From Thermomicrobiales bacterium (lineage in GTDB: Bacteria > Chloroflexota > Chloroflexia > Thermomicrobiales > UBA6265): a DNA stretch of 64,000 bases. The stretch lies in assembly GCA_042408955.1 (NCBI GenBank), contig JBHOQQ010000172.1, forward strand, positions 12,798-76,797, written 5' to 3'. Each line of letters starts with the position of its first letter. Position 1 is the first letter of the stretch. A program made the position numbers and the translations under genes. The notes beneath the pieces were generated by a model. The model worked only from the letters and a program-made list of their open reading frames with translations, had not been told where the DNA came from and searched no databases. Below are positions 1-64,000 of this stretch, piece after piece.

Positions 1-591
<591 letters not shown>

Positions 592-680
592 CAGCGGATA
601 GAGCCACGCCGGCGCATTGGCAGGTGGCGCCGTGCCACCTACGATGAGCGGCGTGGCAGCAGAAACGAGGTACGGGAGGT

Positions 681-1139
681 ATGGCGAAGCTCCGGGTCGA
701 AATCGTGACCGGCGAGCGCGTGGTTTACACGGAGGACGATGTTGATATGGTGGTGGCGCCGGGTACGGATGGGTCGCTCGGCATCCTGCCGCGCCACGCA
801 CCACTCATCACGACGCTCTCCGCGGGGGAGCTTCGGGTCAAGAAGGGTGGCCGGGAGCAGTCGCTCGTCGTATTTGGCGGCTTCATGGAAGTAACACCCG
901 ATAAGGTCGTCGTGCTGGCCGACACTGCTGAGCGGGCAGAGGAGATTGACCTGGCCCGCGCCGAAGCCGCGCGGCGCCGGGCAGAAGAGTCGATCGCTAA
1001 GCGCCAGTCTGCCATCGAGCTCGCACAAGCCGAGGCGGCATTGCGCCGTGCATCGATCCGGCTGCGTGTCGGGCAACGGCGGCAGACGGGTCGTACCCGT
1101 GTTCCTGGGGTCGGCGAAGGCACGGGCAGCGAGGTATAG
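681..1139 (+). CDS. atpC: F1 ATP synthase epsilon subunit
   Basis: MAKLRVEIVTGERVVYTEDDVDMVVAPGTDGSLGILPRHAPLIT...VFGGFMEV shows the epsilon beta-sandwich, followed by a helical AERAEEID...AEAALRRA tail. Lies directly downstream of atpD. Has a short Arg/Gly-rich C-terminal extension. Confidence 0.9.
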   Translation: MAKLRVEIVTGERVVYTEDDVDMVVAPGTDGSLGILPRHAPLITTLSAGELRVKKGGREQSLVVFGGFMEVTPDKVVVLADTAERAEEIDLARAEAARRRAEESIAKRQSAIELAQAEAALRRASIRLRVGQRRQTGRTRVPGVGEGTGSEV

Positions 1140-1235
1140 TGACCGCAATCGCCCCGCGCGCTGTCCGCGTGGGTGTTTGGGGTCGGGACATGGTCGGCCC
1201 GCCTCCGTGCACGAGCTTCCCGTCAGGAGCTACCA

Positions 1236-2576
1236 ATGGTGCTTGCTTCACGACCTGCCGCCGAGCGTTCTGGGATCACGACTGATGAGCTCCCAAGACG
1301 GCGCTGGCTCATCGAGGGCGGCGTATCGCTTCGCGGCGAGGTGACCATCAGTGGCGCCAAGAACGCGGCATTGCCGTTGCTGGCCGCGACGCTGCTGACA
1401 AAGGAAGAGTGCACCCTCTCCAATGTGCCAGATTTGTCCGATATCCGGACGATGATCGCACTCCTCCGCTCGCTCGGGGCCGAAGTCGAGTTTGAGCAAC
1501 GCAGCCGGCGGGTTCACGTCCGGGCCGCCGAGATCACGAGCACCGTAGCGCCGCCAGCGCTCGTTGGGAAAATGCGTGCCTCTTTCCTGGTGGCTGGCCC
1601 GCTGCTGGCGCGCTGCGGCGAGGTGACGGCATCAACCCCAGGGGGATGCCAGCTCGGGGCGCGGCCCGTGGACGTTGATGTCCGCGGTTTTCGCCAGATG
1701 GGTGCGGAAATTGAGGCAAACGACGAGCACATCGTGGCTCGCGCTAACGGGTTGCGCGGGGCGCACATCTATATGGATTATCCCAGCCACACCGGCACCG
1801 AGAATCTGCTGATGGCGGCCGTGCTGGCCGATGGACGAACGACCATCGTCAACGCGTCGTGCGAGCCGGAAATCGTGGCGCTTGGCAATATGCTGAACCG
1901 GATGGGCGCTCGCATCTCCGGCCTCGGTTCTCCGACACTCGTTATCGAGGGTGTGGATCGCTTACGCGGCGTGTCCGAATCGATCCTGCCGGACCGGCTG
2001 GAAGCGGGAACCTACGCGATCGCCGCGGCCCTCACGCGGGGTGAGGTGATGTTGCACCGGGTGCGGGAACCCGATCTCCTCCCCGTGCGCGCCAAGCTCG
2101 AAGAAGCGGGCGCAGAGGTTTGGTCCCGAGGTGAATCGCTCCTCGTGCGCGCTCGCCAGGAGTTGCGGGCAGTAGAAATCCAAACGCTGCCGTTCCCCGG
2201 CTTCCCGACGGATTGCCAAGCCGCCTTCGCCGTGCTCATGACACAGGCACGGGGCCGCTCCACGATCCGCGAGCGCGTGTTCGAGGATCGCCTACGCTAC
2301 ACCGATCAGCTCGTTGCCATGGGAGCCGACATCCGTGTCGAAAAATACGCTCCCAACAAGTACGGAACGAAGGCCGAAATCTTCGGTCCAACGCCCTTGC
2401 ACGGCACTCACGTGCGAGCACTGGACATTCGGGCTGGCGCAGGCCTCGTCTTGGCAGGGCTGATTGCCGATGGACTGACAGTCCTCTCAGACGTGTACCA
2501 CATTGACCGTGGTTACGAGGGGATGATCGGGAAACTGCGGGACTTGGGCGCCAAGATCGCCGAGACGAGTGCATGA
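1236..2576 (+). CDS. murA: UDP-N-acetylglucosamine 1-carboxyvinyltransferase
   Basis: ISGAKNAALPLLAATLL, PGGCQLGARPVDV (MurA active-site Cys loop) and FPGFPTDCQA. The ORF opens at 1173, but ATG 1236 (MVLASRP) fits the family length. Start is uncertain. Confidence 0.9.
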   Translation: MVLASRPAAERSGITTDELPRRRWLIEGGVSLRGEVTISGAKNAALPLLAATLLTKEECTLSNVPDLSDIRTMIALLRSLGAEVEFEQRSRRVHVRAAEITSTVAPPALVGKMRASFLVAGPLLARCGEVTASTPGGCQLGARPVDVDVRGFRQMGAEIEANDEHIVARANGLRGAHIYMDYPSHTGTENLLMAAVLADGRTTIVNASCEPEIVALGNMLNRMGARISGLGSPTLVIEGVDRLRGVSESILPDRLEAGTYAIAAALTRGEVMLHRVREPDLLPVRAKLEEAGAEVWSRGESLLVRARQELRAVEIQTLPFPGFPTDCQAAFAVLMTQARGRSTIRERVFEDRLRYTDQLVAMGADIRVEKYAPNKYGTKAEIFGPTPLHGTHVRALDIRAGAGLVLAGLIADGLTVLSDVYHIDRGYEGMIGKLRDLGAKIAETSA

Positions 2577-2665
2577 CATTTTACCAACCGGTGTCACTCC
2601 CTCCTGTGCTTTTGGCACAGCGTATGCATGGCCTGATAGCGTACAATGCCAGAGCAGGGACCGCG

Positions 2666-3088
2666 ATGTGGTCCACGCTTGGTGATGCCCGGGAGGGAAC
2701 CGTGCCTCCCCGAATCCTGATTGTTGACGATGAACCAGCGGTTGCAGACCTGATCGAGGCTGTGCTGCTTGGCGAAGGCTACACTGTGGCAATCGCACGG
2801 GATGGTGCGCAAGGCCTGATGCTTGCGCGTGACTGGAGTCCCGATCTTATCCTCATGGATGTGATGCTGCCGGGTGTGGACGGGGGAACGGCGATTCGCC
2901 GGCTGAAGAGTGATCCGGCCACGGCGGACATACCGATCGTGGCCATGTCCGCCGGCCGCAACATCCGTGAGCAGTCCGAAGAACTCACCGACGCCGATGC
3001 CGCGCTTTCGAAGCCGTTCGATATCGACGCGCTTCTCGCTCAAGTCGCCTTTCACTTGTCGCGGCGGCGAACTGAGAACGACTCCTAA
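2666..3088 (+). CDS. Single-domain response regulator (CheY-like receiver)
   Basis: ILIVDDEPAVADLIEAVL...DLILMDVMLPGVDGGTAIRRLK...PIVAMSA...SKPFDIDALL shows receiver-domain motifs and there is no output domain. The ORF opens at 2573; I prefer ATG 2666. Confidence 0.8.
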   Translation: MWSTLGDAREGTVPPRILIVDDEPAVADLIEAVLLGEGYTVAIARDGAQGLMLARDWSPDLILMDVMLPGVDGGTAIRRLKSDPATADIPIVAMSAGRNIREQSEELTDADAALSKPFDIDALLAQVAFHLSRRRTENDS

Positions 3089-3091
3089 CCA

Positions 3092-3859
3092 GTGACCCCG
3101 CACGCTGATCGCCCGTCTCCTGATGAACTCGGCGCTCGCTCGTGCCGGATTCTTGTCGCGATTCCCACCTACAACGAGCGGGAGAACCTCCCGGCGCTCG
3201 TCCGGCGAATCCTCAATCTTGGGCCGGACTATGCGGTTATTATCGCCGACGACAACTCCCCAGATGGCACCGGCGACGTGGCTGACCGGCTTGCGGCAGA
3301 GCACGCGGGCCGAGTGGCCGTTGTGCACCGGCCCAGCAAGCAGGGAATCGGTCCGGCGTACCGAGCCGCATTCACTCTTGCCTTGACGACACCAGCCGAG
3401 ATCATCGCGCAAATGGATGCCGATCATTCGCATGATCCGCGCGACTTGCCGCGCCTGGTCGAAGCCCTTTCGTGCGCCGATCTCGCGCTTGGCTCGCGAT
3501 ATGTGGCCGGCGGTAGCACGCACGGCTGGCCATTCTACCGGAAGCTCATAAGCCGGCTCGGTGGGCTGTATGCTCGCCTGGTGTTGGGCGTGCCGGTCGC
3601 TGATCTGACGAGCGGGTTCAAGGCGTATCGAAGGCAGGCATTGGAGGCGATCGCCCTTGATGCCATACGCTCCGATGGGTATTGTTTCCAAATCGAAACC
3701 ACCTATCGTGCGCTCCAACGAGGCTGCCGCGTTGTGGAAGTCCCGATCACGTTTGTCGATCGTGTCGCCGGTAAGTCGAAATTGTCGCGAAGGATTGTGT
3801 TGGAAGCGATGGTCGTCGTTTGGCGGCTGCGCTGGTCAGCCCTCCGCCGCCGTCTGTGA
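3092..3859 (+). CDS. GT2 polyprenol-phosphate mannosyl/glycosyltransferase (Dpm1/Ppm1-like)
   Basis: ILVAIPTYNERENLPALV...VIIADDNSPDGTGDVA...VVHRPSKQGIGPAY...DADHSHDP...SGFKAYRR. GTG start lies 3 nt after the preceding stop. Confidence 0.8.
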   Translation: MTPHADRPSPDELGARSCRILVAIPTYNERENLPALVRRILNLGPDYAVIIADDNSPDGTGDVADRLAAEHAGRVAVVHRPSKQGIGPAYRAAFTLALTTPAEIIAQMDADHSHDPRDLPRLVEALSCADLALGSRYVAGGSTHGWPFYRKLISRLGGLYARLVLGVPVADLTSGFKAYRRQALEAIALDAIRSDGYCFQIETTYRALQRGCRVVEVPITFVDRVAGKSKLSRRIVLEAMVVVWRLRWSALRRRL

Positions 3860-5065
3860 TCTTTCCGGCTTGCGGTGCCGGTCCGAGAGCGCTCGCTCAA
3901 TTTCCTTGTCCAGTTCCTGGAGGAACCGCTGCTTGCTAAAGCGCGCCGCGTTGGCCATTGCGCGCTCCGGATCCCAGCGCCGTTGCGCGAATTCCATCAC
4001 CGTGTCCGCGAGACAGGAGGCCGTGGGACGCGAGAAGTGCAGCCCGGTCTCGCCGGGAATGATTGATTCGAGTGCGCCTCCGGCGCCATAGGCGATCACC
4101 GGGCGTCCAGCCGCTTGCGCCTCGATAGCGGTGAGTCCAAAGTCTTCGGCGCCTGGGAGAATCAGGGCACGGCACCGGCGCAGGTGCTCGATAACCGCCG
4201 CGTCATCCAGCGCGCCGACAAACTCGATCGTGGGGCCGGCCCGGCGACGCAGATCCTCCATGGCCCGGCCGGTACCGATGATCTTCAACGGCAATTTCAG
4301 GACATTAAAGGCGTCAATCGCCACGTCGACTCGTTTGTGGGGCACGAGCCGGGAAACGACCAGATACCAATCCTCAGGAGGCTCGATGCGCGCTGGCGCA
4401 AGACGCGAAGTATCCACCGGGGGATAGATGACGGTGGCCTCTCGGCCATACGCCTGAAGTATCCGCTGCCGGACATTGCAAGAATTCGCAATGTAGCGAT
4501 CGACGCGGCGCGCCGCCTGGGCATCACCCCGACGAAGCCAGGCAAAGAGAGGACCGGTCACCAGGCGCACAGGAGCTGGAATGCGGGCGGGCGCCAAGTA
4601 GTCAGGATCGCCATACAGAAACCGCGCGGGACTGTGACAATAACAGATCAGGACGGCATCGGGTCGGACGCGCACGTGATGCGACCAGGCGCTGGAGTCG
4701 GCAATAATGAGATCGAACGGCTCAAGCGCTCGGGCAAACCAGCGGAAAGCCGTTGGATAGAGCGGCAGCAGCAGCCGGTGATTTTGGCTTGCCCACGGCA
4801 CCTTCCCGAGGAAGCTCTCCTGAATGTCCCATTGCCGGTAGTGCGGCGGCAGCGCAGTAAGGTCGAGGAGCGACGTAAAGACGGGCGCGTCGGGGAATCG
4901 CTCGTGAAGCACGTCAAGGACGCGCTCAGCGCCACCGTACTGGGTAAGATAGTCATGGACGAGTGCGACGCGAGCCAATTCCCCAAGCTCCGCTCGGGCC
5001 GTGTTGCCGGCCACCCACTGCCCAGAAATCGGAGTATAGTCAGGATTGCGCGGGATGACTGACAT
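3836..5065 (-). CDS. GT4 (group 1) glycosyltransferase
   Basis: VALVHDYLTQYGGAERV near the N-terminus and the EX7E-type motif LPGAEDFGLTAIEAQAAGRPVIA. The 3' end overlaps the convergent GT2 gene by 24 nt. Start is either ATG 5065 or GTG 5083. Confidence 0.8.
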   Translation of the reverse strand: MSVIPRNPDYTPISGQWVAGNTARAELGELARVALVHDYLTQYGGAERVLDVLHERFPDAPVFTSLLDLTALPPHYRQWDIQESFLGKVPWASQNHRLLLPLYPTAFRWFARALEPFDLIIADSSAWSHHVRVRPDAVLICYCHSPARFLYGDPDYLAPARIPAPVRLVTGPLFAWLRRGDAQAARRVDRYIANSCNVRQRILQAYGREATVIYPPVDTSRLAPARIEPPEDWYLVVSRLVPHKRVDVAIDAFNVLKLPLKIIGTGRAMEDLRRRAGPTIEFVGALDDAAVIEHLRRCRALILPGAEDFGLTAIEAQAAGRPVIAYGAGGALESIIPGETGLHFSRPTASCLADTVMEFAQRRWDPERAMANAARFSKQRFLQELDKEIERALSDRHRKPERSQTAAEG

Positions 5066-5125
5066 GCACGGGTGTGAGTGCACGATGCAGCATCGGGGCG
5101 AGTCGCGGGACGGAGGGCGAGAGAA

Positions 5126-5389
5126 ATGACGTTGGACACCGTGTCGCTGGAGGAAGCTCGCGCTCTCGCGTTAGCCGCGCAAGGTCTGGCATCCGCCTTG
5201 CCAGGCGTTGCTCCCACCGTGGAAGGAGAGCATCGGACCTTTGTCCGGCGAAATCTGGTTGTACCGGGTGTGGCCACTCCGAGTATGTCCGCGGACCATG
5301 CATCGAGTGCAGCGCGTAAGCCGCGCGGTGCCAAGTGCCTGGCGAATCATGGCAATGCCGCAGCACCCAACGAGCATGGCGCCGGATGA
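5126..5389 (+). CDS. Small hypothetical ORF (87 aa), possibly a remnant of a YcaQ/DUF1006-like gene
   Basis: ATG 5126 lies 8 nt after GGAGGG. Its TGA (5387-5389) overlaps the rnz ATG (ATGA). The N-terminus MTLDTVSLEEARALALAAQGL recalls YcaQ-family starts; the rest is low complexity. Confidence 0.25.
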   Translation: MTLDTVSLEEARALALAAQGLASALPGVAPTVEGEHRTFVRRNLVVPGVATPSMSADHASSAARKPRGAKCLANHGNAAAPNEHGAG

Positions 5390-6324
5390 TCGACGTTCTG
5401 CTGCTTGGCACGGGTGGAATGATCCCTCTTCCGAACCGGTGGCTGTCTGCCCTGCTTGTCCGGAGCGGTGGGGAGCTTGTGCTGTTTGACTGCGGCGAAG
5501 GTACACAAATTCCCTGGCGGATGTTCGGCTGGGGATTTCGCCGCCTATCGGTCATCTGCTTGTCTCACTGGCACGCCGACCATGTTGCCGGGTTGCCAGG
5601 ATTGATGCACGCGGTGGCGAACGCCGGTCGAACTGAGCCGATGCGCATTTACGGCCCACCTGAGACGCGCCGCGTTGTGTCTGGCCTCCGGCAGATCGCC
5701 CCTGTGCTTCCCTATCCGGTCGAGGTGATCGAGCTTGAAGGGGGTGCGTCGTTTGCCTTGCCGGGCGGTTGCCGAGCCAGCACCCTCTGGGGAGAGCACC
5801 ATGTGCCGTGCTTGGCCTATCGCGTGGATCGGCCTCGCGCCCCGCGCTTCGATGCGGCACGTGCGCTTGAGCTCGGTATCCCCGTTCAACTCTGGCGCCG
5901 GTTGCAAAACGGCGAAGCGGTGAGATGGGAGGGTGGCTACGCGGAGCCGGCTCAGGTGCTCGGGCCACCACGGCGCGGCATCGCCTTTGCCTATGTCACC
6001 GATACGCGCCCGGTGCCAGATCTCGTACCGTTTGTGGCTGGGGTCGATCTGCTCGTCTGCGAAGGCACCTACGGCAGCTCCGGCGACCTGCCGAAGGCAA
6101 TTCAGCATCAGCACATGACCTTTGCCGAGGCAGCGACGCTGGCGAGAGAAGCAGGCGCCGGGCAGCTCTGGCTGACGCATTTCAGCCCGTCGCTCGACAC
6201 GCCGGAGCAGTTCGCCGATGAGGCGGCAGCGATCTTCGCACGCGTGACCATCGGCTGGTCAGGACTGACGATGACGCTGAGCTATGAGCACGACGCGATT
6301 GAATCTGCTGGCCGCTCTGCATGA
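5386..6324 (+). CDS. rnz: Ribonuclease Z (MBL-fold tRNA 3' endonuclease)
   Basis: MIDVLLLGTGGMIPLPNRWLSALLV...LFDCGEGTQ...LSHWHADHVAGLPGL (HxHxDH motif)...THFSP. Confidence 0.85.
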   Translation: MIDVLLLGTGGMIPLPNRWLSALLVRSGGELVLFDCGEGTQIPWRMFGWGFRRLSVICLSHWHADHVAGLPGLMHAVANAGRTEPMRIYGPPETRRVVSGLRQIAPVLPYPVEVIELEGGASFALPGGCRASTLWGEHHVPCLAYRVDRPRAPRFDAARALELGIPVQLWRRLQNGEAVRWEGGYAEPAQVLGPPRRGIAFAYVTDTRPVPDLVPFVAGVDLLVCEGTYGSSGDLPKAIQHQHMTFAEAATLAREAGAGQLWLTHFSPSLDTPEQFADEAAAIFARVTIGWSGLTMTLSYEHDAIESAGRSA

Positions 6325-6672
6325 CGCTGGCGCGGGATCCTTCGCGCCGAGGGTCGGAAGGTGTGACCGGTTGAACCGGGCGCAGGGTGCGCAACGCTCC
6401 TGCCGGATGCGCGCCTAGCGACCTGCTCCCTCGCTACCATCGGGGCAAGGCTCAGGCAAGGGAGCCGGCGAAAGCCGGCTGCTCTGCTGGGGGAGAGAGA
6501 TCCCGTGCTGCGCACTCCTGCGCGATCGCGAACAGAATGCCAGATCGAGCCCCCTTCAGGGGGATTCGTTGTGCTCAGCGCGGGGACTTTAGTCTTGCGC
6601 GATGCCGGAGGTGCGCCCGCACTTGCGCGGGCCGAAAGACCCGCGCTCAACATACAAATCGCAAGGCCCGCG
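6325..6672. repeat. Mosaic cluster of GC-rich stem-loop repeats, including an inverted copy (6489-6543) of the ~47-nt unit seen at 58638-58684
   Basis: Hairpins: GGCGCG-N8-CGCGCC (6329-6348), CCGGT-TGA-ACCGG (6367-6379), AGCCGGC-GAAA-GCCGGCT (6463-6480), CCCCC-TTCA-GGGGG (6550-6563), GCGCGGG-N8-CCCGCGC (6625-6646). The same modules recur at 37441-37680 and 58788-58877. Confidence 0.75.
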
Positions 6673-8040
6673 CTACGCACCCGGGCTCGCTTCAGTATCG
6701 AGTGCTTGCTCGATGAACGCCCGAATAGCGTCAAGATCGCCCGTGTACACCCACCGTCCATCCTCGATGAATCCGCCTTGGAGCAATGGCTCACCGAGCG
6801 TGGTCAACCTAATGTCGTCCCGCTCAAACTCGCGGGCGAGGCGGGCCAGAGTCAACTGCTCTTCGAGTTGGAAGCTTGTTTGGACGGCATCGCCCACCGC
6901 AAGGATGATCTCATCCGCGCGAGTGACCGAGCGAAAGCTCTTGCCCTTATCAAAGATGGCTAGGAGCACATCGAGCTGTCGCTCGCGCCGGGCATCATCG
7001 CTATCAGCGTGGCGCGTGCGCACGTATTTCAGTGCCCGGTCGCCGTCCATGTGTTGCCGGCCAGGAGCAAATTCCACAACTTCAGTCCCGTAATCCTCGG
7101 TTGGGTACTGATCGTCATGAATCAGGTAGGGCACGTCAACCTCGATGCCGCCAAGGGCGTCGACCACGGTCTTGAAACCGTTGAAATCCACGAGGACATA
7201 GTGATCAATGGGCACGCGGAAAACTTGCTCGACCGTGTCGCGCACTTTCACGACGCCGGCAACGGGGTCGTCTGGCTTAGCTTGGTGGCCGTAGTTGTAG
7301 GAGCTATTGATCTTATCTGGTCCGAGGCCGGGAATTTCGACAAGCAGGTCGCGCGGAATGCTGACCGCGGCGAGCCGGCGATGAACGAGATCAAGGTGGG
7401 CCAAGATAATGACGTCCGCGTTCTGGTCGCCTCCATCCGGCCTGCGGTCCACACCAATGACGAGAATGTACAGGTCGGTTTTGCCCTGCCAAACAGCCGA
7501 GTGGGATGGATCGCCGTCGGCCATGCTCGCTTCGACGATGCGGCGCACAACATCCAAGCGCGAGGGCGAATCCGACTTGGCAGGTGGGCGAGCTGTCGGC
7601 GTAGGCGAGGGCGCAGAATTGACACGGGTCGCCGCTAGCGATTGGTCCGGTGCCTGCGTTGGTCTGTCTGGCGTGCGCTCATCCGTTGCGCTTGGGCCTA
7701 CCGTTGAGAAGGTGGTTGGCTGAGGCGTGGGTGATGGCGCAAGCGCGGCCGTTGCGGCCGGAGTGGTGGTCGCCTCGTTGCCGATGGTAAAGGCGACCTC
7801 GGTCTCTCGCGTCGGCAGGGGGACCACAGCAGCCTGCTCGGCATCGACGATGGCACTGACCACACGCCAGCTCTGAATGCCGAGCGCAACAACGGCCAAT
7901 GCCAAGACAAAGCCAACCGCGAGGGCGGGGCGACGCCGTCCGGAGCGCAGCGCGGGTCGAGGCGAGTTGTGCGGGGTCCTCTCGGGCGCAGCCGGAGGTG
8001 GCTCTGGATATGAGATGGCTTCTTCCTCCCTTCCTGGCAT
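6673..8040 (-). CDS. LytR-CpsA-Psr (LCP) family cell-envelope phosphotransferase
   Basis: N-terminal TM segment (ALAVGFVLALAVVALGI), a Pro/Thr-rich linker, then the LCP core ILVIGVDRRPDGGDQNADVIILAHLD...AVSIPRDL...KINSSYNYG...RTRHADSDDARRERQ. The ORF caller start at 8118 is TTG; I prefer ATG 8040. Confidence 0.85.
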   Translation of the reverse strand: MPGREEEAISYPEPPPAAPERTPHNSPRPALRSGRRRPALAVGFVLALAVVALGIQSWRVVSAIVDAEQAAVVPLPTRETEVAFTIGNEATTTPAATAALAPSPTPQPTTFSTVGPSATDERTPDRPTQAPDQSLAATRVNSAPSPTPTARPPAKSDSPSRLDVVRRIVEASMADGDPSHSAVWQGKTDLYILVIGVDRRPDGGDQNADVIILAHLDLVHRRLAAVSIPRDLLVEIPGLGPDKINSSYNYGHQAKPDDPVAGVVKVRDTVEQVFRVPIDHYVLVDFNGFKTVVDALGGIEVDVPYLIHDDQYPTEDYGTEVVEFAPGRQHMDGDRALKYVRTRHADSDDARRERQLDVLLAIFDKGKSFRSVTRADEIILAVGDAVQTSFQLEEQLTLARLAREFERDDIRLTTLGEPLLQGGFIEDGRWVYTGDLDAIRAFIEQALDTEASPGA

Positions 8041-8261
8041 GCAACATCGCCTGGATGCGGATGTGGGCACCTGCCGGGGTCGGGGCGCACCAGCGCATAG
8101 TTTACTTGGTGCAGTCAAGGACGGTCAGCATACTACCCGCTGGGGAACGCATGGCGCGTGCCACACGCCTCGTCATTTTTCGAGAGAATGCTGCTAGGAT
8201 GACGCACCAGCGGGGAAGGGCAGCGTCGGGAGGAAGCATTGCATACACACGGGAGTGGCAA

Positions 8262-10004
8262 ATGAGCGATCAGGTCGGGGTGCCAGTTCCGGGCGTGCCA
8301 GGGGTGGTCGTCGAGCGGAATGTTCCGTGTCGTGTCCGCGATGGGACGGTGCTGAGGGCTGATGTCTACCGGCCAGCGGGCACAGGGCCGTTCCCCGTGA
8401 TTCTCATTCGCTTGCCATACGATAAGACGCAGGCAGAGAATGTCGCTTACAGTCACCCATCATGGTACGCCCGCCACGGATACATCGTTGTCTGCCAAGA
8501 CACCCGGGGCCGCTATGCATCGGAGGGTGAGTGGTACCCCTTCCTCCACGAGGCGGAGGATGGCTACGACACGATCGAATGGGCGGCACGGTTGCCAGGA
8601 GCAAATGGGAAGGTCGGGATGTATGGGTTCTCCTATGCTGGAGCGACCCAGCTACTCCCCGCTGTGCTCCGGCCGCCGAGTCTGGTGACAATCTGCCCAG
8701 TGATGACCGGGTCGCAATATTACGAGGGCTGGACCTACAACCAGGGGGCGTTTGCGCTGGCGTTTGCGGCCTCTTGGGCGCTCAGCCTGGGCATTAACAA
8801 CGCCCAGCGGCGCGGTGATGATGAGGCAGTGCGGTCTTATTCCACGGCGTTCGCCAGCGCTCTCTCTTGGGATTGGTATCTACCGCTGAAGGATTTCCCA
8901 CCGCTGCGTGGACCCGATACCGCGTATTTCTTCGACTGGCTCGCCCATCCCACCTACGACGAGTATTGGCGACGCTGGAGCATTGACGAAGACTACAGCC
9001 GCATCACGACTCCCGCGCTTCACATCGCTGGTTGGTATGACATCTTTCTCAGTGGCACCGTGGCCAACTTCAAGGGTTTGCGCCGCTACGCTGGCACCGA
9101 AGAGGCACGCCGGGGACAGAAGCTGATCATTGGCCCCTGGTATCACATTCCTTGGCGGCCATTGGTTGGCAACGTCTCGGACAACGCGTCACCGAGTGTC
9201 ATAGACGATTGGCAATTGGCCTGGTTCGATCAATTCTTGAAGGGGAATTGGACCGGCGTGCTGGACTCGCCCGTCACGGTGTTTATCCTCGGCGAGGACC
9301 GGTGGCATGATGTGGACGATTGGCCACCGCCGCAGGCAACGCCGACCGCTTGGTATGTCCATTCGCGCGGGCGCGCCAATTCCGTATTCGGTGATGGCAC
9401 CCTCTCTCTCGATCCGCCATTAGATGAGCCAGCCGACGTGTTTACCTACGATCCCACCGTTCCCAATCTGAGCCAAGGAGGGCATTCCTGCTGCTTCCCT
9501 TGGGTGGCACCCATGGGTCCGGCCGATCAGGCGCCGAGTGAGCAATGGAACAGTGTCCTGGTGTACACCAGCGACCCGCTGACCGAAGACCTCGTGCTGC
9601 TCGGCGACGTGACCGTCCGGGTATTTGCCGCGACCACTGCCGCTGACACCGACTGGACCGCGCGCCTGTGCCGCGTCGATCCCAGCGGTGTCTCGATCAA
9701 TCTTCAGGAAGGGATCGTCCGGGCGCGCTATCGTACGTCCACCGTCCGCGGCGAGCCGATTCAGCCCAATCAAGTCTACGAGTATGAGATTCTTCTTGGG
9801 CCTGTGGGTGTTCGCATTCCCGCGGGACACCGATTGCGCCTGACCATTTCGAGCAGCGATTTTCCCCAGTGGGATCGCAATTTGAACACCGGTGGGGAGC
9901 TTGGAGCCGAAGGACCATCGCGAGCCGTGGTGGCAACTCAGACCGTGCTCCACGATGCCGCACATCCCACGCGGGTCATCCTGCCGGTCGTCCGGGAGCT
10001 GTGA
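8262..10004 (+). CDS. CocE/NonD family hydrolase (S15 X-Pro dipeptidyl-peptidase-like)
   Basis: VRDGTVLRADVYRP...PVILIRLPYDK..., nucleophile motif GMYGFSYAG, and a C-terminal jelly-roll segment ending LTISSSDFPQWDRNLNTG. The ORF opens at 7899; ATG 8262 is preceded by GGGAG. Confidence 0.85.
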   Translation: MSDQVGVPVPGVPGVVVERNVPCRVRDGTVLRADVYRPAGTGPFPVILIRLPYDKTQAENVAYSHPSWYARHGYIVVCQDTRGRYASEGEWYPFLHEAEDGYDTIEWAARLPGANGKVGMYGFSYAGATQLLPAVLRPPSLVTICPVMTGSQYYEGWTYNQGAFALAFAASWALSLGINNAQRRGDDEAVRSYSTAFASALSWDWYLPLKDFPPLRGPDTAYFFDWLAHPTYDEYWRRWSIDEDYSRITTPALHIAGWYDIFLSGTVANFKGLRRYAGTEEARRGQKLIIGPWYHIPWRPLVGNVSDNASPSVIDDWQLAWFDQFLKGNWTGVLDSPVTVFILGEDRWHDVDDWPPPQATPTAWYVHSRGRANSVFGDGTLSLDPPLDEPADVFTYDPTVPNLSQGGHSCCFPWVAPMGPADQAPSEQWNSVLVYTSDPLTEDLVLLGDVTVRVFAATTAADTDWTARLCRVDPSGVSINLQEGIVRARYRTSTVRGEPIQPNQVYEYEILLGPVGVRIPAGHRLRLTISSSDFPQWDRNLNTGGELGAEGPSRAVVATQTVLHDAAHPTRVILPVVREL

Positions 10005-10942
10005 TGACGATGCGAGTTGCGCGCAGTATCTTGTCGGTTCCAGCCTCATCGCTGCGCATGATCGAAAAAGCGCTTGCGAGCGAGGCAGATATCGTCTTTC
10101 TCGATCTTGAGGATGCCGTTGCTCCGGCAGAGAAGGCCGCGGCGCGGGCGAATGTGATCGCGGCGATGCGGGATCTGGACTGGCGGGGAAGGCCGCGCGT
10201 GTACCGGATCAACGGCCTCGACACTCCCTTTTGCTATCGCGACCTCATCGAGATCATCGAGGGTAGTGAGGGGAGGGCCGATCTCGTCATCGTGCCGAAG
10301 GTAGGCCGTCCTGAAGATGTCGTCGTGGTTGCAACCCTACTGGGTCAACTCGAAATGGCGACCGGCACGGCGCGGCGGATTGGCATCGAAGCGCAGATAG
10401 AATCGGCCTCGGGCCTCCTCGCCTGCGAGCGCATCGCAACGGCTGGTGATCGCCTGGAAGCGTTGATATTTGGTCCTGGGGATTTCGCGGCCACCATTGG
10501 TATGCCAAGCAGTGCGATCGGCACTCCTGATGATTGGGATGCCCGGTATCCAGCACACCGCTGGCACTACGCGATGGCGCGGATTGTGGTCGCGGCTCGG
10601 GCAGGAGGGTTGCGCGCCATTGATGGGCCGTATGCGGATATTCGTGATCTAGACGGGCTGAGGCGCTCCTGTGAACTCGCGCGTGCGCTGGGCTTTGATG
10701 GCAAGTGGTGTATCCACCCGGCGCAGATCCCCATTGTCAACGAGGTGTTCACGCCGACCGAGGCGGAGCAAGCGTGGGCACGGCGCGTCCTCGCTGCTTA
10801 CGAAGAGGCGACGGCCGCGGGACGTGGCGCCATCACGGTTGATGGGAAGATGATCGATGCCGCGAACGTGCGCATGGCCCAGCGGACGCTTGCCATGGCC
10901 AGTGGCAGGGATGTGGCTGGAGAGCAAGTCTCCAACGCTTGA
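10004..10942 (+). CDS. HpcH/HpaI aldolase / citrate-lyase beta (CitE)-like acyl-CoA lyase
   Basis: RSILSVPASSLRMIEKALASEADIVFLDLEDAVAP...RINGLDTPFCYRDL...VIVPKV. The ATG overlaps the upstream TGA (GTGATGA). Confidence 0.85.
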   Translation: MTMRVARSILSVPASSLRMIEKALASEADIVFLDLEDAVAPAEKAAARANVIAAMRDLDWRGRPRVYRINGLDTPFCYRDLIEIIEGSEGRADLVIVPKVGRPEDVVVVATLLGQLEMATGTARRIGIEAQIESASGLLACERIATAGDRLEALIFGPGDFAATIGMPSSAIGTPDDWDARYPAHRWHYAMARIVVAARAGGLRAIDGPYADIRDLDGLRRSCELARALGFDGKWCIHPAQIPIVNEVFTPTEAEQAWARRVLAAYEEATAAGRGAITVDGKMIDAANVRMAQRTLAMASGRDVAGEQVSNA

Positions 10943-10948
10943 GACGGA

Positions 10949-10988
10949 ATGCAACACCGGGCGCCCGTAACGGCGCCCGGTGTTGCAT
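10949..10988. terminator. Bidirectional stem-loop between convergent genes
   Basis: A perfect 17-bp stem: ATGCAACACCGGGCGCC (10949-10965) pairs with GGCGCCCGGTGTTGCAT (10972-10988), with a 6-nt loop. It lies between the CitE-like stop (10942) and the rpmE stop (11006). Confidence 0.7.
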
Positions 10989-11005
10989 CAGCGTGTGCGC
11001 GTTTG

Positions 11006-11419
11006 TTAGGCCCCAGTTTCGGCCTGCGGCTCCGCATCGGTGCCTGCCGCGCTAGCGCCCTCGGTGGCAGCGGCGGCCTGAGCGCGCGCAGCCGCCCTGG
11101 CAGCAGCCTCCTCGGCCGCCGCTTGAGCAGCCAGCTCCTCCTGGCGGCGCCGCTCGGCTTCGAGCCGAGCCTGACGGGCTTGCATTCGTTGCTTGCGCTT
11201 CGAAACGACTGGCTCGGCCGCAGCAACACTCAGCTTGCGCATGAACCGCTCAACCTGGCCAGCGGTGTCGACGATGCGCTGCTCACCTGTGAAGAATGGA
11301 TGGCAAACATTGCACAGGTCGGTCCGTAAAATCGGCTTGGTTGACCGCGTCGTAAAGGTGTTGCCGCACGCGCAGATGACCTGCGCCTCAACATACGGCG
11401 GATGAATGCCCGGTTTCAT
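11006..11419 (-). CDS. rpmE: 50S ribosomal protein L31 (Zn-ribbon type) with ~65-aa low-complexity C-terminal extension
   Basis: [29 protein letters not shown]...[25 protein letters not shown] is the canonical L31 core. It is followed by an Ala/Glu/Arg/Gln-rich tail, for 137 aa in total. Confidence 0.9.
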
Positions 11420-11437
11420 GATTGCTCCTCAGTGGTA

Positions 11438-11767
11438 TTAGTCCGCGGCAGACGCGAGTTGCTTCGCGGCCACGCCGGCTTCCGTCTTCGGTTGGCCGCC
11501 GACCGGATAAACCTCGGGCGGATAGACGCTAATCCGGCGCTTGTTGCGATGCACGGGCTCGAATTTCACCACACCATCAATCAAGGCGTAAATGGTGTGA
11601 TCCTTCCCGATGCCAACATTGTTGCCGACCCAGAATTGCGTCCCGCGCTGCCGGACGACAATGCTGCCGGCACGCACGAACTGGCCATCGTAGCGCTTGA
11701 CGCCGAGCCGCTTCGACTGGCTATCTCGTCCGTTTCGTGAGCTTCCAACACCCTTCTTATGTGCCAT
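11438..11767 (-). CDS. rpmA: 50S ribosomal protein L27
   Basis: [52 protein letters not shown]. Has about 20 extra C-terminal residues. Confidence 0.95.
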
Positions 11768-11834
11768 GGTCGTGTGATCTCCTTTCTCGCCGCGTCATGC
11801 TCCGCTCGACACCAGGGAGCCGATGGCCCCTGCG

Positions 11835-12251
11835 CTAGGCATTGATGGCCGTGATGGTCAGGTGCGACAACGGCTGGCGGTGACCGAGGCGGCGGCGATA
11901 CCGTTTCTTCGGCTTGTAGGTAAAGACGACGATCTTCTCGCCCCGAAAGTGGTCATCAACCCGGGCGGTGACGGTGGCGCCGCTGACGACGGGAGTGCCC
12001 ACACGCACTTCACCCTGGTTCGCCACGAGTAGCACGCGGTCAATCGTAATCTCAGTGCCAGCCTCGACGGGCAAGCGCTCGACCGACAGGCGGTCACCAA
12101 CTTGGACCCGATACTGCTTGCCACCCGTCTCGATGATGGCGTACCCCGCTGCCTGGGCAGCGGACGCGACTGGCGCGGCTGACGGCTCTGCCACGGGCTC
12201 GGCGGCAGCCTCGGCTGGCGCAGTGGTCGTTTCAGTTGCAGGATCGCTCAT
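11835..12251 (-). CDS. rplU: 50S ribosomal protein L21 with ~35-aa Ala/Pro/Glu-rich N-terminal extension
   Basis: Core YAIIETGGKQYRVQVGDRLSVERL...KIVVFTYKPKKRYRRRLGHRQPLSHLTI. The ORF stays open to 12458; ATG 12251 (MSDPATETT) is the first plausible start. Confidence 0.9.
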   Translation of the reverse strand: MSDPATETTTAPAEAAAEPVAEPSAAPVASAAQAAGYAIIETGGKQYRVQVGDRLSVERLPVEAGTEITIDRVLLVANQGEVRVGTPVVSGATVTARVDDHFRGEKIVVFTYKPKKRYRRRLGHRQPLSHLTITAINA

Positions 12252-12334
12252 CGTCTCGTCTCGCCTGGTTTCTCTGCCAACGTGCGGGATACCGCGCACA
12301 CGAAATCGGGTGCCAAACGCACCCGCGGCGGTAA

Positions 12335-12343
12335 AGTGTACCA
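12335..12343 (-). promoter_or_regulatory. Candidate extended -10 element for the rplU operon
   Basis: The minus strand reads TGGTACACT (TGn + TACACT) about 84 nt upstream of the rplU ATG. I saw no convincing -35. Confidence 0.25.
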
Positions 12344-12367
12344 CACTTTGCTCTGGGACACCGAACA

Positions 12368-12456
12368 TCTCGCTTCGCGTGCGCAGGGTGCGATCGTCGG
12401 CACGGTCGGAGGCGGCGGGCTCGTCACCTCTCGCTTCGCGTGCGCAGGGTGCGATC
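12368..12456 (-). repeat. Two perfect 28-nt direct repeats upstream of rplU
   Basis: GATCGCACCCTGCGCACGCGAAGCGAGA (minus-strand reading) occurs at 12429-12456 and 12368-12395, with a 33-nt spacer (61-nt period). Confidence 0.85.
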
Positions 12457-12679
12457 ACTTGGTACTAAAGACCGGTCCAAGCTACCTCGGAAGCGGTAGT
12501 GACCGTTGCCCCTTCGTTTGCGCGGGTAGTTCTCTGCCAAAAGCTCGTGCTGCGAAAACAATGTAGGAAGTAGGCTCGCTTACAGCGATCTCGCTTCGGG
12601 CATGGTAGCGTTGGAGGAGAAATGCTCGTTGATCTATTTCCGCGATGATTGCCACGGAGGAGAGGAGGTAGGGGGTTTT

Positions 12680-13036
12680 ATGGCCAAGATCGCGGTCGTC
12701 GTGTTTGCGGACTCGGAGTCTCATGCGGACTTGGGGCGAGTAGTCAATGCCATGTTGGTAGTCCGTGAAGCTGCTGAATCTGGCGATGATGTGCGCTTCA
12801 TCTTCGACGGGGCTGGAACAAAGTGGATCGCTGGATTGGAAAACCCAGCCCATCGCTCGCACAATCTGTATCAATCGATCCGTGGCCGTATCACTGGAGC
12901 ATGCAAATATTGTGCGGCAGCGTTCGGGGTTCTTGACAAAGTGTCTGAAGCCGGAGTGCCATTACTTGACGAATACCACCAGCATCCAAGCCTGCGGCGG
13001 CTCGTAGCCGATGGATACGAAGTGCTGGTTTTCTGA
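12680..13036 (+). CDS. DsrE/DsrF-like sulfur-relay family protein
   Basis: MAKIAVVVFADSESHADLGRVVNAML...VRFIFDGAGTKW...GACKYCAAAFG...LVADGYEVLVF. Strong SD (GGAGGAGAGGAGG) upstream of ATG 12680. Lies in a lower-GC region. Confidence 0.6.
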   Translation: MAKIAVVVFADSESHADLGRVVNAMLVVREAAESGDDVRFIFDGAGTKWIAGLENPAHRSHNLYQSIRGRITGACKYCAAAFGVLDKVSEAGVPLLDEYHQHPSLRRLVADGYEVLVF

Positions 13037-13206
13037 GCACCCGCTAGGTTACTTGCTCTGCAGCGTCCTCGGCACCTCGAGTCCAGAGAGGCTTGATGTC
13101 AGGGGCTCCGGAAGCCGAGTTTGCGCGGATTGGAAAGGTTTTCATGAGAATGCCCCCGATCGCCAGCGGAATGACGGTTCGTTACTCAGCGTTCTCCTGA
13201 TGCCGG

Positions 13207-14454
13207 CTAGACCGTTGGCGCAGAGGACGAGCGTTCCTCGCTGTCTCGACGTTGGTCGCGCTGAGGAAGTACCTTCAGGTGCTTCAGGTAGTCCCGAATC
13301 ATGAGCGCGGCAGTTGCTCCCTCGCCAGCCGCGCTGACTAGCTGTTTCGTGCTGCCGGCTCGGGCGTCTCCAGCCGCAAAGACCCCTGGAAGGTTGGTCT
13401 GTAACCTGGGGTCGGTGAGAATGAAGCCATGTTCACTAAGTTCCACCTTGCCTGCCAAGAATCCAGTGTTTGGTTACAGGCCAACGAAAACAAAGACACC
13501 TGAGGGATGGAGTTGTGTCGTTTCACCTGTACGGATGTTGCGCACCACGACAGAGGAGAGCCGTTTGTCACCGCGGAATTCCACGATGGTTGTCTCATAC
13601 ATGATGGTGATCCGATCTGAGCGCAAGGCCTTGTCCTGGGCGATCTTGCTTGCCGTGAGATAGGGTGAGCGAGTGACGATCGTTACCTGGCGCGCAAATC
13701 TTGTCAGAAACAGGCCCTCCTCAATCGCCGAATTGCCACCGCCGACGACGAGTACATCCTTCCCTCGGTAAAACGGTCCATCACAAGTAGCGCAGAAATG
13801 AACACCAGCGCCTATACAATCCTCTTCGCCGGGTACGTTTAGCCGGCGGTAGGTCGATCCTGGTGCCAGCAACAGAGCTTTTCCGCAGATACGGTCGCCA
13901 CTCGCCAGATCTACCCAACGGTCGTCGAGATCTATGCCGATATCCGTTACTTCAGATGCAGTTAGGGTCTCAATGCCGAATTGCCGGCATTGCTGCACGA
14001 GTCGCTCCACGAAGGCTGCTCCACGGATGCCCTCTGGAAAACCGGGAAAATTGTCGAGGCGCTCGGTAATTCCAGCCTGACCGCCGAGCGCACCGCGTTC
14101 AATGACCGCAGTATCCATTCCCTCCCGCGCCGCGTACAGCGCCGCTGTAAGGGCTGCTGGTCCCCCGCCGACGATGACGAGGTCATAGAACGAGCGGGTA
14201 AGCCGCGCTTTCAAACCAAGTTTTGCGGCGAGTTCGGCATTCGATGGTTCAACGAGAACCGAGCCCTCAGGAAACACGATCGTTGGAATGATCCGCTTGC
14301 CGTGATTGATCTCCTCCACGAAGCGCAATCCGTCAGCATCGTCTTCAATATCAATAAACTCGTACTGCACGCGATGCTCGCCAAAGAACGTCTTGGCTCG
14401 CTTGCAGTCACCACACCAAGTCGTTCCGTACATCCGAATGAGCGACCTTTGCAC
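13207..14454 (-). pseudogene. Glutaredoxin-like domain fused to thioredoxin-disulfide reductase, interrupted by an in-frame TAA at 13474-13476
   Basis: N-terminal Grx-like MYGTTWCGDCKRAK...; TrxR motifs VIVGGGPAALTAALYAA, CATCDG, VVGGGNSAIEEG; then GVFVFVGL-TAA-PNTGFLAGKVELSEHGFILTD...GVFAAGDA continues in the same frame. The two listed ORFs, 13474..14454 and 13207..13458, are in phase. Confidence 0.8.
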
Positions 14455-14610
14455 GGCGGGCTTTTTACCGCTGTTGGCCGGATGCGCACGGCGCGCTGAA
14501 ACACTGATGAAACAGATGGGAGGCGTTGAAAACTGGCACGAGGCCGGCGGCTGGAAGAAGGCAGCGAGCGCAGGTGATGCTCAAGGGATTTCGGGAGTTT
14601 CGCCTCGTAA

Positions 14611-15063
14611 CTACGTTGAATAGATGCCAGCAACGATAATGCCGAACACAATATGGAGCATAACGATGCCGGCGGGTACCATAGCTCCATAGCGCGCGCC
14701 AAACAGACCGGGAGTGGCCAGTGCTTTCCCAGTGCCCATCCTTGGATGGAATGCTGGCATCATCCCAAACGCGAAGCCTGCGATGATTCCATGAACGGCG
14801 CCAAACAGCGCACCCCATCCCCATGGTGAGTTGACGGCGAGCAATTCGAAAAGCCCAGCATAAAGAAGGCCAAACGCGGCACCCATCATGAGGTGAATCA
14901 TCCCTCCGACAATAGAGGTCCCTGTGCCTTCATCGTCCCGGACCATGAGTCCAAGCATCAAGGGCATATCCATCGGCATGCCCATCGCCCTGCCCATGTA
15001 CATCAGCACGGTCATCACGACGGTACCGATGATGCCTGCAAAGATCGCGCTTTCCCAGTCCAC
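14611..15063 (-). CDS. Hypothetical integral membrane protein (about 4 TM segments, Met/Gly-rich)
   Basis: MDWESAIFAGIIGTVVMTVLMYMG...GGMIHLMMGAAFGLLYAGL...GALFGAVHGIIAGFAFGMM...VPAGIVMLHIVFGIIVAGIY. I recognised no family. Confidence 0.55.
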   Translation of the reverse strand: MDWESAIFAGIIGTVVMTVLMYMGRAMGMPMDMPLMLGLMVRDDEGTGTSIVGGMIHLMMGAAFGLLYAGLFELLAVNSPWGWGALFGAVHGIIAGFAFGMMPAFHPRMGTGKALATPGLFGARYGAMVPAGIVMLHIVFGIIVAGIYST

Positions 15064-15378
15064 CGGTTTCCCCTTCTCGTGACTGCTCCTGTTATCTAGA
15101 GCTTGGCGGGCACCTGCTCCTGGAAGCTCAGCATAGGCGTCAGAATTGTGAGGCGCAGTAATCTTGCTTACATGACGCTATTCATCACTGCCTGGCGCGG
15201 CAGAAGCTTGTAAAGCAGGGCAGGGCCTCCTGGCTTCGTTGAGCAATCGCAACGGTGTTCCGGACGGTGCGCCAGGAGCGCCGGGTGTTTAGCAATCTTC
15301 ACGTGATCGTTGCGCAGTGGTCACTATACTTTTCAATGGATCATGGCCGGTCAGGCACACGAGTGACCATGGCTGGCA

Positions 15379-16185
15379 TTGGAACACATGATGACAATGC
15401 TGGACGCGAGTAGCTTGCCTTCAGAACGGCCCCTTATCCTAGTAGTCGACGATGAGCCGACCCTGCAAGAAACCATCGCTTTTAATCTCAAGCGCGAGGG
15501 CTGGGCAGTCGAGGTCGCCGGCGATGGTGCTACCGCGCTCGCTCGCTCGCGCTCGCTTAGGCCCGATCTGATCATTCTCGACGTCATGCTGCCGGGCATG
15601 GATGGCTTTCAGGTGCTGCGCCGCCTCCGCAATGAGTCCAACGTGCCGGTGCTCTTTCTCTCGGCCCGAGCGGAGGAGGTTGACCGGGTCCTCGGGTTGG
15701 AGCTTGGCGGCGATGATTACTTGACCAAGCCGTTCGCAATGCGCGAGCTCGTCGCCAGGGTGCGAGCCATGCTGCGGCGGGCAAGCCTCACCGGAGAGAC
15801 GAGCGCGGTTGAGCAGGGCGATGCCGACGCACTTCGGCAGCCTGCTCCGCTGTCTCAACGGACAGCAAACATCCTCACCGCTGGCGACTTGACCATCGAT
15901 CCGTTGCGCCGGGTGGCCGCGCTGCGCGGAGTGCCGCTTGCGCTCAAGCCGAAAGAATTCGACCTTCTGGCCTATTTCGCACGTCATCCGGGCATCGTGC
16001 TCACTCGCGAAGCGCTGTTGCGTGAAGTTTGGGGCTACGACGTTCCGATTGATACACGTACGGTGGATGTGCACATTCGCTGGCTGCGGCAAAAGCTTGG
16101 CGCCGATGATAACGATCGGCAGTGGATCGAGACGGTGCGAGGCTATGGATACCGGTTCGCTGTGCCGCCGGCATCTCACGAATAG
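15379..16185 (+). CDS. OmpR/PhoB-family response regulator
   Basis: Receiver domain LILVVDDEPTLQETI...DLIILDVMLPGMDGFQVLRRLR...DDYLTKPF, plus the winged-helix output LTIDPLRRVAALRGVPLALKPKEFDLLAYFARHPG...RTVDVHIRWLRQKL...ETVRGYGYRF. Start is TTG 15379 or ATG 15388-15397. Confidence 0.9.
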   Translation: MEHMMTMLDASSLPSERPLILVVDDEPTLQETIAFNLKREGWAVEVAGDGATALARSRSLRPDLIILDVMLPGMDGFQVLRRLRNESNVPVLFLSARAEEVDRVLGLELGGDDYLTKPFAMRELVARVRAMLRRASLTGETSAVEQGDADALRQPAPLSQRTANILTAGDLTIDPLRRVAALRGVPLALKPKEFDLLAYFARHPGIVLTREALLREVWGYDVPIDTRTVDVHIRWLRQKLGADDNDRQWIETVRGYGYRFAVPPASHE

Positions 16186-16214
16186 CAAATACCGGCCGTG
16201 GGAGCGCCGCGCTC

Positions 16215-18026
16215 GTGCCTGAAACGCTGCGAGGCCGGCTGGCCCTCACGTACGCTGCGGTCATTCTCGTGTTTGTTGCCGCGCTCGGCGGCTGGATCAT
16301 CTTCGCAGTCCGCGAACTCTACCTCCACCGGTTGGAGGCGCAGCTTGCCGAGGAGGCGCGTCTCGTCGCGGCGGCCACTGGACCCGCGCTCACTGCTGGC
16401 GCGCCACCGCCGGAGCTTGAGACCCTCGTGCAGCGCTTGAGTGAAGGAATTGACGCACGACTGACGATCGTAGCACGCGATGGCACCGTGCTCGCCGACT
16501 CCCAAGCGAGCCCGCAAACGATGCCAAATCTGGCGGAGCAGCCTGAGATCGCCGCAGCATGGCAATCAGGATATGGAAGTCACCAAGGCGCTGATGCTAT
16601 CGCCGTGGCAGTTCCCATTGAGGGAGGGCAAGGAGCGGTTGCGCGAGTATCGTTAGCGCTTGCGGGCGTCAGCGGGGCAATTTGGCGGATCCAGCGGAAT
16701 GTCATCGCCGGCGCCGTGGCCAGTGTTGCTGTCACCGCCGTGGTTGCCGTGCTGGTGGCCCGCCGGATTACCGGCCCGCTGGCAGCGCTCCAGCGCCACG
16801 CCACCGAGGTGGCCGCTGGGCAGCTTGACACCGAGGTTGTGCCCGTTGCCCCGAGGGAGCTAGCCGACGTGGCACGCGCTTTCAACGCGATGACCGCTCG
16901 CATCCGCGAGCTTATGGAGCTCAGCGAGCGCGAGCGCTCTCGCCTCGAAGCGATCTTTGCCAACCTTGGCGACGGCGTGCTCATCGTTGATGAGCGCGAA
17001 GCGGTCAGAAACCTCAACGCGGCAGCGGCAGCAATGATTGGCGTGAGTCTCCATTCCCCAGAAGGTCAGCCGCTCGTGGTCGTGGCCCGCGATCACGATC
17101 TCGTTGCCCTTGTTCGTAAGGCGCTTACTTCCGGTACCACCCAGGAGCAGACGATCCAGCACGCGCGGACGGGCCGGATCGTCGAGGCACTCGCCCAACC
17201 CGTGACAATTGGCGAAGAGCGGGTTGCGATCGTGGTGCTGCGCGATGTGACGACCGTGCGCCGGCTCGAAACGGTCAGGCGCGAATTCGTTGCCAACGTG
17301 TCGCACGAACTGCGCACGCCGCTGGCCTCTATCCGCGCGTTGGTCGAGACGCTCGAAGCCGGAGCGATGGACGATCCTGCGGTCGCGGGCGACTTCCTCC
17401 AACGGATTATCACCGAGGTTGACCGCCTGACCGCACTCGTTGATGAGCTACTCGATCTCGCGCGCTTGGAGTCGGGACGGATTGCGATGCGGCTGGAGCG
17501 CGTGCCGGTCCGCGATCTGGTCATCCATGGAGCCGAGCGGCTGCGGCCGCAGACCGAGCGTGCCCGGCTTAATTTGGTCGTGGATGTGCCAGACAATCTC
17601 CCGCCGGTTCTTGCCGATCGCGTGCGCATCGAGCAGGTCCTGGTCAACCTGATCCACAATGCGATCAAATTCACACCCGCGGAGGGAACGATCACGGTGC
17701 GAGCAGGCTCCGAGAATGATCGCGTATGGATTTCCGTGAGCGACACTGGCGTGGGCATCCCCGAAGCTGAGCTTCCCCGGATCTTCGAGCGTTTTTACAA
17801 GGCGGACCGTGCGCGCCGGACGGAAGGCACCGGCCTGGGCCTGGCGATTGCCAAGCATATCGTCCAAGCCCACCGGGGCACGATCGAGGCGTCGAGCGTG
17901 CCAGGACAAGGATCTACCTTCCGCTTCACCCTGCCGACTGCCGGTCCTGGCGAGCATCTGGCTGGCGTTACCGGCGCCCGGAGCGGGGATCAAGCGCGTC
18001 CTGCAGACCATCACCCAGGACATTGA
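16215..18026 (+). CDS. PhoR-like sensor histidine kinase (TM-sensor-TM, HAMP, PAS, HisKA, HATPase)
   Basis: H-box FVANVSHELRTPLASIRALVETL, N-box LVNLIHNAIKFTP, G-boxes SDTGVGIP and GTGLGLAIAKHIVQAHRG. The ORF opens at 16122 and overlaps the regulator gene; GTG 16215 is assumed. Confidence 0.85.
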   Translation: MPETLRGRLALTYAAVILVFVAALGGWIIFAVRELYLHRLEAQLAEEARLVAAATGPALTAGAPPPELETLVQRLSEGIDARLTIVARDGTVLADSQASPQTMPNLAEQPEIAAAWQSGYGSHQGADAIAVAVPIEGGQGAVARVSLALAGVSGAIWRIQRNVIAGAVASVAVTAVVAVLVARRITGPLAALQRHATEVAAGQLDTEVVPVAPRELADVARAFNAMTARIRELMELSERERSRLEAIFANLGDGVLIVDEREAVRNLNAAAAAMIGVSLHSPEGQPLVVVARDHDLVALVRKALTSGTTQEQTIQHARTGRIVEALAQPVTIGEERVAIVVLRDVTTVRRLETVRREFVANVSHELRTPLASIRALVETLEAGAMDDPAVAGDFLQRIITEVDRLTALVDELLDLARLESGRIAMRLERVPVRDLVIHGAERLRPQTERARLNLVVDVPDNLPPVLADRVRIEQVLVNLIHNAIKFTPAEGTITVRAGSENDRVWISVSDTGVGIPEAELPRIFERFYKADRARRTEGTGLGLAIAKHIVQAHRGTIEASSVPGQGSTFRFTLPTAGPGEHLAGVTGARSGDQARPADHHPGH

Positions 18027-18921
18027 ACGCGAAGACCGTCAGTGTGAGGGCGACGCCAGGGAAGGCCATGTACCACCAGGCATCGCGGAAATAATTCCGC
18101 GCGCTGGAGAGCATGGTTCCCCATTCGGGCGAGGGAGGCTGGGCGCCGAGGCCGATAAAGCTCAACGAGCTTGTCGAGAGGACCGCGTACCCAACGTCGA
18201 GCGTGACTTGGATGATCACCACCGAGATCGCGTTGGGCAAGATGTGCCGGACCAGCAGCCGTCCTGTCGACATCCCAATACTTCGAGCGGCTTCGACGTA
18301 CTCTCGTTCTTTGATCGAGAGCACCTGACCGCGGACGAGCCGCGCATACCACGGCCAGAAGACGGTCGAGAGGGCGATCATGGTGTATTTGAGGTCACGG
18401 CCGAGGGAAGCGGCAATCGCGATCGCGAGGACGAAGGCCGGAAACGCCAGGAACATGTCGGTAAAGCGCATCAGCAGCTCATCGGCAAGCCCGCCAAGAT
18501 AGCCGGAGACGGCGCCGACCAGCGTGCCAAACGCCACGGCAAAGCTCAGCACGACTGCTGCTACCTGCAGAGAGACGCGGGTACCGGTCATGATCCGGCT
18601 CAGGAGGTCCCGCCCGAGGTCATCCGTGCCGAGCAGATGCTCGCGGGAGGGCGGTTGGAGCTTCATCTCGACATAATTCTCGGGTGGCGTGTACGGATCA
18701 TAGGGAGAGAGTGCTTCGCCGAACAACGCGAGGAAGAAGAAGAGGATGACGATGATGACGCCAGCGAGATTGAGCCGGTTGCCGATGAGGAACCGCTTCA
18801 AGTTTCGCCAAAGTAGCGCTCTGGGCGATCGCTGCGGCAGCGTCGCCAGCGACGCGACTCGCTCCTCGGCCAAGGCGGCGGCAGCTAGCGCCGTCGTTGA
18901 TGATGCGTGTTCTGCGCTCAT
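17968..18921 (-). CDS. Peptide/nickel ABC transporter permease (DppC/OppC-like)
   Basis: ...LLGTDDLGRDLLSRIMTGTRVSL...EAARSIGMSTGRLLVRHILPN (EAA loop). The start overlaps the upstream permease stop. The 3' end overlaps the convergent kinase gene by 59 nt. Confidence 0.9.
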   Translation of the reverse strand: MSAEHASSTTALAAAALAEERVASLATLPQRSPRALLWRNLKRFLIGNRLNLAGVIIVILFFFLALFGEALSPYDPYTPPENYVEMKLQPPSREHLLGTDDLGRDLLSRIMTGTRVSLQVAAVVLSFAVAFGTLVGAVSGYLGGLADELLMRFTDMFLAFPAFVLAIAIAASLGRDLKYTMIALSTVFWPWYARLVRGQVLSIKEREYVEAARSIGMSTGRLLVRHILPNAISVVIIQVTLDVGYAVLSTSSLSFIGLGAQPPSPEWGTMLSSARNYFRDAWWYMAFPGVALTLTVFAFNVLGDGLQDALDPRSGRR

Positions 18922-19928
18922 GCGTAGCTAATCCGTGGATCCAGGAACAAGTAGGCTAAATCTACCACCAAGTTCATCAAGACGAAAATCAAGGCAATGA
19001 TCAGCGTGGTGGCCATGATGGCATTGTAATCGACCGATTCAATGGCCTTGACGGCATACCGGCCGATGCCGGGCCATGAGAAGACGATCTCGACGAGGAA
19101 TGCGCCAGAGAGCAGGAGGCCAATCTGGAGCCCGAGCGACGTTACTGTCGGGAGCAGAGCATTCTTCAAAGCATGGCGCGAGATCACCGTGGATTGCGCC
19201 AGTCCCTTTGCTCGCGCGGTGCGAATGTAATCTTGATTGAGCACCTCCAGCATGCCGCCTCGGACCATCCGCGTGACGACAGCAAGCGAGCCGTAGGCAA
19301 GGACGCAGACCGGCATCAGCAGATGCTCAACGGCGATCTTGAGCACGTGCCAGTTACCGGTCAGGAGCGCATCAATGGTGTAGAGGGACGTGATCGAGCG
19401 AGGTGGCTGGACGTTGACGGGTAACCGCTGCCCGTCCGGCAGCCACCCCAGCTTACCAAAGAACACGAACTGCACGACAAGAGCGAGCCAAAAGACGGGG
19501 AGCGCTAGACCCGAGATCGAGACAAAGCGGGCGATATGGTCAATCAGCGTGTCGCGCTTCACCGCCGAGGCGACCCCGAGGGGTATCCCGACAGCGGTCG
19601 CAATGAGAAAGGCATACAAGCCAAGCTCGATCGTCGCAGGGAGATAGCGCTTGAGATCCTCGCGCACCGGCTTGCGCGATGAGAATGACTTCCCGAAATC
19701 AAGCTGAACGACACCCTTGACATAATTGATGTATTGAATTGGCACCGGCTTGTCGAGACCGTAATCCTTGCGGATCTTCTCAACTGCGCTTTTGCTGGCA
19801 CGGGGGCCAGCGATCATCCGGGCTGGATCGGCAGGAACGAGATGCGAGAGCGTAAAGGTGATAAGCGACAGGCCAACCAGCACGAAGACAAGGAAGATGA
19901 GCCGGCGGACAATAAGTCGAACGATCAC
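18918..19928 (-). CDS. Peptide/nickel ABC transporter permease (DppB/OppB-like)
   Basis: MIVRLIVRRLIFLVFVLVGLSLITFTLSHLVPADPAR...DYIRTARAKGLAQSTVISRHALKNALLP. Confidence 0.9.
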   Translation of the reverse strand: MIVRLIVRRLIFLVFVLVGLSLITFTLSHLVPADPARMIAGPRASKSAVEKIRKDYGLDKPVPIQYINYVKGVVQLDFGKSFSSRKPVREDLKRYLPATIELGLYAFLIATAVGIPLGVASAVKRDTLIDHIARFVSISGLALPVFWLALVVQFVFFGKLGWLPDGQRLPVNVQPPRSITSLYTIDALLTGNWHVLKIAVEHLLMPVCVLAYGSLAVVTRMVRGGMLEVLNQDYIRTARAKGLAQSTVISRHALKNALLPTVTSLGLQIGLLLSGAFLVEIVFSWPGIGRYAVKAIESVDYNAIMATTLIIALIFVLMNLVVDLAYLFLDPRISYA

Positions 19929-20064
19929 GAGCTAGCCCTCACGCGTGATACTCATGGCACCGGGCTGGCATCGGCGCTCGCGCACGTCCTCCACGGGCTA
20001 GCCGTCCGTGTCGCGCCCGCCTTGCTCATCACGACTGAACCCGGTGCCGGTCATCGAGTCCGTG

Positions 20065-21783
20065 TTACGAGGCTGCCTCCCTGTACATGCGATAGTATGG
20101 ATAGGCCTCAAGATACAAGGGGTTGGCATAGAACCCCTTGATGTCGTTGCGCAGAATCGTATAGTACTGCACCTCTCCGTAGTAGATGGCGGGCGGGTCC
20201 TGCTCGGTCAGAATGTTCTGCGCCTCTTTCATCAACTCGATGAGACGGTTCTCATCGGTAACATTCGCGGCCTCAGCCATGATCTCCTCGAACCGGTCGT
20301 TCACCCAGCCGCCCGCGTTGCTCCCTCCTCCGCCGGTCGCGTCCTTGGTGAAGTTGGGATACAACTGATTCCACGGGTCGTTGTAGTCGGGCCACCACGC
20401 CCAAGCGCCGAGGAATTCCGGCTTCTCTTCGGGGGGAGCGTCGCCGAAGATGATATCGTTGTGCGTGGCCGTGTCCACTTCGACAAGGTTCAACACGAAG
20501 CCCATCTTCTGGACGTTGGCTTGGAAGAGCTGGGCAACGAGCTTCTCGACCTCGTCCTCCGACGGCAGTTGGTAGGTGAAGGTCGCTCCCTCGGTGAAGC
20601 CAGCGGACAGAATAAGCTCTTTAGCGCGGTCGAGATCCGTGGTATAGAGGAACACATTGGGATCATAACCTTTGACAGTCGTGGGGATCGGCCCTGAGCG
20701 CTTGAGGAGCCCTCGGTACGCACCATTGATCACGTCGTCATACGGGAAGGCGTAGGAGAATCCTTGCCGCGCTTCCTTCGGGAGCTTCGCCGCGTTGAGG
20801 ATAATCCAATTGACGCGGGTAGATGGGTAGATCAGCACCTGCAAATTGGGATGGCTCTTCAAGGCTTCGACGTCTTCCGGCGTGAGCGTGAAGGTGGTGG
20901 CATCGGCTTCGCCCTGCTCAAGCAGCTGCCGGCGGACCGCATTCTCAGGCACGATCCGGAAGACGATTTCGTCGAAGTGCGGCCCTTCCCAGCCGCCGTG
21001 GTAGTCATCGAAGCGCTCGAGCCGGATGCGCTCATCGAGCGTGTTTTCCACAAGGCGATAGGGACCAGTGCCAACAGCGTTGAAGCTGAGCCACTCGTGT
21101 GCCCAGGGATCACTCTCGGTCTTGTTGTCTTCCCACGCCTTTGGGCTCACGACATAGGGTCCGTACGATGAGGCCATCGCCGCCAAGAAGAGCGGCTGTG
21201 GGCGACCGAGGTTGAACCGGACGGTGGTAGCGTCCACGACCTCGATCTGGTTTTCGGGATCGTCGCAGAAGCGGGCAATCACGTTATAGGGGCCACGCTC
21301 CATGCGCCGAAAACGGATGAAGGATTGCTTGACCGCCTCGGCGTCGCACGGCGTCCCATCGTGGAACACGGCATTCGCCGGGAGCGTGAACGTGAAGGTG
21401 GAATTGTCAGGGCTTGCCTCCCAGGATTGCGCAAGCATTGGCTCGTACTCATCTGTGCTTTCGCCCTTGTATTGGATCAGCATTTCGTAGCAGGCCAGAG
21501 AGACGGCAGAGCCGATCGTGGTGTAGGTGGAGTGCGGATCGATATCGTTGGTACCAGCAGTAATGATGAGTGTCAGGGTGCCGCTGCTTGCGTCCTGCCG
21601 CGCTGCCCTGAGGGGCGTCAGCCCACGCGCCGTGCCCGCGGATGCCTTCGGGGCATGCGCCATCAGCGCGGTGATAAGCGGTGTCGATAGCCCGAGGCGG
21701 AGACCAGTTTCCAGGATCTGGCGCCGGCTCAGCCGGCCACTGAGGGCATCATGGAAGAATGCCATGTCACGAGCGCTGGTCAT
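20065..21783 (-). CDS. ABC transporter substrate-binding protein, family 5 (peptide/nickel), Tat-type signal
   Basis: MTSARDMAFFHDALSGRLSRRQILETGLRLG...ASA, then an SBP_bac_5-like body (...AMASSYGPYVVSPKAWE...WWPDYNDPWN). The ORF extends to 22137; ATG 21783 is chosen because of the twin-arginine leader. Confidence 0.85.
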   Translation of the reverse strand: MTSARDMAFFHDALSGRLSRRQILETGLRLGLSTPLITALMAHAPKASAGTARGLTPLRAARQDASSGTLTLIITAGTNDIDPHSTYTTIGSAVSLACYEMLIQYKGESTDEYEPMLAQSWEASPDNSTFTFTLPANAVFHDGTPCDAEAVKQSFIRFRRMERGPYNVIARFCDDPENQIEVVDATTVRFNLGRPQPLFLAAMASSYGPYVVSPKAWEDNKTESDPWAHEWLSFNAVGTGPYRLVENTLDERIRLERFDDYHGGWEGPHFDEIVFRIVPENAVRRQLLEQGEADATTFTLTPEDVEALKSHPNLQVLIYPSTRVNWIILNAAKLPKEARQGFSYAFPYDDVINGAYRGLLKRSGPIPTTVKGYDPNVFLYTTDLDRAKELILSAGFTEGATFTYQLPSEDEVEKLVAQLFQANVQKMGFVLNLVEVDTATHNDIIFGDAPPEEKPEFLGAWAWWPDYNDPWNQLYPNFTKDATGGGGSNAGGWVNDRFEEIMAEAANVTDENRLIELMKEAQNILTEQDPPAIYYGEVQYYTILRNDIKGFYANPLYLEAYPYYRMYREAAS

Positions 21784-22154
21784 GCGTTCTCTTCTCCTTC
21801 CGGCGACCGCGACCCTGGGGGTTCCGATAGCGTGTGCGCTCCGCAGATCAGCGACCGCCCTGTCGCATCTGACTTTCAGACATCGATCGTCAGATCTGAG
21901 CTTCGAGTTTGGAACTATACGGATCGAGCGCTGATCCTGCAACAACCGGTCAATCCGAATGCGTCTCCGTGCCCATTCGTCAACGGCGGGGCGATGGTGG
22001 TACGCTGTTGCCGTCCGATCTCGGTCCGCCCGCGCCGCTGGCGTCCCGGCGAGCCTGGCTGCAACCGTCGGGTGACCGCTGCCGAATGAGGGAGATGGAT
22101 GCGCCTTTGAAGCGCTGCCGGCGATCAGCGACACCAATAGGGTTCGTAAGCCGA

Positions 22155-23867
22155 ATGCATCCGGCGATTATCCGGATGTGGCTTGTGGTCACACTGGCCG
22201 CTGCGCTGCTGCCAGCGGTGGCACGGGGCCAAGTGCCCACCTGGCTTTCACCGGAATCAGCCGCCAGCCTCGATCTCGGCTTCCTCGTACTCGTGCCTGC
22301 CGATGTTCCCGCGCCGTTCAATGGTGAGCCGGCAATCGACGCGCGCGATGGGTACTACAGCCTGTACTGGCTCATCCCCGGCTCGCCGCCCACGTATCTC
22401 ATGATCACGGGCGAAGTCGGCGGCACCATCCCAGATTTTTCGTACTACGACCGGAACATTCAGCTTCAGGTGAATGCTGAAGTGCGCGGGCAGCCTGCGT
22501 ACCACGATCTGACGCCCATTTATGACAAGGTGTATTGGGAGGAAAATGGCGTCGTCTATACCGTGGACAGCAAAGGCTTAGCCGAGACCGATTCCCTTTC
22601 GCTCGCCAATGCGTTGGTCCCGCTGTCGGTTCCTGCTCCGGTTGATGAAGGCAGCAGTGATCAGACTCCACCAGACAGCGGGGGGGAGCCGGATCAGACG
22701 CAGGGTGACCAGACTCAGGGCAGCACCGGGGATGCTCCCAGCACCGCGCAGCTTGCGTGTCCAGATTCAGTCGCTCCTGGAGCAGGAGCGGAGATCACTC
22801 TGGTGGGCAACGGCGCCTTGACGGTAGACGCAAGCGACGGCGTCTTCCCGGCGGTACCCCCGAATACTGACTTCGATCCCAACGCGACTGGTAGCGATGT
22901 TGTCCAAGGCCAACTGGCAAATGGGGAACAGGTATCGCTGCAGTGGCAAGCGCCGGACGCACCGCTGACGGCGTATATCTTCGTGCTTGGCCAAAGCGGG
23001 GACGTGCTGGTCGATTGTGCGATCGAGGTGGCAGAGCGCGCGTCAGCTCCTGAGCAGGATTCCAGAGTGATCGGTGATGGTACCGCGATTGATCCGCGCT
23101 TCGATGCCGTAGTCGAGGCCGTGCTCGCGTTTGACCGGGTCCGCATCGGCGATGGCACCGGCGGCCCTGACGTGAGCGACGCACAGCTTCGGAACCTGGT
23201 TGGTGCGCCAGACGTGACGGTGGCTGGACCAACGCCGACCGCGACCGCGACAAAGCCAACACCCACACCCACGCCAACGTTGGCACCGGCGACTGACCCG
23301 AATGGCATGGTGGCGCTGGAAATCGGCCCGGAAGGTGGCCAGCTTGATTGTCCAGCGGGCGCTACACTCGTTGTGCCCCCTGGAGCACTCAAGGAACCCG
23401 CTGTTGTTGCGATTCGCCCAGTGGCAGATAGCAAATTGCCGCGATCCTCTCGGGTTCGCTTAGTGTCGGGAACCGGCTTTGATGTGACGTTTGCCTCAGC
23501 GACCGGGGAATCAATCGGGCGGTTGCTCAAGCCAGCCAATCTCACCGTCACCATTCCTGGGGGCACGCAGGATCGTGTCACGCTCTATCGCGTCAGTGGC
23601 ACCGGGCTTCAAACGCTCTCAGGCGTTGCCGTGTCTGGCGGTGTGGCAACCGTGTCACTGCGTGAATCGGCTCGCCTTGTCGCCGGCGTTCCCGCCCCGG
23701 CGGTGCAGCAAGGGACAGAGCGTGATTCGCTGCCCTTTATTCTCGGAGGCTTGGGCTTCCTGGCGCTTGTGAGCGTCGTCATGCTGCTCGGCAGCGCCGT
23801 CCTCCGCGCACGGCCGAAAGCGGTCATGCCACGCCGCACGGCGCCGAGCCGGGTTCGCTTGCGGTAA
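22155..23867 (+). CDS. Hypothetical multi-domain exported protein with C-terminal TM anchor
   Basis: Signal peptide MHPAIIRMWLVVTLAAALLPAVARG, two Pro/Thr/Asp-rich linkers, and a C-terminal LPFILGGLGFLALVSVVMLLGSAVLRARPK hydrophobic segment with a basic tail. I recognised no family. Confidence 0.5.
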   Translation: MHPAIIRMWLVVTLAAALLPAVARGQVPTWLSPESAASLDLGFLVLVPADVPAPFNGEPAIDARDGYYSLYWLIPGSPPTYLMITGEVGGTIPDFSYYDRNIQLQVNAEVRGQPAYHDLTPIYDKVYWEENGVVYTVDSKGLAETDSLSLANALVPLSVPAPVDEGSSDQTPPDSGGEPDQTQGDQTQGSTGDAPSTAQLACPDSVAPGAGAEITLVGNGALTVDASDGVFPAVPPNTDFDPNATGSDVVQGQLANGEQVSLQWQAPDAPLTAYIFVLGQSGDVLVDCAIEVAERASAPEQDSRVIGDGTAIDPRFDAVVEAVLAFDRVRIGDGTGGPDVSDAQLRNLVGAPDVTVAGPTPTATATKPTPTPTPTLAPATDPNGMVALEIGPEGGQLDCPAGATLVVPPGALKEPAVVAIRPVADSKLPRSSRVRLVSGTGFDVTFASATGESIGRLLKPANLTVTIPGGTQDRVTLYRVSGTGLQTLSGVAVSGGVATVSLRESARLVAGVPAPAVQQGTERDSLPFILGGLGFLALVSVVMLLGSAVLRARPKAVMPRRTAPSRVRLR

Positions 23868-23872
23868 TGCCG

Positions 23873-26062
23873 TCACGCGATGGCTGTGCAGTGAACTTCC
23901 CGAGGAAGACGAACGGTAAACTCGGCGCCACCGCCAGCAGCGTCGCTGACGGTGATGCGCCCTCCGTGCGCAGCGACCAATTCATGACAGATATACAAGC
24001 CGAGCCCCAGGCCGCCAGCCCCGCCTCGCCCGGAGTTCTCCACCCGGTAAAATGCCGTGAATATGCGCTCCCGGTCTTCGACGGGGATGCCAGGACCCGT
24101 GTCTGAGACGCGCACGATCGCTTCGTTGGCGCTGTCATCGGCTTCCACCGTGACGGTGACGTGCCCGCCGGCGGGCGTGTATTTGATCGCATTGCCGACA
24201 AGGTTATCAATGACTTGATGCAGCCGGTCGGCGTCCCAGCAGCCGACGACGCCAGTGTCAGGTGCCACGAGGTTCAGATGGTGCTCAGGCGCGGTGGGAA
24301 TACGGGATTGCAAGACTTCGCGGCAAATCGCGACCACGTCGACCGGGGCACGGCGAATCTCAAGTCCGCCCGCCCGCAGGCGAGAGACATCCAAGAGATC
24401 GTCCACCAGCCGGGTCATGCGATCGACGTGCCCGGCAATAGCCTGGAGCCGGCGGACGTGATGATCGTGTCCACCCTCCTTGGCCAGCTCTTTCGCGACC
24501 AGCTGCACGAACCCACGAATCGGCGTCAGGGGAGATCTCAGCTCGTGAGAGACAACGGATACGAATTCGTCTTTGACGCGGGCCGCTTCCTTGAGCGCGG
24601 TGATATTGCGGAAGACCGCGACGACTGCTGCGATTTCACCATTAGGTTCCCGAATCGGCGCGGCGCTGGCCAGCACCGGTGTGGTCGTGCCACCGGGGCC
24701 AAGCGCAAGCAACTCCATTCCCTTGATCACCTCTCCCGTCCGGAGTACCGCGTCGATTGGCAGCGGCTCGGCGCCAGGTAGCGCGTTGTCGTGCCCGATG
24801 AGACGCCCACGGAGATCAGCATCCCGCAAGGGGCCAAAGAGAGCGGTCGCGGCATCGTTCGCCGCGAGAATCCGGCCGTCTGGTGGCGCGGCTAGCACAA
24901 CCGCTTCCGGCAGCGCCGTGAGCACATGCGCGAGGCGTTGCTGCTCTGCCCGAGCGCGCTGTAACAGCGTCTCTCGCTCGGCGCTCGCGCTGGCTGCTTC
25001 GATGATCGGTGCGACTTGCTCGACCAGCGCCTCGAATTTCGCGATCTCGACTGGAGTGAACCGGTGCCTGGCCAGCAAGCCAATGACTGCCACCCCGCGG
25101 AGGACTCCATCGCTACCGATGATCGGCATTCCCAAAACGGAGCGCAGCGCCGTGTCCTGCAGGGCGGCTTTGTCCACGCGGGGATCGCGCGCAAGATCCT
25201 CGATCGCGAGGGTGCGGAGCTCCTGCGCGACGAGACCGGCGAAGCCAGCGACGAAGGCCGGTGGCTGGTCACGCTCGGCGGACGACGTGCCGAAGCCATA
25301 ACGGGCGGCGAGGGTGAGCGTGGCATCATTGTCGCCAGCAAGAAAGAGGACTCCCGCGTGCGCTCCGTGCATGCCGACAAGTGCCCGCAACACTCCCTCG
25401 AAGACTTTGCGGCGCCCGGCCTCGTCTCCCGGAGCATTGGTGGCGGCCGCGCGGAGCGAGGCCAGCACGCTGGCGGTTGACCTCGCAATGATCGCCGCTC
25501 GCCGGTCCTCCATACTTCGCTGCTTGACGCGCTCGATCAGCGCGATGACGACCAGGCCAGAGGCGAGCGTGGCGCCGAAGCCAAGACCTTCAGCGACATC
25601 TTTGGGCACACTGAAGTTGGAGCGGTCGCCGACGAACAGCACATCGAGCGCCAGCGAGGCGAGCACCAACGAGGTGATGCCGCCGGCCCAATCGGCGAGG
25701 TAGGTCGCGAACGCCACTGCCACCAGGAGCACAACGCCTGGAGTCGTTACGGGCAACGCGGGGCTGAACAGCGCGAGGATTGGCGCTGGGAGGAGCACGA
25801 TGATCGCGCCCGCGAGCAACCGCCAGGGTTCGTGCAGGATGACTGGGCGGCGCGAAAGCAGTGCCAGTGCGCGTTGGGCCCGGCCGGTAGCTCGATCCCG
25901 GCGGAAATTGGGCACCCGCGGATGCCACCGGGAGTGGTGAGCGGGCCGGGCGGAGCGCAGCGTGCGATCAAGAAACGCCACGTGATGCGATTCTAGCGGG
26001 GCGAAAGCTTTGGGCAGCCAGACGGCAGACCTGGGCAGGCTTCGTCGCTGTCTCGCGGTCAC
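23873..26062 (-). CDS. Orphan sensor histidine kinase (membrane DUF4118-like N-terminus, GAF, PAS, HisKA, HATPase)
   Basis: H-box FVSVVSHELRSPLTPIRGFVQL, N-box NLVGNAIKYTP, SDTGPGIP, GLGLGLYICHELVAAHGG. No adjacent regulator. The start (GTG 26062) is uncertain. Confidence 0.85.
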   Translation of the reverse strand: MTARQRRSLPRSAVWLPKAFAPLESHHVAFLDRTLRSARPAHHSRWHPRVPNFRRDRATGRAQRALALLSRRPVILHEPWRLLAGAIIVLLPAPILALFSPALPVTTPGVVLLVAVAFATYLADWAGGITSLVLASLALDVLFVGDRSNFSVPKDVAEGLGFGATLASGLVVIALIERVKQRSMEDRRAAIIARSTASVLASLRAAATNAPGDEAGRRKVFEGVLRALVGMHGAHAGVLFLAGDNDATLTLAARYGFGTSSAERDQPPAFVAGFAGLVAQELRTLAIEDLARDPRVDKAALQDTALRSVLGMPIIGSDGVLRGVAVIGLLARHRFTPVEIAKFEALVEQVAPIIEAASASAERETLLQRARAEQQRLAHVLTALPEAVVLAAPPDGRILAANDAATALFGPLRDADLRGRLIGHDNALPGAEPLPIDAVLRTGEVIKGMELLALGPGGTTTPVLASAAPIREPNGEIAAVVAVFRNITALKEAARVKDEFVSVVSHELRSPLTPIRGFVQLVAKELAKEGGHDHHVRRLQAIAGHVDRMTRLVDDLLDVSRLRAGGLEIRRAPVDVVAICREVLQSRIPTAPEHHLNLVAPDTGVVGCWDADRLHQVIDNLVGNAIKYTPAGGHVTVTVEADDSANEAIVRVSDTGPGIPVEDRERIFTAFYRVENSGRGGAGGLGLGLYICHELVAAHGGRITVSDAAGGGAEFTVRLPREVHCTAIA

Positions 26063-26147
26063 ACTATACGTACAGTGTGGTGCCTGTCAAGCCAGGCAAC
26101 GAGATATCGCCAGAGCGCGCGTTGTCTCGACCGTGCGTGGCTCGCGG

Positions 26148-27383
26148 CTACACTGACCTACCGTGCTCCATCAATTCCCCGCGGATGATCTCGCCGAGGA
26201 TGCGCACACCCCGCTCGATTTGCTCCTCAGTCGGGTAGGAGAACGAGAGCCGCATCTGGTTGGCGCCGCTGCCGTCTACATAGCAGGTGACTCCTGGCAG
26301 GTATTCCACTCCCCGCTCACGGGCTTGTGGCAGCATCCGCGCGGTGTCGATCCCCTCCGGCAGCGTAACCCAAATAAAGAACCCACCTTGCGGCGTTGTC
26401 CACGTCGTGCCTGGCGGCATGTGACGGGCCAGGGCATCGAGCATCGCGTCGCGCCGTCGCCGGTAGAGGGTGCGGAGTGCCGAGACATGGGCAGGGAGAT
26501 GGTCGGGTAGCCAGGCCGCGGCGATATGGGAGCCGATGATATTCGTGCCCCCATCAATTTTGAGCACGGAAAGCTTCTCGATAATCTCCTCCGGGGCGAT
26601 CAGCCAGCCGAGGCGCATGCCAGCGCCCATCGTCTTGGAAAGCGTGCCAAGATAGATTGTGGAACCGCTTGAATCGAGCGCATAGAGTGAGGGGATCGGC
26701 TCGCCTTCGTAACGAAGGTCATGATAGGCATCGTCTTCGACGATCATCGTTCCATATGCTTGTGCAAGCTCGATCAGCCGGCGGCGGCGGTTCAACGAGG
26801 TGGAAATGCCACTCGGGTTTTGGAAATTGCTGATGACATAGATGAACTTCGGGGTTATGCCCTCGGCGCGCAAGCGCGCTAGCTCGCGCTCCATGGCGTC
26901 AGTGTCGGGACCTTCGTCGTCGAGCGGGATGGCAACTGCCTGACCGCCGACGTTGCGCAGCGCCCAGAGAAAGCCCATCCACGTCGGTGCTTCGACGATC
27001 ACCGTGTCACCCCAATCGAGAAACAGATCGAGCAAGAGCTGGACACCTTGGGAGCCACCAGCGGTAATCATCACATTTTCTGGACGGGCGACGATTCCCT
27101 GGTCACGGCGGAGCTTGTCCAGCAGCGCCTCGACGAGGCAGGGAGCACCAGTCGTCTTGCCATACTGAAGCGCCCATTCCCCCTCGGTCTCGAGCGCGCG
27201 CACGGCTGCTTCGGCCACGCTGCGCTTCGGCAGTGATCCGGCATCGGGGAAGCCGTAGAGAAACGTGACCATATTGGCCGACTCATGAGGGTCACCGATG
27301 CGCGGCCGAGGGGCTTCCCGCCCCCGGCGCGAGTAGAGCTGCTCGTAGCTGCGCGCTGGCTCGGTGACAGATGTCAGGACCAT
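26148..27383 (-). CDS. Class I/II PLP-dependent aminotransferase (LysN/MocR-catalytic-domain-like)
   Basis: ...FLYGFPDAGSLP...YVISNFQNPSGIS...IVEDDAYHDLRYEG...LGTLSKTMGAGMRLGW (PLP-Lys context). Confidence 0.85.
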   Translation of the reverse strand: MVLTSVTEPARSYEQLYSRRGREAPRPRIGDPHESANMVTFLYGFPDAGSLPKRSVAEAAVRALETEGEWALQYGKTTGAPCLVEALLDKLRRDQGIVARPENVMITAGGSQGVQLLLDLFLDWGDTVIVEAPTWMGFLWALRNVGGQAVAIPLDDEGPDTDAMERELARLRAEGITPKFIYVISNFQNPSGISTSLNRRRRLIELAQAYGTMIVEDDAYHDLRYEGEPIPSLYALDSSGSTIYLGTLSKTMGAGMRLGWLIAPEEIIEKLSVLKIDGGTNIIGSHIAAAWLPDHLPAHVSALRTLYRRRRDAMLDALARHMPPGTTWTTPQGGFFIWVTLPEGIDTARMLPQARERGVEYLPGVTCYVDGSGANQMRLSFSYPTEEQIERGVRILGEIIRGELMEHGRSV

Positions 27384-27553
27384 GTACCTCCGCTCCTCTC
27401 ACGGCTCGATGACGTCACTCCCGGCAGATTGTACCCGGATTCGCTCATCTCCTGGCTGCCGGGCTGACGCTGGCTATCGCTCGCCGTGCGGGATGACAGC
27501 AGTGCGGGGCATCGGGATTGTGCTAGGCGCACAACCGCGCCCTCGGAGCCGGA

Positions 27554-27562
27554 TGGTAGAAT
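27554..27562 (+). promoter_or_regulatory. Candidate extended -10 promoter element for the FNR gene
   Basis: TGGTAGAAT (TGn + TAGAAT) lies 65 nt upstream of ATG 27627, in a divergent intergenic region. Confidence 0.3.
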
Positions 27563-27626
27563 CCAACGAGGGCTTCGGTGATGACGCTCCACGCTCGGTT
27601 CCCACACACAACGCTTGAGGAGAATC

Positions 27627-28676
27627 ATGACCGGGAGTGATGGAATGACATTTTCGACCAACGGCAGCGCGCCAGACATGGATGTGTACGACATCACGAT
27701 CATTGGCGCGGGACCGACCGGGTTGTTTGCAGCGTTCTACGCGGGCATGCGCCAGGCGCGCACACAGATCATTGATTCGCTTGAGGAGCCGGGCGGAGCC
27801 CTCACCGCGATTTATCCGGAAAAGTACATCTACGATGTGGCTGGGTTTCCGAAAATCCTGGCGAAGGACCTCGTCGAGCAGATGGTAATCCAGGCCATGC
27901 GCGACCGCCCAGCGCTACACCTGAACGAAGAAGTGTTGGGCCTGGAGCGTTTGCCTGACGGGATCCTGAAGCTGACGACGAGCCGCACGACACGCTACAG
28001 CAAGACGGTTATCGTCTGCGCTGGGGTGGGCGCGTTTGAGCCCAAGCGCTTGGAGGCTCCCGGTGTGCGCGAGCTCGAAGGTAAGGGCGTTCACTATTTC
28101 GCTAAGCGGGTCGAGACCTTCCGCGACAAGGATGTCGTCATCGTCGGGGGCGGGGATTCGGCGGTGGATTGGGCGCTGACACTGGAGCCGATCGCCAACC
28201 ACGTCACATTGATTCACCGCTCCAAGTTCCGAGCTCACGAGGCATCAGTCAAGCAGCTCGAAGAATCCCGCGTCGAGCTGCGGTATCCCGGCTGCGAGAT
28301 CGTGGCCGCCCACGCTGGCGAGGACGGTCACCTAGCTGCCGTGACGTACAAGAATGCTGAAGGGGAGCACTTCCGCATCCCGGCCGACGAACTGATTGTG
28401 GCGATTGGTTTCGTCGCCGATTTGGGACCGCTGAAGACATGGGGCTTTGAGCTCCAGAAGAACCAGATCGTGGTCGACAAGATCACCATGGCCACGAACA
28501 TCCCTGGAGTCTTCGCCGCGGGGGATATCTGCTGGTACCCAGCAAAGTTCAAGCTGATTGCGACCGGCGCAGCCGAGGCGGTAACGGCTGTCAATCACGC
28601 CGTGACCTTCTACGATCCGAAGGCACGGCTCGATCCCGGCCATTCGACGAATATCATGGCCGCCCGCGAGGCCTGA
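27627..28676 (+). CDS. Ferredoxin-NADP+ reductase, thioredoxin-reductase-like type (YumC class)
   Basis: DVYDITIIGAGPTGLFAAFYAGMR...LEEPGGALTAIYPEKYIYDVAGFP...VVIVGGGDSAVDWAL...GVFAAGDI. There is no CxxC redox pair. GAGGAG precedes ATG 27627 (the ORF caller used TTG 27615). Confidence 0.85.
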   Translation: MTGSDGMTFSTNGSAPDMDVYDITIIGAGPTGLFAAFYAGMRQARTQIIDSLEEPGGALTAIYPEKYIYDVAGFPKILAKDLVEQMVIQAMRDRPALHLNEEVLGLERLPDGILKLTTSRTTRYSKTVIVCAGVGAFEPKRLEAPGVRELEGKGVHYFAKRVETFRDKDVVIVGGGDSAVDWALTLEPIANHVTLIHRSKFRAHEASVKQLEESRVELRYPGCEIVAAHAGEDGHLAAVTYKNAEGEHFRIPADELIVAIGFVADLGPLKTWGFELQKNQIVVDKITMATNIPGVFAAGDICWYPAKFKLIATGAAEAVTAVNHAVTFYDPKARLDPGHSTNIMAAREA

Positions 28677-28879
28677 GTGCTGCCGCTTTAGCGCTCAAGC
28701 GTCTTGCCGAAGGGCTGCTCCCGAGCCAGGTTCCCTGCCCGACTTGACTGGGGATGGCCGCCGCTGGCCATGGCGCACGGCATCATCACTCATCACCAGG
28801 CTGCTCCGCTCGGAATGACGCAAGCGGCCGGTGCCGGTGGCTCCCTGCTGCCGGGCAGGCTATCGTGTGATGATCTCCC

Positions 28880-29878
28880 TCATTCCAACTCGATCTGCTC
28901 GACCGCTTCTCGGGCAGCATGGAGCCACCGCTCGTCCGTGTCGTCCGGCACTGAGCAGCCGTTCGCGAGGATGAATTTCCGTCCACCTGTCTGCGCAACG
29001 GCGTCGCGCGCTTCCTCAAGGATTTTTTCTTCCGGACCGTTAGAGAGAGCGCCGAATTCGTGCCAGCCGCCCATCAAGCACTTGCTCGTCTTCGTCCGAG
29101 CCTCGCGCAAGCTGGGGCCAGCGAGACGGTCTGACCAATTCAAGACCTGCACGGGATAATCGAGGATCAGGTCGAACATCAGATCGCGGTCTCCATGAAT
29201 GTGGAGCACGTTCAGCCAGCCGTTGATCGCTCCCTGTAGAGCGATCAGGTCGTAGGGCCGGCCGAATTCCCGGTACTGCTCCTCGGTCATGATCGCGCGA
29301 GAGCAGCCGTGCAGGGCAAGAAAGACGCCGTCGGCGCCGGCCGCGATCACATCCCGAATGTGCTCCCGCAGGTTTTCGGCGATCGTCGCAAGCGCTTCAT
29401 GCACCACCGCCGGCGCCTGCTGAGCATGCTCGAAGAAGTGCTCGCGTTCACCGGCGAAATAGAGCGCTTCACAAAGTGGGCTAAAGACCGTGACGATGAT
29501 CGGGGTATCGAAGCCAAGCTCATCGCGCAGCACGCGAACGCATTCGGCGCGTTGCTGGAAGAAGCGCGACCGCTCAGCATTGATCGGCTCGATTAATCTC
29601 CAACCGTCGATGCTCTGGATCGACCGCCGGGGGAACGGATACGGGATATCCGGCATGACCTTGACGATGTCGAGGTCAAACGTCTCATCGAAGAAACGGA
29701 GAGAAGCCTCCGCGAGCTTGCGACCCGAGCCTTCTGGCCGGAAGTGATGCCAGAAGCAGACGGGAAGTCGGTCGACGGGTTCGCCACGTACGGCCGCCAT
29801 AACGCGCTCGGTTCGCGTCATTTCCGAGAACCGGAAGCTCGTGCCGGAAATCGTCCCCTCACTTGACCGGGCCGTCAT
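28880..29878 (-). CDS. Uroporphyrinogen decarboxylase (URO-D) family protein, MtaA/CmuA-like
   Basis: MTRTERVMAAVRGEPVDRLPVCFWHHF...DIVKVMPD...ADGVFLALHG...NVLHIHG...ILANGCSVP. AAGGAG lies 6 nt upstream of ATG 29878. Confidence 0.75.
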   Translation of the reverse strand: MTARSSEGTISGTSFRFSEMTRTERVMAAVRGEPVDRLPVCFWHHFRPEGSGRKLAEASLRFFDETFDLDIVKVMPDIPYPFPRRSIQSIDGWRLIEPINAERSRFFQQRAECVRVLRDELGFDTPIIVTVFSPLCEALYFAGEREHFFEHAQQAPAVVHEALATIAENLREHIRDVIAAGADGVFLALHGCSRAIMTEEQYREFGRPYDLIALQGAINGWLNVLHIHGDRDLMFDLILDYPVQVLNWSDRLAGPSLREARTKTSKCLMGGWHEFGALSNGPEEKILEEARDAVAQTGGRKFILANGCSVPDDTDERWLHAAREAVEQIELE

Positions 29879-29953
29879 GCGTCACTCCTTGTGCTGCGCT
29901 GCTCCGAGCGGCGGTGTTTTGCCGGCTGTGTGCACGATTCACGGGCAGCAATG

Positions 29954-31243
29954 CTAGCACGCGGTCTCGCTCGCGCGCTCGGGCGCGGCAGCGGGCACCG
30001 CGGAAGGAGCGATCGTGGGTAGCCGGGGAAAGACGCCGAGGATCCAGGCAACCGACAAGAGATAGCCCGCGACGCCGACGCTGAAGGCAGCACCGAACCC
30101 AGCGTCGTCTTGGAGCCGCCCGCTGAGCGCCGCGGCGAAGAAGGAAGCCACGCTCCAGAGCATGGCATATAGCCCGCTAAATGGAGTCCGTTGCTCGGCT
30201 GGTAGTCGCTCCATCGCCTCGGTGACAAAGGTCGCCTCGGTGCCGTCGACGATCGCGTAGTAGCCCAGCATCAACGCGATGACCACAAGCGCGCCCACGC
30301 CGCTGAAGCACAACACGATGAGCGCCGCTCCAATCGAGCGGAACATGCCGATTGTGCGCAGATTTCCCAGCCGCCCGGCAAAGCCTGGAACAAAGAGCGC
30401 CCCAACTCCTCCCGCGAGGGCAAGAACGAACATCGTTGTGCCGATGGCCCCAGATGAGAGGTTGTGGTGGTCTTGGAAATAGAGCGCCAGGAAGGGGCGA
30501 ATGGAATTGTGGCCGAGCGCCATGCCGATTTCCGGCGTGGCGAGCAGGAACAGGATGGCCCAGACGCGCCGGTCAAGCGTCAGGCTTCGGCGCACGAGCC
30601 TGGGCGCACTTGGGCGGTGAGGCTGCTGCTGGGGCATGTCAGGCACGGTGCCATAGACCAGCGTTTGCGCGAGATCGAGCGCTGCGATCACGACCATCGT
30701 TGCCGCCAATGCTTCAGAACGGCTGAATCCTGTCGCTTTGACGAGGGCAGCCGGGATCCAGCCGCCCAATCCACCACCAATCGCGAATCCGGCGGTAACG
30801 AGCGAGAACTTGAGGGCGAATACATGAGCGCGGCGGTGACTCGGCGTCGTGGCTGCGAGCAGCGGATCGCCCAAAATCCAGAAGGTGGCACTGACCATGC
30901 CAGAGAGCAATGCGCCGGCAAACGACAAGGCGAAGCTGGTCCCCGTCGTTGCAAGGAGCACCATCTGGCCGGCGGCGCTCACCAACGTTCCGGCGATCAG
31001 CAAGGATCGCGCGTGCCCGCGGCTGCCGAGCGTGGTGATCGGCACGCCAAAGATGAACAGAGACAGGGAGGCGGCACCAACGAGCCAGCCAATCTGGCGC
31101 GCGTCGTACCCGCGGTCGCTTGCGAATAGCGGGAAGGCGACGCTGAACATCAAGATGCGGATGGCGTAGAGGCTCCCACCGGTGAGAAATCGCCGTCCCA
31201 CCGGGCCGGTTGCGCGCCACGTATCGCGATAGTCACCGAGCAC
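29954..31243 (-). CDS. MFS transporter
   Basis: About 12 hydrophobic segments, with Gly/Ala-rich helices and MFS-like loops (GSRGHARSLL; GRLGNLRTIG). GTG start. Confidence 0.8.
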   Translation of the reverse strand: MLGDYRDTWRATGPVGRRFLTGGSLYAIRILMFSVAFPLFASDRGYDARQIGWLVGAASLSLFIFGVPITTLGSRGHARSLLIAGTLVSAAGQMVLLATTGTSFALSFAGALLSGMVSATFWILGDPLLAATTPSHRRAHVFALKFSLVTAGFAIGGGLGGWIPAALVKATGFSRSEALAATMVVIAALDLAQTLVYGTVPDMPQQQPHRPSAPRLVRRSLTLDRRVWAILFLLATPEIGMALGHNSIRPFLALYFQDHHNLSSGAIGTTMFVLALAGGVGALFVPGFAGRLGNLRTIGMFRSIGAALIVLCFSGVGALVVIALMLGYYAIVDGTEATFVTEAMERLPAEQRTPFSGLYAMLWSVASFFAAALSGRLQDDAGFGAAFSVGVAGYLLSVAWILGVFPRLPTIAPSAVPAAAPERASETAC

Positions 31244-31277
31244 GCTATCCTCTTCCGGCAGGCACTGAGCTTCACGC

Positions 31278-32294
31278 TCAGCAGCAGGTTAGGGTGAGGC
31301 CCACCCGCTCGCGGACTTGCTCCATCTTGCGCGCGGCCATAACCCGTGCGCGCTCGGCTCCTTCCTGCAACACGCGCAAGGCGACGCTCGGATCCTCGTT
31401 CAAGTCCGCAATGCGCTGCTGGATAGGGCGGATAGCTTCGACAAGCACCTCGGCAAGGTCTTGCTTGAATACGCCATACCCCTTGCCGGCGTAACGCTGC
31501 TCCAGTTCGGGGATACTGATGCCAGAGAACAGGGAATAGATGGTGAGGAGATTGGTGAGCGCGGGCTTATCTGGCCCGGCGACGACCTCGGTGCCGGAGT
31601 CGGTGACCGCGCGCCGAATTTTGCGGCGAATGGTATCCGGATCATCCGTGAGCGCGATGTAGCTGTTGGGGCTCCCGGCACTCTTGCTCATCTTCTTGGT
31701 TGGATCGTCGAGCGCCATGATGCGCGCGCCTTCTGGCTTGATGTCAGCCTCAGGGATGACAAAGGTTTCACCGTACCGAGCGTTGAAGCGCTGCGCAATG
31801 TCGCGCGTCAGCTCGATGTGCTGCTTTTGGTCCTCTCCGACCGGCACCAGGTCGGTGTCGTACAGGATGATGTCGGCGGCTTGCAGCACCGGATAACTGA
31901 ACAAGCCTGCTGACACCTGCTCCTCTTTCCCGGCGGCTTTATCTTTGAATTGAGTCATCCGCCGCAGCTCGCCGAACATTGTCACGCTGTTGAGGATCCA
32001 GCACAGCTCGCTGTGCTCGCGGACGTCTGATTGCACAAACAGCACGGATCGCTGTGGGTCAATACCCGTGGCCAGCAGCGTGTTGGCCATCGCAATCGTA
32101 TTGGCGCACAACGTGTCGCGCGTTGTCGGCACTGTGATGGCGTGAAGATTGACGATGCAAAAGATGTTATCGTAGAGATCCTGCTGGTTGACCCAATTGC
32201 GGATCGCTCCGAGGTAATTACCGATATGGCTCACGCCCGATGGCTGAATGCCAGAAAAGACGCGCTTGCGCCGTGGGGTCTGCACGTCCTCCAT
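31278..32294 (-). CDS. trpS: Tryptophan--tRNA ligase
   Basis: RVFSGIQPSGVSHIGNYLGAI (HIGH-type motif), DLVPVGEDQKQHIELTRDIA and KMSKS. Confidence 0.95.
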   Translation of the reverse strand: MEDVQTPRRKRVFSGIQPSGVSHIGNYLGAIRNWVNQQDLYDNIFCIVNLHAITVPTTRDTLCANTIAMANTLLATGIDPQRSVLFVQSDVREHSELCWILNSVTMFGELRRMTQFKDKAAGKEEQVSAGLFSYPVLQAADIILYDTDLVPVGEDQKQHIELTRDIAQRFNARYGETFVIPEADIKPEGARIMALDDPTKKMSKSAGSPNSYIALTDDPDTIRRKIRRAVTDSGTEVVAGPDKPALTNLLTIYSLFSGISIPELEQRYAGKGYGVFKQDLAEVLVEAIRPIQQRIADLNEDPSVALRVLQEGAERARVMAARKMEQVRERVGLTLTCC

Positions 32295-32422
32295 ACGATT
32301 CCTACTTTCTCTCTTCGATCAGGTTGCGTCTAACAGGCAATACCCGCAACGGGAGCAGACGCCTCCGCCCGTCCCAAGATGATGTTCTGGACATCACGGC
32401 CTCTGCCGGCATCCAGGGACGG

Positions 32423-32428
32423 ATTATA
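32423..32428 (-). promoter_or_regulatory. Candidate -10 box (TATAAT) for trpS
   Basis: A perfect TATAAT on the minus strand 128 nt upstream of the trpS ATG. The downstream leader contains the helices CCGTCCC...GGGACGG and GCGTCT...AGACGC. The -35 is poor. Confidence 0.3.
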
Positions 32429-32575
32429 CCCGCGAGGCGCCGAAAGATTGCCCAGGTAACCGCGCTGGTGCGACGCGCTCATCGCCGAGGGTGGACTGAA
32501 GTGCTGGCGTGCGGGCCAAAGCAGTCCGCTCTCGGGGCTGCGAGGGCGATGCAGGTGACTTGAGTGACTCGATGG

Positions 32576-32938
32576 CTATTCGTCGTCGCTCTCGTCGGTG
32601 GAGCAATCCTCGGGCGAGAGCCAGCGCGTGCCGAAGTCGCGCATGCTGTCAATAACCGGCAGCAAAGCGTACCCCTTTTCAGTCAGCGAGTATTCCACCC
32701 GGGGCGGCACTTCCGCGTAACAATGCCGCTCGATCACCTGCGCCTCTTCGAGCCGCTTGTGCCGCTCGGAAAGGGTCTTGGGGCTGATGCCGTGTAATGA
32801 GCGCTCAAGCTCGCTAAAGCGGCGTTGCCCCTGGGCTAGGTCGCGCACAATAAGCGGGGTCCACTTGTTGCCGATAATCTGAGCCGTCCGTGCGACTGGG
32901 CAGCCAAGCGTTTGTGGTGACTCAAGTGATTGCTTCAT
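32576..32938 (-). CDS. HxlR-family winged-helix transcriptional regulator
   Basis: CPVARTAQIIGNKWTPLIVRDLAQGQRRFSELERSLHGISPKTLSERHKRLEEAQVIERHCYAEVPPRVEYSLTEKG. The ORF extends to 33184; ATG 32938 fits the family size (120 aa). Confidence 0.85.
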   Translation of the reverse strand: MKQSLESPQTLGCPVARTAQIIGNKWTPLIVRDLAQGQRRFSELERSLHGISPKTLSERHKRLEEAQVIERHCYAEVPPRVEYSLTEKGYALLPVIDSMRDFGTRWLSPEDCSTDESDDE

Positions 32939-33134
32939 GCGAGTGCCGTGCCTCTTGGGTTGCGGGTCACGATCGCGCTGGTGAGAGACGAAGACCCTAC
33001 GGCTCTCCATAACTATCAAAAGCATAGCATGGCAGGAATGCCGGGTAAAGGCGCGGCCAGCGCGGCCGGTGGTATGATCCCGCCGAGCGACCAATCGAGG
33101 CAAAGGAGGGTGGGGAGAACCCTGAGGGAGAGCA

Positions 33135-34709
33135 ATGGCGAACAGTTCGTCGTACGATGCGGTGATCGTTGGCGGCGGGCACAATGGCCTGGTGGCCGCG
33201 TGTTATCTCGCCGGAGCGGGGCTCAACGTCTGTGTCGTTGAGCGGTACAAAGAATTCGGGGGCGCGGCAATTTCCGAAGAGATCGTGCCGGGCTTCATCT
33301 TTTCCGTGGGCTCGTACGTCCTCTCGCTTGCGCCGCGCAAAATCCTTGATGATCTGAATCTCTGGGCGGAAGGCTTGGAATTTGTCGAGCGCAACCCGCG
33401 CTTCTTTGCGCCGTTTCCTGATGGCTCGTCTCTCACCTATTGGAACGATCACGAGCGCTGGCTGGAGGACTTGCGCCGCATCTCGCCGAAAGACGCCGCG
33501 GCATGGGATTACTACGATGCGATGCTGGAGCGTGCCTGCCAAGTCATGGATAAGTACATCCTCCGGCGGCCGCCCTCGTGGGCAGAAGTCGCGGCCGAGT
33601 TCCAAACGCCCGAGGATAAGCTGATCTTTCAGAAGTTCTATCTTGGCTCCGCCGCGGATATTGCGGAGTATTTCTTCGACAGCGAGCAAGTGCAAGCGGT
33701 CGTCGCGGCCTCCGGCATCATCGGCACGTTCCGTGGCCCGCGCGACGCCGGAACCGGCTACGTCAAGCTCTATCACTCGATGGGTATGTCGACTGGCCAT
33801 CGAGGCCGGTGGACGTACCTGCGTGGGGCAATGGGCGCGTTCTCTCGGGCGCTGGCAAACGTGGCTCGCAAGCGGGGCGCGACGATCCGGACCGGCGCGG
33901 ATGTGGCGCAGATCAGCATTCGCGATGGCCGGGCCACAGGCGTTGTGCTCACGAACGGCGAAGAAATCTCCGCCAAGGTGGTACTGTCGAACGCTGATCC
34001 CAAGCGCACCTACCTTCAGCTTGTTCCTGAATCGGAGCTACCGGCAGATTACCGGCGCATGATCGAGGCGATTCAGATCGAAAGCCCGGTGATGAAGATC
34101 AACATGGCTGTCAGAGAGCTTCCGAAATTCGTCGCGCTAGGCGATGATCCAGAAAAGCAGCGGCAAGGCAGCACCGGTGGGCTGTTCATCGCGCCGAGCA
34201 TTGATTACATGCAGCGAGCCTTCGAGGATGCGCGCAATGGCAGGCCGGCGGCGCATCCGTTCATGAATATCCACATGCAGTCGGCGGTGGACCCATCCGT
34301 GGCGCCACCAGGCATGCATACGATCTCCATCTTCACCCAATACTTCCCTTATACCTTGGCCGAAGGGACGTGGGAGCAACGGCGAGACGAAATTGCCCAG
34401 CATGTGATTAAGGAATTCGGTCAGTACGCACCGAACATTCCAGACGCGATTGTCGGTATGCAGGTGCTGGCGCCACCCGATCTGGAAGCTCGCTTCGGCC
34501 TGACTGGAGGGCATATTTTCCACGGAGAACTCGTCCCCGAGCAGGCGTTTGATCTTCGGCCTGTGCCCGGGAGCTCCAGCTACGAAGGGCCGATCAAGGG
34601 CCTGTATCTCTGCGGGTCTGGTGCCTGGCCAGGCGGTTGTGTCATGGGCGCTCCGGGTCACAATGCCGCGCACGAGATCATCGAGCGCTGGCGGGACGTA
34701 CGTCCCTGA
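33135..34709 (+). CDS. FAD-dependent oxidoreductase, phytoene-desaturase (CrtI/COG1233) family
   Basis: YDAVIVGGGHNGLVAACYLAGAGLNVCVVERYKEFGGAA dinucleotide-binding N-terminus, and a C-terminal GLYLCGSGAWPGGCVMGAPGHNAA. Confidence 0.8.
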   Translation: MANSSSYDAVIVGGGHNGLVAACYLAGAGLNVCVVERYKEFGGAAISEEIVPGFIFSVGSYVLSLAPRKILDDLNLWAEGLEFVERNPRFFAPFPDGSSLTYWNDHERWLEDLRRISPKDAAAWDYYDAMLERACQVMDKYILRRPPSWAEVAAEFQTPEDKLIFQKFYLGSAADIAEYFFDSEQVQAVVAASGIIGTFRGPRDAGTGYVKLYHSMGMSTGHRGRWTYLRGAMGAFSRALANVARKRGATIRTGADVAQISIRDGRATGVVLTNGEEISAKVVLSNADPKRTYLQLVPESELPADYRRMIEAIQIESPVMKINMAVRELPKFVALGDDPEKQRQGSTGGLFIAPSIDYMQRAFEDARNGRPAAHPFMNIHMQSAVDPSVAPPGMHTISIFTQYFPYTLAEGTWEQRRDEIAQHVIKEFGQYAPNIPDAIVGMQVLAPPDLEARFGLTGGHIFHGELVPEQAFDLRPVPGSSSYEGPIKGLYLCGSGAWPGGCVMGAPGHNAAHEIIERWRDVRP

Positions 34710-34802
34710 GCCAAATCTCACGCATCGGCCAGGCACGGGCCGGTTGACGCGCACCGTGCCTGGCGTGCCAAAGATGATCCAGGTTGACGCGGGAGGACGG
34801 TA

Positions 34803-35657
34803 GTGAAAGTTCTGATCTCAGCGGACATGGAAGGAACGTGCGGCGTTGTCTCCTGGGTGCAGGTGATGCCTCCGGAGGAAGGCGAGCACCCATCGTCGCA
34901 AGTCGAGTATGACCGGGCGCGCTTGCGCATGACGCGCGAGGTGAACGCGGCGATTGAGGGGGCAATAGCTGGTGGCGCGGATGAAGTCATCGTCAACGAC
35001 AGCCACGACGGGATGCGGAACCTCATTCCGGAGGAGCTCCATCCCGCCTGCCGGTGGATCAGCGGCAATGACAAGCCGCTCGGCATGATGCAGGGGGTAG
35101 ATCTTGAGGGAATCGGGGCTGTGCTCTACAAGGGATACCATGCGAAGGCGGGCACACCGAACGCTCCGCTTGCCCATACCTGGTCAGGTTGGATCAACGA
35201 CGTTCGCATCAATGGTCGCTCGACGGGAGAGTTTGGCATCAACGCGGCGATTGCCGGGCACTTCGGCGTGCCGGTGGTGTTTGTCAGCGGGGATGCGCGG
35301 GCGGTGGAGCAAACGCGCGCGTGGATCGGCGACCATGTCACTGGCATCGCGGTGAAAGAGGGACTGAGCACCTTCGCCGCGCTTCACCTGCATCCGGCGC
35401 GGGCGCAGGAGCTGATTCGGCAAGGGGCAGAAGCTGCGGTGCGGGGCGCCAGGCAGGCAAAGCCGTGGGTGCTGCCTGGTGGGAGCGTCGTTGAAGTTGA
35501 ATTCGACCACCAAGCGCGAGCCGATCAGGCATCGCTGGTGCCAGGTGTCCGGCGAGCAGGGGAGCGGTGCGTGGCGTTCGAGCCAGCGGATGGCGTGGAT
35601 CTCATCCGCATCTTCCGTGCGGTCGCCAAGACCGCCGCGATTCGCATGTCGCCGTAG
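34803..35657 (+). CDS. M55-family D-aminopeptidase (Bacillus DppA-like)
   Basis: MKVLISADMEGTCGVVSW...LMTREVNAAIEGA...VIVNDSHDGMRN...GYHAKAGT...VVFVSGD. GTG start. Confidence 0.85.
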   Translation: MKVLISADMEGTCGVVSWVQVMPPEEGEHPSSQVEYDRARLRMTREVNAAIEGAIAGGADEVIVNDSHDGMRNLIPEELHPACRWISGNDKPLGMMQGVDLEGIGAVLYKGYHAKAGTPNAPLAHTWSGWINDVRINGRSTGEFGINAAIAGHFGVPVVFVSGDARAVEQTRAWIGDHVTGIAVKEGLSTFAALHLHPARAQELIRQGAEAAVRGARQAKPWVLPGGSVVEVEFDHQARADQASLVPGVRRAGERCVAFEPADGVDLIRIFRAVAKTAAIRMSP

Positions 35658-35750
35658 CCACGTGTAACGTGCCCGATGACCTGGGCAGCCGGTACCGACT
35701 GCGATGACGCGGCTGCTTCTGCGGTTGCGAGCCGCTCGGTCCGGCAGTGA

Positions 35751-35801
35751 CTTGAGCGATTCGTCGGCTTCGCCACTCCCGCACTGGCGCGAACGGAATG
35801 G
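35751..35801 (-). repeat. Inverted copy of the ~47-nt intergenic repeat unit
   Basis: The minus strand reads CCATTCCGTTCGCGCCAGTGCGGGAGTGGCGAAGCCGACGAATCGCTC. Compare GTCATTCCGTTCGCGATAGCGCGGGAGTGCGAAGCGAGGAATCTCTC at 58638-58684. It lies in a 366-nt gap between convergent genes. Confidence 0.75.
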
Positions 35802-36023
35802 CGGTGCTGTGTGTCGCGAGAAAAGGATGCCGGGGGCTTCCGCGCTCTCCCGCCTCCCCGCCGGTGAGCGTCACCCGTCGATTGCCGGGCCGGCGGATGG
35901 CGAAATCCCGCGGGCAGGTTCCGTGACCCATCACACGGGGACCGCTGCGTTGCGGCGAGGGTTGCAACGATGGCTTGCGCCAGGCGGATGCCGCGGGGTG
36001 CGCGATCGTGACCGGATGGGACG

Positions 36024-37202
36024 TCACGCATCAATGGGGATCGACGCGCTGCTTTCGGCAGTCGCTTCCGGTTCGGACGTTGTCTCATGCGGCACCGAGG
36101 TGGGCGACGGCTCCGGCGTGGCAGTCGCAGTTGGCTCGGAACTGGCATCTGCCTCTTCCTCGACGACCACGGTGTCAGCCGGCGCGGAGGGCTCGTCAGC
36201 GGGCTCAGCTATCTCGGTTGCCTCTGTTGCGGTTGGCTCGGCCGTGACCTCTTCAACAGCCGTCTCATTCGCAGGCTCGTCTTCTTGGATTTCTGCCGCA
36301 TCGGGCTCTGTTTGACCTGGCTGGCTGGCAGCCGCAATTTGCATCTCTTCCACTGGGGTCGCTGCGCTGTCAACGACGTCGTCCAGTGAGGGAGACTCGG
36401 TTGCTGGCGCCGCTGGGCTCGGCGAGGCCAGCATCGTCCCGTCGGGCTGCTCGTCCGGGGAGGCTGTTTCTGGCTGCACGTCGGGAGCCGCGGTCGCTTC
36501 CGCAGATGCTGATGGTGTCGCCTCGATCGCTATGTCCGGCGTGGGCGGGGTCGTCTCCAATGTTGGCTCGGGGGACGTAGGGGCCGTCGGCGTCTCGGTG
36601 GGTTGGGTGGACACCCAATCCGGCGGAACCGCGTCGGCACCGGTTGCGGAGCCACCGATGGCGTCTCCGCCGCGAGCCGCCTGGCCGTCACTGCCGGTTG
36701 CCGAGACGCCAGTCACCGACGCGCCACGCACCGTCGTCTGCGTGATGCTCGACGCCTGCAGCGTGACGTCGATTTCAACGCCGACCGTCTGTCCATAGAC
36801 GGCCGATGGCACGCCGTTCCTTGGGATAAGCTCGACCTGCATTGGTACGTACCGCCCATTGCGGATCGGCAGGCTCACGCGCGCCGTGACGGTCAATGAG
36901 CCGTCGGTGGCGACGTCGTGATCCCCTTGGACCCAGCGAAACGCCTCGCCAAATCCGTTGAAGCCATCATCGACATAGACAAGCTCGTTGATAGTGCCGC
37001 GCGGAACGATCAGGTCAATCATGATCGGTCCGATGACGTCTGGAAGATCGTCGATCGGGATCGCGACCCAGATCTGGAGATCTTCGCCATTGACCCGGAC
37101 AATGGGATCCGATCGGCACCAACCCTTGCCGGCGCTGACCGGGATGCCTGTCAGCCAGAGGCTCAGCAGGATCACCAAGGTGAAAACGCCAGAGCGGCGC
37201 AT
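36024..37202 (-). CDS. Hypothetical secreted protein with ~220-aa acidic Pro/Thr/Ala/Glu-rich tail
   Basis: Signal peptide MRRSGVFTLVILLSLWLTGIPVSAG, a ~150-aa globular region, then low-complexity ...TQPTETPTAPTSPEPTLETTPPTPD...EEEADASSEPTATATPEPSP. TAAGGAGG sits upstream of the ATG. Confidence 0.6.
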   Translation of the reverse strand: MRRSGVFTLVILLSLWLTGIPVSAGKGWCRSDPIVRVNGEDLQIWVAIPIDDLPDVIGPIMIDLIVPRGTINELVYVDDGFNGFGEAFRWVQGDHDVATDGSLTVTARVSLPIRNGRYVPMQVELIPRNGVPSAVYGQTVGVEIDVTLQASSITQTTVRGASVTGVSATGSDGQAARGGDAIGGSATGADAVPPDWVSTQPTETPTAPTSPEPTLETTPPTPDIAIEATPSASAEATAAPDVQPETASPDEQPDGTMLASPSPAAPATESPSLDDVVDSAATPVEEMQIAAASQPGQTEPDAAEIQEDEPANETAVEEVTAEPTATEATEIAEPADEPSAPADTVVVEEEADASSEPTATATPEPSPTSVPHETTSEPEATAESSASIPIDA

Positions 37203-37440
37203 GGAGTGTCCTCCTTATAAACGATGATGAATGTAAGCGTGGTCGTCTTCGTTCGAACAGATTTTGTGCAAGGTGCGATGGCACGGTGCTTTGCAAACTC
37301 AACGGTTCCCAAGGCGATCATAGGGGCCTGGTGACATGCCGTCACTGACAAAAGCATGACTTTGGTCCTGTGCAAAAGGACAACAGTCGCGCGAGCACCT
37401 GAGACGAGGGGATGTGGATGACACGAGCGGAGACACACGC

Positions 37441-37680
37441 GATGTCAATGTCGCCCTTGGCGCGGGCCTCAAGACCCGCGTTCAAGCTACGAAGCCCCCA
37501 TAAGGTGGCTAGTGCGACATGATGGGTGGCAAGATCAGCCGGCTTTCGCCGGCTTTCTAGACTCAGCGCGGGGCGAACGTCCCCGCGCGATGGGACTGAG
37601 CCGTGTCCCGAGCAACGCGAGGAAGCCGGCCGTTAGACCCGCGCGGGAGGCGGCGTATCTGCCAATGGGCTCCAGCCCAT
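37441..37680. repeat. Mosaic cluster of GC-rich stem-loop repeats (same modules as 6325-6672 and 58788-58877)
   Basis: CGCGGG-N8-CCCGCG (37461-37480), AGCCGGC-TTTC-GCCGGCT (37537-37554), GCGCGGGG-N7-CCCCGCGC (37566-37588), GTCCCGAGCAACGCGAGGAAG (37605-37625), CCCGCGCGGG (37638-37647), ATGGGCT-CC-AGCCCAT (37665-37680). Confidence 0.75.
37665..37680 (-). terminator. Candidate stem-loop downstream of the amino-acid ABC operon
   Basis: ATGGGCT/AGCCCAT 7-bp stem about 38 nt after the ATPase stop (37718). No U-tract. Confidence 0.35.
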
Positions 37681-37717
37681 GAGGAAAGACACCGCGCTCA
37701 GTTCTGATTTCCCCGGG

Positions 37718-38545
37718 CTAATTGCTCCGAAAGCGCTTGAGGAAGGTCTGGAGACGGGCCGTCTTCGGGTTGTCGAGCACATCTGCTGGCGGCCCTTGCT
37801 CGACCACCACACCCTCGTCCATAAAGACGATGCGATCGGCTGCTTCTCGCGCAAAGAGCATCTCGTGGGTAACGACGATCATGGTCACGCCGTGGCTAGC
37901 AGCCAAGTCTTCCATCACTTCGAGCACCTCACCGACTAGTTCCGGATCGAGTGCCGAGGTGACCTCGTCGAAGAGCATCACCTTCGGCTCCATGGCCAAA
38001 GCCCGCGCGATCGCCACGCGCTGTTGTTGCCCGCCGGAAAGCTGGGAGGGGTAACTATTCGCCTTATCCGCTAGTCCCACTCGTGCCAGCAGCTCCATTC
38101 CCCGCTGCTTGGCAACCTCGTTCGCAACCTTCCTGACCTTGATCGGGCCAAAGGTGACATTTTCCAGCGCCGTCATGTGCGGGAACAGGTTGAACTGCTG
38201 GAACACCATCGCCGTTTCGGTGCGCAGCCGGGCGATCTCCTTCTCTGGGGCTGGAACCAGCTTGCCGTTGCGCTCCCGATACCCAACAAGCTGGCCACCG
38301 ACCCAGATCCGCCCCTCTTGATACGTTTCCAGGAAATTGATGCAGCGAAGCAATGTCGTCTTGCCGGATCCACTCGGCCCGATGATACAGACCACTTCAC
38401 CGGTCGCTACGTCAAGGTCCACACCGCGAAGGACATGGAGCCCACCATACCATTTGTGAACTCCCGCGATGCGCACCATCGGTGTTGTCGTCGCTGGCGC
38501 AACAGCGGCAGAAGCCAGTGTTCCTGTCGTGCGGTTATCGTCCAT
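37718..38545 (-). CDS. Polar amino-acid ABC transporter ATP-binding protein
   Basis: Walker [16 protein letters not shown], signature [15 protein letters not shown], Walker [20 protein letters not shown] lies 6 nt before ATG 38545. The 491-aa ORF running to 39193 is an upstream read-on. Confidence 0.9.
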
Positions 38546-38577
38546 TTGGCGCTCCTCGCCAGACCAATTGCTCCTCA

Positions 38578-39225
38578 TTATGCCAATCCCACGCGTGTTC
38601 GACGGCCCAGCCAGGCTCCAGCGCGGGAGATGGCAAGGCAGCAGAGGAAATAGACAGCCATCGCCGTCACGTAGAATGCAATGTAATGGCCCTTGGCGCT
38701 GGCACGCTTTTGCACGGTAAAGAGAAAGTCGGCCTGACTGACGAGCACCGCAAGAGACGTCCCCTTGAACATATCGACAGCAAGGTTCGTCCACGGCGGA
38801 ATCATCAACGGCACTGCCTGCGGCAAGAGAACATAAAACAATCGAGGCCAAAACGTGAGTCCCAGCGATTTGGCCGCGTCGATTTGACCTCGTGGAATCG
38901 TCGCGATCGCTCCCCGGACGATTTCCGACATGTGCGCTCCCGCAAAAATCGCCAGCGCAAGCGAAATAGATTGAAACGAGCTCAGGTTGATGCCATATGC
39001 CACGGGGCCGTAGAAGAGCAGAAAGATGGTGACGATGAGCGGCACTCCGCGGATGATGTCCACGTAGGCGCGGAGCACCGGGCGCACGGCTGCCGGACCA
39101 TAGAGCAACCCGACTCCACCCAAGATCCCAATCGCGGTCCCGAGCACGATCACCACCGCAAATAGGCGCAGGGTATATTGCAACCCCTGCCACAGAAGCT
39201 CCCGGTTATCCCAAACGACGTCCAC
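38578..39225 (-). CDS. Amino-acid ABC transporter permease (HisM/GlnP type)
   Basis: ...[23 protein letters not shown]...[42 protein letters not shown]. Confidence 0.9.
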
Positions 39226-39240
39226 ATCGGCCTCCGTCGC

Positions 39241-40002
39241 CTAGACCGACCACTTGATGCGCCCTTCGAGGAAGCGCAAGCTGAAGGCAAGGAACCATGC
39301 CGTCACGAGATAGAGTAGGCCGGCTGCCGCCCAACCCTCGATTGGACGGAAGAAATCGGTATTCACCTTGTTCGCGGCAAAGCTAAGCTCCCGGACACCG
39401 ATGAAAAATGCGATGCCCGTGTCCTTGAACAGGGAGATGAAGGTGTTGCTGAGCGACGGGAGCACTGCCCGCAGCATGATTGGCAGCGTCACATGCCTGG
39501 CAATTTGCAGGCGCGTCAGGCCAAGTGATCGCCCCGCATCCAAATAGCGGCGTCCAACCGACATGATCCCTGCCCGGAAGATCTCGGTGAGGTAGGCGCC
39601 TGCATAAATAGAAAGCGCCACCATGAAGGTGCGCTCCGGCGTGGGCAAGAGGTCGAGCACGAGTTCTTGCCCTGTTGACCGGCGTGGAAAAGCCTGGGGG
39701 AGGCCAAAGTGAAAGATGAAGACAAGTAAGAGGAGGGGAACATTGCGAACCAGCTCGACGTAGGCGGTCACCACCGACTCGGCCAGCTTGTTGCCAGAGG
39801 ACCGCAGGAACGCGCCGATGATCCCAATGACCGAGCCGAAAGCGAGTCCAACCAGGGCAAGCTTGAGCGCCAGAATCAGGCCGTCAATAAACCATTCTCT
39901 ATTGTCGAGCACGTATTCCCAACGCACCTGGTAGGGCAAGCGAATGCCCCAGATTAATGGAGTGAGCCAGTGCTCTGCCACCACGTTACCGATCATCAAC
40001 AC
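39241..40002 (-). CDS. Amino-acid ABC transporter permease (HisQ/GlnP type)
   Basis: ...VTAYVELVRNVPLLLLVFIFHFGLP...GAYLTEIFRAGIMSVGRRYLDAGRSLGLTRLQIARHVTLP. Confidence 0.9.
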   Translation of the reverse strand: MLMIGNVVAEHWLTPLIWGIRLPYQVRWEYVLDNREWFIDGLILALKLALVGLAFGSVIGIIGAFLRSSGNKLAESVVTAYVELVRNVPLLLLVFIFHFGLPQAFPRRSTGQELVLDLLPTPERTFMVALSIYAGAYLTEIFRAGIMSVGRRYLDAGRSLGLTRLQIARHVTLPIMLRAVLPSLSNTFISLFKDTGIAFFIGVRELSFAANKVNTDFFRPIEGWAAAGLLYLVTAWFLAFSLRFLEGRIKWSV

Positions 40003-40175
40003 GCCTCGTTACACGCTGCCACACGGTCCGGTGGTTCGATGCAGTGCCATGTCGTGTTAGAGTTGTGCCTCATTCCTCTGGTCGGATCCTGTCGTGTCGG
40101 CACGCATTGCTCACGACATGCGCGTGCCGCCCACCGAGGGCAGGCGGCACGCTGCGATTGTGCAACGTCTGAGAG

Positions 40176-41096
40176 CTACTTGAACTCGACGGGGAACCCG
40201 GCGGACGGAGGCGCAAGATCAACCCCAAACCATCGCTTGAAGCTCGCCTGATAGAGCGAGAAATCCAAACCTACCAAAAGCTCGTGAATCGCAGAGTTGA
40301 GGAAGTTCAGCCAGATCTGATCGCCTGGCTTGACCGATGCTGCGTAGGTCTGCGGTGACCACGATTCTGGCACATACTTGTATTTGTCCGGGTTTTGCGC
40401 ACTGAACCACTGACCGGTCGAAAGATCGATGGCCGTTCCATCGACGCGGCCAGCGTCCAGAGCGGCGACGGAGTCGGCCACGGACGGCACCTGGATAACT
40501 TCGGCATCGGGCACGCCCGTCCAGACCAGCTCGTCGGCCCCCACGTTCTGCAAGATTGCGATCTTGAGCTTCTTGCCCTGCAAATCCGCCAGCGTGTTAT
40601 AGGGAGAATCCGCAAGCAAGAGGATCGTCACGGCCTCACGATAATAGGGAATGGTGAATTCTACCTGCGTGGCGCGGGCAGCCGTCACCGTCATGAACTG
40701 GAAGTTGACATCAACCTTGTCAGTGAGCAGGTTCGGGATGCGCTGGTTCGCTTCCTGAACAACGAACTCGATGTAGTCCCGTGGTTTTTCCGTGCGCCGA
40801 TCTTCCTGGGACAAGCCAAAGAGCCCGCCTGCGACCAGCTTTGCCATATCGATGTCCATACCGATCAACTGGCCATTATCATCCTCAAAGTGCCACGGCG
40901 GATTCGCAGCGCCTGTCCCGACAATGAGCTTCCCACGATCAAGGACTTTCTTGAGCCGGCTGTCGTCAACGCTGTCAATTGCTCGCGCTCGGTGCGCCGG
41001 AAACCCCGCTGCCGTCACGACCGCTCCGGTTGCGGCCGCCCCCGAGACAATGAGCCGCCGGCGATTGGTGAGTCCACTCAACCGCTCCCTGAACAT
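40176..41096 (-). CDS. Amino-acid ABC transporter substrate-binding protein (family 3), Tat-type signal
   Basis: MFRERLSGLTNRRRLIVSGAAATGAVVTAAGFPAHRARA, then LIVGTGAANPPWHFEDDNGQLIGMDIDMAKLVA. Confidence 0.85.
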   Translation of the reverse strand: MFRERLSGLTNRRRLIVSGAAATGAVVTAAGFPAHRARAIDSVDDSRLKKVLDRGKLIVGTGAANPPWHFEDDNGQLIGMDIDMAKLVAGGLFGLSQEDRRTEKPRDYIEFVVQEANQRIPNLLTDKVDVNFQFMTVTAARATQVEFTIPYYREAVTILLLADSPYNTLADLQGKKLKIAILQNVGADELVWTGVPDAEVIQVPSVADSVAALDAGRVDGTAIDLSTGQWFSAQNPDKYKYVPESWSPQTYAASVKPGDQIWLNFLNSAIHELLVGLDFSLYQASFKRWFGVDLAPPSAGFPVEFK

Positions 41097-41287
41097 GGCA
41101 CACTTCTCCTTCTCTGACAGCCGTGGCACCCTGCCCAGGATGCGCCACGGCCCCGACGTCCGCCCGGTGTTGCAGGCAAATGATTGTCTACCGAAGGGTC
41201 ATCTCATGTCAACAGAGATACAATCCCTGGCAAAGTGATTTTCATCGGTGGCGCGGCGCATGAGTGCCCAATCGGAGGGAGGTTGGA

Positions 41288-42478
41288 GTGGAGATCTACC
41301 GGCGCTTAGGGGTTCGGCCCGTCATCAACTGCGCGACAACGTATACGCGCCTGGGTGGCTCGATCATGGCGCCGAGCGTCGCACAAGCGATCGCAGACGC
41401 CGCTGGATGTTTTGTCAATGTCTTTGAGCTGCAAGAGGCGGTCGGCCGCCGGCTTGCCGAGCTGACGCGCAATGAAGCGGCCTATGTCAGCAACGGTGCC
41501 GCGGCCGGCTTGGCCTTGGCGACCGCGGCCTGTATCACCGGCGAGGATGTCGCCCTTATGGCCCGGCTGCCAAACAACCTCAATGGCCTCAAAAACGAGG
41601 TGGTCGTTCATCGCTCGCAACGGAATTGGTATGACATCGCTATCCGGCAAGTCGGGGTCAAGCTCGTCGAGATTGGTCACACGATGGAGACGCAGCCGTG
41701 GGAACTCGATGATGCCATCAACGAGCGCACGGCGGCGGTCGTCTACTTTGCCGGTAGTCACCTCAACCGAAACACGCTGCCCCTGCCGTTCGTGATCGAG
41801 CGCGCCCATGCCCGGGGTGTGCCCGTGATCGTGGACGCTGCCGCTCAGCTTCCTCCGGTTTCGAATTTGTGGCACTTCACCACGGACCTCGGTGCCGACG
41901 TCGCCATCTTTAGTGGTGGCAAAGGACTTGCGGGCCCGCAGAACAGCGGCCTGGTCGTGGGGCGTGAAGCTATCATCCGGGCGATCTGGCTGAATGGCCC
42001 GCCGTATCAACGATTCGGGCGAGCGATGAAGGTCGCGAAAGAAACGATGATCGGCCTGCTTGCCGCGGTCGAGCTCTATGTATCTACCGATCATGCGGCT
42101 CGAGCGGCAGAGTGGAGCGCGGTCGTGGATTCCTGGCGGAGCGCGTGGCAAGCTTGCTTGGCGCCAGGCATAACACTCTGGCGCGAGGAGACGAATGAAG
42201 CCGGTGAGCCGGTTCCCCGGCTGCTCCTCCGGTTCGGAGCGGAAGCACCCCTCGACCGGGACCAGATGGTCGAGCTGCTTCGCTCCGGCGATCCAGCGAT
42301 CGAGGTGGTGCTGAAAGACCCGACGAGCGTTGCCTTCAGTCCGCACCTGCTCCAGCCTGGTGAGTCCGTCCAGGTGCAGGAACGTGTCGTTCAGATCCTG
42401 CGCGCTAGCCAATCAGACGGAAGGCCGGTGGCGGAAACCTTCGCAGGTGCCCATACACATACCAGACACCTGGCCTGA
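41288..42478 (+). CDS. SelA-fold PLP-dependent enzyme (SelA-related/DgaE-like, not a selenocysteine synthase context)
   Basis: VINCATTYTRLGGSIMAPSVAQAIADAAGCFVNVFELQEAVGRRLAELT...GAAAGLALATAAC...VIVDAAAQLPP...IFSGGKGLAGPQNSG. GGAGGGAGG lies 5-6 nt before GTG 41288. Confidence 0.7.
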   Translation: MEIYRRLGVRPVINCATTYTRLGGSIMAPSVAQAIADAAGCFVNVFELQEAVGRRLAELTRNEAAYVSNGAAAGLALATAACITGEDVALMARLPNNLNGLKNEVVVHRSQRNWYDIAIRQVGVKLVEIGHTMETQPWELDDAINERTAAVVYFAGSHLNRNTLPLPFVIERAHARGVPVIVDAAAQLPPVSNLWHFTTDLGADVAIFSGGKGLAGPQNSGLVVGREAIIRAIWLNGPPYQRFGRAMKVAKETMIGLLAAVELYVSTDHAARAAEWSAVVDSWRSAWQACLAPGITLWREETNEAGEPVPRLLLRFGAEAPLDRDQMVELLRSGDPAIEVVLKDPTSVAFSPHLLQPGESVQVQERVVQILRASQSDGRPVAETFAGAHTHTRHLA

Positions 42479-42568
42479 GACTTGACAAGCTGGCTCGGCA
42501 GGAAGGATTGTTGAGCAAACGTGGCCGCGGCACGTGGGGCCTGTCTTGGCGTCCGGCGGAGGGAATCT

Positions 42569-43132
42569 ATGGGTGCTCGGTTTCTGGTTCGCGCAACCAG
42601 TCTTGCCGTCCTCATTGGTCTGGGTATCGCGGTAGCTGGGGCCGCCCCGTCACGCTTGGCGAGCGCTCGTCTGCAGGAAGCGACGCCCGCGGCCGAGCCC
42701 ACGCAAACCGAGCAGACATCGCGGGAGCGCATCGTTACGCTTGTTGCCTGGTATGCGCCCGATCCTTCAGGTGAATTCCTTACCATCGGGCCACTCCAGA
42801 CGAATCAGTTTCTGGTGGCCGGCCCTGCCACGCCAGATGATCGCACCCTGACCGGCCGCGCCGACTTTGACGATCCGGACAACAATGACCTGCCGCGCAT
42901 CACCCTGGGAGATTCCGTATTTGACGCCTACCCCGTCTATGAAGGCGATCCGGCCTCAGTCTTTCGCTGGTTGTACTTCAATGACGAGCCAGGGCAGCGG
43001 CCAGGCACGCTGGTCATGCAGATTGAGGCCAAAGCCGGACCGTATGAAGGCTATATTGGCACAGCGACCTTCGTCTCGCGCGCGGCAGAATCGGGCGGTG
43101 TGCTGGTGATCGTGCTCCGGCCAGCGGAGTAG
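42569..43132 (+). CDS. Hypothetical secreted protein
   Basis: Signal-like MGARFLVRATSLAVLIGLGIAVAGAAP. I recognised no family. The frame is coherent and the gene is followed by a terminator hairpin. Confidence 0.45.
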   Translation: MGARFLVRATSLAVLIGLGIAVAGAAPSRLASARLQEATPAAEPTQTEQTSRERIVTLVAWYAPDPSGEFLTIGPLQTNQFLVAGPATPDDRTLTGRADFDDPDNNDLPRITLGDSVFDAYPVYEGDPASVFRWLYFNDEPGQRPGTLVMQIEAKAGPYEGYIGTATFVSRAAESGGVLVIVLRPAE

Positions 43133-43158
43133 CCATCAATCCGAACGCGACAACACCA

Positions 43159-43188
43159 GATCGGGCACCCCGGCTGGAGTGCCCGATC
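43159..43188. terminator. Bidirectional stem-loop between convergent genes
   Basis: GATCGGGCAC (43159-43168) pairs perfectly with GTGCCCGATC (43179-43188), with a 10-nt loop. It lies between the stops at 43132 and 43263. Confidence 0.6.
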
Positions 43189-43262
43189 GGTCTTGGTGGG
43201 GAGGAGCGCTTGCGTCTTGTCGTCAGGGCGCCACGCCGCCTTGATGCGGCTGGCACCTCCGC

Positions 43263-45248
43263 TCACGACCCGATGGAGCCGCCACCGAGCTTTTGAATCG
43301 CAACGACGGCAGGCCGTGGCGGCGTGCTCGTTCCGGGCCACGTGGTCAGCGGTCGCTCATACGTGCCACCTTCCCCAGGGTGCTGGATCGACACGAAGAG
43401 GGTCGTGCCATCCGGAGTAAAGCAGAGACTTGCCGATTCGGCCCCGGGTACGGCGCTAAAGAACTGGCGCAAATAGCCGCGGTTGCTGCCATCCACTGGC
43501 ACCGCGAATACCCCATCGTTGACCTCGAGTGAGTTCGGCTGCCCGTCCGTCGAGATCCAGAGATTCCCTTGTGGATCAAATGCGAGGTTATCCGGGTTGG
43601 CAACTGCGCTGACCTTTTCCTTCGGAAAGCCAGCGAAGTAGGTGGATTCGTCCTCTGGATCGCCACAGAGGATAACGATCTCCCAGCGGAACGTCGTGGC
43701 AGCGTGGTCGCCGCCGTCCTCCGCGAGCTCAATAATGTGTCCCCAAGCGTTGTTGGCGCGCGGATTGGCGGCATCGACGCCCGGGTACCCCTCGGTGCCG
43801 CGCCTGGTGTTGTTCGTGAGCGCCATGTACACCCGGCCGTTGATCGGGCTAATTTCGATATCCTCGGGCCGGTCCATCTTGGTCGCGCCCAGCGCGTCAG
43901 CCGCCAGCCGCGTCTTGATCAGCACGTCCGCCTGCGAGGTGAACCCATTCGCCTCGGTCAACGGCCCTTGGCCAAACACGAGCGGCAGCCATTCACCCGT
44001 GCCGTCGTCATTGAACTTGGCGGCATAGAGCACGCCGTCGTCCAGCAGATCCATGTTCGCCGCCCGGTCATTCGGGTTATAGGCTCCGGTGCTGACGAAC
44101 TTGTAGACATAGTCGAAGCGCTCATCATCGCCCATGTACAGCGCGACCCGGCCATCCGGCGCGATCCCGACGGTCACCCCCTCATGCTTGAAGCGCCCAA
44201 GGGCCGTTCGCTTCTTCGGTGTTGATTGCGGATCGTACGGATCGATCTCGACCGCCCAACCGAACCGGAACGGCTCGTTCGGCTCCTTCGTCAGATCGAA
44301 GCGGTCATAAAACTGCTCCCAGCGCCGCTCCGACGCCGCTTCAGGCAAACCGTACCGTTCATGCACGGGAATGGCGGGATGGGATGCGTCCAGGCTGCCA
44401 AGATTGGCGAAGTATTGGTGGAAATTCTCTTCGCAGGTGACAAACGTACCCCACGGCGTGAGGCCTCCAGCGCAATTGTTGAGCGTGCCGGCCACAGTCG
44501 TGCCGCTCGCATCGGCGCTGGTCACAAGCCAGGGATGACCCAGCGCCGGACCGCTGATGGTCGTGGGCGTCGTTGCGGTGATCCGGCGGTTGTATGGGGA
44601 ATCCTTGACGACTGTCCAGCGCCCTCCCTCGTCGCGCTTGATTTCGATGATGGTGACGCCGTGTGCCTGGAGCTCGATATCAACAATGCGCTGGGTTGGA
44701 TTGGGGAGAAACTCGGGAATGTCCTCAGCTCCCTCTTTGTATTCCGGGTTTGGTGTCAAATAGCCAGGAAACATGAGCTCCGGGTTCGTGTATTCGTGGT
44801 TGATGACGAGTAAGCCATGATCGCTGTTGGTTGAGCCAAGCGGAAGCGGCAAGAAGCCAAGGAAATCGTTATTGTAACCAATCATCTTGGCCTGGAGCTC
44901 TGGTGTCAGCATCTGAATATCAAATGCGGCAACGTCAGCGCTCAGGCCATCGCCCCAGGAGACGAACACCTCCGCCTGGTAGCCTGGAGCCACTTTGATG
45001 TTGGCACCGGTGTCGGCGGCGATTGGCTCGAACGTCAGCGAATCCTGGCCAGTCACTGGGCTCGCATCTTGTGCGTGCGCTTGGTGCCCGAGCACCGGAC
45101 CAGTCAGCACCACCGCCGAGAGAGCCGCTCCGCCCCTAAGCAGATCCCGGCGGCTGAAGCGCCGTGTCATCACCGATAGGAGAGTCTCGCCACGTCCAGC
45201 CGCCGAGTAGACCTGCCGTTTACCACCTTCGTAGTCAATCTCCCTCAC
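43263..45248 (-). CDS. phoX: PhoX-family (DUF839) alkaline phosphatase, Tat signal
   Basis: MTRRFSRRDLLRGGAALSAVVL twin-arginine leader; NNCAGGLTPWGTFVTCEEN and beta-propeller-like repeats. GTG 45248 has AAGGAGG 7 nt upstream; ATG 45170 is the alternative. The ORF open to 45641 is a read-on. Confidence 0.8.
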   Translation of the reverse strand: MREIDYEGGKRQVYSAAGRGETLLSVMTRRFSRRDLLRGGAALSAVVLTGPVLGHQAHAQDASPVTGQDSLTFEPIAADTGANIKVAPGYQAEVFVSWGDGLSADVAAFDIQMLTPELQAKMIGYNNDFLGFLPLPLGSTNSDHGLLVINHEYTNPELMFPGYLTPNPEYKEGAEDIPEFLPNPTQRIVDIELQAHGVTIIEIKRDEGGRWTVVKDSPYNRRITATTPTTISGPALGHPWLVTSADASGTTVAGTLNNCAGGLTPWGTFVTCEENFHQYFANLGSLDASHPAIPVHERYGLPEAASERRWEQFYDRFDLTKEPNEPFRFGWAVEIDPYDPQSTPKKRTALGRFKHEGVTVGIAPDGRVALYMGDDERFDYVYKFVSTGAYNPNDRAANMDLLDDGVLYAAKFNDDGTGEWLPLVFGQGPLTEANGFTSQADVLIKTRLAADALGATKMDRPEDIEISPINGRVYMALTNNTRRGTEGYPGVDAANPRANNAWGHIIELAEDGGDHAATTFRWEIVILCGDPEDESTYFAGFPKEKVSAVANPDNLAFDPQGNLWISTDGQPNSLEVNDGVFAVPVDGSNRGYLRQFFSAVPGAESASLCFTPDGTTLFVSIQHPGEGGTYERPLTTWPGTSTPPRPAVVAIQKLGGGSIGS

Positions 45249-45493
45249 AGCTTCTCCTCCTTGGAGACCACTCTCGTCCTCCGCGGTTCGGGCTTGCTGC
45301 TGGCCCGGCCGCCCTCTGCTGACGATCGTACGGCAGCGGCGCTGCGCGAATGTCAAGAAACGGTCAACTCCTTGCAAGATCACCGTGCTCAACCTCGCTT
45401 CCGCTAGCTTGACGAGGAAAACAGAAGCTGCCAGCATGACCGATTGTGTCGCCCGGAACCGCGCGGGCGCGAAGGAACAAACGACGGAGAAGC

Positions 45494-46159
45494 ATGAGGA
45501 CGGTGGAGACCCCGACATCGCTTGTACGCACGAACGAGACGCTTGACGTGATTCACCAGCGCCGGAGCATCGGCAAGATGCTGCCCGACCGGCCACCCCG
45601 CGAGCTGATCGAGCAGATCCTCGACGCAGCCACCTGGGCACCCTGCCACCATGTCACCGACCCTTGGCGCTTCGTGGTGCTGGCCGGCAGTGCGCGCGAG
45701 GAGCTTGGCGCGATCATGGCGCGCAGCAAAGCACAAGGGCGGGATCTGACGGACGAGACAGTCCGCGCCGCAGTCGAGCGCGAGCGGGCAAAGCCCTTGC
45801 GCGCTCCGGTGATCATCGTGGTGGGAATCGAGCCATCGAATCATCCCAAAGCCATCGAGATTGAGGAGATTGCCGCTGGGGCCGCCGCGATTCAAAACAT
45901 GTTGCTGGCAGCCCACAGCCTTGGTCTGGCCACGATCTGGCGCACGGGAGCACCAGCCTACGACCCCGCGGTGAAATCCTGGCTCGGGTTTTCACCCGTG
46001 GCGCACATCCTCGGGTTGATTTACGTGGGCTATCCCGCGGCTGCTCCCCGGCGTGCCCGCCACATCCCGGCCGCCGAGGTCACCCAGTGGCGCGGATGGG
46101 ATGACGATGACCGGCAGCCCTTCCCGGTTGCGCTTGACACCAGCACCGACCGTGGCTAG
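45494..46159 (+). CDS. Nitroreductase family protein
   Basis: LDVIHQRRSIGKMLPDRPPRELIEQILDAATWAPCHHVTDPWRFVVL...AIQNMLLAAHSLGLATIWRTG. Confidence 0.85.
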   Translation: MRTVETPTSLVRTNETLDVIHQRRSIGKMLPDRPPRELIEQILDAATWAPCHHVTDPWRFVVLAGSAREELGAIMARSKAQGRDLTDETVRAAVERERAKPLRAPVIIVVGIEPSNHPKAIEIEEIAAGAAAIQNMLLAAHSLGLATIWRTGAPAYDPAVKSWLGFSPVAHILGLIYVGYPAAAPRRARHIPAAEVTQWRGWDDDDRQPFPVALDTSTDRG

Positions 46160-46178
46160 GCTGAAGTCCTACAAAATA

Positions 46179-46199
46179 GGTCAGAATTAATGTCTGACC
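46179..46199. promoter_or_regulatory. AT-rich palindrome upstream of the first gene of the iron cluster
   Basis: GGTCAGA-ATTAATG-TCTGACC, 7-bp perfect arms, in the 47-nt gap before the DUF3386-like gene. It is the most AT-rich spot in the surrounding region. Confidence 0.3.
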
Positions 46200-46233
46200 A
46201 GAGGCAGTGGTGATCAAAGGAGCAGTGACGCCA

Positions 46234-46908
46234 ATGACCGAAGGGGCAGCAACCGGCATGCTCGGTGACCCGCGTGCCCACCAGATCCTCCAGGCTGCTT
46301 ACCGGCGATCCTATTACTTCCCACGCGATTTCCGCGGATTTTCCGCCAAAGTCCGGTACATGGACGGCACGAGGGATATGAGCGGTGAGGTCCTGGTCCA
46401 CGGCCCGCGGGCGGTCGAGCTCGATTTGCCGGCCCCGGCAGATGTCGTCTCCTGGACGCGGCAGGAGATTGCGTCGCTTATCGGACACCGCTGGCCGGTA
46501 GAGTATGAAGCAAGCGATGGCCGGCACATGCTCACAATCCATGACGACGGTCATCCGCTCGGGTGCCTCATCCGTTTTGCGGATGATCCGTTTGCGTCAT
46601 CGTATCGCGTTGATGATCGCCGCATTACCCAAATCACCCGCACCATGGGCAGTACGCGGTTCGTCATCACGATTCAGGAGCATGCTGTCACCAGCGATGA
46701 GCGCCTGCTGCCGGTGCACTTCACCGTTGTGTATTGGGAGTTGACGACGAACCGGTTGATACGCGCGGACGCGTATTCCGACCAATACGCGGGCATTGAT
46801 GGCCTGTATTTGCCGACGTTGCGCCGTGTGGTGAGCGCCACCGATAGCGGCATCGAAACACGGCAGATTCGTCTGGCAGAACACCGGCTTGTGGAACGCG
46901 TGCAGTAG
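46234..46908 (+). CDS. DUF3386-like hypothetical protein
   Basis: ...AHQILQAAYRRSYYFPRDFRGFSAKVRY...FASSYRVDDRRITQITRTMGSTRFVITIQEH...GLYLPTLRRVV matches my recollection of the DUF3386 pattern. Start is ATG 46234 or GTG 46207. Confidence 0.5.
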   Translation: MTEGAATGMLGDPRAHQILQAAYRRSYYFPRDFRGFSAKVRYMDGTRDMSGEVLVHGPRAVELDLPAPADVVSWTRQEIASLIGHRWPVEYEASDGRHMLTIHDDGHPLGCLIRFADDPFASSYRVDDRRITQITRTMGSTRFVITIQEHAVTSDERLLPVHFTVVYWELTTNRLIRADAYSDQYAGIDGLYLPTLRRVVSATDSGIETRQIRLAEHRLVERVQ

Positions 46909-46986
46909 CGGCAGGTGCGCTCCACCTGCGAGTGCCACGCGCTCCGCGATTGCGAATCCGTGCCGCAAGCGCTTGGAAATCTTGGT

Positions 46987-47023
46987 AATTCTCGCATTTC
47001 ACTGCGAATCTACGTGGTATGAT
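46987..47023 (+). promoter_or_regulatory. Candidate promoter/operator of the HmuT-like operon
   Basis: Extended -10 TGGTATGAT (47015-47023), preceded by the imperfect palindrome AATTCTCGCA-TTTCAC-TGCGAATC (46987-47010). TGCGAATC also occurs at 46951-46958. Confidence 0.3.
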
Positions 47024-47191
47024 CCTCGACGGCATGATCGTGCCATCTTGGTCCGGACGACCGTGGCGCCACCTGTCCGGCCAGTGCTGAACCGAAAGCG
47101 CTCAGCGAGAGTCCGTCACCCCGCAGGGGGCAATGCGGTGGGTCGCAGGGCTCACCACCCTTGGTTCCGGCGCACCGCGCGTGAGGTCCGA

Positions 47192-48205
47192 ATGATCGTG
47201 ATGCGACGCACCCTACGGCTGGTTTCTCTCGTCCTCTTCACAGTTTTGATGGTAGGCACGGCAATCCCTGCACTGGCCCAAGAAGCAGGCACCCCAGGGC
47301 CCGCGACCCCAGCCGTGCCGCCAGTGCCACAACTGCCAGTAACGGTCACCGACGCGTTCGGCAACAGCGAGACCGTCACTGATGTCAGCCGGATCGTTCC
47401 ATTGAGTGGCGATATCGCGGAAATCATCTGGACACTCGGACTCGGCGCAAACATCGTCGGTGTTGATGTCAGCGCCGTCTACCCTCCGGACTTGCTCCGG
47501 CTGCCGAAGATTGGCTTCGAGCGCCAGCTTTCGGCCGAGGGCATCCTCTCGCTCAACCCCACCGTGGTGATCGGCAAAGAGCAGGCAGGACCTGCCGCTG
47601 CTCTCGATCAGGTGCGCGCCGCGGGCGTGCCGGTGGTGATCGTTGCTGAGCCGCAGACGATTGAGGCACCTACTGCCAAGATCCGCGCGGTTGCGGCAGC
47701 GCTCGGGATTCCTGCGGCTGGCGAGGAACTCGCCAATCGCGTGCAAGCGGAGATCGACGCCGCCCGCGATCTTGCCGCTCAGGCAACGTCGCGCCCGCGC
47801 GTCCTCTTCCTTTACGTCCGCGGAGGCGGCACCCAGCTCTTGGCCGGAGCAGGCACGGTGGCCAATGCCATGATCGAAGCCGCTGGAGCAATTGACGCCG
47901 GGGCTGACACTGGCTTGCAAGGGTTTGTGCCGGTCACTGCCGAGGCGATTGTCGCCGCGCAGCCAGATGTGATCATCACACCGAGCTCGGGTGTCGAATC
48001 CATCGGTGGCATCGAAGGGGTGCTGGCTATCCCAGGCGTGGCGCAGACGCCTGCCGCCGAGCAGAAGCGCATCCTGATCTACGATGACTTGGAGTTTCTC
48101 GGCATGACGCCACGCACCGGCCAGATGCTCCTGGATCTGGTGCACGCGCTGCATCCGGAGCTAGCCGAAGCCACGCCAGCGGCATCTCCCGCCGCCTCGT
48201 CGTGA
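47192..48205 (+). CDS. Iron-complex/heme/cobalamin-class ABC substrate-binding protein (HmuT/FecB/BtuF type)
   Basis: Signal MIVMRRTLRLVSLVLFTVLMVGTAIPALA; RIVPLSGDIAEIIWTLGLGANIVGVD...LSLNPTVVIG...QPDVIITPSS. Followed by a FecCD permease and an ATPase. Confidence 0.8.
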   Translation: MIVMRRTLRLVSLVLFTVLMVGTAIPALAQEAGTPGPATPAVPPVPQLPVTVTDAFGNSETVTDVSRIVPLSGDIAEIIWTLGLGANIVGVDVSAVYPPDLLRLPKIGFERQLSAEGILSLNPTVVIGKEQAGPAAALDQVRAAGVPVVIVAEPQTIEAPTAKIRAVAAALGIPAAGEELANRVQAEIDAARDLAAQATSRPRVLFLYVRGGGTQLLAGAGTVANAMIEAAGAIDAGADTGLQGFVPVTAEAIVAAQPDVIITPSSGVESIGGIEGVLAIPGVAQTPAAEQKRILIYDDLEFLGMTPRTGQMLLDLVHALHPELAEATPAASPAASS

Positions 48206-48225
48206 GGAGACGTTGAGCAACGCTC

Positions 48226-49320
48226 ATGCTGCCGGCCGCCGCGTTTCACCGGCGTTGGAAAGACGGATGGCGAGGCACCACCAGCGTGCCTCGCATCCCG
48301 GCAACCGTCCTTCTTCCAACGCTCACCGCCGCCCTGATCGCCGGTGTGCTGCTCGCTATCGGCATCGGGGCGGTGCGTATTGCGCCGGAGCAGGTTGTCG
48401 CCATCATCCTTCACCACGCGGGCATCGATCTGGATGTCGAGTACACCCACCAGCAAGCCGCGATCGTCTGGGCAATCCGCCTGCCGCGCGTGCTCACGGC
48501 GATCCTGGTCGGAAGCGCCCTTGCCGTCTCCGGTGCAGCGTTGCAGGGCATGTTTCGCAATCCCCTCGCCGATCCTGGCCTCATCGGCGTGTCGAGCGGG
48601 GCCGCGCTAGGAGCGGTCGCTTCCGTCGCGCTCGGGATGAGCTGGCTTGGCATCGCGACGATGCCGGTTTGCGCCTTCATTGGCGGTATGGCGACCGCGG
48701 TGACCGTGTACCTCCTGTCGCGCCACCATGGGCGGACGGAGATTGTGACGCTGGTGCTCACGGGCATCGCGCTGAACACCTTCGCCGGGGCCGGCACGGG
48801 ATTGCTCACCTACATCGCGAGTGATCAGCAGATCCGGGCGGTGGTCTTTTGGTCACTCGGAAGCTTGGGCAGCGCGACGTGGCGCGGCGTGCTCGTGACA
48901 CTGCCGTTCGTGGCAATCGGTCTGGTTGCCGCGCCGCGGTGGGGACCGGTGCTCAATTTGTTCGTGCTCGGTGAGCGGGAGGCACGGCACCTTGGTGTCG
49001 ATACGGAGCGGGTCCGTCTTGAGTTGATCTTCCTGACGGCACTGATGACGGGAGCGGCGGTGGCGGTGGCAGGAGTGGTCGGTTTCGTCGGCCTGATCGT
49101 TCCTCACCTGATCCGACTGGTGGCCGGGCCAGATCACCGGGTCCTTCTGCCGGCGAGCGCGCTTGGAGGGGCAGCCATGCTCCTCTTTGCTGATTTGGCG
49201 GCGCGCACCGTCGCTGCTCCCGCTGAGCTACCCCTCGGCGTCGTGACGGCGCTGATCGGCGGACCGTTTCTGCTCGTGCTGATGCTGCGCACGCGAAAGG
49301 CTCACGGCGGTTGGGGATGA
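48226..49320 (+). CDS. FecCD-family iron-complex/heme ABC permease
   Basis: ...IVWAIRLPRVLTAILVGSALAVSGAALQGMFRNPLADPGLIGVSSGAALGA...LPLGVVTALIGGPFLLVLM. Confidence 0.9.
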   Translation: MLPAAAFHRRWKDGWRGTTSVPRIPATVLLPTLTAALIAGVLLAIGIGAVRIAPEQVVAIILHHAGIDLDVEYTHQQAAIVWAIRLPRVLTAILVGSALAVSGAALQGMFRNPLADPGLIGVSSGAALGAVASVALGMSWLGIATMPVCAFIGGMATAVTVYLLSRHHGRTEIVTLVLTGIALNTFAGAGTGLLTYIASDQQIRAVVFWSLGSLGSATWRGVLVTLPFVAIGLVAAPRWGPVLNLFVLGEREARHLGVDTERVRLELIFLTALMTGAAVAVAGVVGFVGLIVPHLIRLVAGPDHRVLLPASALGGAAMLLFADLAARTVAAPAELPLGVVTALIGGPFLLVLMLRTRKAHGGWG

Positions 49321-50216
49321 GCGCACCCGAGCCCGTCCTTCAGGCGAATGATGCGGGATTCGCCATCGGCTCCCGGTGGCTCGTTCAGGACATCACGCTG
49401 GCGCTGCATCGCGGTGAGGTCGTTGCCCTGGCCGGTCCCAACGGGGCTGGCAAATCAACCCTCCTTCGCCTGCTCGCTGGTGATGTGGCTCCGACGCGGG
49501 GTCAGGTCCTCCTCGACGGCCGCCCGGTTGGCGCCTACCGGCCGCGCGATCTGGCGCTTCGCCGGGCAGTCTTGCCCCAGCAAACGATCGTGCAGTTCGC
49601 CTTCACCGCGAAAGAAGTGGTGGAGATGGGCCGCAGTCCCCGCCAGACTACGCCGGACGCCGATGAGGCCGTGGTGCTCAGCAGCTTGCAGCGAACGGAA
49701 GCGCTGCACCTTGCCCAGCGAACCTTCCCGTCGTTGTCAGGTGGCGAGCAGACCCGTGTCTCTCTCGCGCGCGTTCTTGCTCAGGAAACTCCCATCCTCC
49801 TCCTCGACGAGCCGACGGCATCGCTCGACCTGCGCCATCAGCAACTGGTCATGAGTGTCGCCCGCGCGATTGCCAGCCATGGAGGCATCGTGGTGGTCGT
49901 GCTGCATGATCTCAATCTTGCCGCCGCATTTGCCGACCGGATCGCCATCCTCTGCGACGGGCGTCTGGCTGCTCTCGGTACGCCTTGGGACACGCTCACA
50001 GAGTCTCGATTATCCGAGATCTTTTCCTGCCCAGTGGCCGTCGTGCGGCATCCCGCCCGGGATTGCCCGGTCGTGATTCCGCTCGGCTTGTCGGTGGCAG
50101 AACCGCTGGGTGCAGAACTCCCGTCTCGCACCACCATCGCTCATTCGGTGGCTGAGATTCCGGACTTGGGCATTACTCCCAGTTCCCCCTTGACGCGCTC
50201 CCCTTCAAGCCGGTAG
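49317..50216 (+). CDS. Iron-complex/heme ABC transporter ATP-binding protein (HmuV/FecE-like)
   Basis: GPNGAGKSTLLRLL, LSGGEQTRVSLARVL, ILLLDEPTASLD. ATG 49317 overlaps the permease TGA (ATGA). Confidence 0.9.
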   Translation: MSAPEPVLQANDAGFAIGSRWLVQDITLALHRGEVVALAGPNGAGKSTLLRLLAGDVAPTRGQVLLDGRPVGAYRPRDLALRRAVLPQQTIVQFAFTAKEVVEMGRSPRQTTPDADEAVVLSSLQRTEALHLAQRTFPSLSGGEQTRVSLARVLAQETPILLLDEPTASLDLRHQQLVMSVARAIASHGGIVVVVLHDLNLAAAFADRIAILCDGRLAALGTPWDTLTESRLSEIFSCPVAVVRHPARDCPVVIPLGLSVAEPLGAELPSRTTIAHSVAEIPDLGITPSSPLTRSPSSR

Positions 50217-50292
50217 GGTATACACAAATCCGATCTGGTGAGTAGGAATTACAGCCAGAGACGGAATCGTCGCTGGCTGAGGGGGAGGTTGT

Positions 50293-51426
50293 GTGTTCAG
50301 CAAGGGCGGACAAGGAAGCGACGGGATGGGGCGAGGCAGCATGCGTCTTTCCCGCCGGCTCTTTGCACGGACGTTTTTGACCGGCGCAGGCTGCGCGCTC
50401 ATGCGGATAGCGCCCACCTCCGCCGCCGCTCAAGACACCTCGTCAGGTCAGCCTGATCTCAGCGCGATCAAGGTGTATCTCACCGAGCAGGTCGGTCAAC
50501 TGCAAGCTGGGAGTGCTTCGCTCGCGGATACGGCTCAAGCCTATTACGACCGTCTTGCTGCCTATCACTTTGATTACGCGGCAGCCTGGGCCGGTGACCA
50601 GGCCACGCTGGTCAGCCTTATCACGAAGGCACGCGATGAGTGGCGCGACGCGCACACCGCGTACGAGATGAGCGAAGGGCTGGTCGCGGGCGTGCCCTCG
50701 CTCGCCTACTTTGACACGCTGCTCGATGCCGGGCCGAGTGGAACCGAGGACCCGGAAAACGCGCTGGACTGGAAGCTGACCCTGCCCGATGGCCAGGTGT
50801 TGGAAAGGCCCGGCAACATCTTTCACCACCTCACCGAGCCCGCGTTGTGGGGAACGGAAGCCTCGTTCGTTGGCATGCAGGCCGATCTTGATGGCGATGG
50901 CCAGCTCCGCGTTGGCGATGTGTTGCCAGAAGCCAATGTGCTCCTCGGCTCCGTCAAAGCGCTGAGTGAGAGCGCGGGTCGCCTGGCGGCCGCCGTGGGG
51001 GATTGGGAGCCGACGGTTGAGGATGCGTTCACCGCCCTAGTAACGATGTTGCCAACGATGAGCGACTACTTCGAGGAATGGAAGCAGTCCGTCTATGTGG
51101 CAGGCGCGCAAGCGACTGAAACATCGTTCGTTGGCCAGAGCCGCCTGGTGGACGTCTACGGAATCATCAATGGGCTCGACGTCACGTACGATGCCCTCAA
51201 CCCAGTCGTCAGCGCGGCCTCTCCTGAATTGAGCCAGCAAATTGACGCCGGTTTTGCGCGGTTGGCCAGCTTCATCAGCAACCTTCTTAACCAGGAGCAA
51301 GCCGGCAAGCGCTTCACCGGGGAAGAAGCCGATCTCCTCGGCGCGGAAGCGCAGAACCAAGCAGCGACGCTCGCCGGCATGGTCAGTCAGGCGATCGCGC
51401 TTCTCGGCGTGCAAGTCGGCTCCTAG
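50293..51426 (+). CDS. Imelysin/EfeO-M75-like periplasmic iron-uptake protein, Tat-type signal
   Basis: MRLSRRLFARTFLTGAGCAL leader; ARDEWRDAHTAYEMSEG and NIFHHLTEPALWG align with EfeO ...ARVHYERIEP... and GFHRLEKALFG (HxxE). GGGGGAGG lies 4-5 nt before GTG 50293. Confidence 0.7.
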   Translation: MFSKGGQGSDGMGRGSMRLSRRLFARTFLTGAGCALMRIAPTSAAAQDTSSGQPDLSAIKVYLTEQVGQLQAGSASLADTAQAYYDRLAAYHFDYAAAWAGDQATLVSLITKARDEWRDAHTAYEMSEGLVAGVPSLAYFDTLLDAGPSGTEDPENALDWKLTLPDGQVLERPGNIFHHLTEPALWGTEASFVGMQADLDGDGQLRVGDVLPEANVLLGSVKALSESAGRLAAAVGDWEPTVEDAFTALVTMLPTMSDYFEEWKQSVYVAGAQATETSFVGQSRLVDVYGIINGLDVTYDALNPVVSAASPELSQQIDAGFARLASFISNLLNQEQAGKRFTGEEADLLGAEAQNQAATLAGMVSQAIALLGVQVGS

Positions 51427-51435
51427 GGGGAGGAG

Positions 51436-53829
51436 GTGCGCGTGGCATCGGTACTGGTATCTCGCTGCCCAAGGTGTGTTCTGCGGCTGCTCCTGGCTAC
51501 CCTGCTCATTGCCCTGAACCTGCTCGCGCGGCCAGCGGTTGAGCCGGCGGGTGCGGCAGACGCACTCGCGCCCGCGGAAGTCGCTGAGGCAGCTTCTGCC
51601 GCACTGTTCGAGGCGCAAACTCGCCTCCTGGCCGGAGACGCTGAAGGATCGGCAGCGAAGGCTCTGGAGGCAGAGCAGGTCGCTGCGCCGCTGGTGGCAG
51701 CATTCGCGCCGGTGCCTGAAGACCAGGCTGCATTGATCGAGGCGCTCGCGGCAGCGCGGGAGGCAGCGGCGCGGGAGGATGGAGCGGCGCTCGCCGCCGC
51801 TCGCGGTCAGGCACGGACCGCCATGCTCCGGGGAAGCTTTGCCTTGACCCTGGCGAACGTGCAGGCCGGTGATGCCAGAGCGGCCCAGCAATGGCTCCTG
51901 CTCCGGGAGTTTCGGCCAGCGACGCGCTTTGCCCGGCCGAATGCCGATGGCACCCTCGCGCTCCAGCGCCTGACGACCGGCGCGCTCGATCCAGCAGCCG
52001 CTGTGCAGGCGGTGCGCGCTGATCTGCTCGACACCTACCAAGCCAAACTTGACGAAGCGCTGGATGCGATCAGCGATGCTGCCAGCCAGGGATATGCCCT
52101 GAAGCTGGCCGAAGCAGGGGCGCTGGCGCAGGGCTACTGGCACATCCTTTCCCCTGCCTACGCCGGGCAAGCGGGAGAACAAGCGGGCGCCAGCGCGGAC
52201 GCGCTGTTTGCTGAGATCGCCAGGGCCACGCTCGCGAGCGATAGCGGGCGCATTTCGCCGCTGCTCGATCGGGCGCGCCAGCTTAACGCTAGCTTCCGGG
52301 CTGCTCCCCTTTCATTGGAGGAGCAGCAGCGCCGGGCCGGCCAACTGCTGCTGTACCTCTCGCTGGTACCCGTTGAATATGGGCGTGGTGTCAAGGACGG
52401 AGCGGTGCTCGTGCCGATCGAGGTGCAGGAGGCCCGGACCTTCTTCGACGGCGCCGAGGCTGCCTTCCGTGATCTCCGTTCGACGCTGCAAAGCCGCAAC
52501 GCTGCCGCCACGGAGCGCGTGAGCGGCTTGCTCGCCCAGCTTGATCAGGCGCTCGCCGGCACGCAGACCGGCACTCAGGTCGCAGATCCCGAGCAGGTCG
52601 CGTCGGTAGCCTCCGAGACGGCCATGGCGCTGCGCGATCTGTTTCCACGCGAGTGGCTTCAGCGGAGCGGCGCAGCCGATTTTGATGTGATTCGGACACT
52701 GCTCGACCAAATGGAGCGAGCAGCCGCTGGCCGCCAGTTCAAGCAGGCGGAATCGGCACGGCTGGAAGCGTACGCGATCTTCGACGCAGGACCGGAAAAG
52801 CGCCTGCTTGGTTTCTCTCCACGGCTCGCGCAGCGCATCGAGCGACTGTTCTGGGGCGGTGACGGATCGTACGAGGGTTTGGCAGACGCGCTTGCGCGTG
52901 GCACATCCGGGAATGAGCTTCGGAAAACCCGTCTAGCGTTGGACGACGCGCTAAGCCAGGCCGAGAGCCTGCTCGGCGGTGGCAAGCCAGCGACCGGCGC
53001 GATCATCTTCAACGCGGCGACCATCGTTTTCCGCGAGGGGCTGGAGGCTGTGCTGATCCTCGCCTCACTGCTGGCGAGCATGGTTGGCGCGCATCGTCAT
53101 CTCAAGCGGCCACTCGTGTTCGGTGCGCTGGCGGCACTCGGCGCTTCCGGCATGCTCTTCGTCCTCGCGCGCTCCGTCCTGCTGTCCCTAGCGCGGTATT
53201 CGGAAAAGATCGAGGCTGTCGTCTCGCTGCTCGCAATCAGTGTGCTTCTCCTCGTGATGAACTGGTTCTTCCATAAAGTGTATTGGACGCGGTGGATCGC
53301 CCAGCACCATGCACGACGGCGGGCACTCATCGGCGGGGTGGCTGGGCAGATGCTCGGCCTGGCAACACTCGGGTTCACCAGTGTCTTCCGGGAAGGAGCG
53401 GAGACGGTCCTCTTCCTGCAAGCACTCGTGCTTGACGCAGGCACCGCGACGGTGATCGAGGGCACGGCGCTCGGCTTACTCGGCGTGGCCGCGATCGGGG
53501 CGCTGACGTTTATCGCCCAGGCCAAGCTGCCGCACAAGAAGATGCTGATCGTCACTGGCCTGCTCATCGCGACCGTGCTCGTGACGATGGTGGGGAACAC
53601 CATGCACGCCCTGCAGGCCGTGGGCTGGGCTCCGGTGACTCCGCTTGGAGAGATCGCAGTCCCGAATTGGGCGAATGTCTGGCTCGGCATCCACGCGACC
53701 TGGGAAGGTGTGGTCGCGCAGGTCGTCGCAATCGGGTTCGTTCTGGGCAGCTATGTCGTTGCCGAGCAACGCCGAGCGCGCTCACGCCAGGCGCGGCTGG
53801 CGCGCACGGCCGTGGCTGCTCAGGACTGA
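51436..53829 (+). CDS. FTR1/EfeU-family high-affinity iron permease fused to a ~520-aa N-terminal helical domain
   Basis: Two RExxE motifs in TM helices: VFREGLEAVLIL (REGLE at nt 53032-53046) and VFREGAETVLFL (53389-53403). N-terminal anchor LRLLLATLLIALNLL, then about 500 aa of Ala/Leu/Glu-rich sequence. GGGGGAGGAGG lies directly upstream of the GTG. Confidence 0.8.
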   Translation: MRVASVLVSRCPRCVLRLLLATLLIALNLLARPAVEPAGAADALAPAEVAEAASAALFEAQTRLLAGDAEGSAAKALEAEQVAAPLVAAFAPVPEDQAALIEALAAAREAAAREDGAALAAARGQARTAMLRGSFALTLANVQAGDARAAQQWLLLREFRPATRFARPNADGTLALQRLTTGALDPAAAVQAVRADLLDTYQAKLDEALDAISDAASQGYALKLAEAGALAQGYWHILSPAYAGQAGEQAGASADALFAEIARATLASDSGRISPLLDRARQLNASFRAAPLSLEEQQRRAGQLLLYLSLVPVEYGRGVKDGAVLVPIEVQEARTFFDGAEAAFRDLRSTLQSRNAAATERVSGLLAQLDQALAGTQTGTQVADPEQVASVASETAMALRDLFPREWLQRSGAADFDVIRTLLDQMERAAAGRQFKQAESARLEAYAIFDAGPEKRLLGFSPRLAQRIERLFWGGDGSYEGLADALARGTSGNELRKTRLALDDALSQAESLLGGGKPATGAIIFNAATIVFREGLEAVLILASLLASMVGAHRHLKRPLVFGALAALGASGMLFVLARSVLLSLARYSEKIEAVVSLLAISVLLLVMNWFFHKVYWTRWIAQHHARRRALIGGVAGQMLGLATLGFTSVFREGAETVLFLQALVLDAGTATVIEGTALGLLGVAAIGALTFIAQAKLPHKKMLIVTGLLIATVLVTMVGNTMHALQAVGWAPVTPLGEIAVPNWANVWLGIHATWEGVVAQVVAIGFVLGSYVVAEQRRARSRQARLARTAVAAQD

Positions 53830-53907
53830 GACAACACAGGAAATGGGTTCGGGACATCCCGGGCGGTCCGGGATGGGGAACAGAGCCGTCGTAGGAAAGG
53901 AGTAACG

Positions 53908-55056
53908 ATGCACGATTGGATGAGCCACCACGGATCGAGCAACGAAGAGGAGAGGGCGATGCTGCGGCGCCTGAGCCGCCGGCGCGTCCTCCGCGAGGGG
54001 AGTGCGCTTGGGCTCGCACTCTTTGCTGCTGGGGGCTCGCTCCGGCATGTGGCCGCCACGTCGGAGGTGGAGGAGGAGACTCCCGAGTCGGAGCCCACAC
54101 CCGCTGGGGGAACTCCGGTTGGCTCCGCGGGCACCGTCACGATCTACTCCGGTCGTAACGAGCGGCTCATCGGCGATCTCGTGGCGCAGTTTGAGCGGGC
54201 GACAGGCATTGATGCCGAGGTGCGCTACGGCGACACCGCCGAGCTTGCGGCGACCATTCTCGAGGAGGGGGAGAACAGCCCAGCCGATCTGTTTTGGGCT
54301 CAAGATGCCGGAGCGCTCGGCGCGGTCGCCCGGGAAGACCGCCTTGCTGCGCTCCCGGACGAACTGCTTCAGCGCGTGGACGCCCGGTTTCACTCCAAGC
54401 AAGGGGTCTGGGTGGGAACCTCGGGCCGAGCGCGCGTCCTGGTCTACAACACCGAGCAACTGACCGAAGCGGATCTCCCGGCATCGGTCCTCGATCTTGT
54501 GGATGCCAAGTGGAAGGGCAAGATCGGCTGGGCGCCGACCAATGGCTCGTTCCAATCGTTTGTCACGGCGCTTCGGGTCTTGCGCGGCGACGATGCGGCG
54601 CGCGCCTGGCTTGAGGGCATCAAAGCGAACGAGCCGGTGGTGTTCGAAGGCAATGCTCCGATCGTTCGCGCCGTCGGAGCCGGCGAGATCGCTGTTGGGT
54701 TGGTCAATCACTACTATCTCTATGAGATCAAGGAAGAGGAGGGTGAGGATTTCCCAGCCGCCAACCACTTCTTCGCCCCTGGCGATCCGGGCAATCTCGT
54801 CAATGTGGCCGGAGTTGGTATCCTTCGGACAGCAAAGCACGCTGAGCAGGCGCTTCGCTTCGCGGACTACCTGCTTGGCCGGGAAGGGCAGGGGTATTTC
54901 GCCGAGCGCACCTTCGAGTACCCGCTGATCGAAGGCGTGAAGCCACGCGCGGATTTGGTCCCGCTCGACGAGATTCAAGGACCGGAGATCGATCTGAGCG
55001 ATCTTGCCGATCTGCAAGGCACGCTCCAGCTTCTCACTGAGGCGGGAGTTATTTAG
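53908..55056 (+). CDS. Fe(3+) ABC transporter substrate-binding protein (FbpA/AfuA-like), Tat-type signal
   Basis: LRRLSRRRVLREGSALGLALFAAGG; TIYSGRNERLIGDLVAQFERATGI...DLFWAQDAGALG...GTSGRARVLVYN...NHYYLYE. AAAGGAG sits before the ATG. Confidence 0.85.
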   Translation: MHDWMSHHGSSNEEERAMLRRLSRRRVLREGSALGLALFAAGGSLRHVAATSEVEEETPESEPTPAGGTPVGSAGTVTIYSGRNERLIGDLVAQFERATGIDAEVRYGDTAELAATILEEGENSPADLFWAQDAGALGAVAREDRLAALPDELLQRVDARFHSKQGVWVGTSGRARVLVYNTEQLTEADLPASVLDLVDAKWKGKIGWAPTNGSFQSFVTALRVLRGDDAARAWLEGIKANEPVVFEGNAPIVRAVGAGEIAVGLVNHYYLYEIKEEEGEDFPAANHFFAPGDPGNLVNVAGVGILRTAKHAEQALRFADYLLGREGQGYFAERTFEYPLIEGVKPRADLVPLDEIQGPEIDLSDLADLQGTLQLLTEAGVI

Positions 55057-55069
55057 GACGAGGGTTACT

Positions 55070-56761
55070 GTGCTCACGCTCCGTCCCCGCGCGGCGCGCG
55101 TGCCAATTCATTCGGGTCAGGGAACGCCGGCAAGCGTGGCCCCACGGCGCTTGGCTGCCGTCACCCGGCGGAGGAGCGTGAGCAGCCCCCCGGTCGTTGT
55201 CCTCGTTCCAGCCTTGCTGGTGGCCGCGGTCACGCTGGTGCCGATTCTGTACCTCATCCTTCGTGCCTCGGAGGCGGGCGGTGGAATTTGGCACTTGCTC
55301 TGGCGCGAACGAACGGCCTACGTGCTCAAGAACACGGTGATGCTGGCCGCTGGCGTGTCGCTTGCCGCCTCCGCGATTGCCGTGCCGATGGCCTGGCTCA
55401 CCACTCGCGCGGACCTTCCAGGCCGGCGGTTCTGGGCAACCATCGCTCCCTTGCCACTCGTGATTCCCTCCTACGTTGGCGCATTGACGATCGTGGCAGC
55501 CCTTGGTCCGCGCGGCTTCCTGCAGAGCGCGCTTGAACGGCCCTTTGGGATTGAGCGCCTGCCTGAGATTTATGGATTCTGGGGAGCCTGGCTCACTCTG
55601 ACGTTGTTTACCTATCCGTATGTACTGCTGAGCGTGCGAGCGGCCCTGCGCGGGCTCGATCCATCGCTCGATGAGGCTGCGCGATGCCTCGGCCATGGCG
55701 CGTGGCGCACGTTCTTTTTCACCACGCTTCCCCAATTGCGGCCCGCGGTGATTGCTGGAGCCTTGCTGGCAGCGCTGTATTCCATCAGCGATTTCGGCGT
55801 GGTGACCCTTCTTCGGTACGATGCCTTCACTCGCGAAATCTATGTCCAGTATCGCGCTTCCTTTGATCGCACGCTCGCGGCCGCGCTCGCTCTCGTGCTC
55901 GTGTGCTTTGCCCTCGTGTTGCTTGCCATCGAATCGCGCGTTCGCGGACGCGCCGCTTACCACCGCCTTGGCTCGGGCGCCGCGCGGCGGGCGCGCCCGG
56001 TACCGCTCGGCGCCTGGCGATATCCCGCACTAGCATTCTGCGGCGTGGTCATCGCGCTCGCGCTTGGGCTGCCGCTGGGCGTCCTCAGCTACTGGCTGAT
56101 CCGCGCGCTGCGGCGTGGCGATGAGCCAGAGACCCTGCTGACGGCGGCACAGCACTCGGTAACCGTGAGCTTTGCAGCGGCTGTCGTCACGACGCTCGCA
56201 GCACTCCCGGTCGCGATCCTTATCGTTCGGTACCGCACGCGCCTGAGCCAGTGGATCGAGCGCGTCAGTTATGCTGGCTACGGTCTACCCGGCATCGTGG
56301 TTGCACTGTCGTTCGTGTTCCTCGGCGCGCGATACCTCACTCCGCTCTACCAGACGCTGGCGCTCCTGATCGTCGCTTATACGGTACGCTTCCTTCCGCA
56401 GGCGATCGCCGCGGTGCGAGGCTCGCTGCTCCAAGTGAGTCCACGCCTGGAGGAGGCAGCCCGAAATCTCGGGCGCTCGCCGTTCGGCGCGATCCAGAGC
56501 GTGACCATTCCGCTGTCTGGGCCGGGTATCGCCGCCGGCGCGGCATTGGTCTTTTTGACCGTGATGAAGGAGTTGCCGATGACGTTGCTCCTGAGCCCCA
56601 CGGGCTACAAGACCCTGGCCACGACTGTCTGGACGGCCGCTGGGAATGGCGCGTTTGGCGAAGCGGCGGCTCCAGCCCTGGCACTCGTGGCCGTCTCGGC
56701 CGTCCCGATGTTGCTGCTGGCCACGAGGGAGCGCGGCGAAGCACCGCGAGGCGACGAGTGA
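55070..56761 (+). CDS. Fe(3+) ABC transporter permease (two-module FbpB-like)
   Basis: Duplicated permease modules with EAA-like loops (DPSLDEAARCLGHGAWRTFFFTTLPQLRP and SPRLEEAARNLGRSPFGAIQSVTIP). The GTG 55070 start is assumed. Confidence 0.85.
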   Translation: MLTLRPRAARVPIHSGQGTPASVAPRRLAAVTRRRSVSSPPVVVLVPALLVAAVTLVPILYLILRASEAGGGIWHLLWRERTAYVLKNTVMLAAGVSLAASAIAVPMAWLTTRADLPGRRFWATIAPLPLVIPSYVGALTIVAALGPRGFLQSALERPFGIERLPEIYGFWGAWLTLTLFTYPYVLLSVRAALRGLDPSLDEAARCLGHGAWRTFFFTTLPQLRPAVIAGALLAALYSISDFGVVTLLRYDAFTREIYVQYRASFDRTLAAALALVLVCFALVLLAIESRVRGRAAYHRLGSGAARRARPVPLGAWRYPALAFCGVVIALALGLPLGVLSYWLIRALRRGDEPETLLTAAQHSVTVSFAAAVVTTLAALPVAILIVRYRTRLSQWIERVSYAGYGLPGIVVALSFVFLGARYLTPLYQTLALLIVAYTVRFLPQAIAAVRGSLLQVSPRLEEAARNLGRSPFGAIQSVTIPLSGPGIAAGAALVFLTVMKELPMTLLLSPTGYKTLATTVWTAAGNGAFGEAAAPALALVAVSAVPMLLLATRERGEAPRGDE

Positions 56762-56837
56762 TGAACGCCGATCTGACAGCGATCCACGCATGAGCGCTAG
56801 GCGCCAGTACGCGACCGCATAGTGACCATAGGTTGCC

Positions 56838-57917
56838 GTGACTCATCAACGCATTCCTGAATCTCCTCCGGCTCTCAAGTGCACGGGTATCGTCAAGCGA
56901 TATGGCGCCGTGACCGCCGTTGCCGGCGTAGATCTCGTTGCCGAGCGTAGCGAGGTGGTTGCACTACTTGGCCCGTCCGGCTGCGGAAAGACCACCACGC
57001 TGCGCCTCATCGCCGGGTTTGAAGATCTCGATGCCGGAACGATTGAGATTGGCGGCCGCATCGTCGCCACGCCAGATTGGCGCGAGCCGCCGGAGCGCCG
57101 CCGTGTCGGCATGGTGTTTCAGGATGGAGCGCTCTTTCCTCATCTCTCGGTCTTCAAGAACGTGGCGTTCGGTCTACCTCGAAGTGAGGACCGTGCGGCG
57201 AAAGTCCGCGCTGCGCTGGAGATGGTCGGTCTGACCGGCTACGAGGACCGCATGCCCTTCGAGCTTTCCGGAGGTCAGCAACAGCGTGTGGCACTCGCCC
57301 GCGCGCTCGCGCCATCCCCGGAGGTCATTCTGCTCGATGAGCCGTTCTCAAGCCTGGACGCCGAGCTACGCGCTAGCGTCCGGGCGGAAGTGCGCCAGAT
57401 TCTCTCGGAAGCCGGCGCGACGGCGATCCTCGTGACCCACGATCAAGAAGAGGCGCTCAGCATCTCGGATCGCGTGGCGGTCATGTGGCAGGGCCGCATC
57501 GTGCAGCAAGCGTCGCCAGAAGAGCTCTATCACCGGCCGATTAGCAGGGAAATCGCGGTGTTCGTGGGCGACGCCCAGTTCATCCCTGGCGAGGGCATGG
57601 GGCGCCGTGTGGTGACAGAGCTCGGCGAGCTGCCTGTGCATGGCACCGCGCACGGCCCCGTTGACGTCATGCTCCGTCCGGAGGCGCTCCGGCTGATTCC
57701 AGCGACAGATGGGCAAGAGCCCAACGCGACCGTCCTGACGCGCCTCTTTTACGGACATGACCAACTCATGACCGTGCGCCTTGACACCGGGCGCATCGTG
57801 AAAGCGCGACTAGGCACCTATGGCGGCATCCGGCCTGGCGACCGCGTCCATGTCAGCGTTCGTGGCGCGGCGCTTACCTTCCCGCGTGAGGATGGTTCAT
57901 GCGCGTCGAAATCGTGA
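56838..57917 (+). CDS. Fe(3+)/polyamine-type ABC transporter ATP-binding protein (FbpC-like)
   Basis: [43 protein letters not shown], and a C-terminal TOBE-like region. Confidence 0.9.
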   Translation: MTHQRIPESPPALKCTGIVKRYGAVTAVAGVDLVAERSEVVALLGPSGCGKTTTLRLIAGFEDLDAGTIEIGGRIVATPDWREPPERRRVGMVFQDGALFPHLSVFKNVAFGLPRSEDRAAKVRAALEMVGLTGYEDRMPFELSGGQQQRVALARALAPSPEVILLDEPFSSLDAELRASVRAEVRQILSEAGATAILVTHDQEEALSISDRVAVMWQGRIVQQASPEELYHRPISREIAVFVGDAQFIPGEGMGRRVVTELGELPVHGTAHGPVDVMLRPEALRLIPATDGQEPNATVLTRLFYGHDQLMTVRLDTGRIVKARLGTYGGIRPGDRVHVSVRGAALTFPREDGSCASKS

Positions 57918-58399
57918 GCGAGAGCCCCGAGCAAACGCGGGCACTCGGCGCTGCTATCGGCCGGCGCCTTCGCCCGGGGGATGTCGTGCTGCTGCACGGC
58001 GATCTCGGTGCCGGAAAAACCACGCTCACCCAAGGAATTGCCGAAGGGCTTGGCATCCGCGATTACGTGCAGAGCCCTACCTTCACGCTCGTGGCAGAGC
58101 ACCCTGGCCGCACCGCCAGCGGCGATCCGATCGTTCTCTATCACTTGGATCTGTACCGCCTGAGTGGGGCTCACGATCTGGAAACCTTCGGCTACGACGA
58201 GTTCCTCGCTCCAGTGGACGGCATTACCGTTATTGAATGGCCGGAGCGCGCGGAAGGATGGTTGCCGGACGCCTATTTGCTCGTGCACCTGGAAGTGGCC
58301 GGACCAGAGCGGCGCCGGATCACGGTCGAGGCGATCCCCAGCGTCGGGCATTTAGCAGATCTCGTTCGTGACCTCTCCGCCGCGCACGCCACACCCTAG
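57899..58399 (+). CDS. tsaE: tRNA t6A37 biosynthesis ATPase TsaE (YjeE)
   Basis: ...TRALGAAIGRRLRPGDVVLLHGDLGAGKTTLTQGIAEGLG...VQSPTFTLVAEH...LYHLDLYRL. Overlaps the preceding gene by 19 nt. Confidence 0.9.
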   Translation: MRVEIVSESPEQTRALGAAIGRRLRPGDVVLLHGDLGAGKTTLTQGIAEGLGIRDYVQSPTFTLVAEHPGRTASGDPIVLYHLDLYRLSGAHDLETFGYDEFLAPVDGITVIEWPERAEGWLPDAYLLVHLEVAGPERRRITVEAIPSVGHLADLVRDLSAAHATP

Positions 58400-58439
58400 C
58401 GCGAAGTTCGTGGGGCTAGAAATTACAGGCTGAGGCCAC

Positions 58440-58930
58440 CAAGGCGGGCTTGCTACCCGTGTGCGGCGTCAGATTCCTGTCTTCGCGCTCATCGCTCGCT
58501 TTGCTCGGGACACGGCTCACCACACAGACAAAGCCTCTCAAGGGGGCTGAAAGGCGGACGCATCCGCCCGGCATCCCTCCCCGGCATTCGTTCGCGACGG
58601 CGCGGGCATGCTCCCTGCAGCATCTCGTGCATGCTCCGTCATTCCGTTCGCGATAGCGCGGGAGTGCGAAGCGAGGAATCTCTCGCGTCCCTGCCGCGCA
58701 GCTCGGCAGCCCGAGGCAGCAGCCGCAGTCTTGTCATCCCGTTCGCGATCGTGCGGGCGTGCAGAGCGAGAAAGCTCTCAGCCGTCCAGCCGGCTTTCGC
58801 CAGCTTCGTGGTGGCAGTGCGGAGACGTTAAGCCCCGCGCGATGAGGCTAAGCTTTGTCCCGAGCGAAGCGAGGATGCAAATCTTTAAGGCCCGAGCGAA
58901 GGGCGGACCCAGAATTGGTTGGTTGAACGC
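58440..58930. repeat. Largest mosaic repeat cluster; three tandem copies of the ~47-nt unit plus shared hairpin modules
   Basis: Units at 58583-58611 (partial), 58638-58684 (GTCATTCCGTTCGCGATAGCGCGGGAGTGCGAAGCGAGGAATCTCTC) and 58733-58779 (GTCATCCCGTTCGCGATCGTGCGGGCGTGCAGAGCGAGAAAGCTCTC). Degenerate AGCCGGC-TTTC-GCCAGCT at 58788-58805. GTCCCGAGCGAAGCGAGGATG at 58857-58877. Confidence 0.8.
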
Positions 58931-58937
58931 GGTCACC

Positions 58938-60266
58938 TTAGCGCTGGGCAATGGGCTGACTGCGCTGCCGGATGATGCTCGCGACGGCATCGGCCGCGGC
59001 TTGGAGTGCTGCCTGGGCCGTTTGCTGCCCAGCAAGCGCGCGCTGGATCTCGGTGCCCAGCGCGTGCGTGACCGCGGCGTAGTCGGGTGTGATGAAGCTG
59101 TTGTATGGATGGCTCGCTTGCTCTGCGACCACAGCCGCGTGCGGCGCGAATTGCTGCACTTCCGGATCAGCGAGCACGGAACGCCGAATTGGAAGCCACG
59201 ACGTGGCGAGCCCCTGCTGCTTTTGGATTTCCGGACTGAGATTCCACGCGACGAATCGCCAGGCAAGTTTGGGATGACTCGATGCCACTGCGATGGTCCA
59301 GGCATCGGCACCGTCAATTGACGCGCTTCCGGCGGGGCCGGCCGGGAGCATCGCAACTCCCAGGCTCCCTGTGATGCGGGAGGCAGCCGGGTCTTGCGCC
59401 GTCTGCCACATGAAGGGCCAATTCATCATCATTGATGCCTGACCAGACATAAAGAGAGCCGTCGCGTCGTTGATTGTTCGACTTTGCAAGGCGTCGGGAT
59501 GGGTGGACGGCAAGAGGTCGAGCATGCATCGCAGCGCCGCGATTCCCTCTTCCGAATTGAACGCCGGAAGGCCGCCCTCGTCGTACATGGTGCCTCCGGC
59601 CTGCTGAAGAAATGCCATGAAGTATGAGGCGACTCCGCCGATTCCTTCAGCCGTGCCATAATTCTGCACCCAACCGTATCGACCCTGGCGCGTGAGCGCG
59701 GCTGCCGCTTCTTTGAGCGCTTCCCAGGTTGTTGGCGGCTCCCGCACGCCTGCTTCTTCGAAGTGCTCCCGGTTATAAAACAAGATCAGCAGGGACAAGG
59801 TGAATGGAACGCCGAAGACGCGTCCATTCCAGGTCGTTGCATTGAACGCAGATGGTGGCAAGTCCGTGCGCAGCTCGGCCGGGATGCGGTCATCCAAAGG
59901 GGCCAAATAGCGAGCAAATTCTGGAACCCACCCGGCCATGTAGATGACATCGTAGATTGGATCGCTCCCGGCAACATCATTCGCGATGGCATTGTGGAGC
60001 TCTGACCACCGGCGCGCATCGAACGAAACGTGGGCATCGTTCGCTTCTTTCCACCGGGCCAATGCATCCAGCGCAAACGCGGCGACCCCTGGCGGAGCAG
60101 GATCCGGCGGTAAAGGGGCAAGCACCCTGAGCCGCGTCGTGGCGCTGGCAGCACGCCATCCTGGCCCCAAGAGCCCACTTGCCAGCGTTGCACCTCCCAG
60201 GGCCATGGCTCTGCAGATACCGCGACGGCTCGCGCGCTGGCACCACCACGACTGACCCGCCTTCAT
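58938..60266 (-). CDS. Orphan ABC substrate-binding protein, family 1 (sugar-type), Tat-type signal
   Basis: MKAGQSWWCQRASRRGICRAMALGGATLASG; the body resembles extracellular solute-binding family 1 (...MMNWPFMW...). No adjacent permease or ATPase. Start is ATG 60266 or 60287. Confidence 0.7.
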   Translation of the reverse strand: MKAGQSWWCQRASRRGICRAMALGGATLASGLLGPGWRAASATTRLRVLAPLPPDPAPPGVAAFALDALARWKEANDAHVSFDARRWSELHNAIANDVAGSDPIYDVIYMAGWVPEFARYLAPLDDRIPAELRTDLPPSAFNATTWNGRVFGVPFTLSLLILFYNREHFEEAGVREPPTTWEALKEAAAALTRQGRYGWVQNYGTAEGIGGVASYFMAFLQQAGGTMYDEGGLPAFNSEEGIAALRCMLDLLPSTHPDALQSRTINDATALFMSGQASMMMNWPFMWQTAQDPAASRITGSLGVAMLPAGPAGSASIDGADAWTIAVASSHPKLAWRFVAWNLSPEIQKQQGLATSWLPIRRSVLADPEVQQFAPHAAVVAEQASHPYNSFITPDYAAVTHALGTEIQRALAGQQTAQAALQAAADAVASIIRQRSQPIAQR

Positions 60267-60419
60267 CACCCACTGGCTCCCCACCACGGTTCACGTCAAT
60301 GGCTACCGCAATACCACCCTCCCCACCCAGCTGCGGGGAGTGAGAGGGTGGTTGTCCCGATAATCGTTGCGGAGGAGGAGTTCGTCAATGCGTGACGAGG
60401 GGCATCGCTGCCACGGCGA

Positions 60420-60839
60420 CTACCAACGCAGCAGTCGCGTCGGCCGGATGCGGATTGCTTGGGAATAGTCCGCTACCATCGCGCTCGGCTCCCACTGCAT
60501 TTCCCGCAGAAGCGCAGCGTATTTGTCGAAATAGGGACCGAGGGGCAGCGTCGAGGCTGGCTCCGGCAACAGCGTGGCCTCGCCTTCAAGGATGATGACA
60601 TCGTGGCCGTCGTTCGTGTTGTCGAGGGCGACGCTCACGTGAGGTTGAGCCCGTAGGTTACGGATTTTCTGCGTGTTGGGTTGACTCAGCACGAGGAGAG
60701 ATTCACCATCCCAAAAGAACCAGACGGGAACAATGTGCGGCCTGCCATCGGGACGAACCGACGTGAACCACAAGATGAGGTCGCGACGCAAGCGCTCATC
60801 CACATGTGCCTGGCCTGGCGTGTGATCCAGAATCGGCAT
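60420..60839 (-). CDS. Pyridoxamine-5'-phosphate-oxidase-fold (PPOX/F420- or FMN-binding) family protein
   Basis: ...ILWFTSVRPDGRPHIVPVWFFWDGESLLVLSQPNTQKIRNLRAQPHVSVALD...VIILEGEATL. Start is ATG 60839 or 60878. Confidence 0.7.
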   Translation of the reverse strand: MPILDHTPGQAHVDERLRRDLILWFTSVRPDGRPHIVPVWFFWDGESLLVLSQPNTQKIRNLRAQPHVSVALDNTNDGHDVIILEGEATLLPEPASTLPLGPYFDKYAALLREMQWEPSAMVADYSQAIRIRPTRLLRW

Positions 60840-60967
60840 GGATAGCCCCCGTACGAGATTGCGGGTTTCGTGAGCCATAACCGCTGAGCGGGCGCCCAAA
60901 GCCATCCGCCCCGCGATCTCCCTCCCGGGCGGATGGGAAAGCGACGGGTAACTCAAGAGATAGGTGC

Positions 60968-63900
60968 TTAGCTTCCCCAGTCGACGTCGTAAAACCCGCT
61001 GCCGTCGCCAGACATTTCGATGGCGCAGCCATCGTAGCCGCCGAATCCACCTTGTCCGCTCGTCGCGGTGCCATTGACGGCTACAGCACAGCCGCCATCG
61101 CCGAAATCGCCGCCATTGCCGCCCGTGGCGTTGCCGTTGATTGCGGTTGCATCGCCGCCGCGTCCGCCCGATGCGCTGCCATCGGACACGCCAGGATTGC
61201 CGCCGTTCCCGCCGGTGGCGTTCCCGTTGATGGCAGTCGCGTTGCCCCCGTTGCCGCCGCTGCCGGTGGTGGAGCCGCTACTCGCGGCAGTGGCTCCGGC
61301 GCCGCCAGTCGCGACTCCGCCATTGCCGCCGTTGCCGCCCGTGGCGTTGCCGTTGACCGCGTAGGCGTCGCCGCCCGCGCCGCCATTCCCGCCAACCGCT
61401 TCGGCGCCGGTCGCGTTACCGCCGTCACCGCCATTGCCGCCCGTGGCATCGCCCCCGTTCGCCTCGGCGTTACCGCCGCGCCCACCATCGCCGCCGACCG
61501 CGGAGCCTCCGAACGCTGCACCGCCGTCGCCACCGTTGCCACCGACCGCGTTCCCACCAAGAATGACACCCTCACCACCGGTGGCATTGCCGCCGGCACC
61601 ACCCGCGCCCCCGCGGGTGGTATCCGTGACATCACCGGAGAAGGTGCACGAGGCACCGATGACCGGAGCCGGTCCTGCGCCAAGCGCAGACACGAGCCCG
61701 TTGAGATCGCAGGAACTTGTCAGCGTGTTGGCGTCGAATGCGCCGCCGCCATTGCCGCCGTGGCCACCCGTGGCATTTCCACCGATCAGCCCAAAGCCGC
61801 CCTTAGCGTTCCCACCGGTGCCGCCGTTCCCGCCAATGGTGAGGTCGCCGCCATTGTTCCCGGCCGATAGCGTGCCGGAGTAGCCAATGGTGTAGACACC
61901 AATATCGATGGCGCTGCCGCCCCCGGTACCGTCTCCTCCGAAGGCATCACCGCCGTTGCCAAGCTGGCCCTCTTCCACCACGCCAAGGAAAACGTTGCCC
62001 GAGGTGGCGATTCCATTGGCCGAACCGCCCTGCGTGGCGACGCCGTCAGCCGCTGTGCCCGGCGTGCCAACGCCGTTCGAGGCGTTCCCATTCTGGTGAG
62101 GTGTGGTGATGATGTTCGAGGTGGCAGTTCCAGGCGTGTCTCCTGTGCCACCGCTGACCGCTCCGGGGTTGACAGTGCCTGACGCCGCTCCGGCGCTGCC
62201 TGTGCCACCGACACCCGCGCCTGCGGTTCCCCGCGCGCCGCCGGTGCCAGCACCGCCAGTGCCAGTTCCGGCCGTCACCGTGCCGAGGGTAAAAGTGCCC
62301 TCGGTGTATGAGCCACCGGTGCCCCCGTCCCCGCCAATCGCATCGCCGCCCGCGCCACCATCACCACCGCGCGTGACATCGTTGGCGCTGCCCGACGCAG
62401 CGATACTCCCGCTCCCGCCGCTGACCTGAACGCCGATAGTAATGGCCGAGCCGCCGGCACCGCCATTTCCGCCGCGAGCGGTCCCACCATTGCCGCCGTC
62501 GCCGCCAATCGCATCGCCGGCATAGATGTTACCGCCCGTGGCATTGCCGCCCTGGCCGAAACCTCCAGTCCCCGCGCCGCCAATCGCGTTCCCGCCGGTG
62601 CCTGGCCCACCGGATCCGTCGCCGCCGATGTTTCCATTGGCGACCAGATTTACCGCCCCATTGCCGCCAGTGCTGCCCGTGCCTGTCGCATTTCCACCGA
62701 GACCAAACCCGGCTGCAACATTGCCGGACGCACTCCCGCCGGTGCCGTTCCCGCCAACGCCGCGTCCAGCGGTACCTGCGTTGCCTCCGGTTCCAGCGCC
62801 ACCTTGCCCGGCGCCGCCAGCCACATCACCGCCAGTCACATCCGCCTGATTGGCGAGACCGCCGGTTCCCCCAATGCCGCCGAAGCCGTTCCCGCCGGTG
62901 CCGCCGGTGCCCCCAATCACAATGTTGCCACCGACCGTGACGATCGTGACTGTACCATCGACTGTCTTGAGCGACACGGCAATATCCTTGGCGAGTCCGC
63001 CGGTGCCACCCGTGCCACCCTGGCCAGTGCCGCCGGTGCCACCCGCACCCCCGAAGGCGTCACCACCGTAGCTATCGCCACCGGTAGCGTTGCCGCCGGT
63101 GCCTGTGCCGCCTATTCCCGCGCCACCGAGCGAATCACCGCCGATTCCCGCCCCGCCACTGCCGTCTCCGCCGGCGTTGGCGTTATGCACGGTAGTCGCG
63201 GTGCCATTGCCGCCGATGCTGCTGGCACCGATGGCGAGACCACCCTGCCCGGTGCCACCGGTGGTATTGCCGCTCGCGTTGCCGCCGGTGCCATCACCAC
63301 CTAGGCCGTTGCCGCCATTCCCAGCGTTTCCGCCAATCCCCGCGCCGCCAGTGCCATTTCCGCCAGCAACATCACCGCCGAAGACATCGCCAGGGTTGGC
63401 TTCTCCGCCAGTGCCACCCGTCCCGCCGATACCGTCGCCACCAGTGCCACCATTCCCACCGAGGACGATGTTGCTCGCCTCGACGGAGATGGTCACGTCA
63501 CCGGTGTGATCTTTCACTGTCACCGTGACGGCCGTGGCATTACCACCGGCGCCACCTGCTCCGCCGTTGCCGGTGCCTCCTGTGCCGCCGTCGCCGCCGG
63601 TCGCGTTGCCGCCGATCGTCGTGCCGCCAGTCGCATAACCACCCCAGCCATCGCCGCCCATTCCGGCGCCGCCGAGTGAGTCACCGCCAGCGCCGGTGCC
63701 ACCCCGGCCACCGCCGCCTGCGTTGCCGCCGCCGGTGGTCGCACTCACTCCGTCACCAGCGGCTGCTCCCGCGCCGCTCACGTTTCCGCCGGTCGCCGTA
63801 CCACCGGTGGTATTGCCAGAGGCAGCGCCTCCCCGGCCGTCACCACCGATACCCGTGCCACCGTTGCCCGCCAGGCCGCCACGGCCCACGCCGCCTGTCC

Positions 63901-64000
63901 CATTCCCACCAATGACCGGGCCACCGAGCGTCAGGCCGCCATCGGCTGAGCCTCCGGTGCCACCAATCCCTCCAGTTCCAGTCCCTCCAGATCCGCCGTC
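60968..64000 (-). CDS. Giant glycine-rich (GGxGGxGG) tandem-repeat protein, more than 1010 aa, N-terminus beyond window edge
   Basis: One minus-strand frame is open from nt 64000 to TAA at 60968-60970. Gly is about 50% (31 of 60 in a counted stretch). A ~182-aa super-repeat is present. Every other frame over the region is broken by stops. Confidence 0.8.
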   Translation of the reverse strand, partial: DGGSGGTGTGGIGGTGGSADGGLTLGGPVIGGNGTGGVGRGGLAGNGGTGIGGDGRGGAASGNTTGGTATGGNVSGAGAAAGDGVSATTGGGNAGGGGRGGTGAGGDSLGGAGMGGDGWGGYATGGTTIGGNATGGDGGTGGTGNGGAGGAGGNATAVTVTVKDHTGDVTISVEASNIVLGGNGGTGGDGIGGTGGTGGEANPGDVFGGDVAGGNGTGGAGIGGNAGNGGNGLGGDGTGGNASGNTTGGTGQGGLAIGASSIGGNGTATTVHNANAGGDGSGGAGIGGDSLGGAGIGGTGTGGNATGGDSYGGDAFGGAGGTGGTGQGGTGGTGGLAKDIAVSLKTVDGTVTIVTVGGNIVIGGTGGTGGNGFGGIGGTGGLANQADVTGGDVAGGAGQGGAGTGGNAGTAGRGVGGNGTGGSASGNVAAGFGLGGNATGTGSTGGNGAVNLVANGNIGGDGSGGPGTGGNAIGGAGTGGFGQGGNATGGNIYAGDAIGGDGGNGGTARGGNGGAGGSAITIGVQVSGGSGSIAASGSANDVTRGGDGGAGGDAIGGDGGTGGSYTEGTFTLGTVTAGTGTGGAGTGGARGTAGAGVGGTGSAGAASGTVNPGAVSGGTGDTPGTATSNIITTPHQNGNASNGVGTPGTAADGVATQGGSANGIATSGNVFLGVVEEGQLGNGGDAFGGDGTGGGSAIDIGVYTIGYSGTLSAGNNGGDLTIGGNGGTGGNAKGGFGLIGGNATGGHGGNGGGAFDANTLTSSCDLNGLVSALGAGPAPVIGASCTFSGDVTDTTRGGAGGAGGNATGGEGVILGGNAVGGNGGDGGAAFGGSAVGGDGGRGGNAEANGGDATGGNGGDGGNATGAEAVGGNGGAGGDAYAVNGNATGGNGGNGGVATGGAGATAASSGSTTGSGGNGGNATAINGNATGGNGGNPGVSDGSASGGRGGDATAINGNATGGNGGDFGDGGCAVAVNGTATSGQGGFGGYDGCAIEMSGDGSGFYDVDWGS

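Follow-up and report, generated by a model that had tools for sequence, protein, structure and literature searches.

Short palindromic repeats that carry a terminal CGTC or TGTC tag, a stem starting with A-T pairs and a short tail, and that occur as head-to-head dimers, are known as CGTC-tagged REPs and are reported without association to tyrosine transposases (PMC3733652). This superfamily (Di Nocera, De Gregorio & Rocco 2013) includes RPE-4 and RPE-6 of Rickettsia and dRS3 of Neisseria, the latter of which is clustered in mosaic intergenic regions (PMC3733652). The NTS motif (CGTCATTCCCGCGMAVGCGGGAATCYRG), the oriented form of these repeats, is bound and cut as single-stranded DNA (ssDNA) by SsnA, a GIY-YIG nuclease of 94 amino acids (Chenal et al. 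2025, PMC11893778). Further, ssnA is typically flanked by NTS-type motifs, and this arrangement is found across phyla (PMC11893778). We analyzed a 64-kb stretch of DNA from a Thermomicrobiales bacterium (hereafter, the window; G+C 58-70%), in which one intergenic spacer consists largely of repeats. Among named relatives, the proteins encoded in the window best match those of Thermomicrobiales MAGs. A previous reading of the sequence (the original prediction) described these as a REP/MITE-like or structured-RNA family and left the family unnamed. Judging from the sequence of the arms, the family can be named and would belong to the CGTC-tagged REPs, also known as NTS or Ssn-related motifs. With a probability of roughly 60%, we consider that the spacer is a mosaic resembling NIMEs and BIMEs, composed of decayed arms of the CGTC-REP/NTS superfamily and GC-rich companion hairpins, which acts as DNA and is linked to Ssn nucleases.

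The spacer (cluster c4; 58400-58937, 538 nt, without strand assignment) extends from the stop codon of tsaE (57899-58399, + strand; Pfam TsaE, 1.3e-38) to that of a solute-binding-protein gene (SBP_bac_1; 58938-60287, - strand), which converges on tsaE. Three open reading frames run through the spacer (58450-58656, 58631-58831 and 58608-59321). A Pfam search of the spacer-internal frames gave no match, in agreement with the previous statement that no credible gene lies between tsaE and the convergent SBP gene. Relics of tRNA or tmRNA were not found in the window, and a literature search for the string GAGCGAAGCGAGG and its reverse complement returned irrelevant matches or none.

When the spacer was compared with the window using blastn, the 47-nt unit at 58638-58684 was found again at 58733-58779 (83% identity) and, in part, at 58581-58611; inverted copies were found at 35807-35712 (96 nt, 73%) and 6544-6478 (68 nt, 78%). 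The E-values were 2e-8 to 9e-11. A covariance model of this A-type unit, which was built on six copies and run on the window with filters off, detected exactly five copies in the 64 kb at three loci (39-74 bits, E 1e-9 to 4e-20), and no other sequence scored above noise. The fivefold recurrence noticed originally was therefore borne out by both methods. Three copies lie in the spacer on the + strand, and each was detected by the covariance model and blastn. A3 (58576-58630; 39 bits, E 1.4e-9) is a partial, degenerate arm. A1 (58637-58684; 73.8 bits), the best preserved, consists of the CGTC tag, ATTCC, an inserted palindrome of 18-20 nt (GTTCGCGATAGCGCGGGA) and GCGAAGCGA-GGAAT-CTCTC. In A2 (58732-58779; 61 bits), the tag is TGTC and the 3' stem is degenerate. 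These had been described as three tandem copies, but they are two full copies and a partial one in the same orientation, spaced by 56 and 95 nt. A tandem or CRISPR-like array was rejected, because Tandem Repeats Finder detected no array and the spacing is irregular.

The five copies had also been taken to imply a high genomic copy number. However, three of the five are located in one cluster. A scan of metagenomes with the 22-base core revealed one true further A-type copy, on contig L053, where it also sits in a convergent spacer, and one chance match, and the same core had no copy in IMG/VR. When 185,579 GTDB species genomes were scanned with CATTCCGTTCGCGNNNNNGCGGG, 47 matches were obtained, all of them by chance, and none extended into the unit. 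Thus, the copy number of the A-type unit appears low in public data.

The remainder of the spacer contains other modules. At its left, a remnant of the 3' half of an arm (GCGCGAAGACAGGAATCTGAC; 58462-58494, - strand) lies in the part that is conserved in relatives and is 91-94% identical in L003 and L004. It is followed by a D-type arm in reverse orientation (GTGTCCCGAGCAAAGCGAG; 58491-58519, - strand), which is 96% identical to 37621-37597 and likewise conserved in relatives, and by small companion hairpins (AGCCTCTCAAGGGGGCT and GGCGGACGCATCCGCC; 58530-58575, without strand assignment). The modules to the right are all on the + strand. The hairpin CTGCCG-CGCAGCT-CGGCAG (58691-58709), 3' of A1, is homologous to the center of the full-length elements of contig L078 described below. 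The B hairpin, AGCCGGC-TTTC-GCCAGCT, is located at 58788-58805 and has three sites in the window against 0.12 expected. Comparison of repeats within the window revealed a remnant of a C-type GC-rich hairpin that ends in CCCCGCGCGATG (58819-58846). A D-type arm (CTAAGCTTTGTCCC-GAGCGAAGCGA-GGATG; 58848-58877) was identified by blastn and a motif scan, and a degenerate second D-like motif (GGCCCGAGCGAAGGGCGG; 58889-58906) by repeat comparison and the motif scan. The D-type arm is a sister arm type of the form GTGTCCC-GAGCGAAGCGA-GGA. In total, the 64 kb contains five A-type arms and about five D-type or remnant arms.

Three other clusters in the window share these modules. Cluster c1 (6424-6649, without strand assignment), in the convergent spacer 6325-6672, contains a D-like motif (6424-6455, -), B (6463-6480, -), the A5 arm (6489-6547, -), an F hairpin (6548-6566), C (6576-6603, +) and E (6625-6649, +). 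Cluster c2 (35712-35808, - strand), in the convergent spacer 35658-36023, consists of the A4 arm and part of an element center. Cluster c3 (37460-37653, + strand), in the spacer 37203-37717 on the 3' side of an ABC ATPase gene, contains E (37460-37484), B (37537-37554), C (37560-37590), a D-type arm (37596-37625) and half of an E module. Between c2 and c3, a mobile-element gene was considered and rejected; the product of the open reading frame there (36024-37202) is secreted and PT/E-rich, and it is not a transposase. A 120-nt composite at 58787-58906 matched 37536-37653 (E 1.5e-14). Further, AGCCGGCTTTCGCCGGCT was found at three sites against 0.12 expected from shuffles, and GTCCCGAGCGAAGCGAGG at six against 0.23. 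The sharing of modules between clusters that had been claimed for these positions is accordingly confirmed, with counts above shuffle expectation. The module order A-B-[C]-D-E' is common to c1, c3 and c4, suggesting that the mosaic is partly a longer composite repeat in varying states of decay.

The nature of the 47-nt unit became evident in the metagenomic contig L078, in which the M55 peptidase is 97% identical to that encoded by window 34803-35657. L078 contains two full-length palindromic elements, X1 (3829-3977, 149 nt) and X2 (4214-4346, 133 nt), each composed of a left arm, a center of roughly 70 nt and an inverted right arm. Both elements form a single long hairpin when folded (z = -5.2), and none of 200 shuffles was as good. 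The left arm of X2 is GTCATCCC-GAGCGAAGCGA-GGGATCTCTC. Alignment showed that X1 equals X2 with an 18-nt insertion, GTTCGCGATAGCGCGGGA, straight after GTCATCCC, and that the unit originally described is the left arm of X1. When A4 of the window was aligned with an uninserted L078 arm, the same insertion was observed. These alignments indicate that the 47-nt unit represents a single arm, carrying an 18-nt palindromic insertion, from a palindromic dimer. It is thus not the functional unit; the dimer to which it belongs is arranged head to head and measures about 135-150 nt. In each arm, a (C/T)GTC tag is followed by an ATTCC stem, a core mini-hairpin and a GGAAT stem, with CTCTC as the tail. The core is usually GA-GCGAAGC-GA, and the A-type arm adds the 18-nt palindrome after CGTCATTCC, which gives an NTS-like inner hairpin. 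As DNA, d(GCGAAGC) forms a mini-hairpin of very high stability, and GA/GA flanks can form tandem sheared pairs. The window itself holds unpaired, diverged arms only and no intact dimer.

The ends of the arms agree with the CGTC class, which admits TGTC and CCTC variants of the tag. The terminal tags are cCGTCATTCC in A1, tTGTCATCCC in A2 and CGTCATCCC in X1 and X2 of L078; those of A4, A5 and A6 are degenerate (CGCC, TGGC and GGTC). The A-T stem start, as ATTCC...GGAAT or ATCCC...GGGAT, is present in A1, X1, X2 and the IMG/VR copies. The frame of A1 is cCGTCATTCC...GGAATCTCTC, and A1 is identical to NTS at nine of nine positions of CGTCATTCC and six of six of GGAATC. When the NTS consensus was used for an unbiased scan of the window, A1 and A4 were narrowly the top tiles (score 25, against 24 for the best coding-region tiles), and A1 reached a z of about 9 when the canonical arm was used as a query. 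The published SRM pattern, HGTCWYN(0-2)YYVSBRHN(0-5)WNVSBRGN(0-2)RNCYNB, had no match in the window, L078 or the other relatives; it matched a control NTS sequence and neither the canonical arm nor A1. In the canonical arm, two of the nine stem positions are G.A/A.G, the loop is 3 nt and the tail is CTCTC, and the core of the A-type arm is 29 nt. Some IMG/VR cores (AGCGAAGGCT, GGCGAACGCC) fit a stem of 8 bp and a loop of 4 nt.

Related elements are distributed beyond Thermomicrobiales. The exact 23-mer CATTCCGAGCGAAGCGAGGAATC occurred 14 times in IMG/VR, where about none was expected by chance, usually within perfect palindromes of 85-100 nt; the earlier remark that such strings are widespread was thus correct. 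One of the elements, at 742-844 of L066, folds at z = -10.6. A scan of IMG/VR for the frame GTCATTCC-N9-39-GGAATCTCTC gave 60 matches with 39 distinct cores, mostly of the form GA-[hairpin]-GA. The frame is kept, in contrast to the variable cores, which are often nested. The GA-core elements lie in environmental contigs of 57-67% GC, one of which also carries an Acido-Lenti-1 RNA, and head-to-head dimers are present in L066, L071, L073 and L086. It is possible, although in our view doubtful, that GTCATTCC-GA-[variable mini-hairpin, typically GCGAAGC]-GA-GGAATCTCTC constitutes a distinct cross-phylum branch of ssDNA hairpins, which would be paired with Ssn-like or other nucleases that read a tandem sheared-G.A platform and allow for, or make use of, nested hairpin insertions like the 18 nt added in the A-type arm.

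Contig L086 bears on the putative partner of the repeats. It combines a head-to-head dimer having a CTCTC tail with classical NTS-like arms, and a gene for a single-domain GIY-YIG protein of 96 amino acids (Pfam 1.4e-15) lies between the NTS-like arms. By tblastn, this protein is 60% identical to a Neisseria gonorrhoeae locus. The IMG/VR contigs L124, L125 and L129 show the arm-gene-arm layout as well, and the arms of L129 have nested cores. Among the sequences covered, this layout occurred solely on these four unrelated IMG/VR contigs. More distant IMG/VR homologs of Ssn (33-45% identity), in low-GC phage contigs, had no flanking arms. When the window and about 120 kb of Thermomicrobiales loci were screened for GIY-YIG genes using GIY-YIG sequences and the L086 protein as queries, none was detected, a result that is a screen and not a proof of absence. 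An ssnA homolog flanked by GA-core arms was not found in the window, these loci or the IMG/VR contigs.

A different partner would be expected if the arms were GTAG-type REP singlets and their dimers REPINs, moved by a Y1/HUH transposase (RAYT/TIRYT) encoded elsewhere, which we consider unlikely. The architecture is the same, with inverted doublets of short palindromes that form long hairpins and with decayed singlets, and Thermomicrobium roseum, a member of the same order, has GTAG-23 REPs in blocks (PMC3733652). However, no GTAG (GTRG) tag was found next to a palindrome. The arms start with (C/T)GTC, the tag of the class reported without tyrosine-transposase association (PMC3733652), and the E modules alone have a distant CTAC, 5-9 nt away. 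The palindrome in which the T. roseum repeats are inserted, CCGSSCC(n3-4)GGSSCGG, is absent from the window. RAYT-like open reading frames are present on three IMG/VR contigs with canonical elements (L064, L065 and L101), but no arm lies within 1 kb of them, and none flanks them. A search for a cognate RAYT/IS200-like gene had been proposed as a check of the REP-like reading; tblastn with E. coli RayT returned nothing in the window or the Thermomicrobiales loci.

The repeats vary between close relatives. The tsaE-SBP junction is syntenic across relatives, and the length of its spacer is 42 nt in L057-L061 (ABC ATPase 88% identical), 181 nt in L001 and L002 (TsaE 87% identical) and 204-205 nt in L003, L004 and L055 (TsaE in the same 90% cluster as that of the window), compared with 538 nt in the window. 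About 120 nt at the left end and about 25 nt at the right end are orthologous, and the roughly 390 nt bearing the A, B, C and D modules is missing from these relatives of about 90% identity. The differences in length indicate a recent, lineage-specific accretion in the window. Similarly, the spacer on the 3' side of the M55 peptidase gene is 77 nt in L080-83, 301 nt in L079, 366 nt in the window and about 1050 nt in L078. Insertion polymorphism, for which a comparison of strains had been suggested previously, is thus seen between relatives at both junctions. Another contig, L054, stops inside the orthologous tsaE-SBP spacer.

Such differences in presence and absence would also be produced by a classical MITE, that is, a non-autonomous deletion derivative of an insertion sequence (IS), with terminal inverted repeats of about 30 nt, that is moved by a DDE transposase. 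The full-length elements, with long inverted terminal arms, a variable center and a length of 100-150 nt, are in line with this explanation. However, no target-site duplication was visible at X1, X2 or the IMG/VR copies (inspected by eye, small n), and no IS with these ends was found. Further, none of the 72,556 plasmids of a collection matched the spacer, that of L078 or the canonical element by blastn. In addition, the arms are hairpins in their own right and their cores vary, a combination typical of REPs rather than IS ends. We therefore regard a classical MITE as very unlikely.

We also examined whether the modules function as RNA, namely as 3'-UTR stabilizers, terminators for converging genes or a small RNA. 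Each of the four clusters, like the L053 copy, is located downstream of at least one gene, the inner stem tolerates G.T pairs on the tagged strand, and REPs elsewhere are established to affect mRNA stability (PMC3733652). The folding results do not favor this explanation. Each unit had been predicted to form an imperfect long hairpin through pairing of ATTCC with GGAAT and TTCGC with GCGAA. This scheme holds in 72% of cells among the six copies, compared with 88% for an alternative inner palindrome (CATTCC/GGAGTG and CGCG/CGCG), and neither shows covariation. When units were folded singly, they were no more stable than their shuffles (z -0.1 to -1.1). The same applies to the whole spacer (z -1.6 on the + strand and -2.0 on the - strand). 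The window had no Rfam match at the gathering threshold or at a permissive one (E up to 10), and the canonical element matched only generic long-hairpin miRNA models below threshold. Intrinsic terminators and promoters in the spacer are at chance level, with one terminator-like site (- strand, within 58530-58575) against 0.7 expected. Further, relatives of about 90% identity lack the portion of the spacer in which the elements lie. The structured-RNA part of the original prediction is accordingly not supported, and a functional RNA is improbable. A decayed protein gene, or a resemblance that arose by chance between GC-rich sequences, to which the long frames crossing the spacer might point, is effectively refuted, because these frames lack Pfam matches, the modules recur in both orientations in four spacers (E to 1e-14 by blastn and to 4e-20 with the covariance model), and motif counts are far above shuffle expectation.

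By comparison, the proposal of a REP/MITE-like repeat family was supported, since the repeats are non-coding, modular and located in convergent or 3' spacers, they vary between close relatives, and the unit forms part of a palindromic dimer, as one of its arms. In the reading that we prefer, a mosaic of CGTC-REP/NTS arms linked to Ssn, an intact arm that is single-stranded during replication, repair or uptake would form a hairpin. This hairpin would then be recognized by a small cognate nuclease of the GIY-YIG type, an Ssn homolog acting on ssDNA, which would cut just upstream of it, and copies may spread and cluster by events driven by the nuclease or by recombination, not by classical transposition. 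The analysis shows the identity of the repeats, their arm and dimer architecture, the insertion polymorphism and the agreement of the frame with CGTC/NTS repeats; we infer the partnership with Ssn in the Thermomicrobiales bacterium and this mode of spread. The copies in the window have diverged, occur singly and lack a partner arm, and they are most likely inert relics. Their sole present-day effects are likely incidental, as hairpins at the 3' ends of transcripts and as substrates for recombination and indels. Since the cluster looks like inert debris, its direct importance is modest.

The assignment would nevertheless place repeats of Chloroflexota in the CGTC-REP/NTS superfamily, the function of which has only recently been tied to a site-specific ssDNA nuclease, and it shows that a widespread GA-core variant escapes the published SRM pattern. 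For annotation, it accounts for long "empty" spacers and spurious open reading frames (translations of the SVIPFAIARECEARNLS type) in Thermomicrobiales MAGs and for likely assembly breaks, as in L054. If the GA-core elements did form a branch of their own, they would provide new enzyme and site pairs for the ssDNA-nuclease toolbox and would extend the system to Chloroflexota.

Thus, the repeats in the spacer are of an ordinary bacterial intergenic type, found here in a variant and a phylum for which they had not been described, and they make up a lineage-specific mosaic that changes rapidly. Among known systems, the GTAG-23 REPs of T. roseum come from the same order and are clustered in blocks, not evenly dispersed; they are set apart by their description, namely the GTAG tag and the insertion in CCGSSCC(n3-4)GGSSCGG palindromes (PMC3733652). 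REPINs (Bertels & Rainey; Nunvar et al.) resemble the present elements in that two inverted palindromes together make a long hairpin and that singlets are what is left after decay, whereas the tag here is CGTC instead of GTAG and no Y1 transposase was found. In the NIMEs of Neisseria and the BIMEs of E. coli, REP-type hairpins alternate with short modules in variable order, and the mosaics are intergenic and differ in size between strains, as observed here. The module sequences differ from those of both systems, and, with regard to the BIMEs, no RAYT is present in the window.

The closest likeness is to the CGTC-tagged REPs and to NTS. The former have perfect stems of 8-9 bp, loops of 4-5 nt and a CCA tail, in contrast to the tandem G.A mismatch, the 3-nt loop or nested palindrome and the CTCTC tail found here; in addition, Chloroflexota lies outside the five reported phyla and the copy number here appears low. 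The CGTC-tagged REPs and the present repeats alike, however, have a terminal CGTC or TGTC tag, an A-T stem start and a short unpaired tail. Both occur mostly as head-to-head dimers with the tags outside and spacers of 20-100 nt (here in L078 and IMG/VR). They are extragenic, favor convergent spacers and, in some species, are clustered with other repeats. With respect to NTS/SRM (PMC11893778), the published SRM pattern was unmatched and no ssnA homolog was present in the window or the relatives' loci. On the other hand, the frame CGTCATTCC...GGAATC is identical, the hairpin is directional and clusters near genes, and L086 joins same-frame arms with the CTCTC tail to an ssnA homolog located between NTS-like arms.

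Canonical elements of the CGTC-tagged, REP/NTS-like repeat family (GTCATTCC...GGAATC) and ORFs resembling RAYT/Y1 transposases were found on the same three IMG/VR contigs. The ORFs, each with HUH-type motifs, lie at 1167-1817 (-) of L064, 1311-1661 (-) of L065 and 3744-4364 (-) of L101; they were without flanking arms, the nearest arm being more than 1 kb away. In the window, a relic of the canonical arm head (GCGTCATTCCGAGCGGAGC) was detected at 28800-28830 (-), inside another convergent spacer (28677-28879), and ranked third among the canonical-arm matches of the whole window. Further, in L078, the relative's contig that holds intact dimer elements, a 20-nt unit corresponding to the repeat-arm head (GCTGCGCTCGGAATGACAGG) was present in 2.8 tandem copies at 3961-4017. 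This tandem repetition of the arm head suggests slippage at arm ends.

In the orthologous tsaE-SBP spacer of an 87% relative (L001, 10582-10643), a different palindrome was observed, which is made up of the same motif (GAGATCCCTCGCTC-18 nt-GAGCGAGGGATCTC). In a relative with 96% identity, the Logan contig (L054, 1146-1276) stops 131 nt past tsaE, directly beyond the D-type sister arm, as would be expected if the assembly had broken at the repeats. When 58938-60956 was compared with L001 and L057, the gene order diverged directly past the solute-binding-protein (SBP) gene. There, the window and the related contigs L003/L004 possess a PNPOx-like gene and a giant repeat protein; L001 and L057-61 possess two permease genes and tsaD/tsaB-type genes. 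The repeat protein of the window is encoded by a 973-aa ORF (60968-63889, -) of degenerate Gly-rich, GGxGx-like repeats with 15-nt periodicity, for which no Pfam match was found; its counterpart in L003/L004 has the same position and comprises 1317 aa.

No other perfect hairpin of the window comes close in length to one with a 17-bp stem and a 6-nt loop at 10949-10988 (ATGCAACACCGGGCGCC-cgtaac-GGCGCCCGGTGTTGCAT), which starts 7 nt past the end of an ORF (9869-10942, +) and has no relation to the repeat family.

In the product of the ORF at 36024-37202 (-), for which Pfam gave no match, a signal peptide precedes a long low-complexity tail rich in Pro, Thr, Glu and Ala. Upstream of this secreted-protein gene, a non-coding segment (37304-37414) that includes the hairpin GTCCTGTGCAAAAGGAC is kept in relatives, with 77% identity to L079 (12553-12663) and 61% in L080/L081. 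Possibly a leader or some other regulatory element, this segment had no match in Rfam. Repeat clusters c2 (35712-35808) and c3 (37460-37653) stand on either side of the secreted-protein gene, an arrangement that recalls the NTS clusters beside surface-protein genes in Neisseria.

Follow-up and report, generated by a model that had tools for sequence, protein, structure and literature searches.

Sequence comparison shows that a glycine-rich reading frame at the edge of the window (the whole 64,000-nucleotide stretch of DNA analysed) is real and conserved, and that it belongs to a gene for a very large protein of ~1,300 amino acids, whose last 1010 codons lie in the window. We give about an even chance to the reading that the product is exported and acidic, with a structural or surface role, and that a glycine-packed scaffold of polyglycine-II (PGII)-like type in it carries a conserved, predicted disulfide-bonded C-terminal module. 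The frame has 1010 sense codons without an internal stop between the window edge at 64000 and a TAA at 60968-60970, whereas the other five frames of 60968..64000 contain 6–26 stops each. The preliminary description had reported this stop-free minus-strand frame, had noted that 37 in-frame codons precede the GTG at 63889 used by an ORF caller, and had placed the N-terminus outside the window. All three points hold, the last through a syntenic orthologue of 1325 aa on a metagenome contig (L011:6224-10198), to judge from which ~318 further codons lie beyond the edge and encode a signal peptide, an N-terminal region and one more repeat unit.

60968..64000, minus strand: 3' part of the gene for the Gly-rich protein; open frame, 72% identity to L011:6224-10198

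The 72% identity to the L011 orthologue holds for an alignment of 1007 residues that is interrupted by one 3-aa indel only. At first, second and third codon positions the identity is 0.80, 0.83 and 0.44, respectively (385 codons with synonymous-only differences versus 282 with non-synonymous ones) and therefore this frame codes for protein under purifying selection. Since an independent contig carries the matching architecture with this codon-level signature, an assembly artefact is excluded, as had been argued before. Gly positions are 95% identical between the orthologues, and the remaining residues 40–60%. At least four syntenic loci of the gene exist. The more distant orthologue on L012 has about one unit fewer, and the copies on L012 and L013 are frame-disrupted, which is attributed to long-read assembly errors, gene decay in those genomes being the alternative.

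The N-terminal part of the in-window frame is built of modules with a period of 182 residues: when the frame is compared with itself at a lag of 182, residue identity reaches 0.39 (0.50 within aa 1-720), whereas other lags give ~0.23. The proposed ~182-aa super-repeat thus stands as to its period, but its units amount to three good ones and a degenerate fourth, followed by a distinct 282-aa C-terminal module:

63455..64000, minus strand: 182-aa unit W0 (aa 1-182 of the in-window frame), in register; 64% identical to its orthologous L011 unit M1
63455-63529, minus strand: Gly-poor, strand-like segment ending W0, VTVTVKDHTGDVTISVEASNIVLGG
62909..63454, minus strand: 182-aa unit W1; 61% identical to W0, 59% to W2 and 65% to orthologous M2
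62909-62983, minus strand: segment ending W1, IAVSLKTVDGTVTIVTVGGNIVIGG
62363..62908, minus strand: 182-aa unit W2; 52-59% identical to W0/W1 and 70% to orthologous M3
62363-62443, minus strand: segment ending W2, ITIGVQVSGGSGSIAASGSANDVTRGG
61817..62362, minus strand: degenerate fourth unit W3, Gly 34%, including a Gly-poor, T/P/N-rich stretch; 28-30% identical to the other units in fixed register, 40% once aligned
61829-61912, minus strand: segment in W3, AIDIGVYTIGYSGTLSAGNNGGDLTIGG

Units W0, W1 and W2 share 52–61% mutual identity in exact register and with no indel. The landmarks GGDSLGGAG, GGDVAGG and GGDGSGG were confirmed to recur at exactly +182 aa, and GGNATGG does so between W1 and W2; the four Gly-poor segments lie exactly where they had been placed, at aa 121, 303, 483 and 660 counted from the GTG (nt 63529, 62983, 62443 and 61912). 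Each module consists of GG-x-x-x pentad runs, short (GGx)2GG blocks and one Gly-poor, strand-like segment of 25–28 aa. The units align without indels both within and between genomes, and 56 Gly columns are invariant across seven units. At the DNA level adjacent units share only ~58% identity, and their third codon positions are close to saturation; there is no homogenisation among them, because orthologous units are closer to each other (64–70%) than paralogous ones (43–61%). With a single 3-aa indel against L011, these values contradict, at short range, the suggestion that the repeat DNA is a hotspot of recombinational length variation; a difference of about one unit appears only over the greater evolutionary distance to L012.

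Glycine makes up 40.1% of the in-window frame (43.6% in W0–W2, 34% in W3 and 37% in the C-terminal module). A figure of about 50% had been given for the whole protein, but only local windows of 60 aa get that far (57%, 34/60, in the richest); the earlier local count of 31/60 at aa 141-200 from the GTG is exact. Compared with shuffled sequences, GGxxxGG occurs 57 times versus 9.5 ± 3.0 expected, double pentads 30 times versus 0.6, and GGxGGxGG 21 times versus 1.4. Within units the GG-to-GG spacing is five residues in 45 cases and three in 24, so that the pentapeptide GG-[D/N/T/A]-[G/A/S]-x is the main micro-repeat. The GGxGGxGG micro-repeats first described are therefore present, but as a minority pattern, and in none of the 21 blocks does the series extend to a fourth GG. 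Ala accounts for 12% of the frame, Pro for 1% and large hydrophobic residues for only ~14%, and the protein is acidic (D+E 60 versus K+R 14). A collagen-like triple helix, which is made of tens of unbroken, Pro-rich Gly-X-Y triplets, was rejected, the longest strict Gly-x-x run being seven triplets and Pro 1%. PPE-MPTR/Pentapeptide_2 proteins (NxGxGNxG found 0 times, no Pfam match) were likewise discarded, as were pentapeptide-repeat proteins of the A[D/N]LXX type with the Rfr fold, whose pentads have a central Leu/Phe (no Pfam match at E<=1; the x of the GG-[DNTA]-[GAS]-x pentad is hydrophobic only sometimes).

No other part of the protein is as well conserved as the C-terminal module. It contains (GGx)2GG blocks, short linkers with A, V, I, F or Y, and a recurrent A-[IV]-N-G-N-A-T-G-G-N-G-G motif:

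60971..61816, minus strand: C-terminal module, 282 aa; 77% non-Gly identity to the L011 orthologue
61646..61711, minus strand: first Cys pair, C764...C785 (window-frame numbering), SSCDLNGLVSALGAGPAPVIGASCTF; both Cys kept in L011
61025..61090, minus strand: second Cys pair, C971...C992, GDGGCAVAVNGTATSGQGGFGGYDGCAIE; conserved in the orthologue comparison
60971..61168, minus strand: C-terminal signature ...GGFGGYDGC-x-[VI]-E-...-G-x-Y-[DE]-V-x-W-G, common to L011, L012, L013 and database protein P0007

Non-Gly identity to the L011 orthologue climbs from 0.43 in W0–W2 to 0.59 in W3, 0.77 in the C-terminal module and 0.84 at aa 820-1001. This rise, together with a signature that is the portion common to the more distant matches (P0004 carries a more divergent form in alignment A1), suggests that the module is the functional end of the protein. 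Both Cys pairs and the terminal ...GFYDVDWGS were found as previously described; all four Cys are conserved in the L011 orthologue, and pairs equivalent to C764/C785 can be recognised when L012 and L013 are translated. The mature protein has a single mildly hydrophobic stretch, which is flanked by the C764/C785 pair.

The protein is predicted from its orthologues to be exported by the Sec pathway. The L011 orthologue starts with MKRMHSTLVVLTALLAAMSVLITTPTLA/AGS, preceded by a strong Shine-Dalgarno site (AAGGGGAGGGA), and signal peptides also begin the L013 orthologue and the L011 and L012 paralogues. They were judged by inspection and hydropathy (KD19 2.06) on these relatives, the N-terminus of the window protein lying beyond the edge. 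In the orthologue, the proposed check of the N-terminus yields a predicted Sec signal rather than a PE/ESX one, and the extracytoplasmic location suggested earlier is backed by these signal peptides and by the fully conserved Cys pairs. No transmembrane segment or hydrophobic anchor was detected in the mature protein (highest Kyte-Doolittle 19-residue mean 1.38), and a motif search agrees with the earlier statement that LPxTG is absent as well. Sortase, exosortase, SLH and T9SS anchors were sought through LPxTG, a C-terminal hydrophobic segment and Pfam/NCBIfam matches, and none was seen. The neighbourhood of the gene is conserved and encodes further exported proteins: in L011, L012 and L013 the gene is preceded by Cupin+SH3_3, DUF4352-like and BNR-like genes and a second Gly-rich giant. 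The neighbouring genes suggest a Chloroflexota-like host, not one from the Actinomycetota; importer-type ABC systems and housekeeping genes are found among them, but no T1SS genes.

A homology search, which might have placed the protein in a characterised repeat family, matched none. Pfam gave no hit at E<=1 for the window frame (none at E<=0.01 for the L011 orthologue), NCBIfam and PDB gave none, and an exhaustive HMMER (phmmer) scan of 1.84 billion representative proteins returned seven weak, fragmentary matches at E<=1e-3. The reported lack of PE, RTX and collagen signatures was confirmed by the Pfam and NCBIfam searches and by motif counts. The best database matches, P0001 and P0002, cover the C-terminal half of W2 and the start of the next unit, and five of the seven fall in the C-terminal module. 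The metagenomic proteins P0003, P0005 and P0006/P0008 are, as far as sequence can tell, the only detectable relatives of this module. They are DUF4352-domain and signal-peptide proteins with GGNAxGGNGGDGG tails, which are 47–57% identical to it over 100–155 aa (E 1e-8 to 1e-4) and are predicted to be exported too. They differ in being 187–328 aa long and uncharacterised themselves, and in having neither the 182-aa units nor the ...YDGC...YDVDWG signature. In a collection of 15 billion proteins the family is nearly missing despite its at least four syntenic loci, and the few entries that exist are chimeric calls that hop between frames; genes as rich in GGN as this one are therefore probably under-annotated, which is the practical lesson of the case.

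We propose that the modules would fold into a compact, glycine-packed scaffold, most likely as stacked short helices of the polyglycine-II/PPII type with polar turns of 2–4 residues between them, in the manner of PGRS domains, snow-flea antifreeze proteins and phage gp38. The strand-like segments may cap or connect successive modules. Outside the cell this would give a rod or sheet that is extended, acidic and protease-poor and serves as a spacer to present the disulfide-stabilised C-terminal module, which in turn may bind to the envelope, to another protein or to some substrate; the whole would be a lineage-specific structural protein of the cell surface or extracellular matrix, neither enzyme nor toxin. 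A defined fold is preferred over disorder because Gly is 95% conserved, with 56 invariant columns, the units are free of indels and the GGxGGxGG blocks are capped. The residues that connect the Gly blocks are rich in N, T, D, A and S, and short turns rich in Gly, Asn and Thr are described for solved PPII bundles (bioRxiv 10.1101/2023.11.25.568672). Similarly, the pattern GGNGGDGG-AAF-GGSAVGGDGGRGG-NAEAN-... of the C-terminal module is like the PGRS model, which has helices of 3–4 triplets and hydrophobic loop edges (PMC9436101). The 5-residue Gly period differs from the canonical PGII period of three, and strict Gly-x-x runs do not exceed seven triplets. With very shallow alignments, AlphaFold2 gave mean pLDDT values of 26 (whole protein) and 37 (one unit, 8 rows), and only the Gly-poor segments get to 50–70; at this alignment depth such values do not count against the proposed fold. 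More tentatively, and with less confidence than in the structural reading itself, the protein may be the founding member of an undescribed bacterial extracellular class, in which a strict 182-residue super-repeat of Gly-Gly pentads forms a modular rod or sheet of a new, PGII-like type. Such a class would be limited to one small lineage, probably of Chloroflexota, and mostly invisible in databases. The reason, in that case, would be that GGN-rich DNA is handled badly by gene callers and in long-read assemblies, with antisense shadow ORFs and frameshifts as the outcome.

The alternative that survives best, although we consider it unlikely, is a disordered or elastomeric, silk-like matrix protein, in which the pentads would act as β-turn “springs”, the GGx runs as loose 3(1) helices and the Gly-poor spacers as cross-link or strength elements of a hydrogel or fibre. 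The three-part module does mirror the GPGGX / GGX / conserved-spacer layout of flagelliform silk (PMC6168590), and the very low sequence complexity, the pLDDT values of 26–37 and the predicted secretion of a protein with no enzymatic domain are what it would lead one to expect. However, the pentads contain no Pro (GPGGx occurs 0 times), the register is exact and indel-free, Gly is almost fully conserved and so are both predicted disulfide pairs. Moreover, the units are conserved individually with the orthologue and show no concerted evolution, which differs from silk- and elastin-type repeats and from typical disordered regions.

A new type of Ca2+-dependent β-roll or β-solenoid adhesin, whose GG turns and D/N residues would ligate Ca2+ in RTX fashion so that folding occurs only outside the cell, is less probable still. 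The strong acidity agrees with it, as do the D or N that follows GG in 19 of the 45 pentads, an excess of GGxGxD (7 versus 3.3 expected) and of the full RTX nonapeptide (3 versus 0.5), and the strand-like character of the Gly-poor segments, the only ones with pLDDT 50–70. Nevertheless, a 9-residue periodicity is absent (lag-9 autocorrelation 0.218, not above background), HemolysinCabind was not matched, nor any other Pfam family (E<=1; L011, E<=0.01), and the predicted export signal is of Sec type, not a C-terminal T1SS signal, with no T1SS genes nearby. A β-solenoid core is also unlikely because the large hydrophobic residues that would face inward are too few.

Membership in the mycobacterial PE_PGRS family, as a divergent or horizontally acquired relative, is effectively refuted. 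The composition is alike, with N, D and A in GGx blocks, and the blocks and hydrophobic linkers of the C-terminal module recall the published PGRS layout (PMC9436101). Against this, none of the seven HMMER matches is PGRS-like, although composition correction may hide a purely compositional similarity, and the full-length L011 orthologue begins with a Sec signal peptide and has no PE domain (PF00934). The dominant repeat is the pentad (57 versus 21), GGxGGxGGxGG runs, typical of PGRS, occur 0 times, and the gene neighbours are not actinomycetotal. Finally, it is refuted that the frame is open by chance within GC-rich repeats or merely shadows a gene on the opposite strand, even though GGN-rich DNA leaves several frames open (only 6 antisense stops across 60968..64000, and a stop-free antisense ORF of 1453 aa in L011). 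The contrast of a low third-position identity with high values at first and second positions is peculiar to this frame, conservation is 72% in the sense frame but 38% in the open antisense one, only the sense frame is stop-free in both genomes, and the orthologue begins with a signal peptide behind a Shine-Dalgarno site.

Glycine-rich PPII/PGII assemblies with a defined fold form a small structural class that was recognised only recently and counts about six solved families, and to our knowledge mycobacterial PGRS domains, experimentally unsolved, are the only large natural arrays of PGII type to have been proposed. Because a single 182-aa unit is a stable, residue-exact module of a predicted Sec-exported protein unrelated to PGRS, it may offer a tractable test of how long Gly scaffolds fold, and the protein may point to an envelope or matrix component new for a poorly studied bacterial lineage.

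The closest comparison is with the PGRS domains, for which a fold of PGII “sail” sandwiches has been predicted (PMC9436101). They are also large and surface-directed, with ~40–50% Gly, short GGx blocks with N, D, A or T at x, short loops with hydrophobic residues, no hydrophobic core and a distinct C-terminal module after the repeats. In contrast, the present protein shows no detectable homology to them, has a predicted Sec signal instead of a PE domain and ESX-5, a period of five rather than three, triplet blocks capped at three GG and a strict 182-aa super-repeat; its repeats are stable, with neither indels nor homogenisation, whereas PGRS are described as polymorphic, and its host appears Chloroflexota-like, not Mycobacterium. 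The solved PPII/PGII bundles, namely snow-flea antifreeze (3BOG, 7JJV), the phage S16 gp38 adhesin (6F45), the Obg N-domain (1LNZ) and the ALK Gly-rich domain (bioRxiv 10.1101/2023.11.25.568672), likewise combine Gly with small polar residues and short N/T/G-rich connectors, and in them too Gly positions are extremely conserved and exposed ones variable; the antifreeze proteins and gp38 further share disulfides (predicted here) and an extracellular setting. These, however, are single domains of 6–14 helices and ~80–150 aa, not an array of >1,000 aa, and the PGII geometry suggested here goes with no sequence match to the solved PGII proteins, even for a unit profile at E<=10. RTX β-roll repeats (GGxGxDxUx; HemolysinCabind) are Gly/Asp/Asn-rich, acidic and extracellular as well, and a few literal GGxGxD matches occur here, but nonapeptide periodicity, a Pfam match and T1SS export (Sec being predicted instead) set them apart. 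Flagelliform silk (PMC6168590) is similar as an architectural analogy rather than by homology: there too, a Gly-rich pentapeptide run, a run of GGx and a spacer poor in Gly are iterated within a secreted protein of very large size whose ends are non-repetitive, whereas here the host is bacterial, the pentads are without proline and the diverged 182-aa modules are closer to their orthologues than to their neighbours.

The Gly-rich frame comprises 1010 sense codons on the minus strand and runs from the window edge at 64000 to a TAA at 60968–60970 with zero stops; the five remaining frames across the region carry 6–26 stops each. The GTG at 63889 chosen by the ORF caller had been called arbitrary in the preliminary description, and 37 in-frame codons indeed lie upstream of it. 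Residue autocorrelation of the protein shows a sharp maximum at lag 182 (0.39 overall and 0.50 in the first 720 aa, with ~0.23 at other lags). The 182-aa blocks correspond to three units in exact register, with 52–61% mutual identity, and a degenerate fourth unit (28–30% identity in fixed register, 40% once aligned), after which there is a distinct C-terminal part of 282 aa. The spacing of exactly +182 residues noted earlier for GGDSLGGAG, GGDVAGG and GGDGSGG was reproduced, the four Gly-poor segments fall where they had been placed, and the Gly count in the stretch chosen then is again 31 of 60 residues. The overall Gly content is nevertheless 40.1%, and 43.6% in the good units, instead of the ~50% first proposed, and the dominant micro-repeat is a pentapeptide rather than GGxGGxGG, since GG pairs are spaced by five residues in 45 cases and by three in 24. 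Compared with shuffled sequences, GGxxxGG is found 57 times (9.5 ± 3 expected), double pentads 30 times (0.6 expected) and GGxGGxGG 21 times (1.4 expected), a fourth GG never being added to the latter. Large hydrophobic residues make up only ~14% of the protein, which is strongly acidic (60 D+E versus 14 K+R).

When metagenomes were scanned with an alignment built from the conserved C-terminal extremity, a single locus was found, on a 161-kb contig (ERZ777003 NODE-108; L011), which contains a complete orthologous ORF of 1325 aa followed by the orthologue of the solute-binding-protein gene of the window. The two Gly-rich proteins are 72% identical over 1007 aligned residues, with one 3-aa indel. 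Codon positions 1, 2 and 3 are 80%, 83% and 44% identical, respectively, there are 385 synonymous-only codon differences versus 282 non-synonymous ones, and the sense frame alone is stop-free in both sequences. Between adjacent units of the gene, positions 1 and 2 are 69–74% identical and position 3 31–34%, which implies that the duplications are old and that the protein sequence has been maintained. These substitution patterns indicate that the Gly-rich frame belongs to a genuine gene kept by purifying selection. In L011 the antisense frame 6206..10567 (minus strand) is also fully open, as a 1453-aa ORF exceeding the 1325-aa true gene; this frame is only 38% conserved between the two sequences and has six stops in the window. 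Such an open antisense shadow ORF could be the reason for the absence of the L011 protein from protein collections. Three ORFs lie opposite the gene in the window:

61052..61870, plus strand, ORF opposite the Gly-rich gene
62804..63304, plus strand, ORF opposite the Gly-rich gene
63090..63509, plus strand, ORF opposite the Gly-rich gene

No match to the window protein was found in Pfam or NCBIfam at E<=1, in phage and plasmid collections (tblastn) or, with the least repetitive 200 aa as query, in a word-indexed protein collection. Neither the protein nor a 14-row unit profile retrieved a relative among PDB sequences, where the sole match, a shikimate dehydrogenase (E 0.03), was rejected as compositional. 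HMMER, run exhaustively against 1.84 billion representative proteins, gave seven matches at E<=1e-3, all of them singleton or two-member clusters. Two of the database matches, P0001 and P0002, are chimeric calls in which homologous in-frame stretches alternate with Arg-rich out-of-frame text, and two others, P0004 and P0007, are fragments with the terminal signature GGFGGYDGC-x-V-E...G-x-Y-D-V-x-W-G. In the remaining three, P0003, P0005 and P0006, which are short and exported and have a signal peptide or a DUF4352 domain, a tail of the GGNAxGGNGGDGG type is similar to the C-terminal module. Small exported proteins combining a DUF4352-like Ig-type domain with this type of Gly-rich tail are seen in P0005, P0006, P0008 and at 3729–4397 (plus strand) of L011, and nothing else with detectable relatedness to the C-terminal module is known besides this tail. 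At least four related genomes thus carry the family, which is poorly represented in protein databases.

The contigs of P0001 (L012) and P0002 (L013) are syntenic with L011, sharing the gene order Cupin (+SH3_3), BNR-like, Gly-rich gene, shikimate dehydrogenase, YceG and MiaA. Upstream of this set, the opposite strand encodes a second Gly-rich giant:

L011 3..1367, minus strand, second Gly-rich giant, divergently transcribed, upstream of the orthologue
L012 3..4742, minus strand, second Gly-rich giant, divergently transcribed, upstream of the orthologue

In L012 this second protein has at least 1580 aa, 34% Gly and its own signal peptide, so the locus would encode a pair of exported Gly-rich proteins. 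It is built on a different, Cys-containing super-repeat (...EGC...GGDASCG...) and has no Pfam match; a tblastn search of L012 with one unit, run without composition correction, gave only compositional noise against this paralogue. The orthologues themselves (L012 ~8333–11736 and L013 ~8340–11768, both plus strand) show about seven reading-frame hops in 3.4 kb. The contig names look like long-read assembler output, and we attribute the hops to homopolymer errors in G-runs of such an assembly, although decay of these genes could also have produced them.

On the 3′ side of the window gene, a PNPOx-family gene (60420–60956, minus strand) separates it from the solute-binding-protein gene. At the same position in L011 there is no PNPOx gene and the two neighbours are adjacent, so that these close relatives differ slightly in gene content. 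Among GTDB representatives, the PNPOx protein has its closest relatives in MAGs of Ktedonobacteria and Thermomicrobiales, with identities of <=56%, which points either to a genome outside those representatives or to a strain-specific PNPOx gene; neither PNPOx nor the neighbouring TsaE gave an exact match on record. A Chloroflexota-like host is plausible. No terminator-like site was found between the PNPOx gene and the Gly-rich gene. Elsewhere the window has the content of an ordinary chromosome (aroA, histidine kinases, ABC importers, FTR1/imelysin, PhoX). An iron-uptake-looking cluster at 50293–57917 contains an imelysin (Peptidase_M75), an FTR1-family permease of 797 aa whose N-terminal extension is long and Ala-rich, and an ABC importer (solute-binding protein, permease and ATPase). 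The PhoX alkaline phosphatase (43263–45641, minus strand) has a Tat-like RRDLLRGGAA motif and shares 55% identity with copies carried by Meiothermus and Thermomicrobium roseum plasmids, which tie in tblastn; the long N-terminal extension of its listed ORF is probably spurious. A 652-aa ORF without a Pfam match (21909–23867, plus strand) may also be spurious, because it overlaps the end of an SBP_bac_5 gene on the opposite strand. AT-skew outliers in 2-kb windows are found at 18001–20000 (+0.20), 38001–40000 (+0.15), 48001–50000 (−0.17) and 54001–56000 (−0.18).

By homology, ~318 codons of the Gly-rich gene would lie past the window edge. The L011 orthologue begins with MKRMHSTLVVLTALLAAMSVLITTPTLA/AGS, ~6 nt 3′ of AAGGGGAGGGA, and the more distant L013 orthologue with ...AAVLSFFLATALLAPGVHA/EDIG; signal peptides also start the divergently transcribed paralogues of L011 and L012. 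The mature protein contains no TM-like segment, LPxTG or known sorting signal, and all four Cys are kept in the L011 orthologue, as two pairs with members 21 residues apart (C764–C785 and C971–C992 in the window protein). Together, these features make Sec export well supported as a prediction for the family; the window copy, whose own N-terminus lies off the edge, is presumed from its relatives to follow the same route. Promoter and terminator scans of the gene's 3′ end and of the 5′ end of the L011 gene gave nothing useful.

Orthologous units of the window (W) and L011 (M) proteins are 64% (W0–M1), 65% (W1–M2) and 70% (W2–M3) identical, exceeding the 43–61% between paralogous units within one protein, so there is no concerted evolution. 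Neighbouring units share ~58% identity as DNA, so the array is poorly suited to homologous recombination, and the earlier suggestion of a hotspot for recombinational length variation is disfavoured. The L012 orthologue, colinear with that of L011, is ~185 residues shorter, about one unit, and unit number does change at deeper divergence.

Between the window and L011 orthologues, conservation reaches 95% for Gly and 100% for Cys, versus 42–69% for the remaining residue types that occur 15 times or more, and 56 Gly columns are invariant across seven units. Identity at non-Gly residues rises from 0.43 in units 0–2 to 0.59 in unit 3, 0.77 in the C-terminal module and 0.84 over aa 820–1001. The residue-exact register, the near-invariant Gly positions and the triplet blocks capped at three GG point to a defined three-dimensional structure and away from a disordered linker. 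N-x-S/T sequons (60971–64000) are about two-fold enriched (22 versus 12.2 ± 3.1 expected, z 3.2–4.8), mostly as NAT/NGT. N-glycosylation was considered for them and dropped, sequon status being kept in the orthologue at only 8 of the 22; a turn motif is a likelier explanation for them than conserved glycosylation.

We propose, with about even confidence, that the gene encodes a structural or surface protein that is exported and specific to its lineage, and in which the glycine-packed modules would assemble into an extended, acidic scaffold presenting the conserved, disulfide-stabilised C-terminal module for binding. The export and modular-scaffold parts of this proposal are far more secure than the polyglycine-II-type (PGII) fold and the binding role. 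A matrix protein of silk-like type, disordered or elastomeric, is unlikely: the pentads, GGx runs and spacer do parallel flagelliform silk (PMC6168590), but Pro is lacking, the register is exact and conservation is unit-specific. For a Ca2+-dependent beta-roll or solenoid, suggested by the acidity and by D/N after GG, the chances are slimmer still, given the lack of a nonapeptide period and of a Pfam match and export via Sec, not T1SS. Kinship with PE_PGRS proteins is very improbable, there being neither a PE domain nor homology, and a non-coding artefact, refuted by the codon-level evidence, has a negligible probability.

Secreted Gly-rich repeat proteins as a kind have precedents, and this family is without detectable relatives in curated resources. 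The exported scaffold protein proposed here is distinctive in its GG pentads set in a residue-exact 182-aa module, its stable array and its conserved Cys-bearing terminal module, and it is relevant to structural biologists of PGII assemblies. Glycine-rich polyproline-II-type (PPII)/PGII bundles have been described with Gly interiors and with short turns in which Gly, Asn, Thr, Cys and Pro are frequent (bioRxiv 10.1101/2023.11.25.568672), and the composition of the window protein fits this description. The five-residue period of the units departs from that of a canonical three-residue helix, and AlphaFold2 gave a pLDDT of 26 for all 1010 aa as a single sequence and of 37 for one unit with a shallow 8-row alignment, so the glycine-packed, PGII-like fold is only inferred. 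In the PGRS “sail” model, helices of 3–4 triplets are combined with one edge of short loops with hydrophobic residues (PMC9436101), and the likeness to it is strongest in the C-terminal module, which reads GGNGGDGG-AAF-GGSAVGGDGGRGG-NAEAN-GGDATGGNGGDGG-NATGAEAV-...
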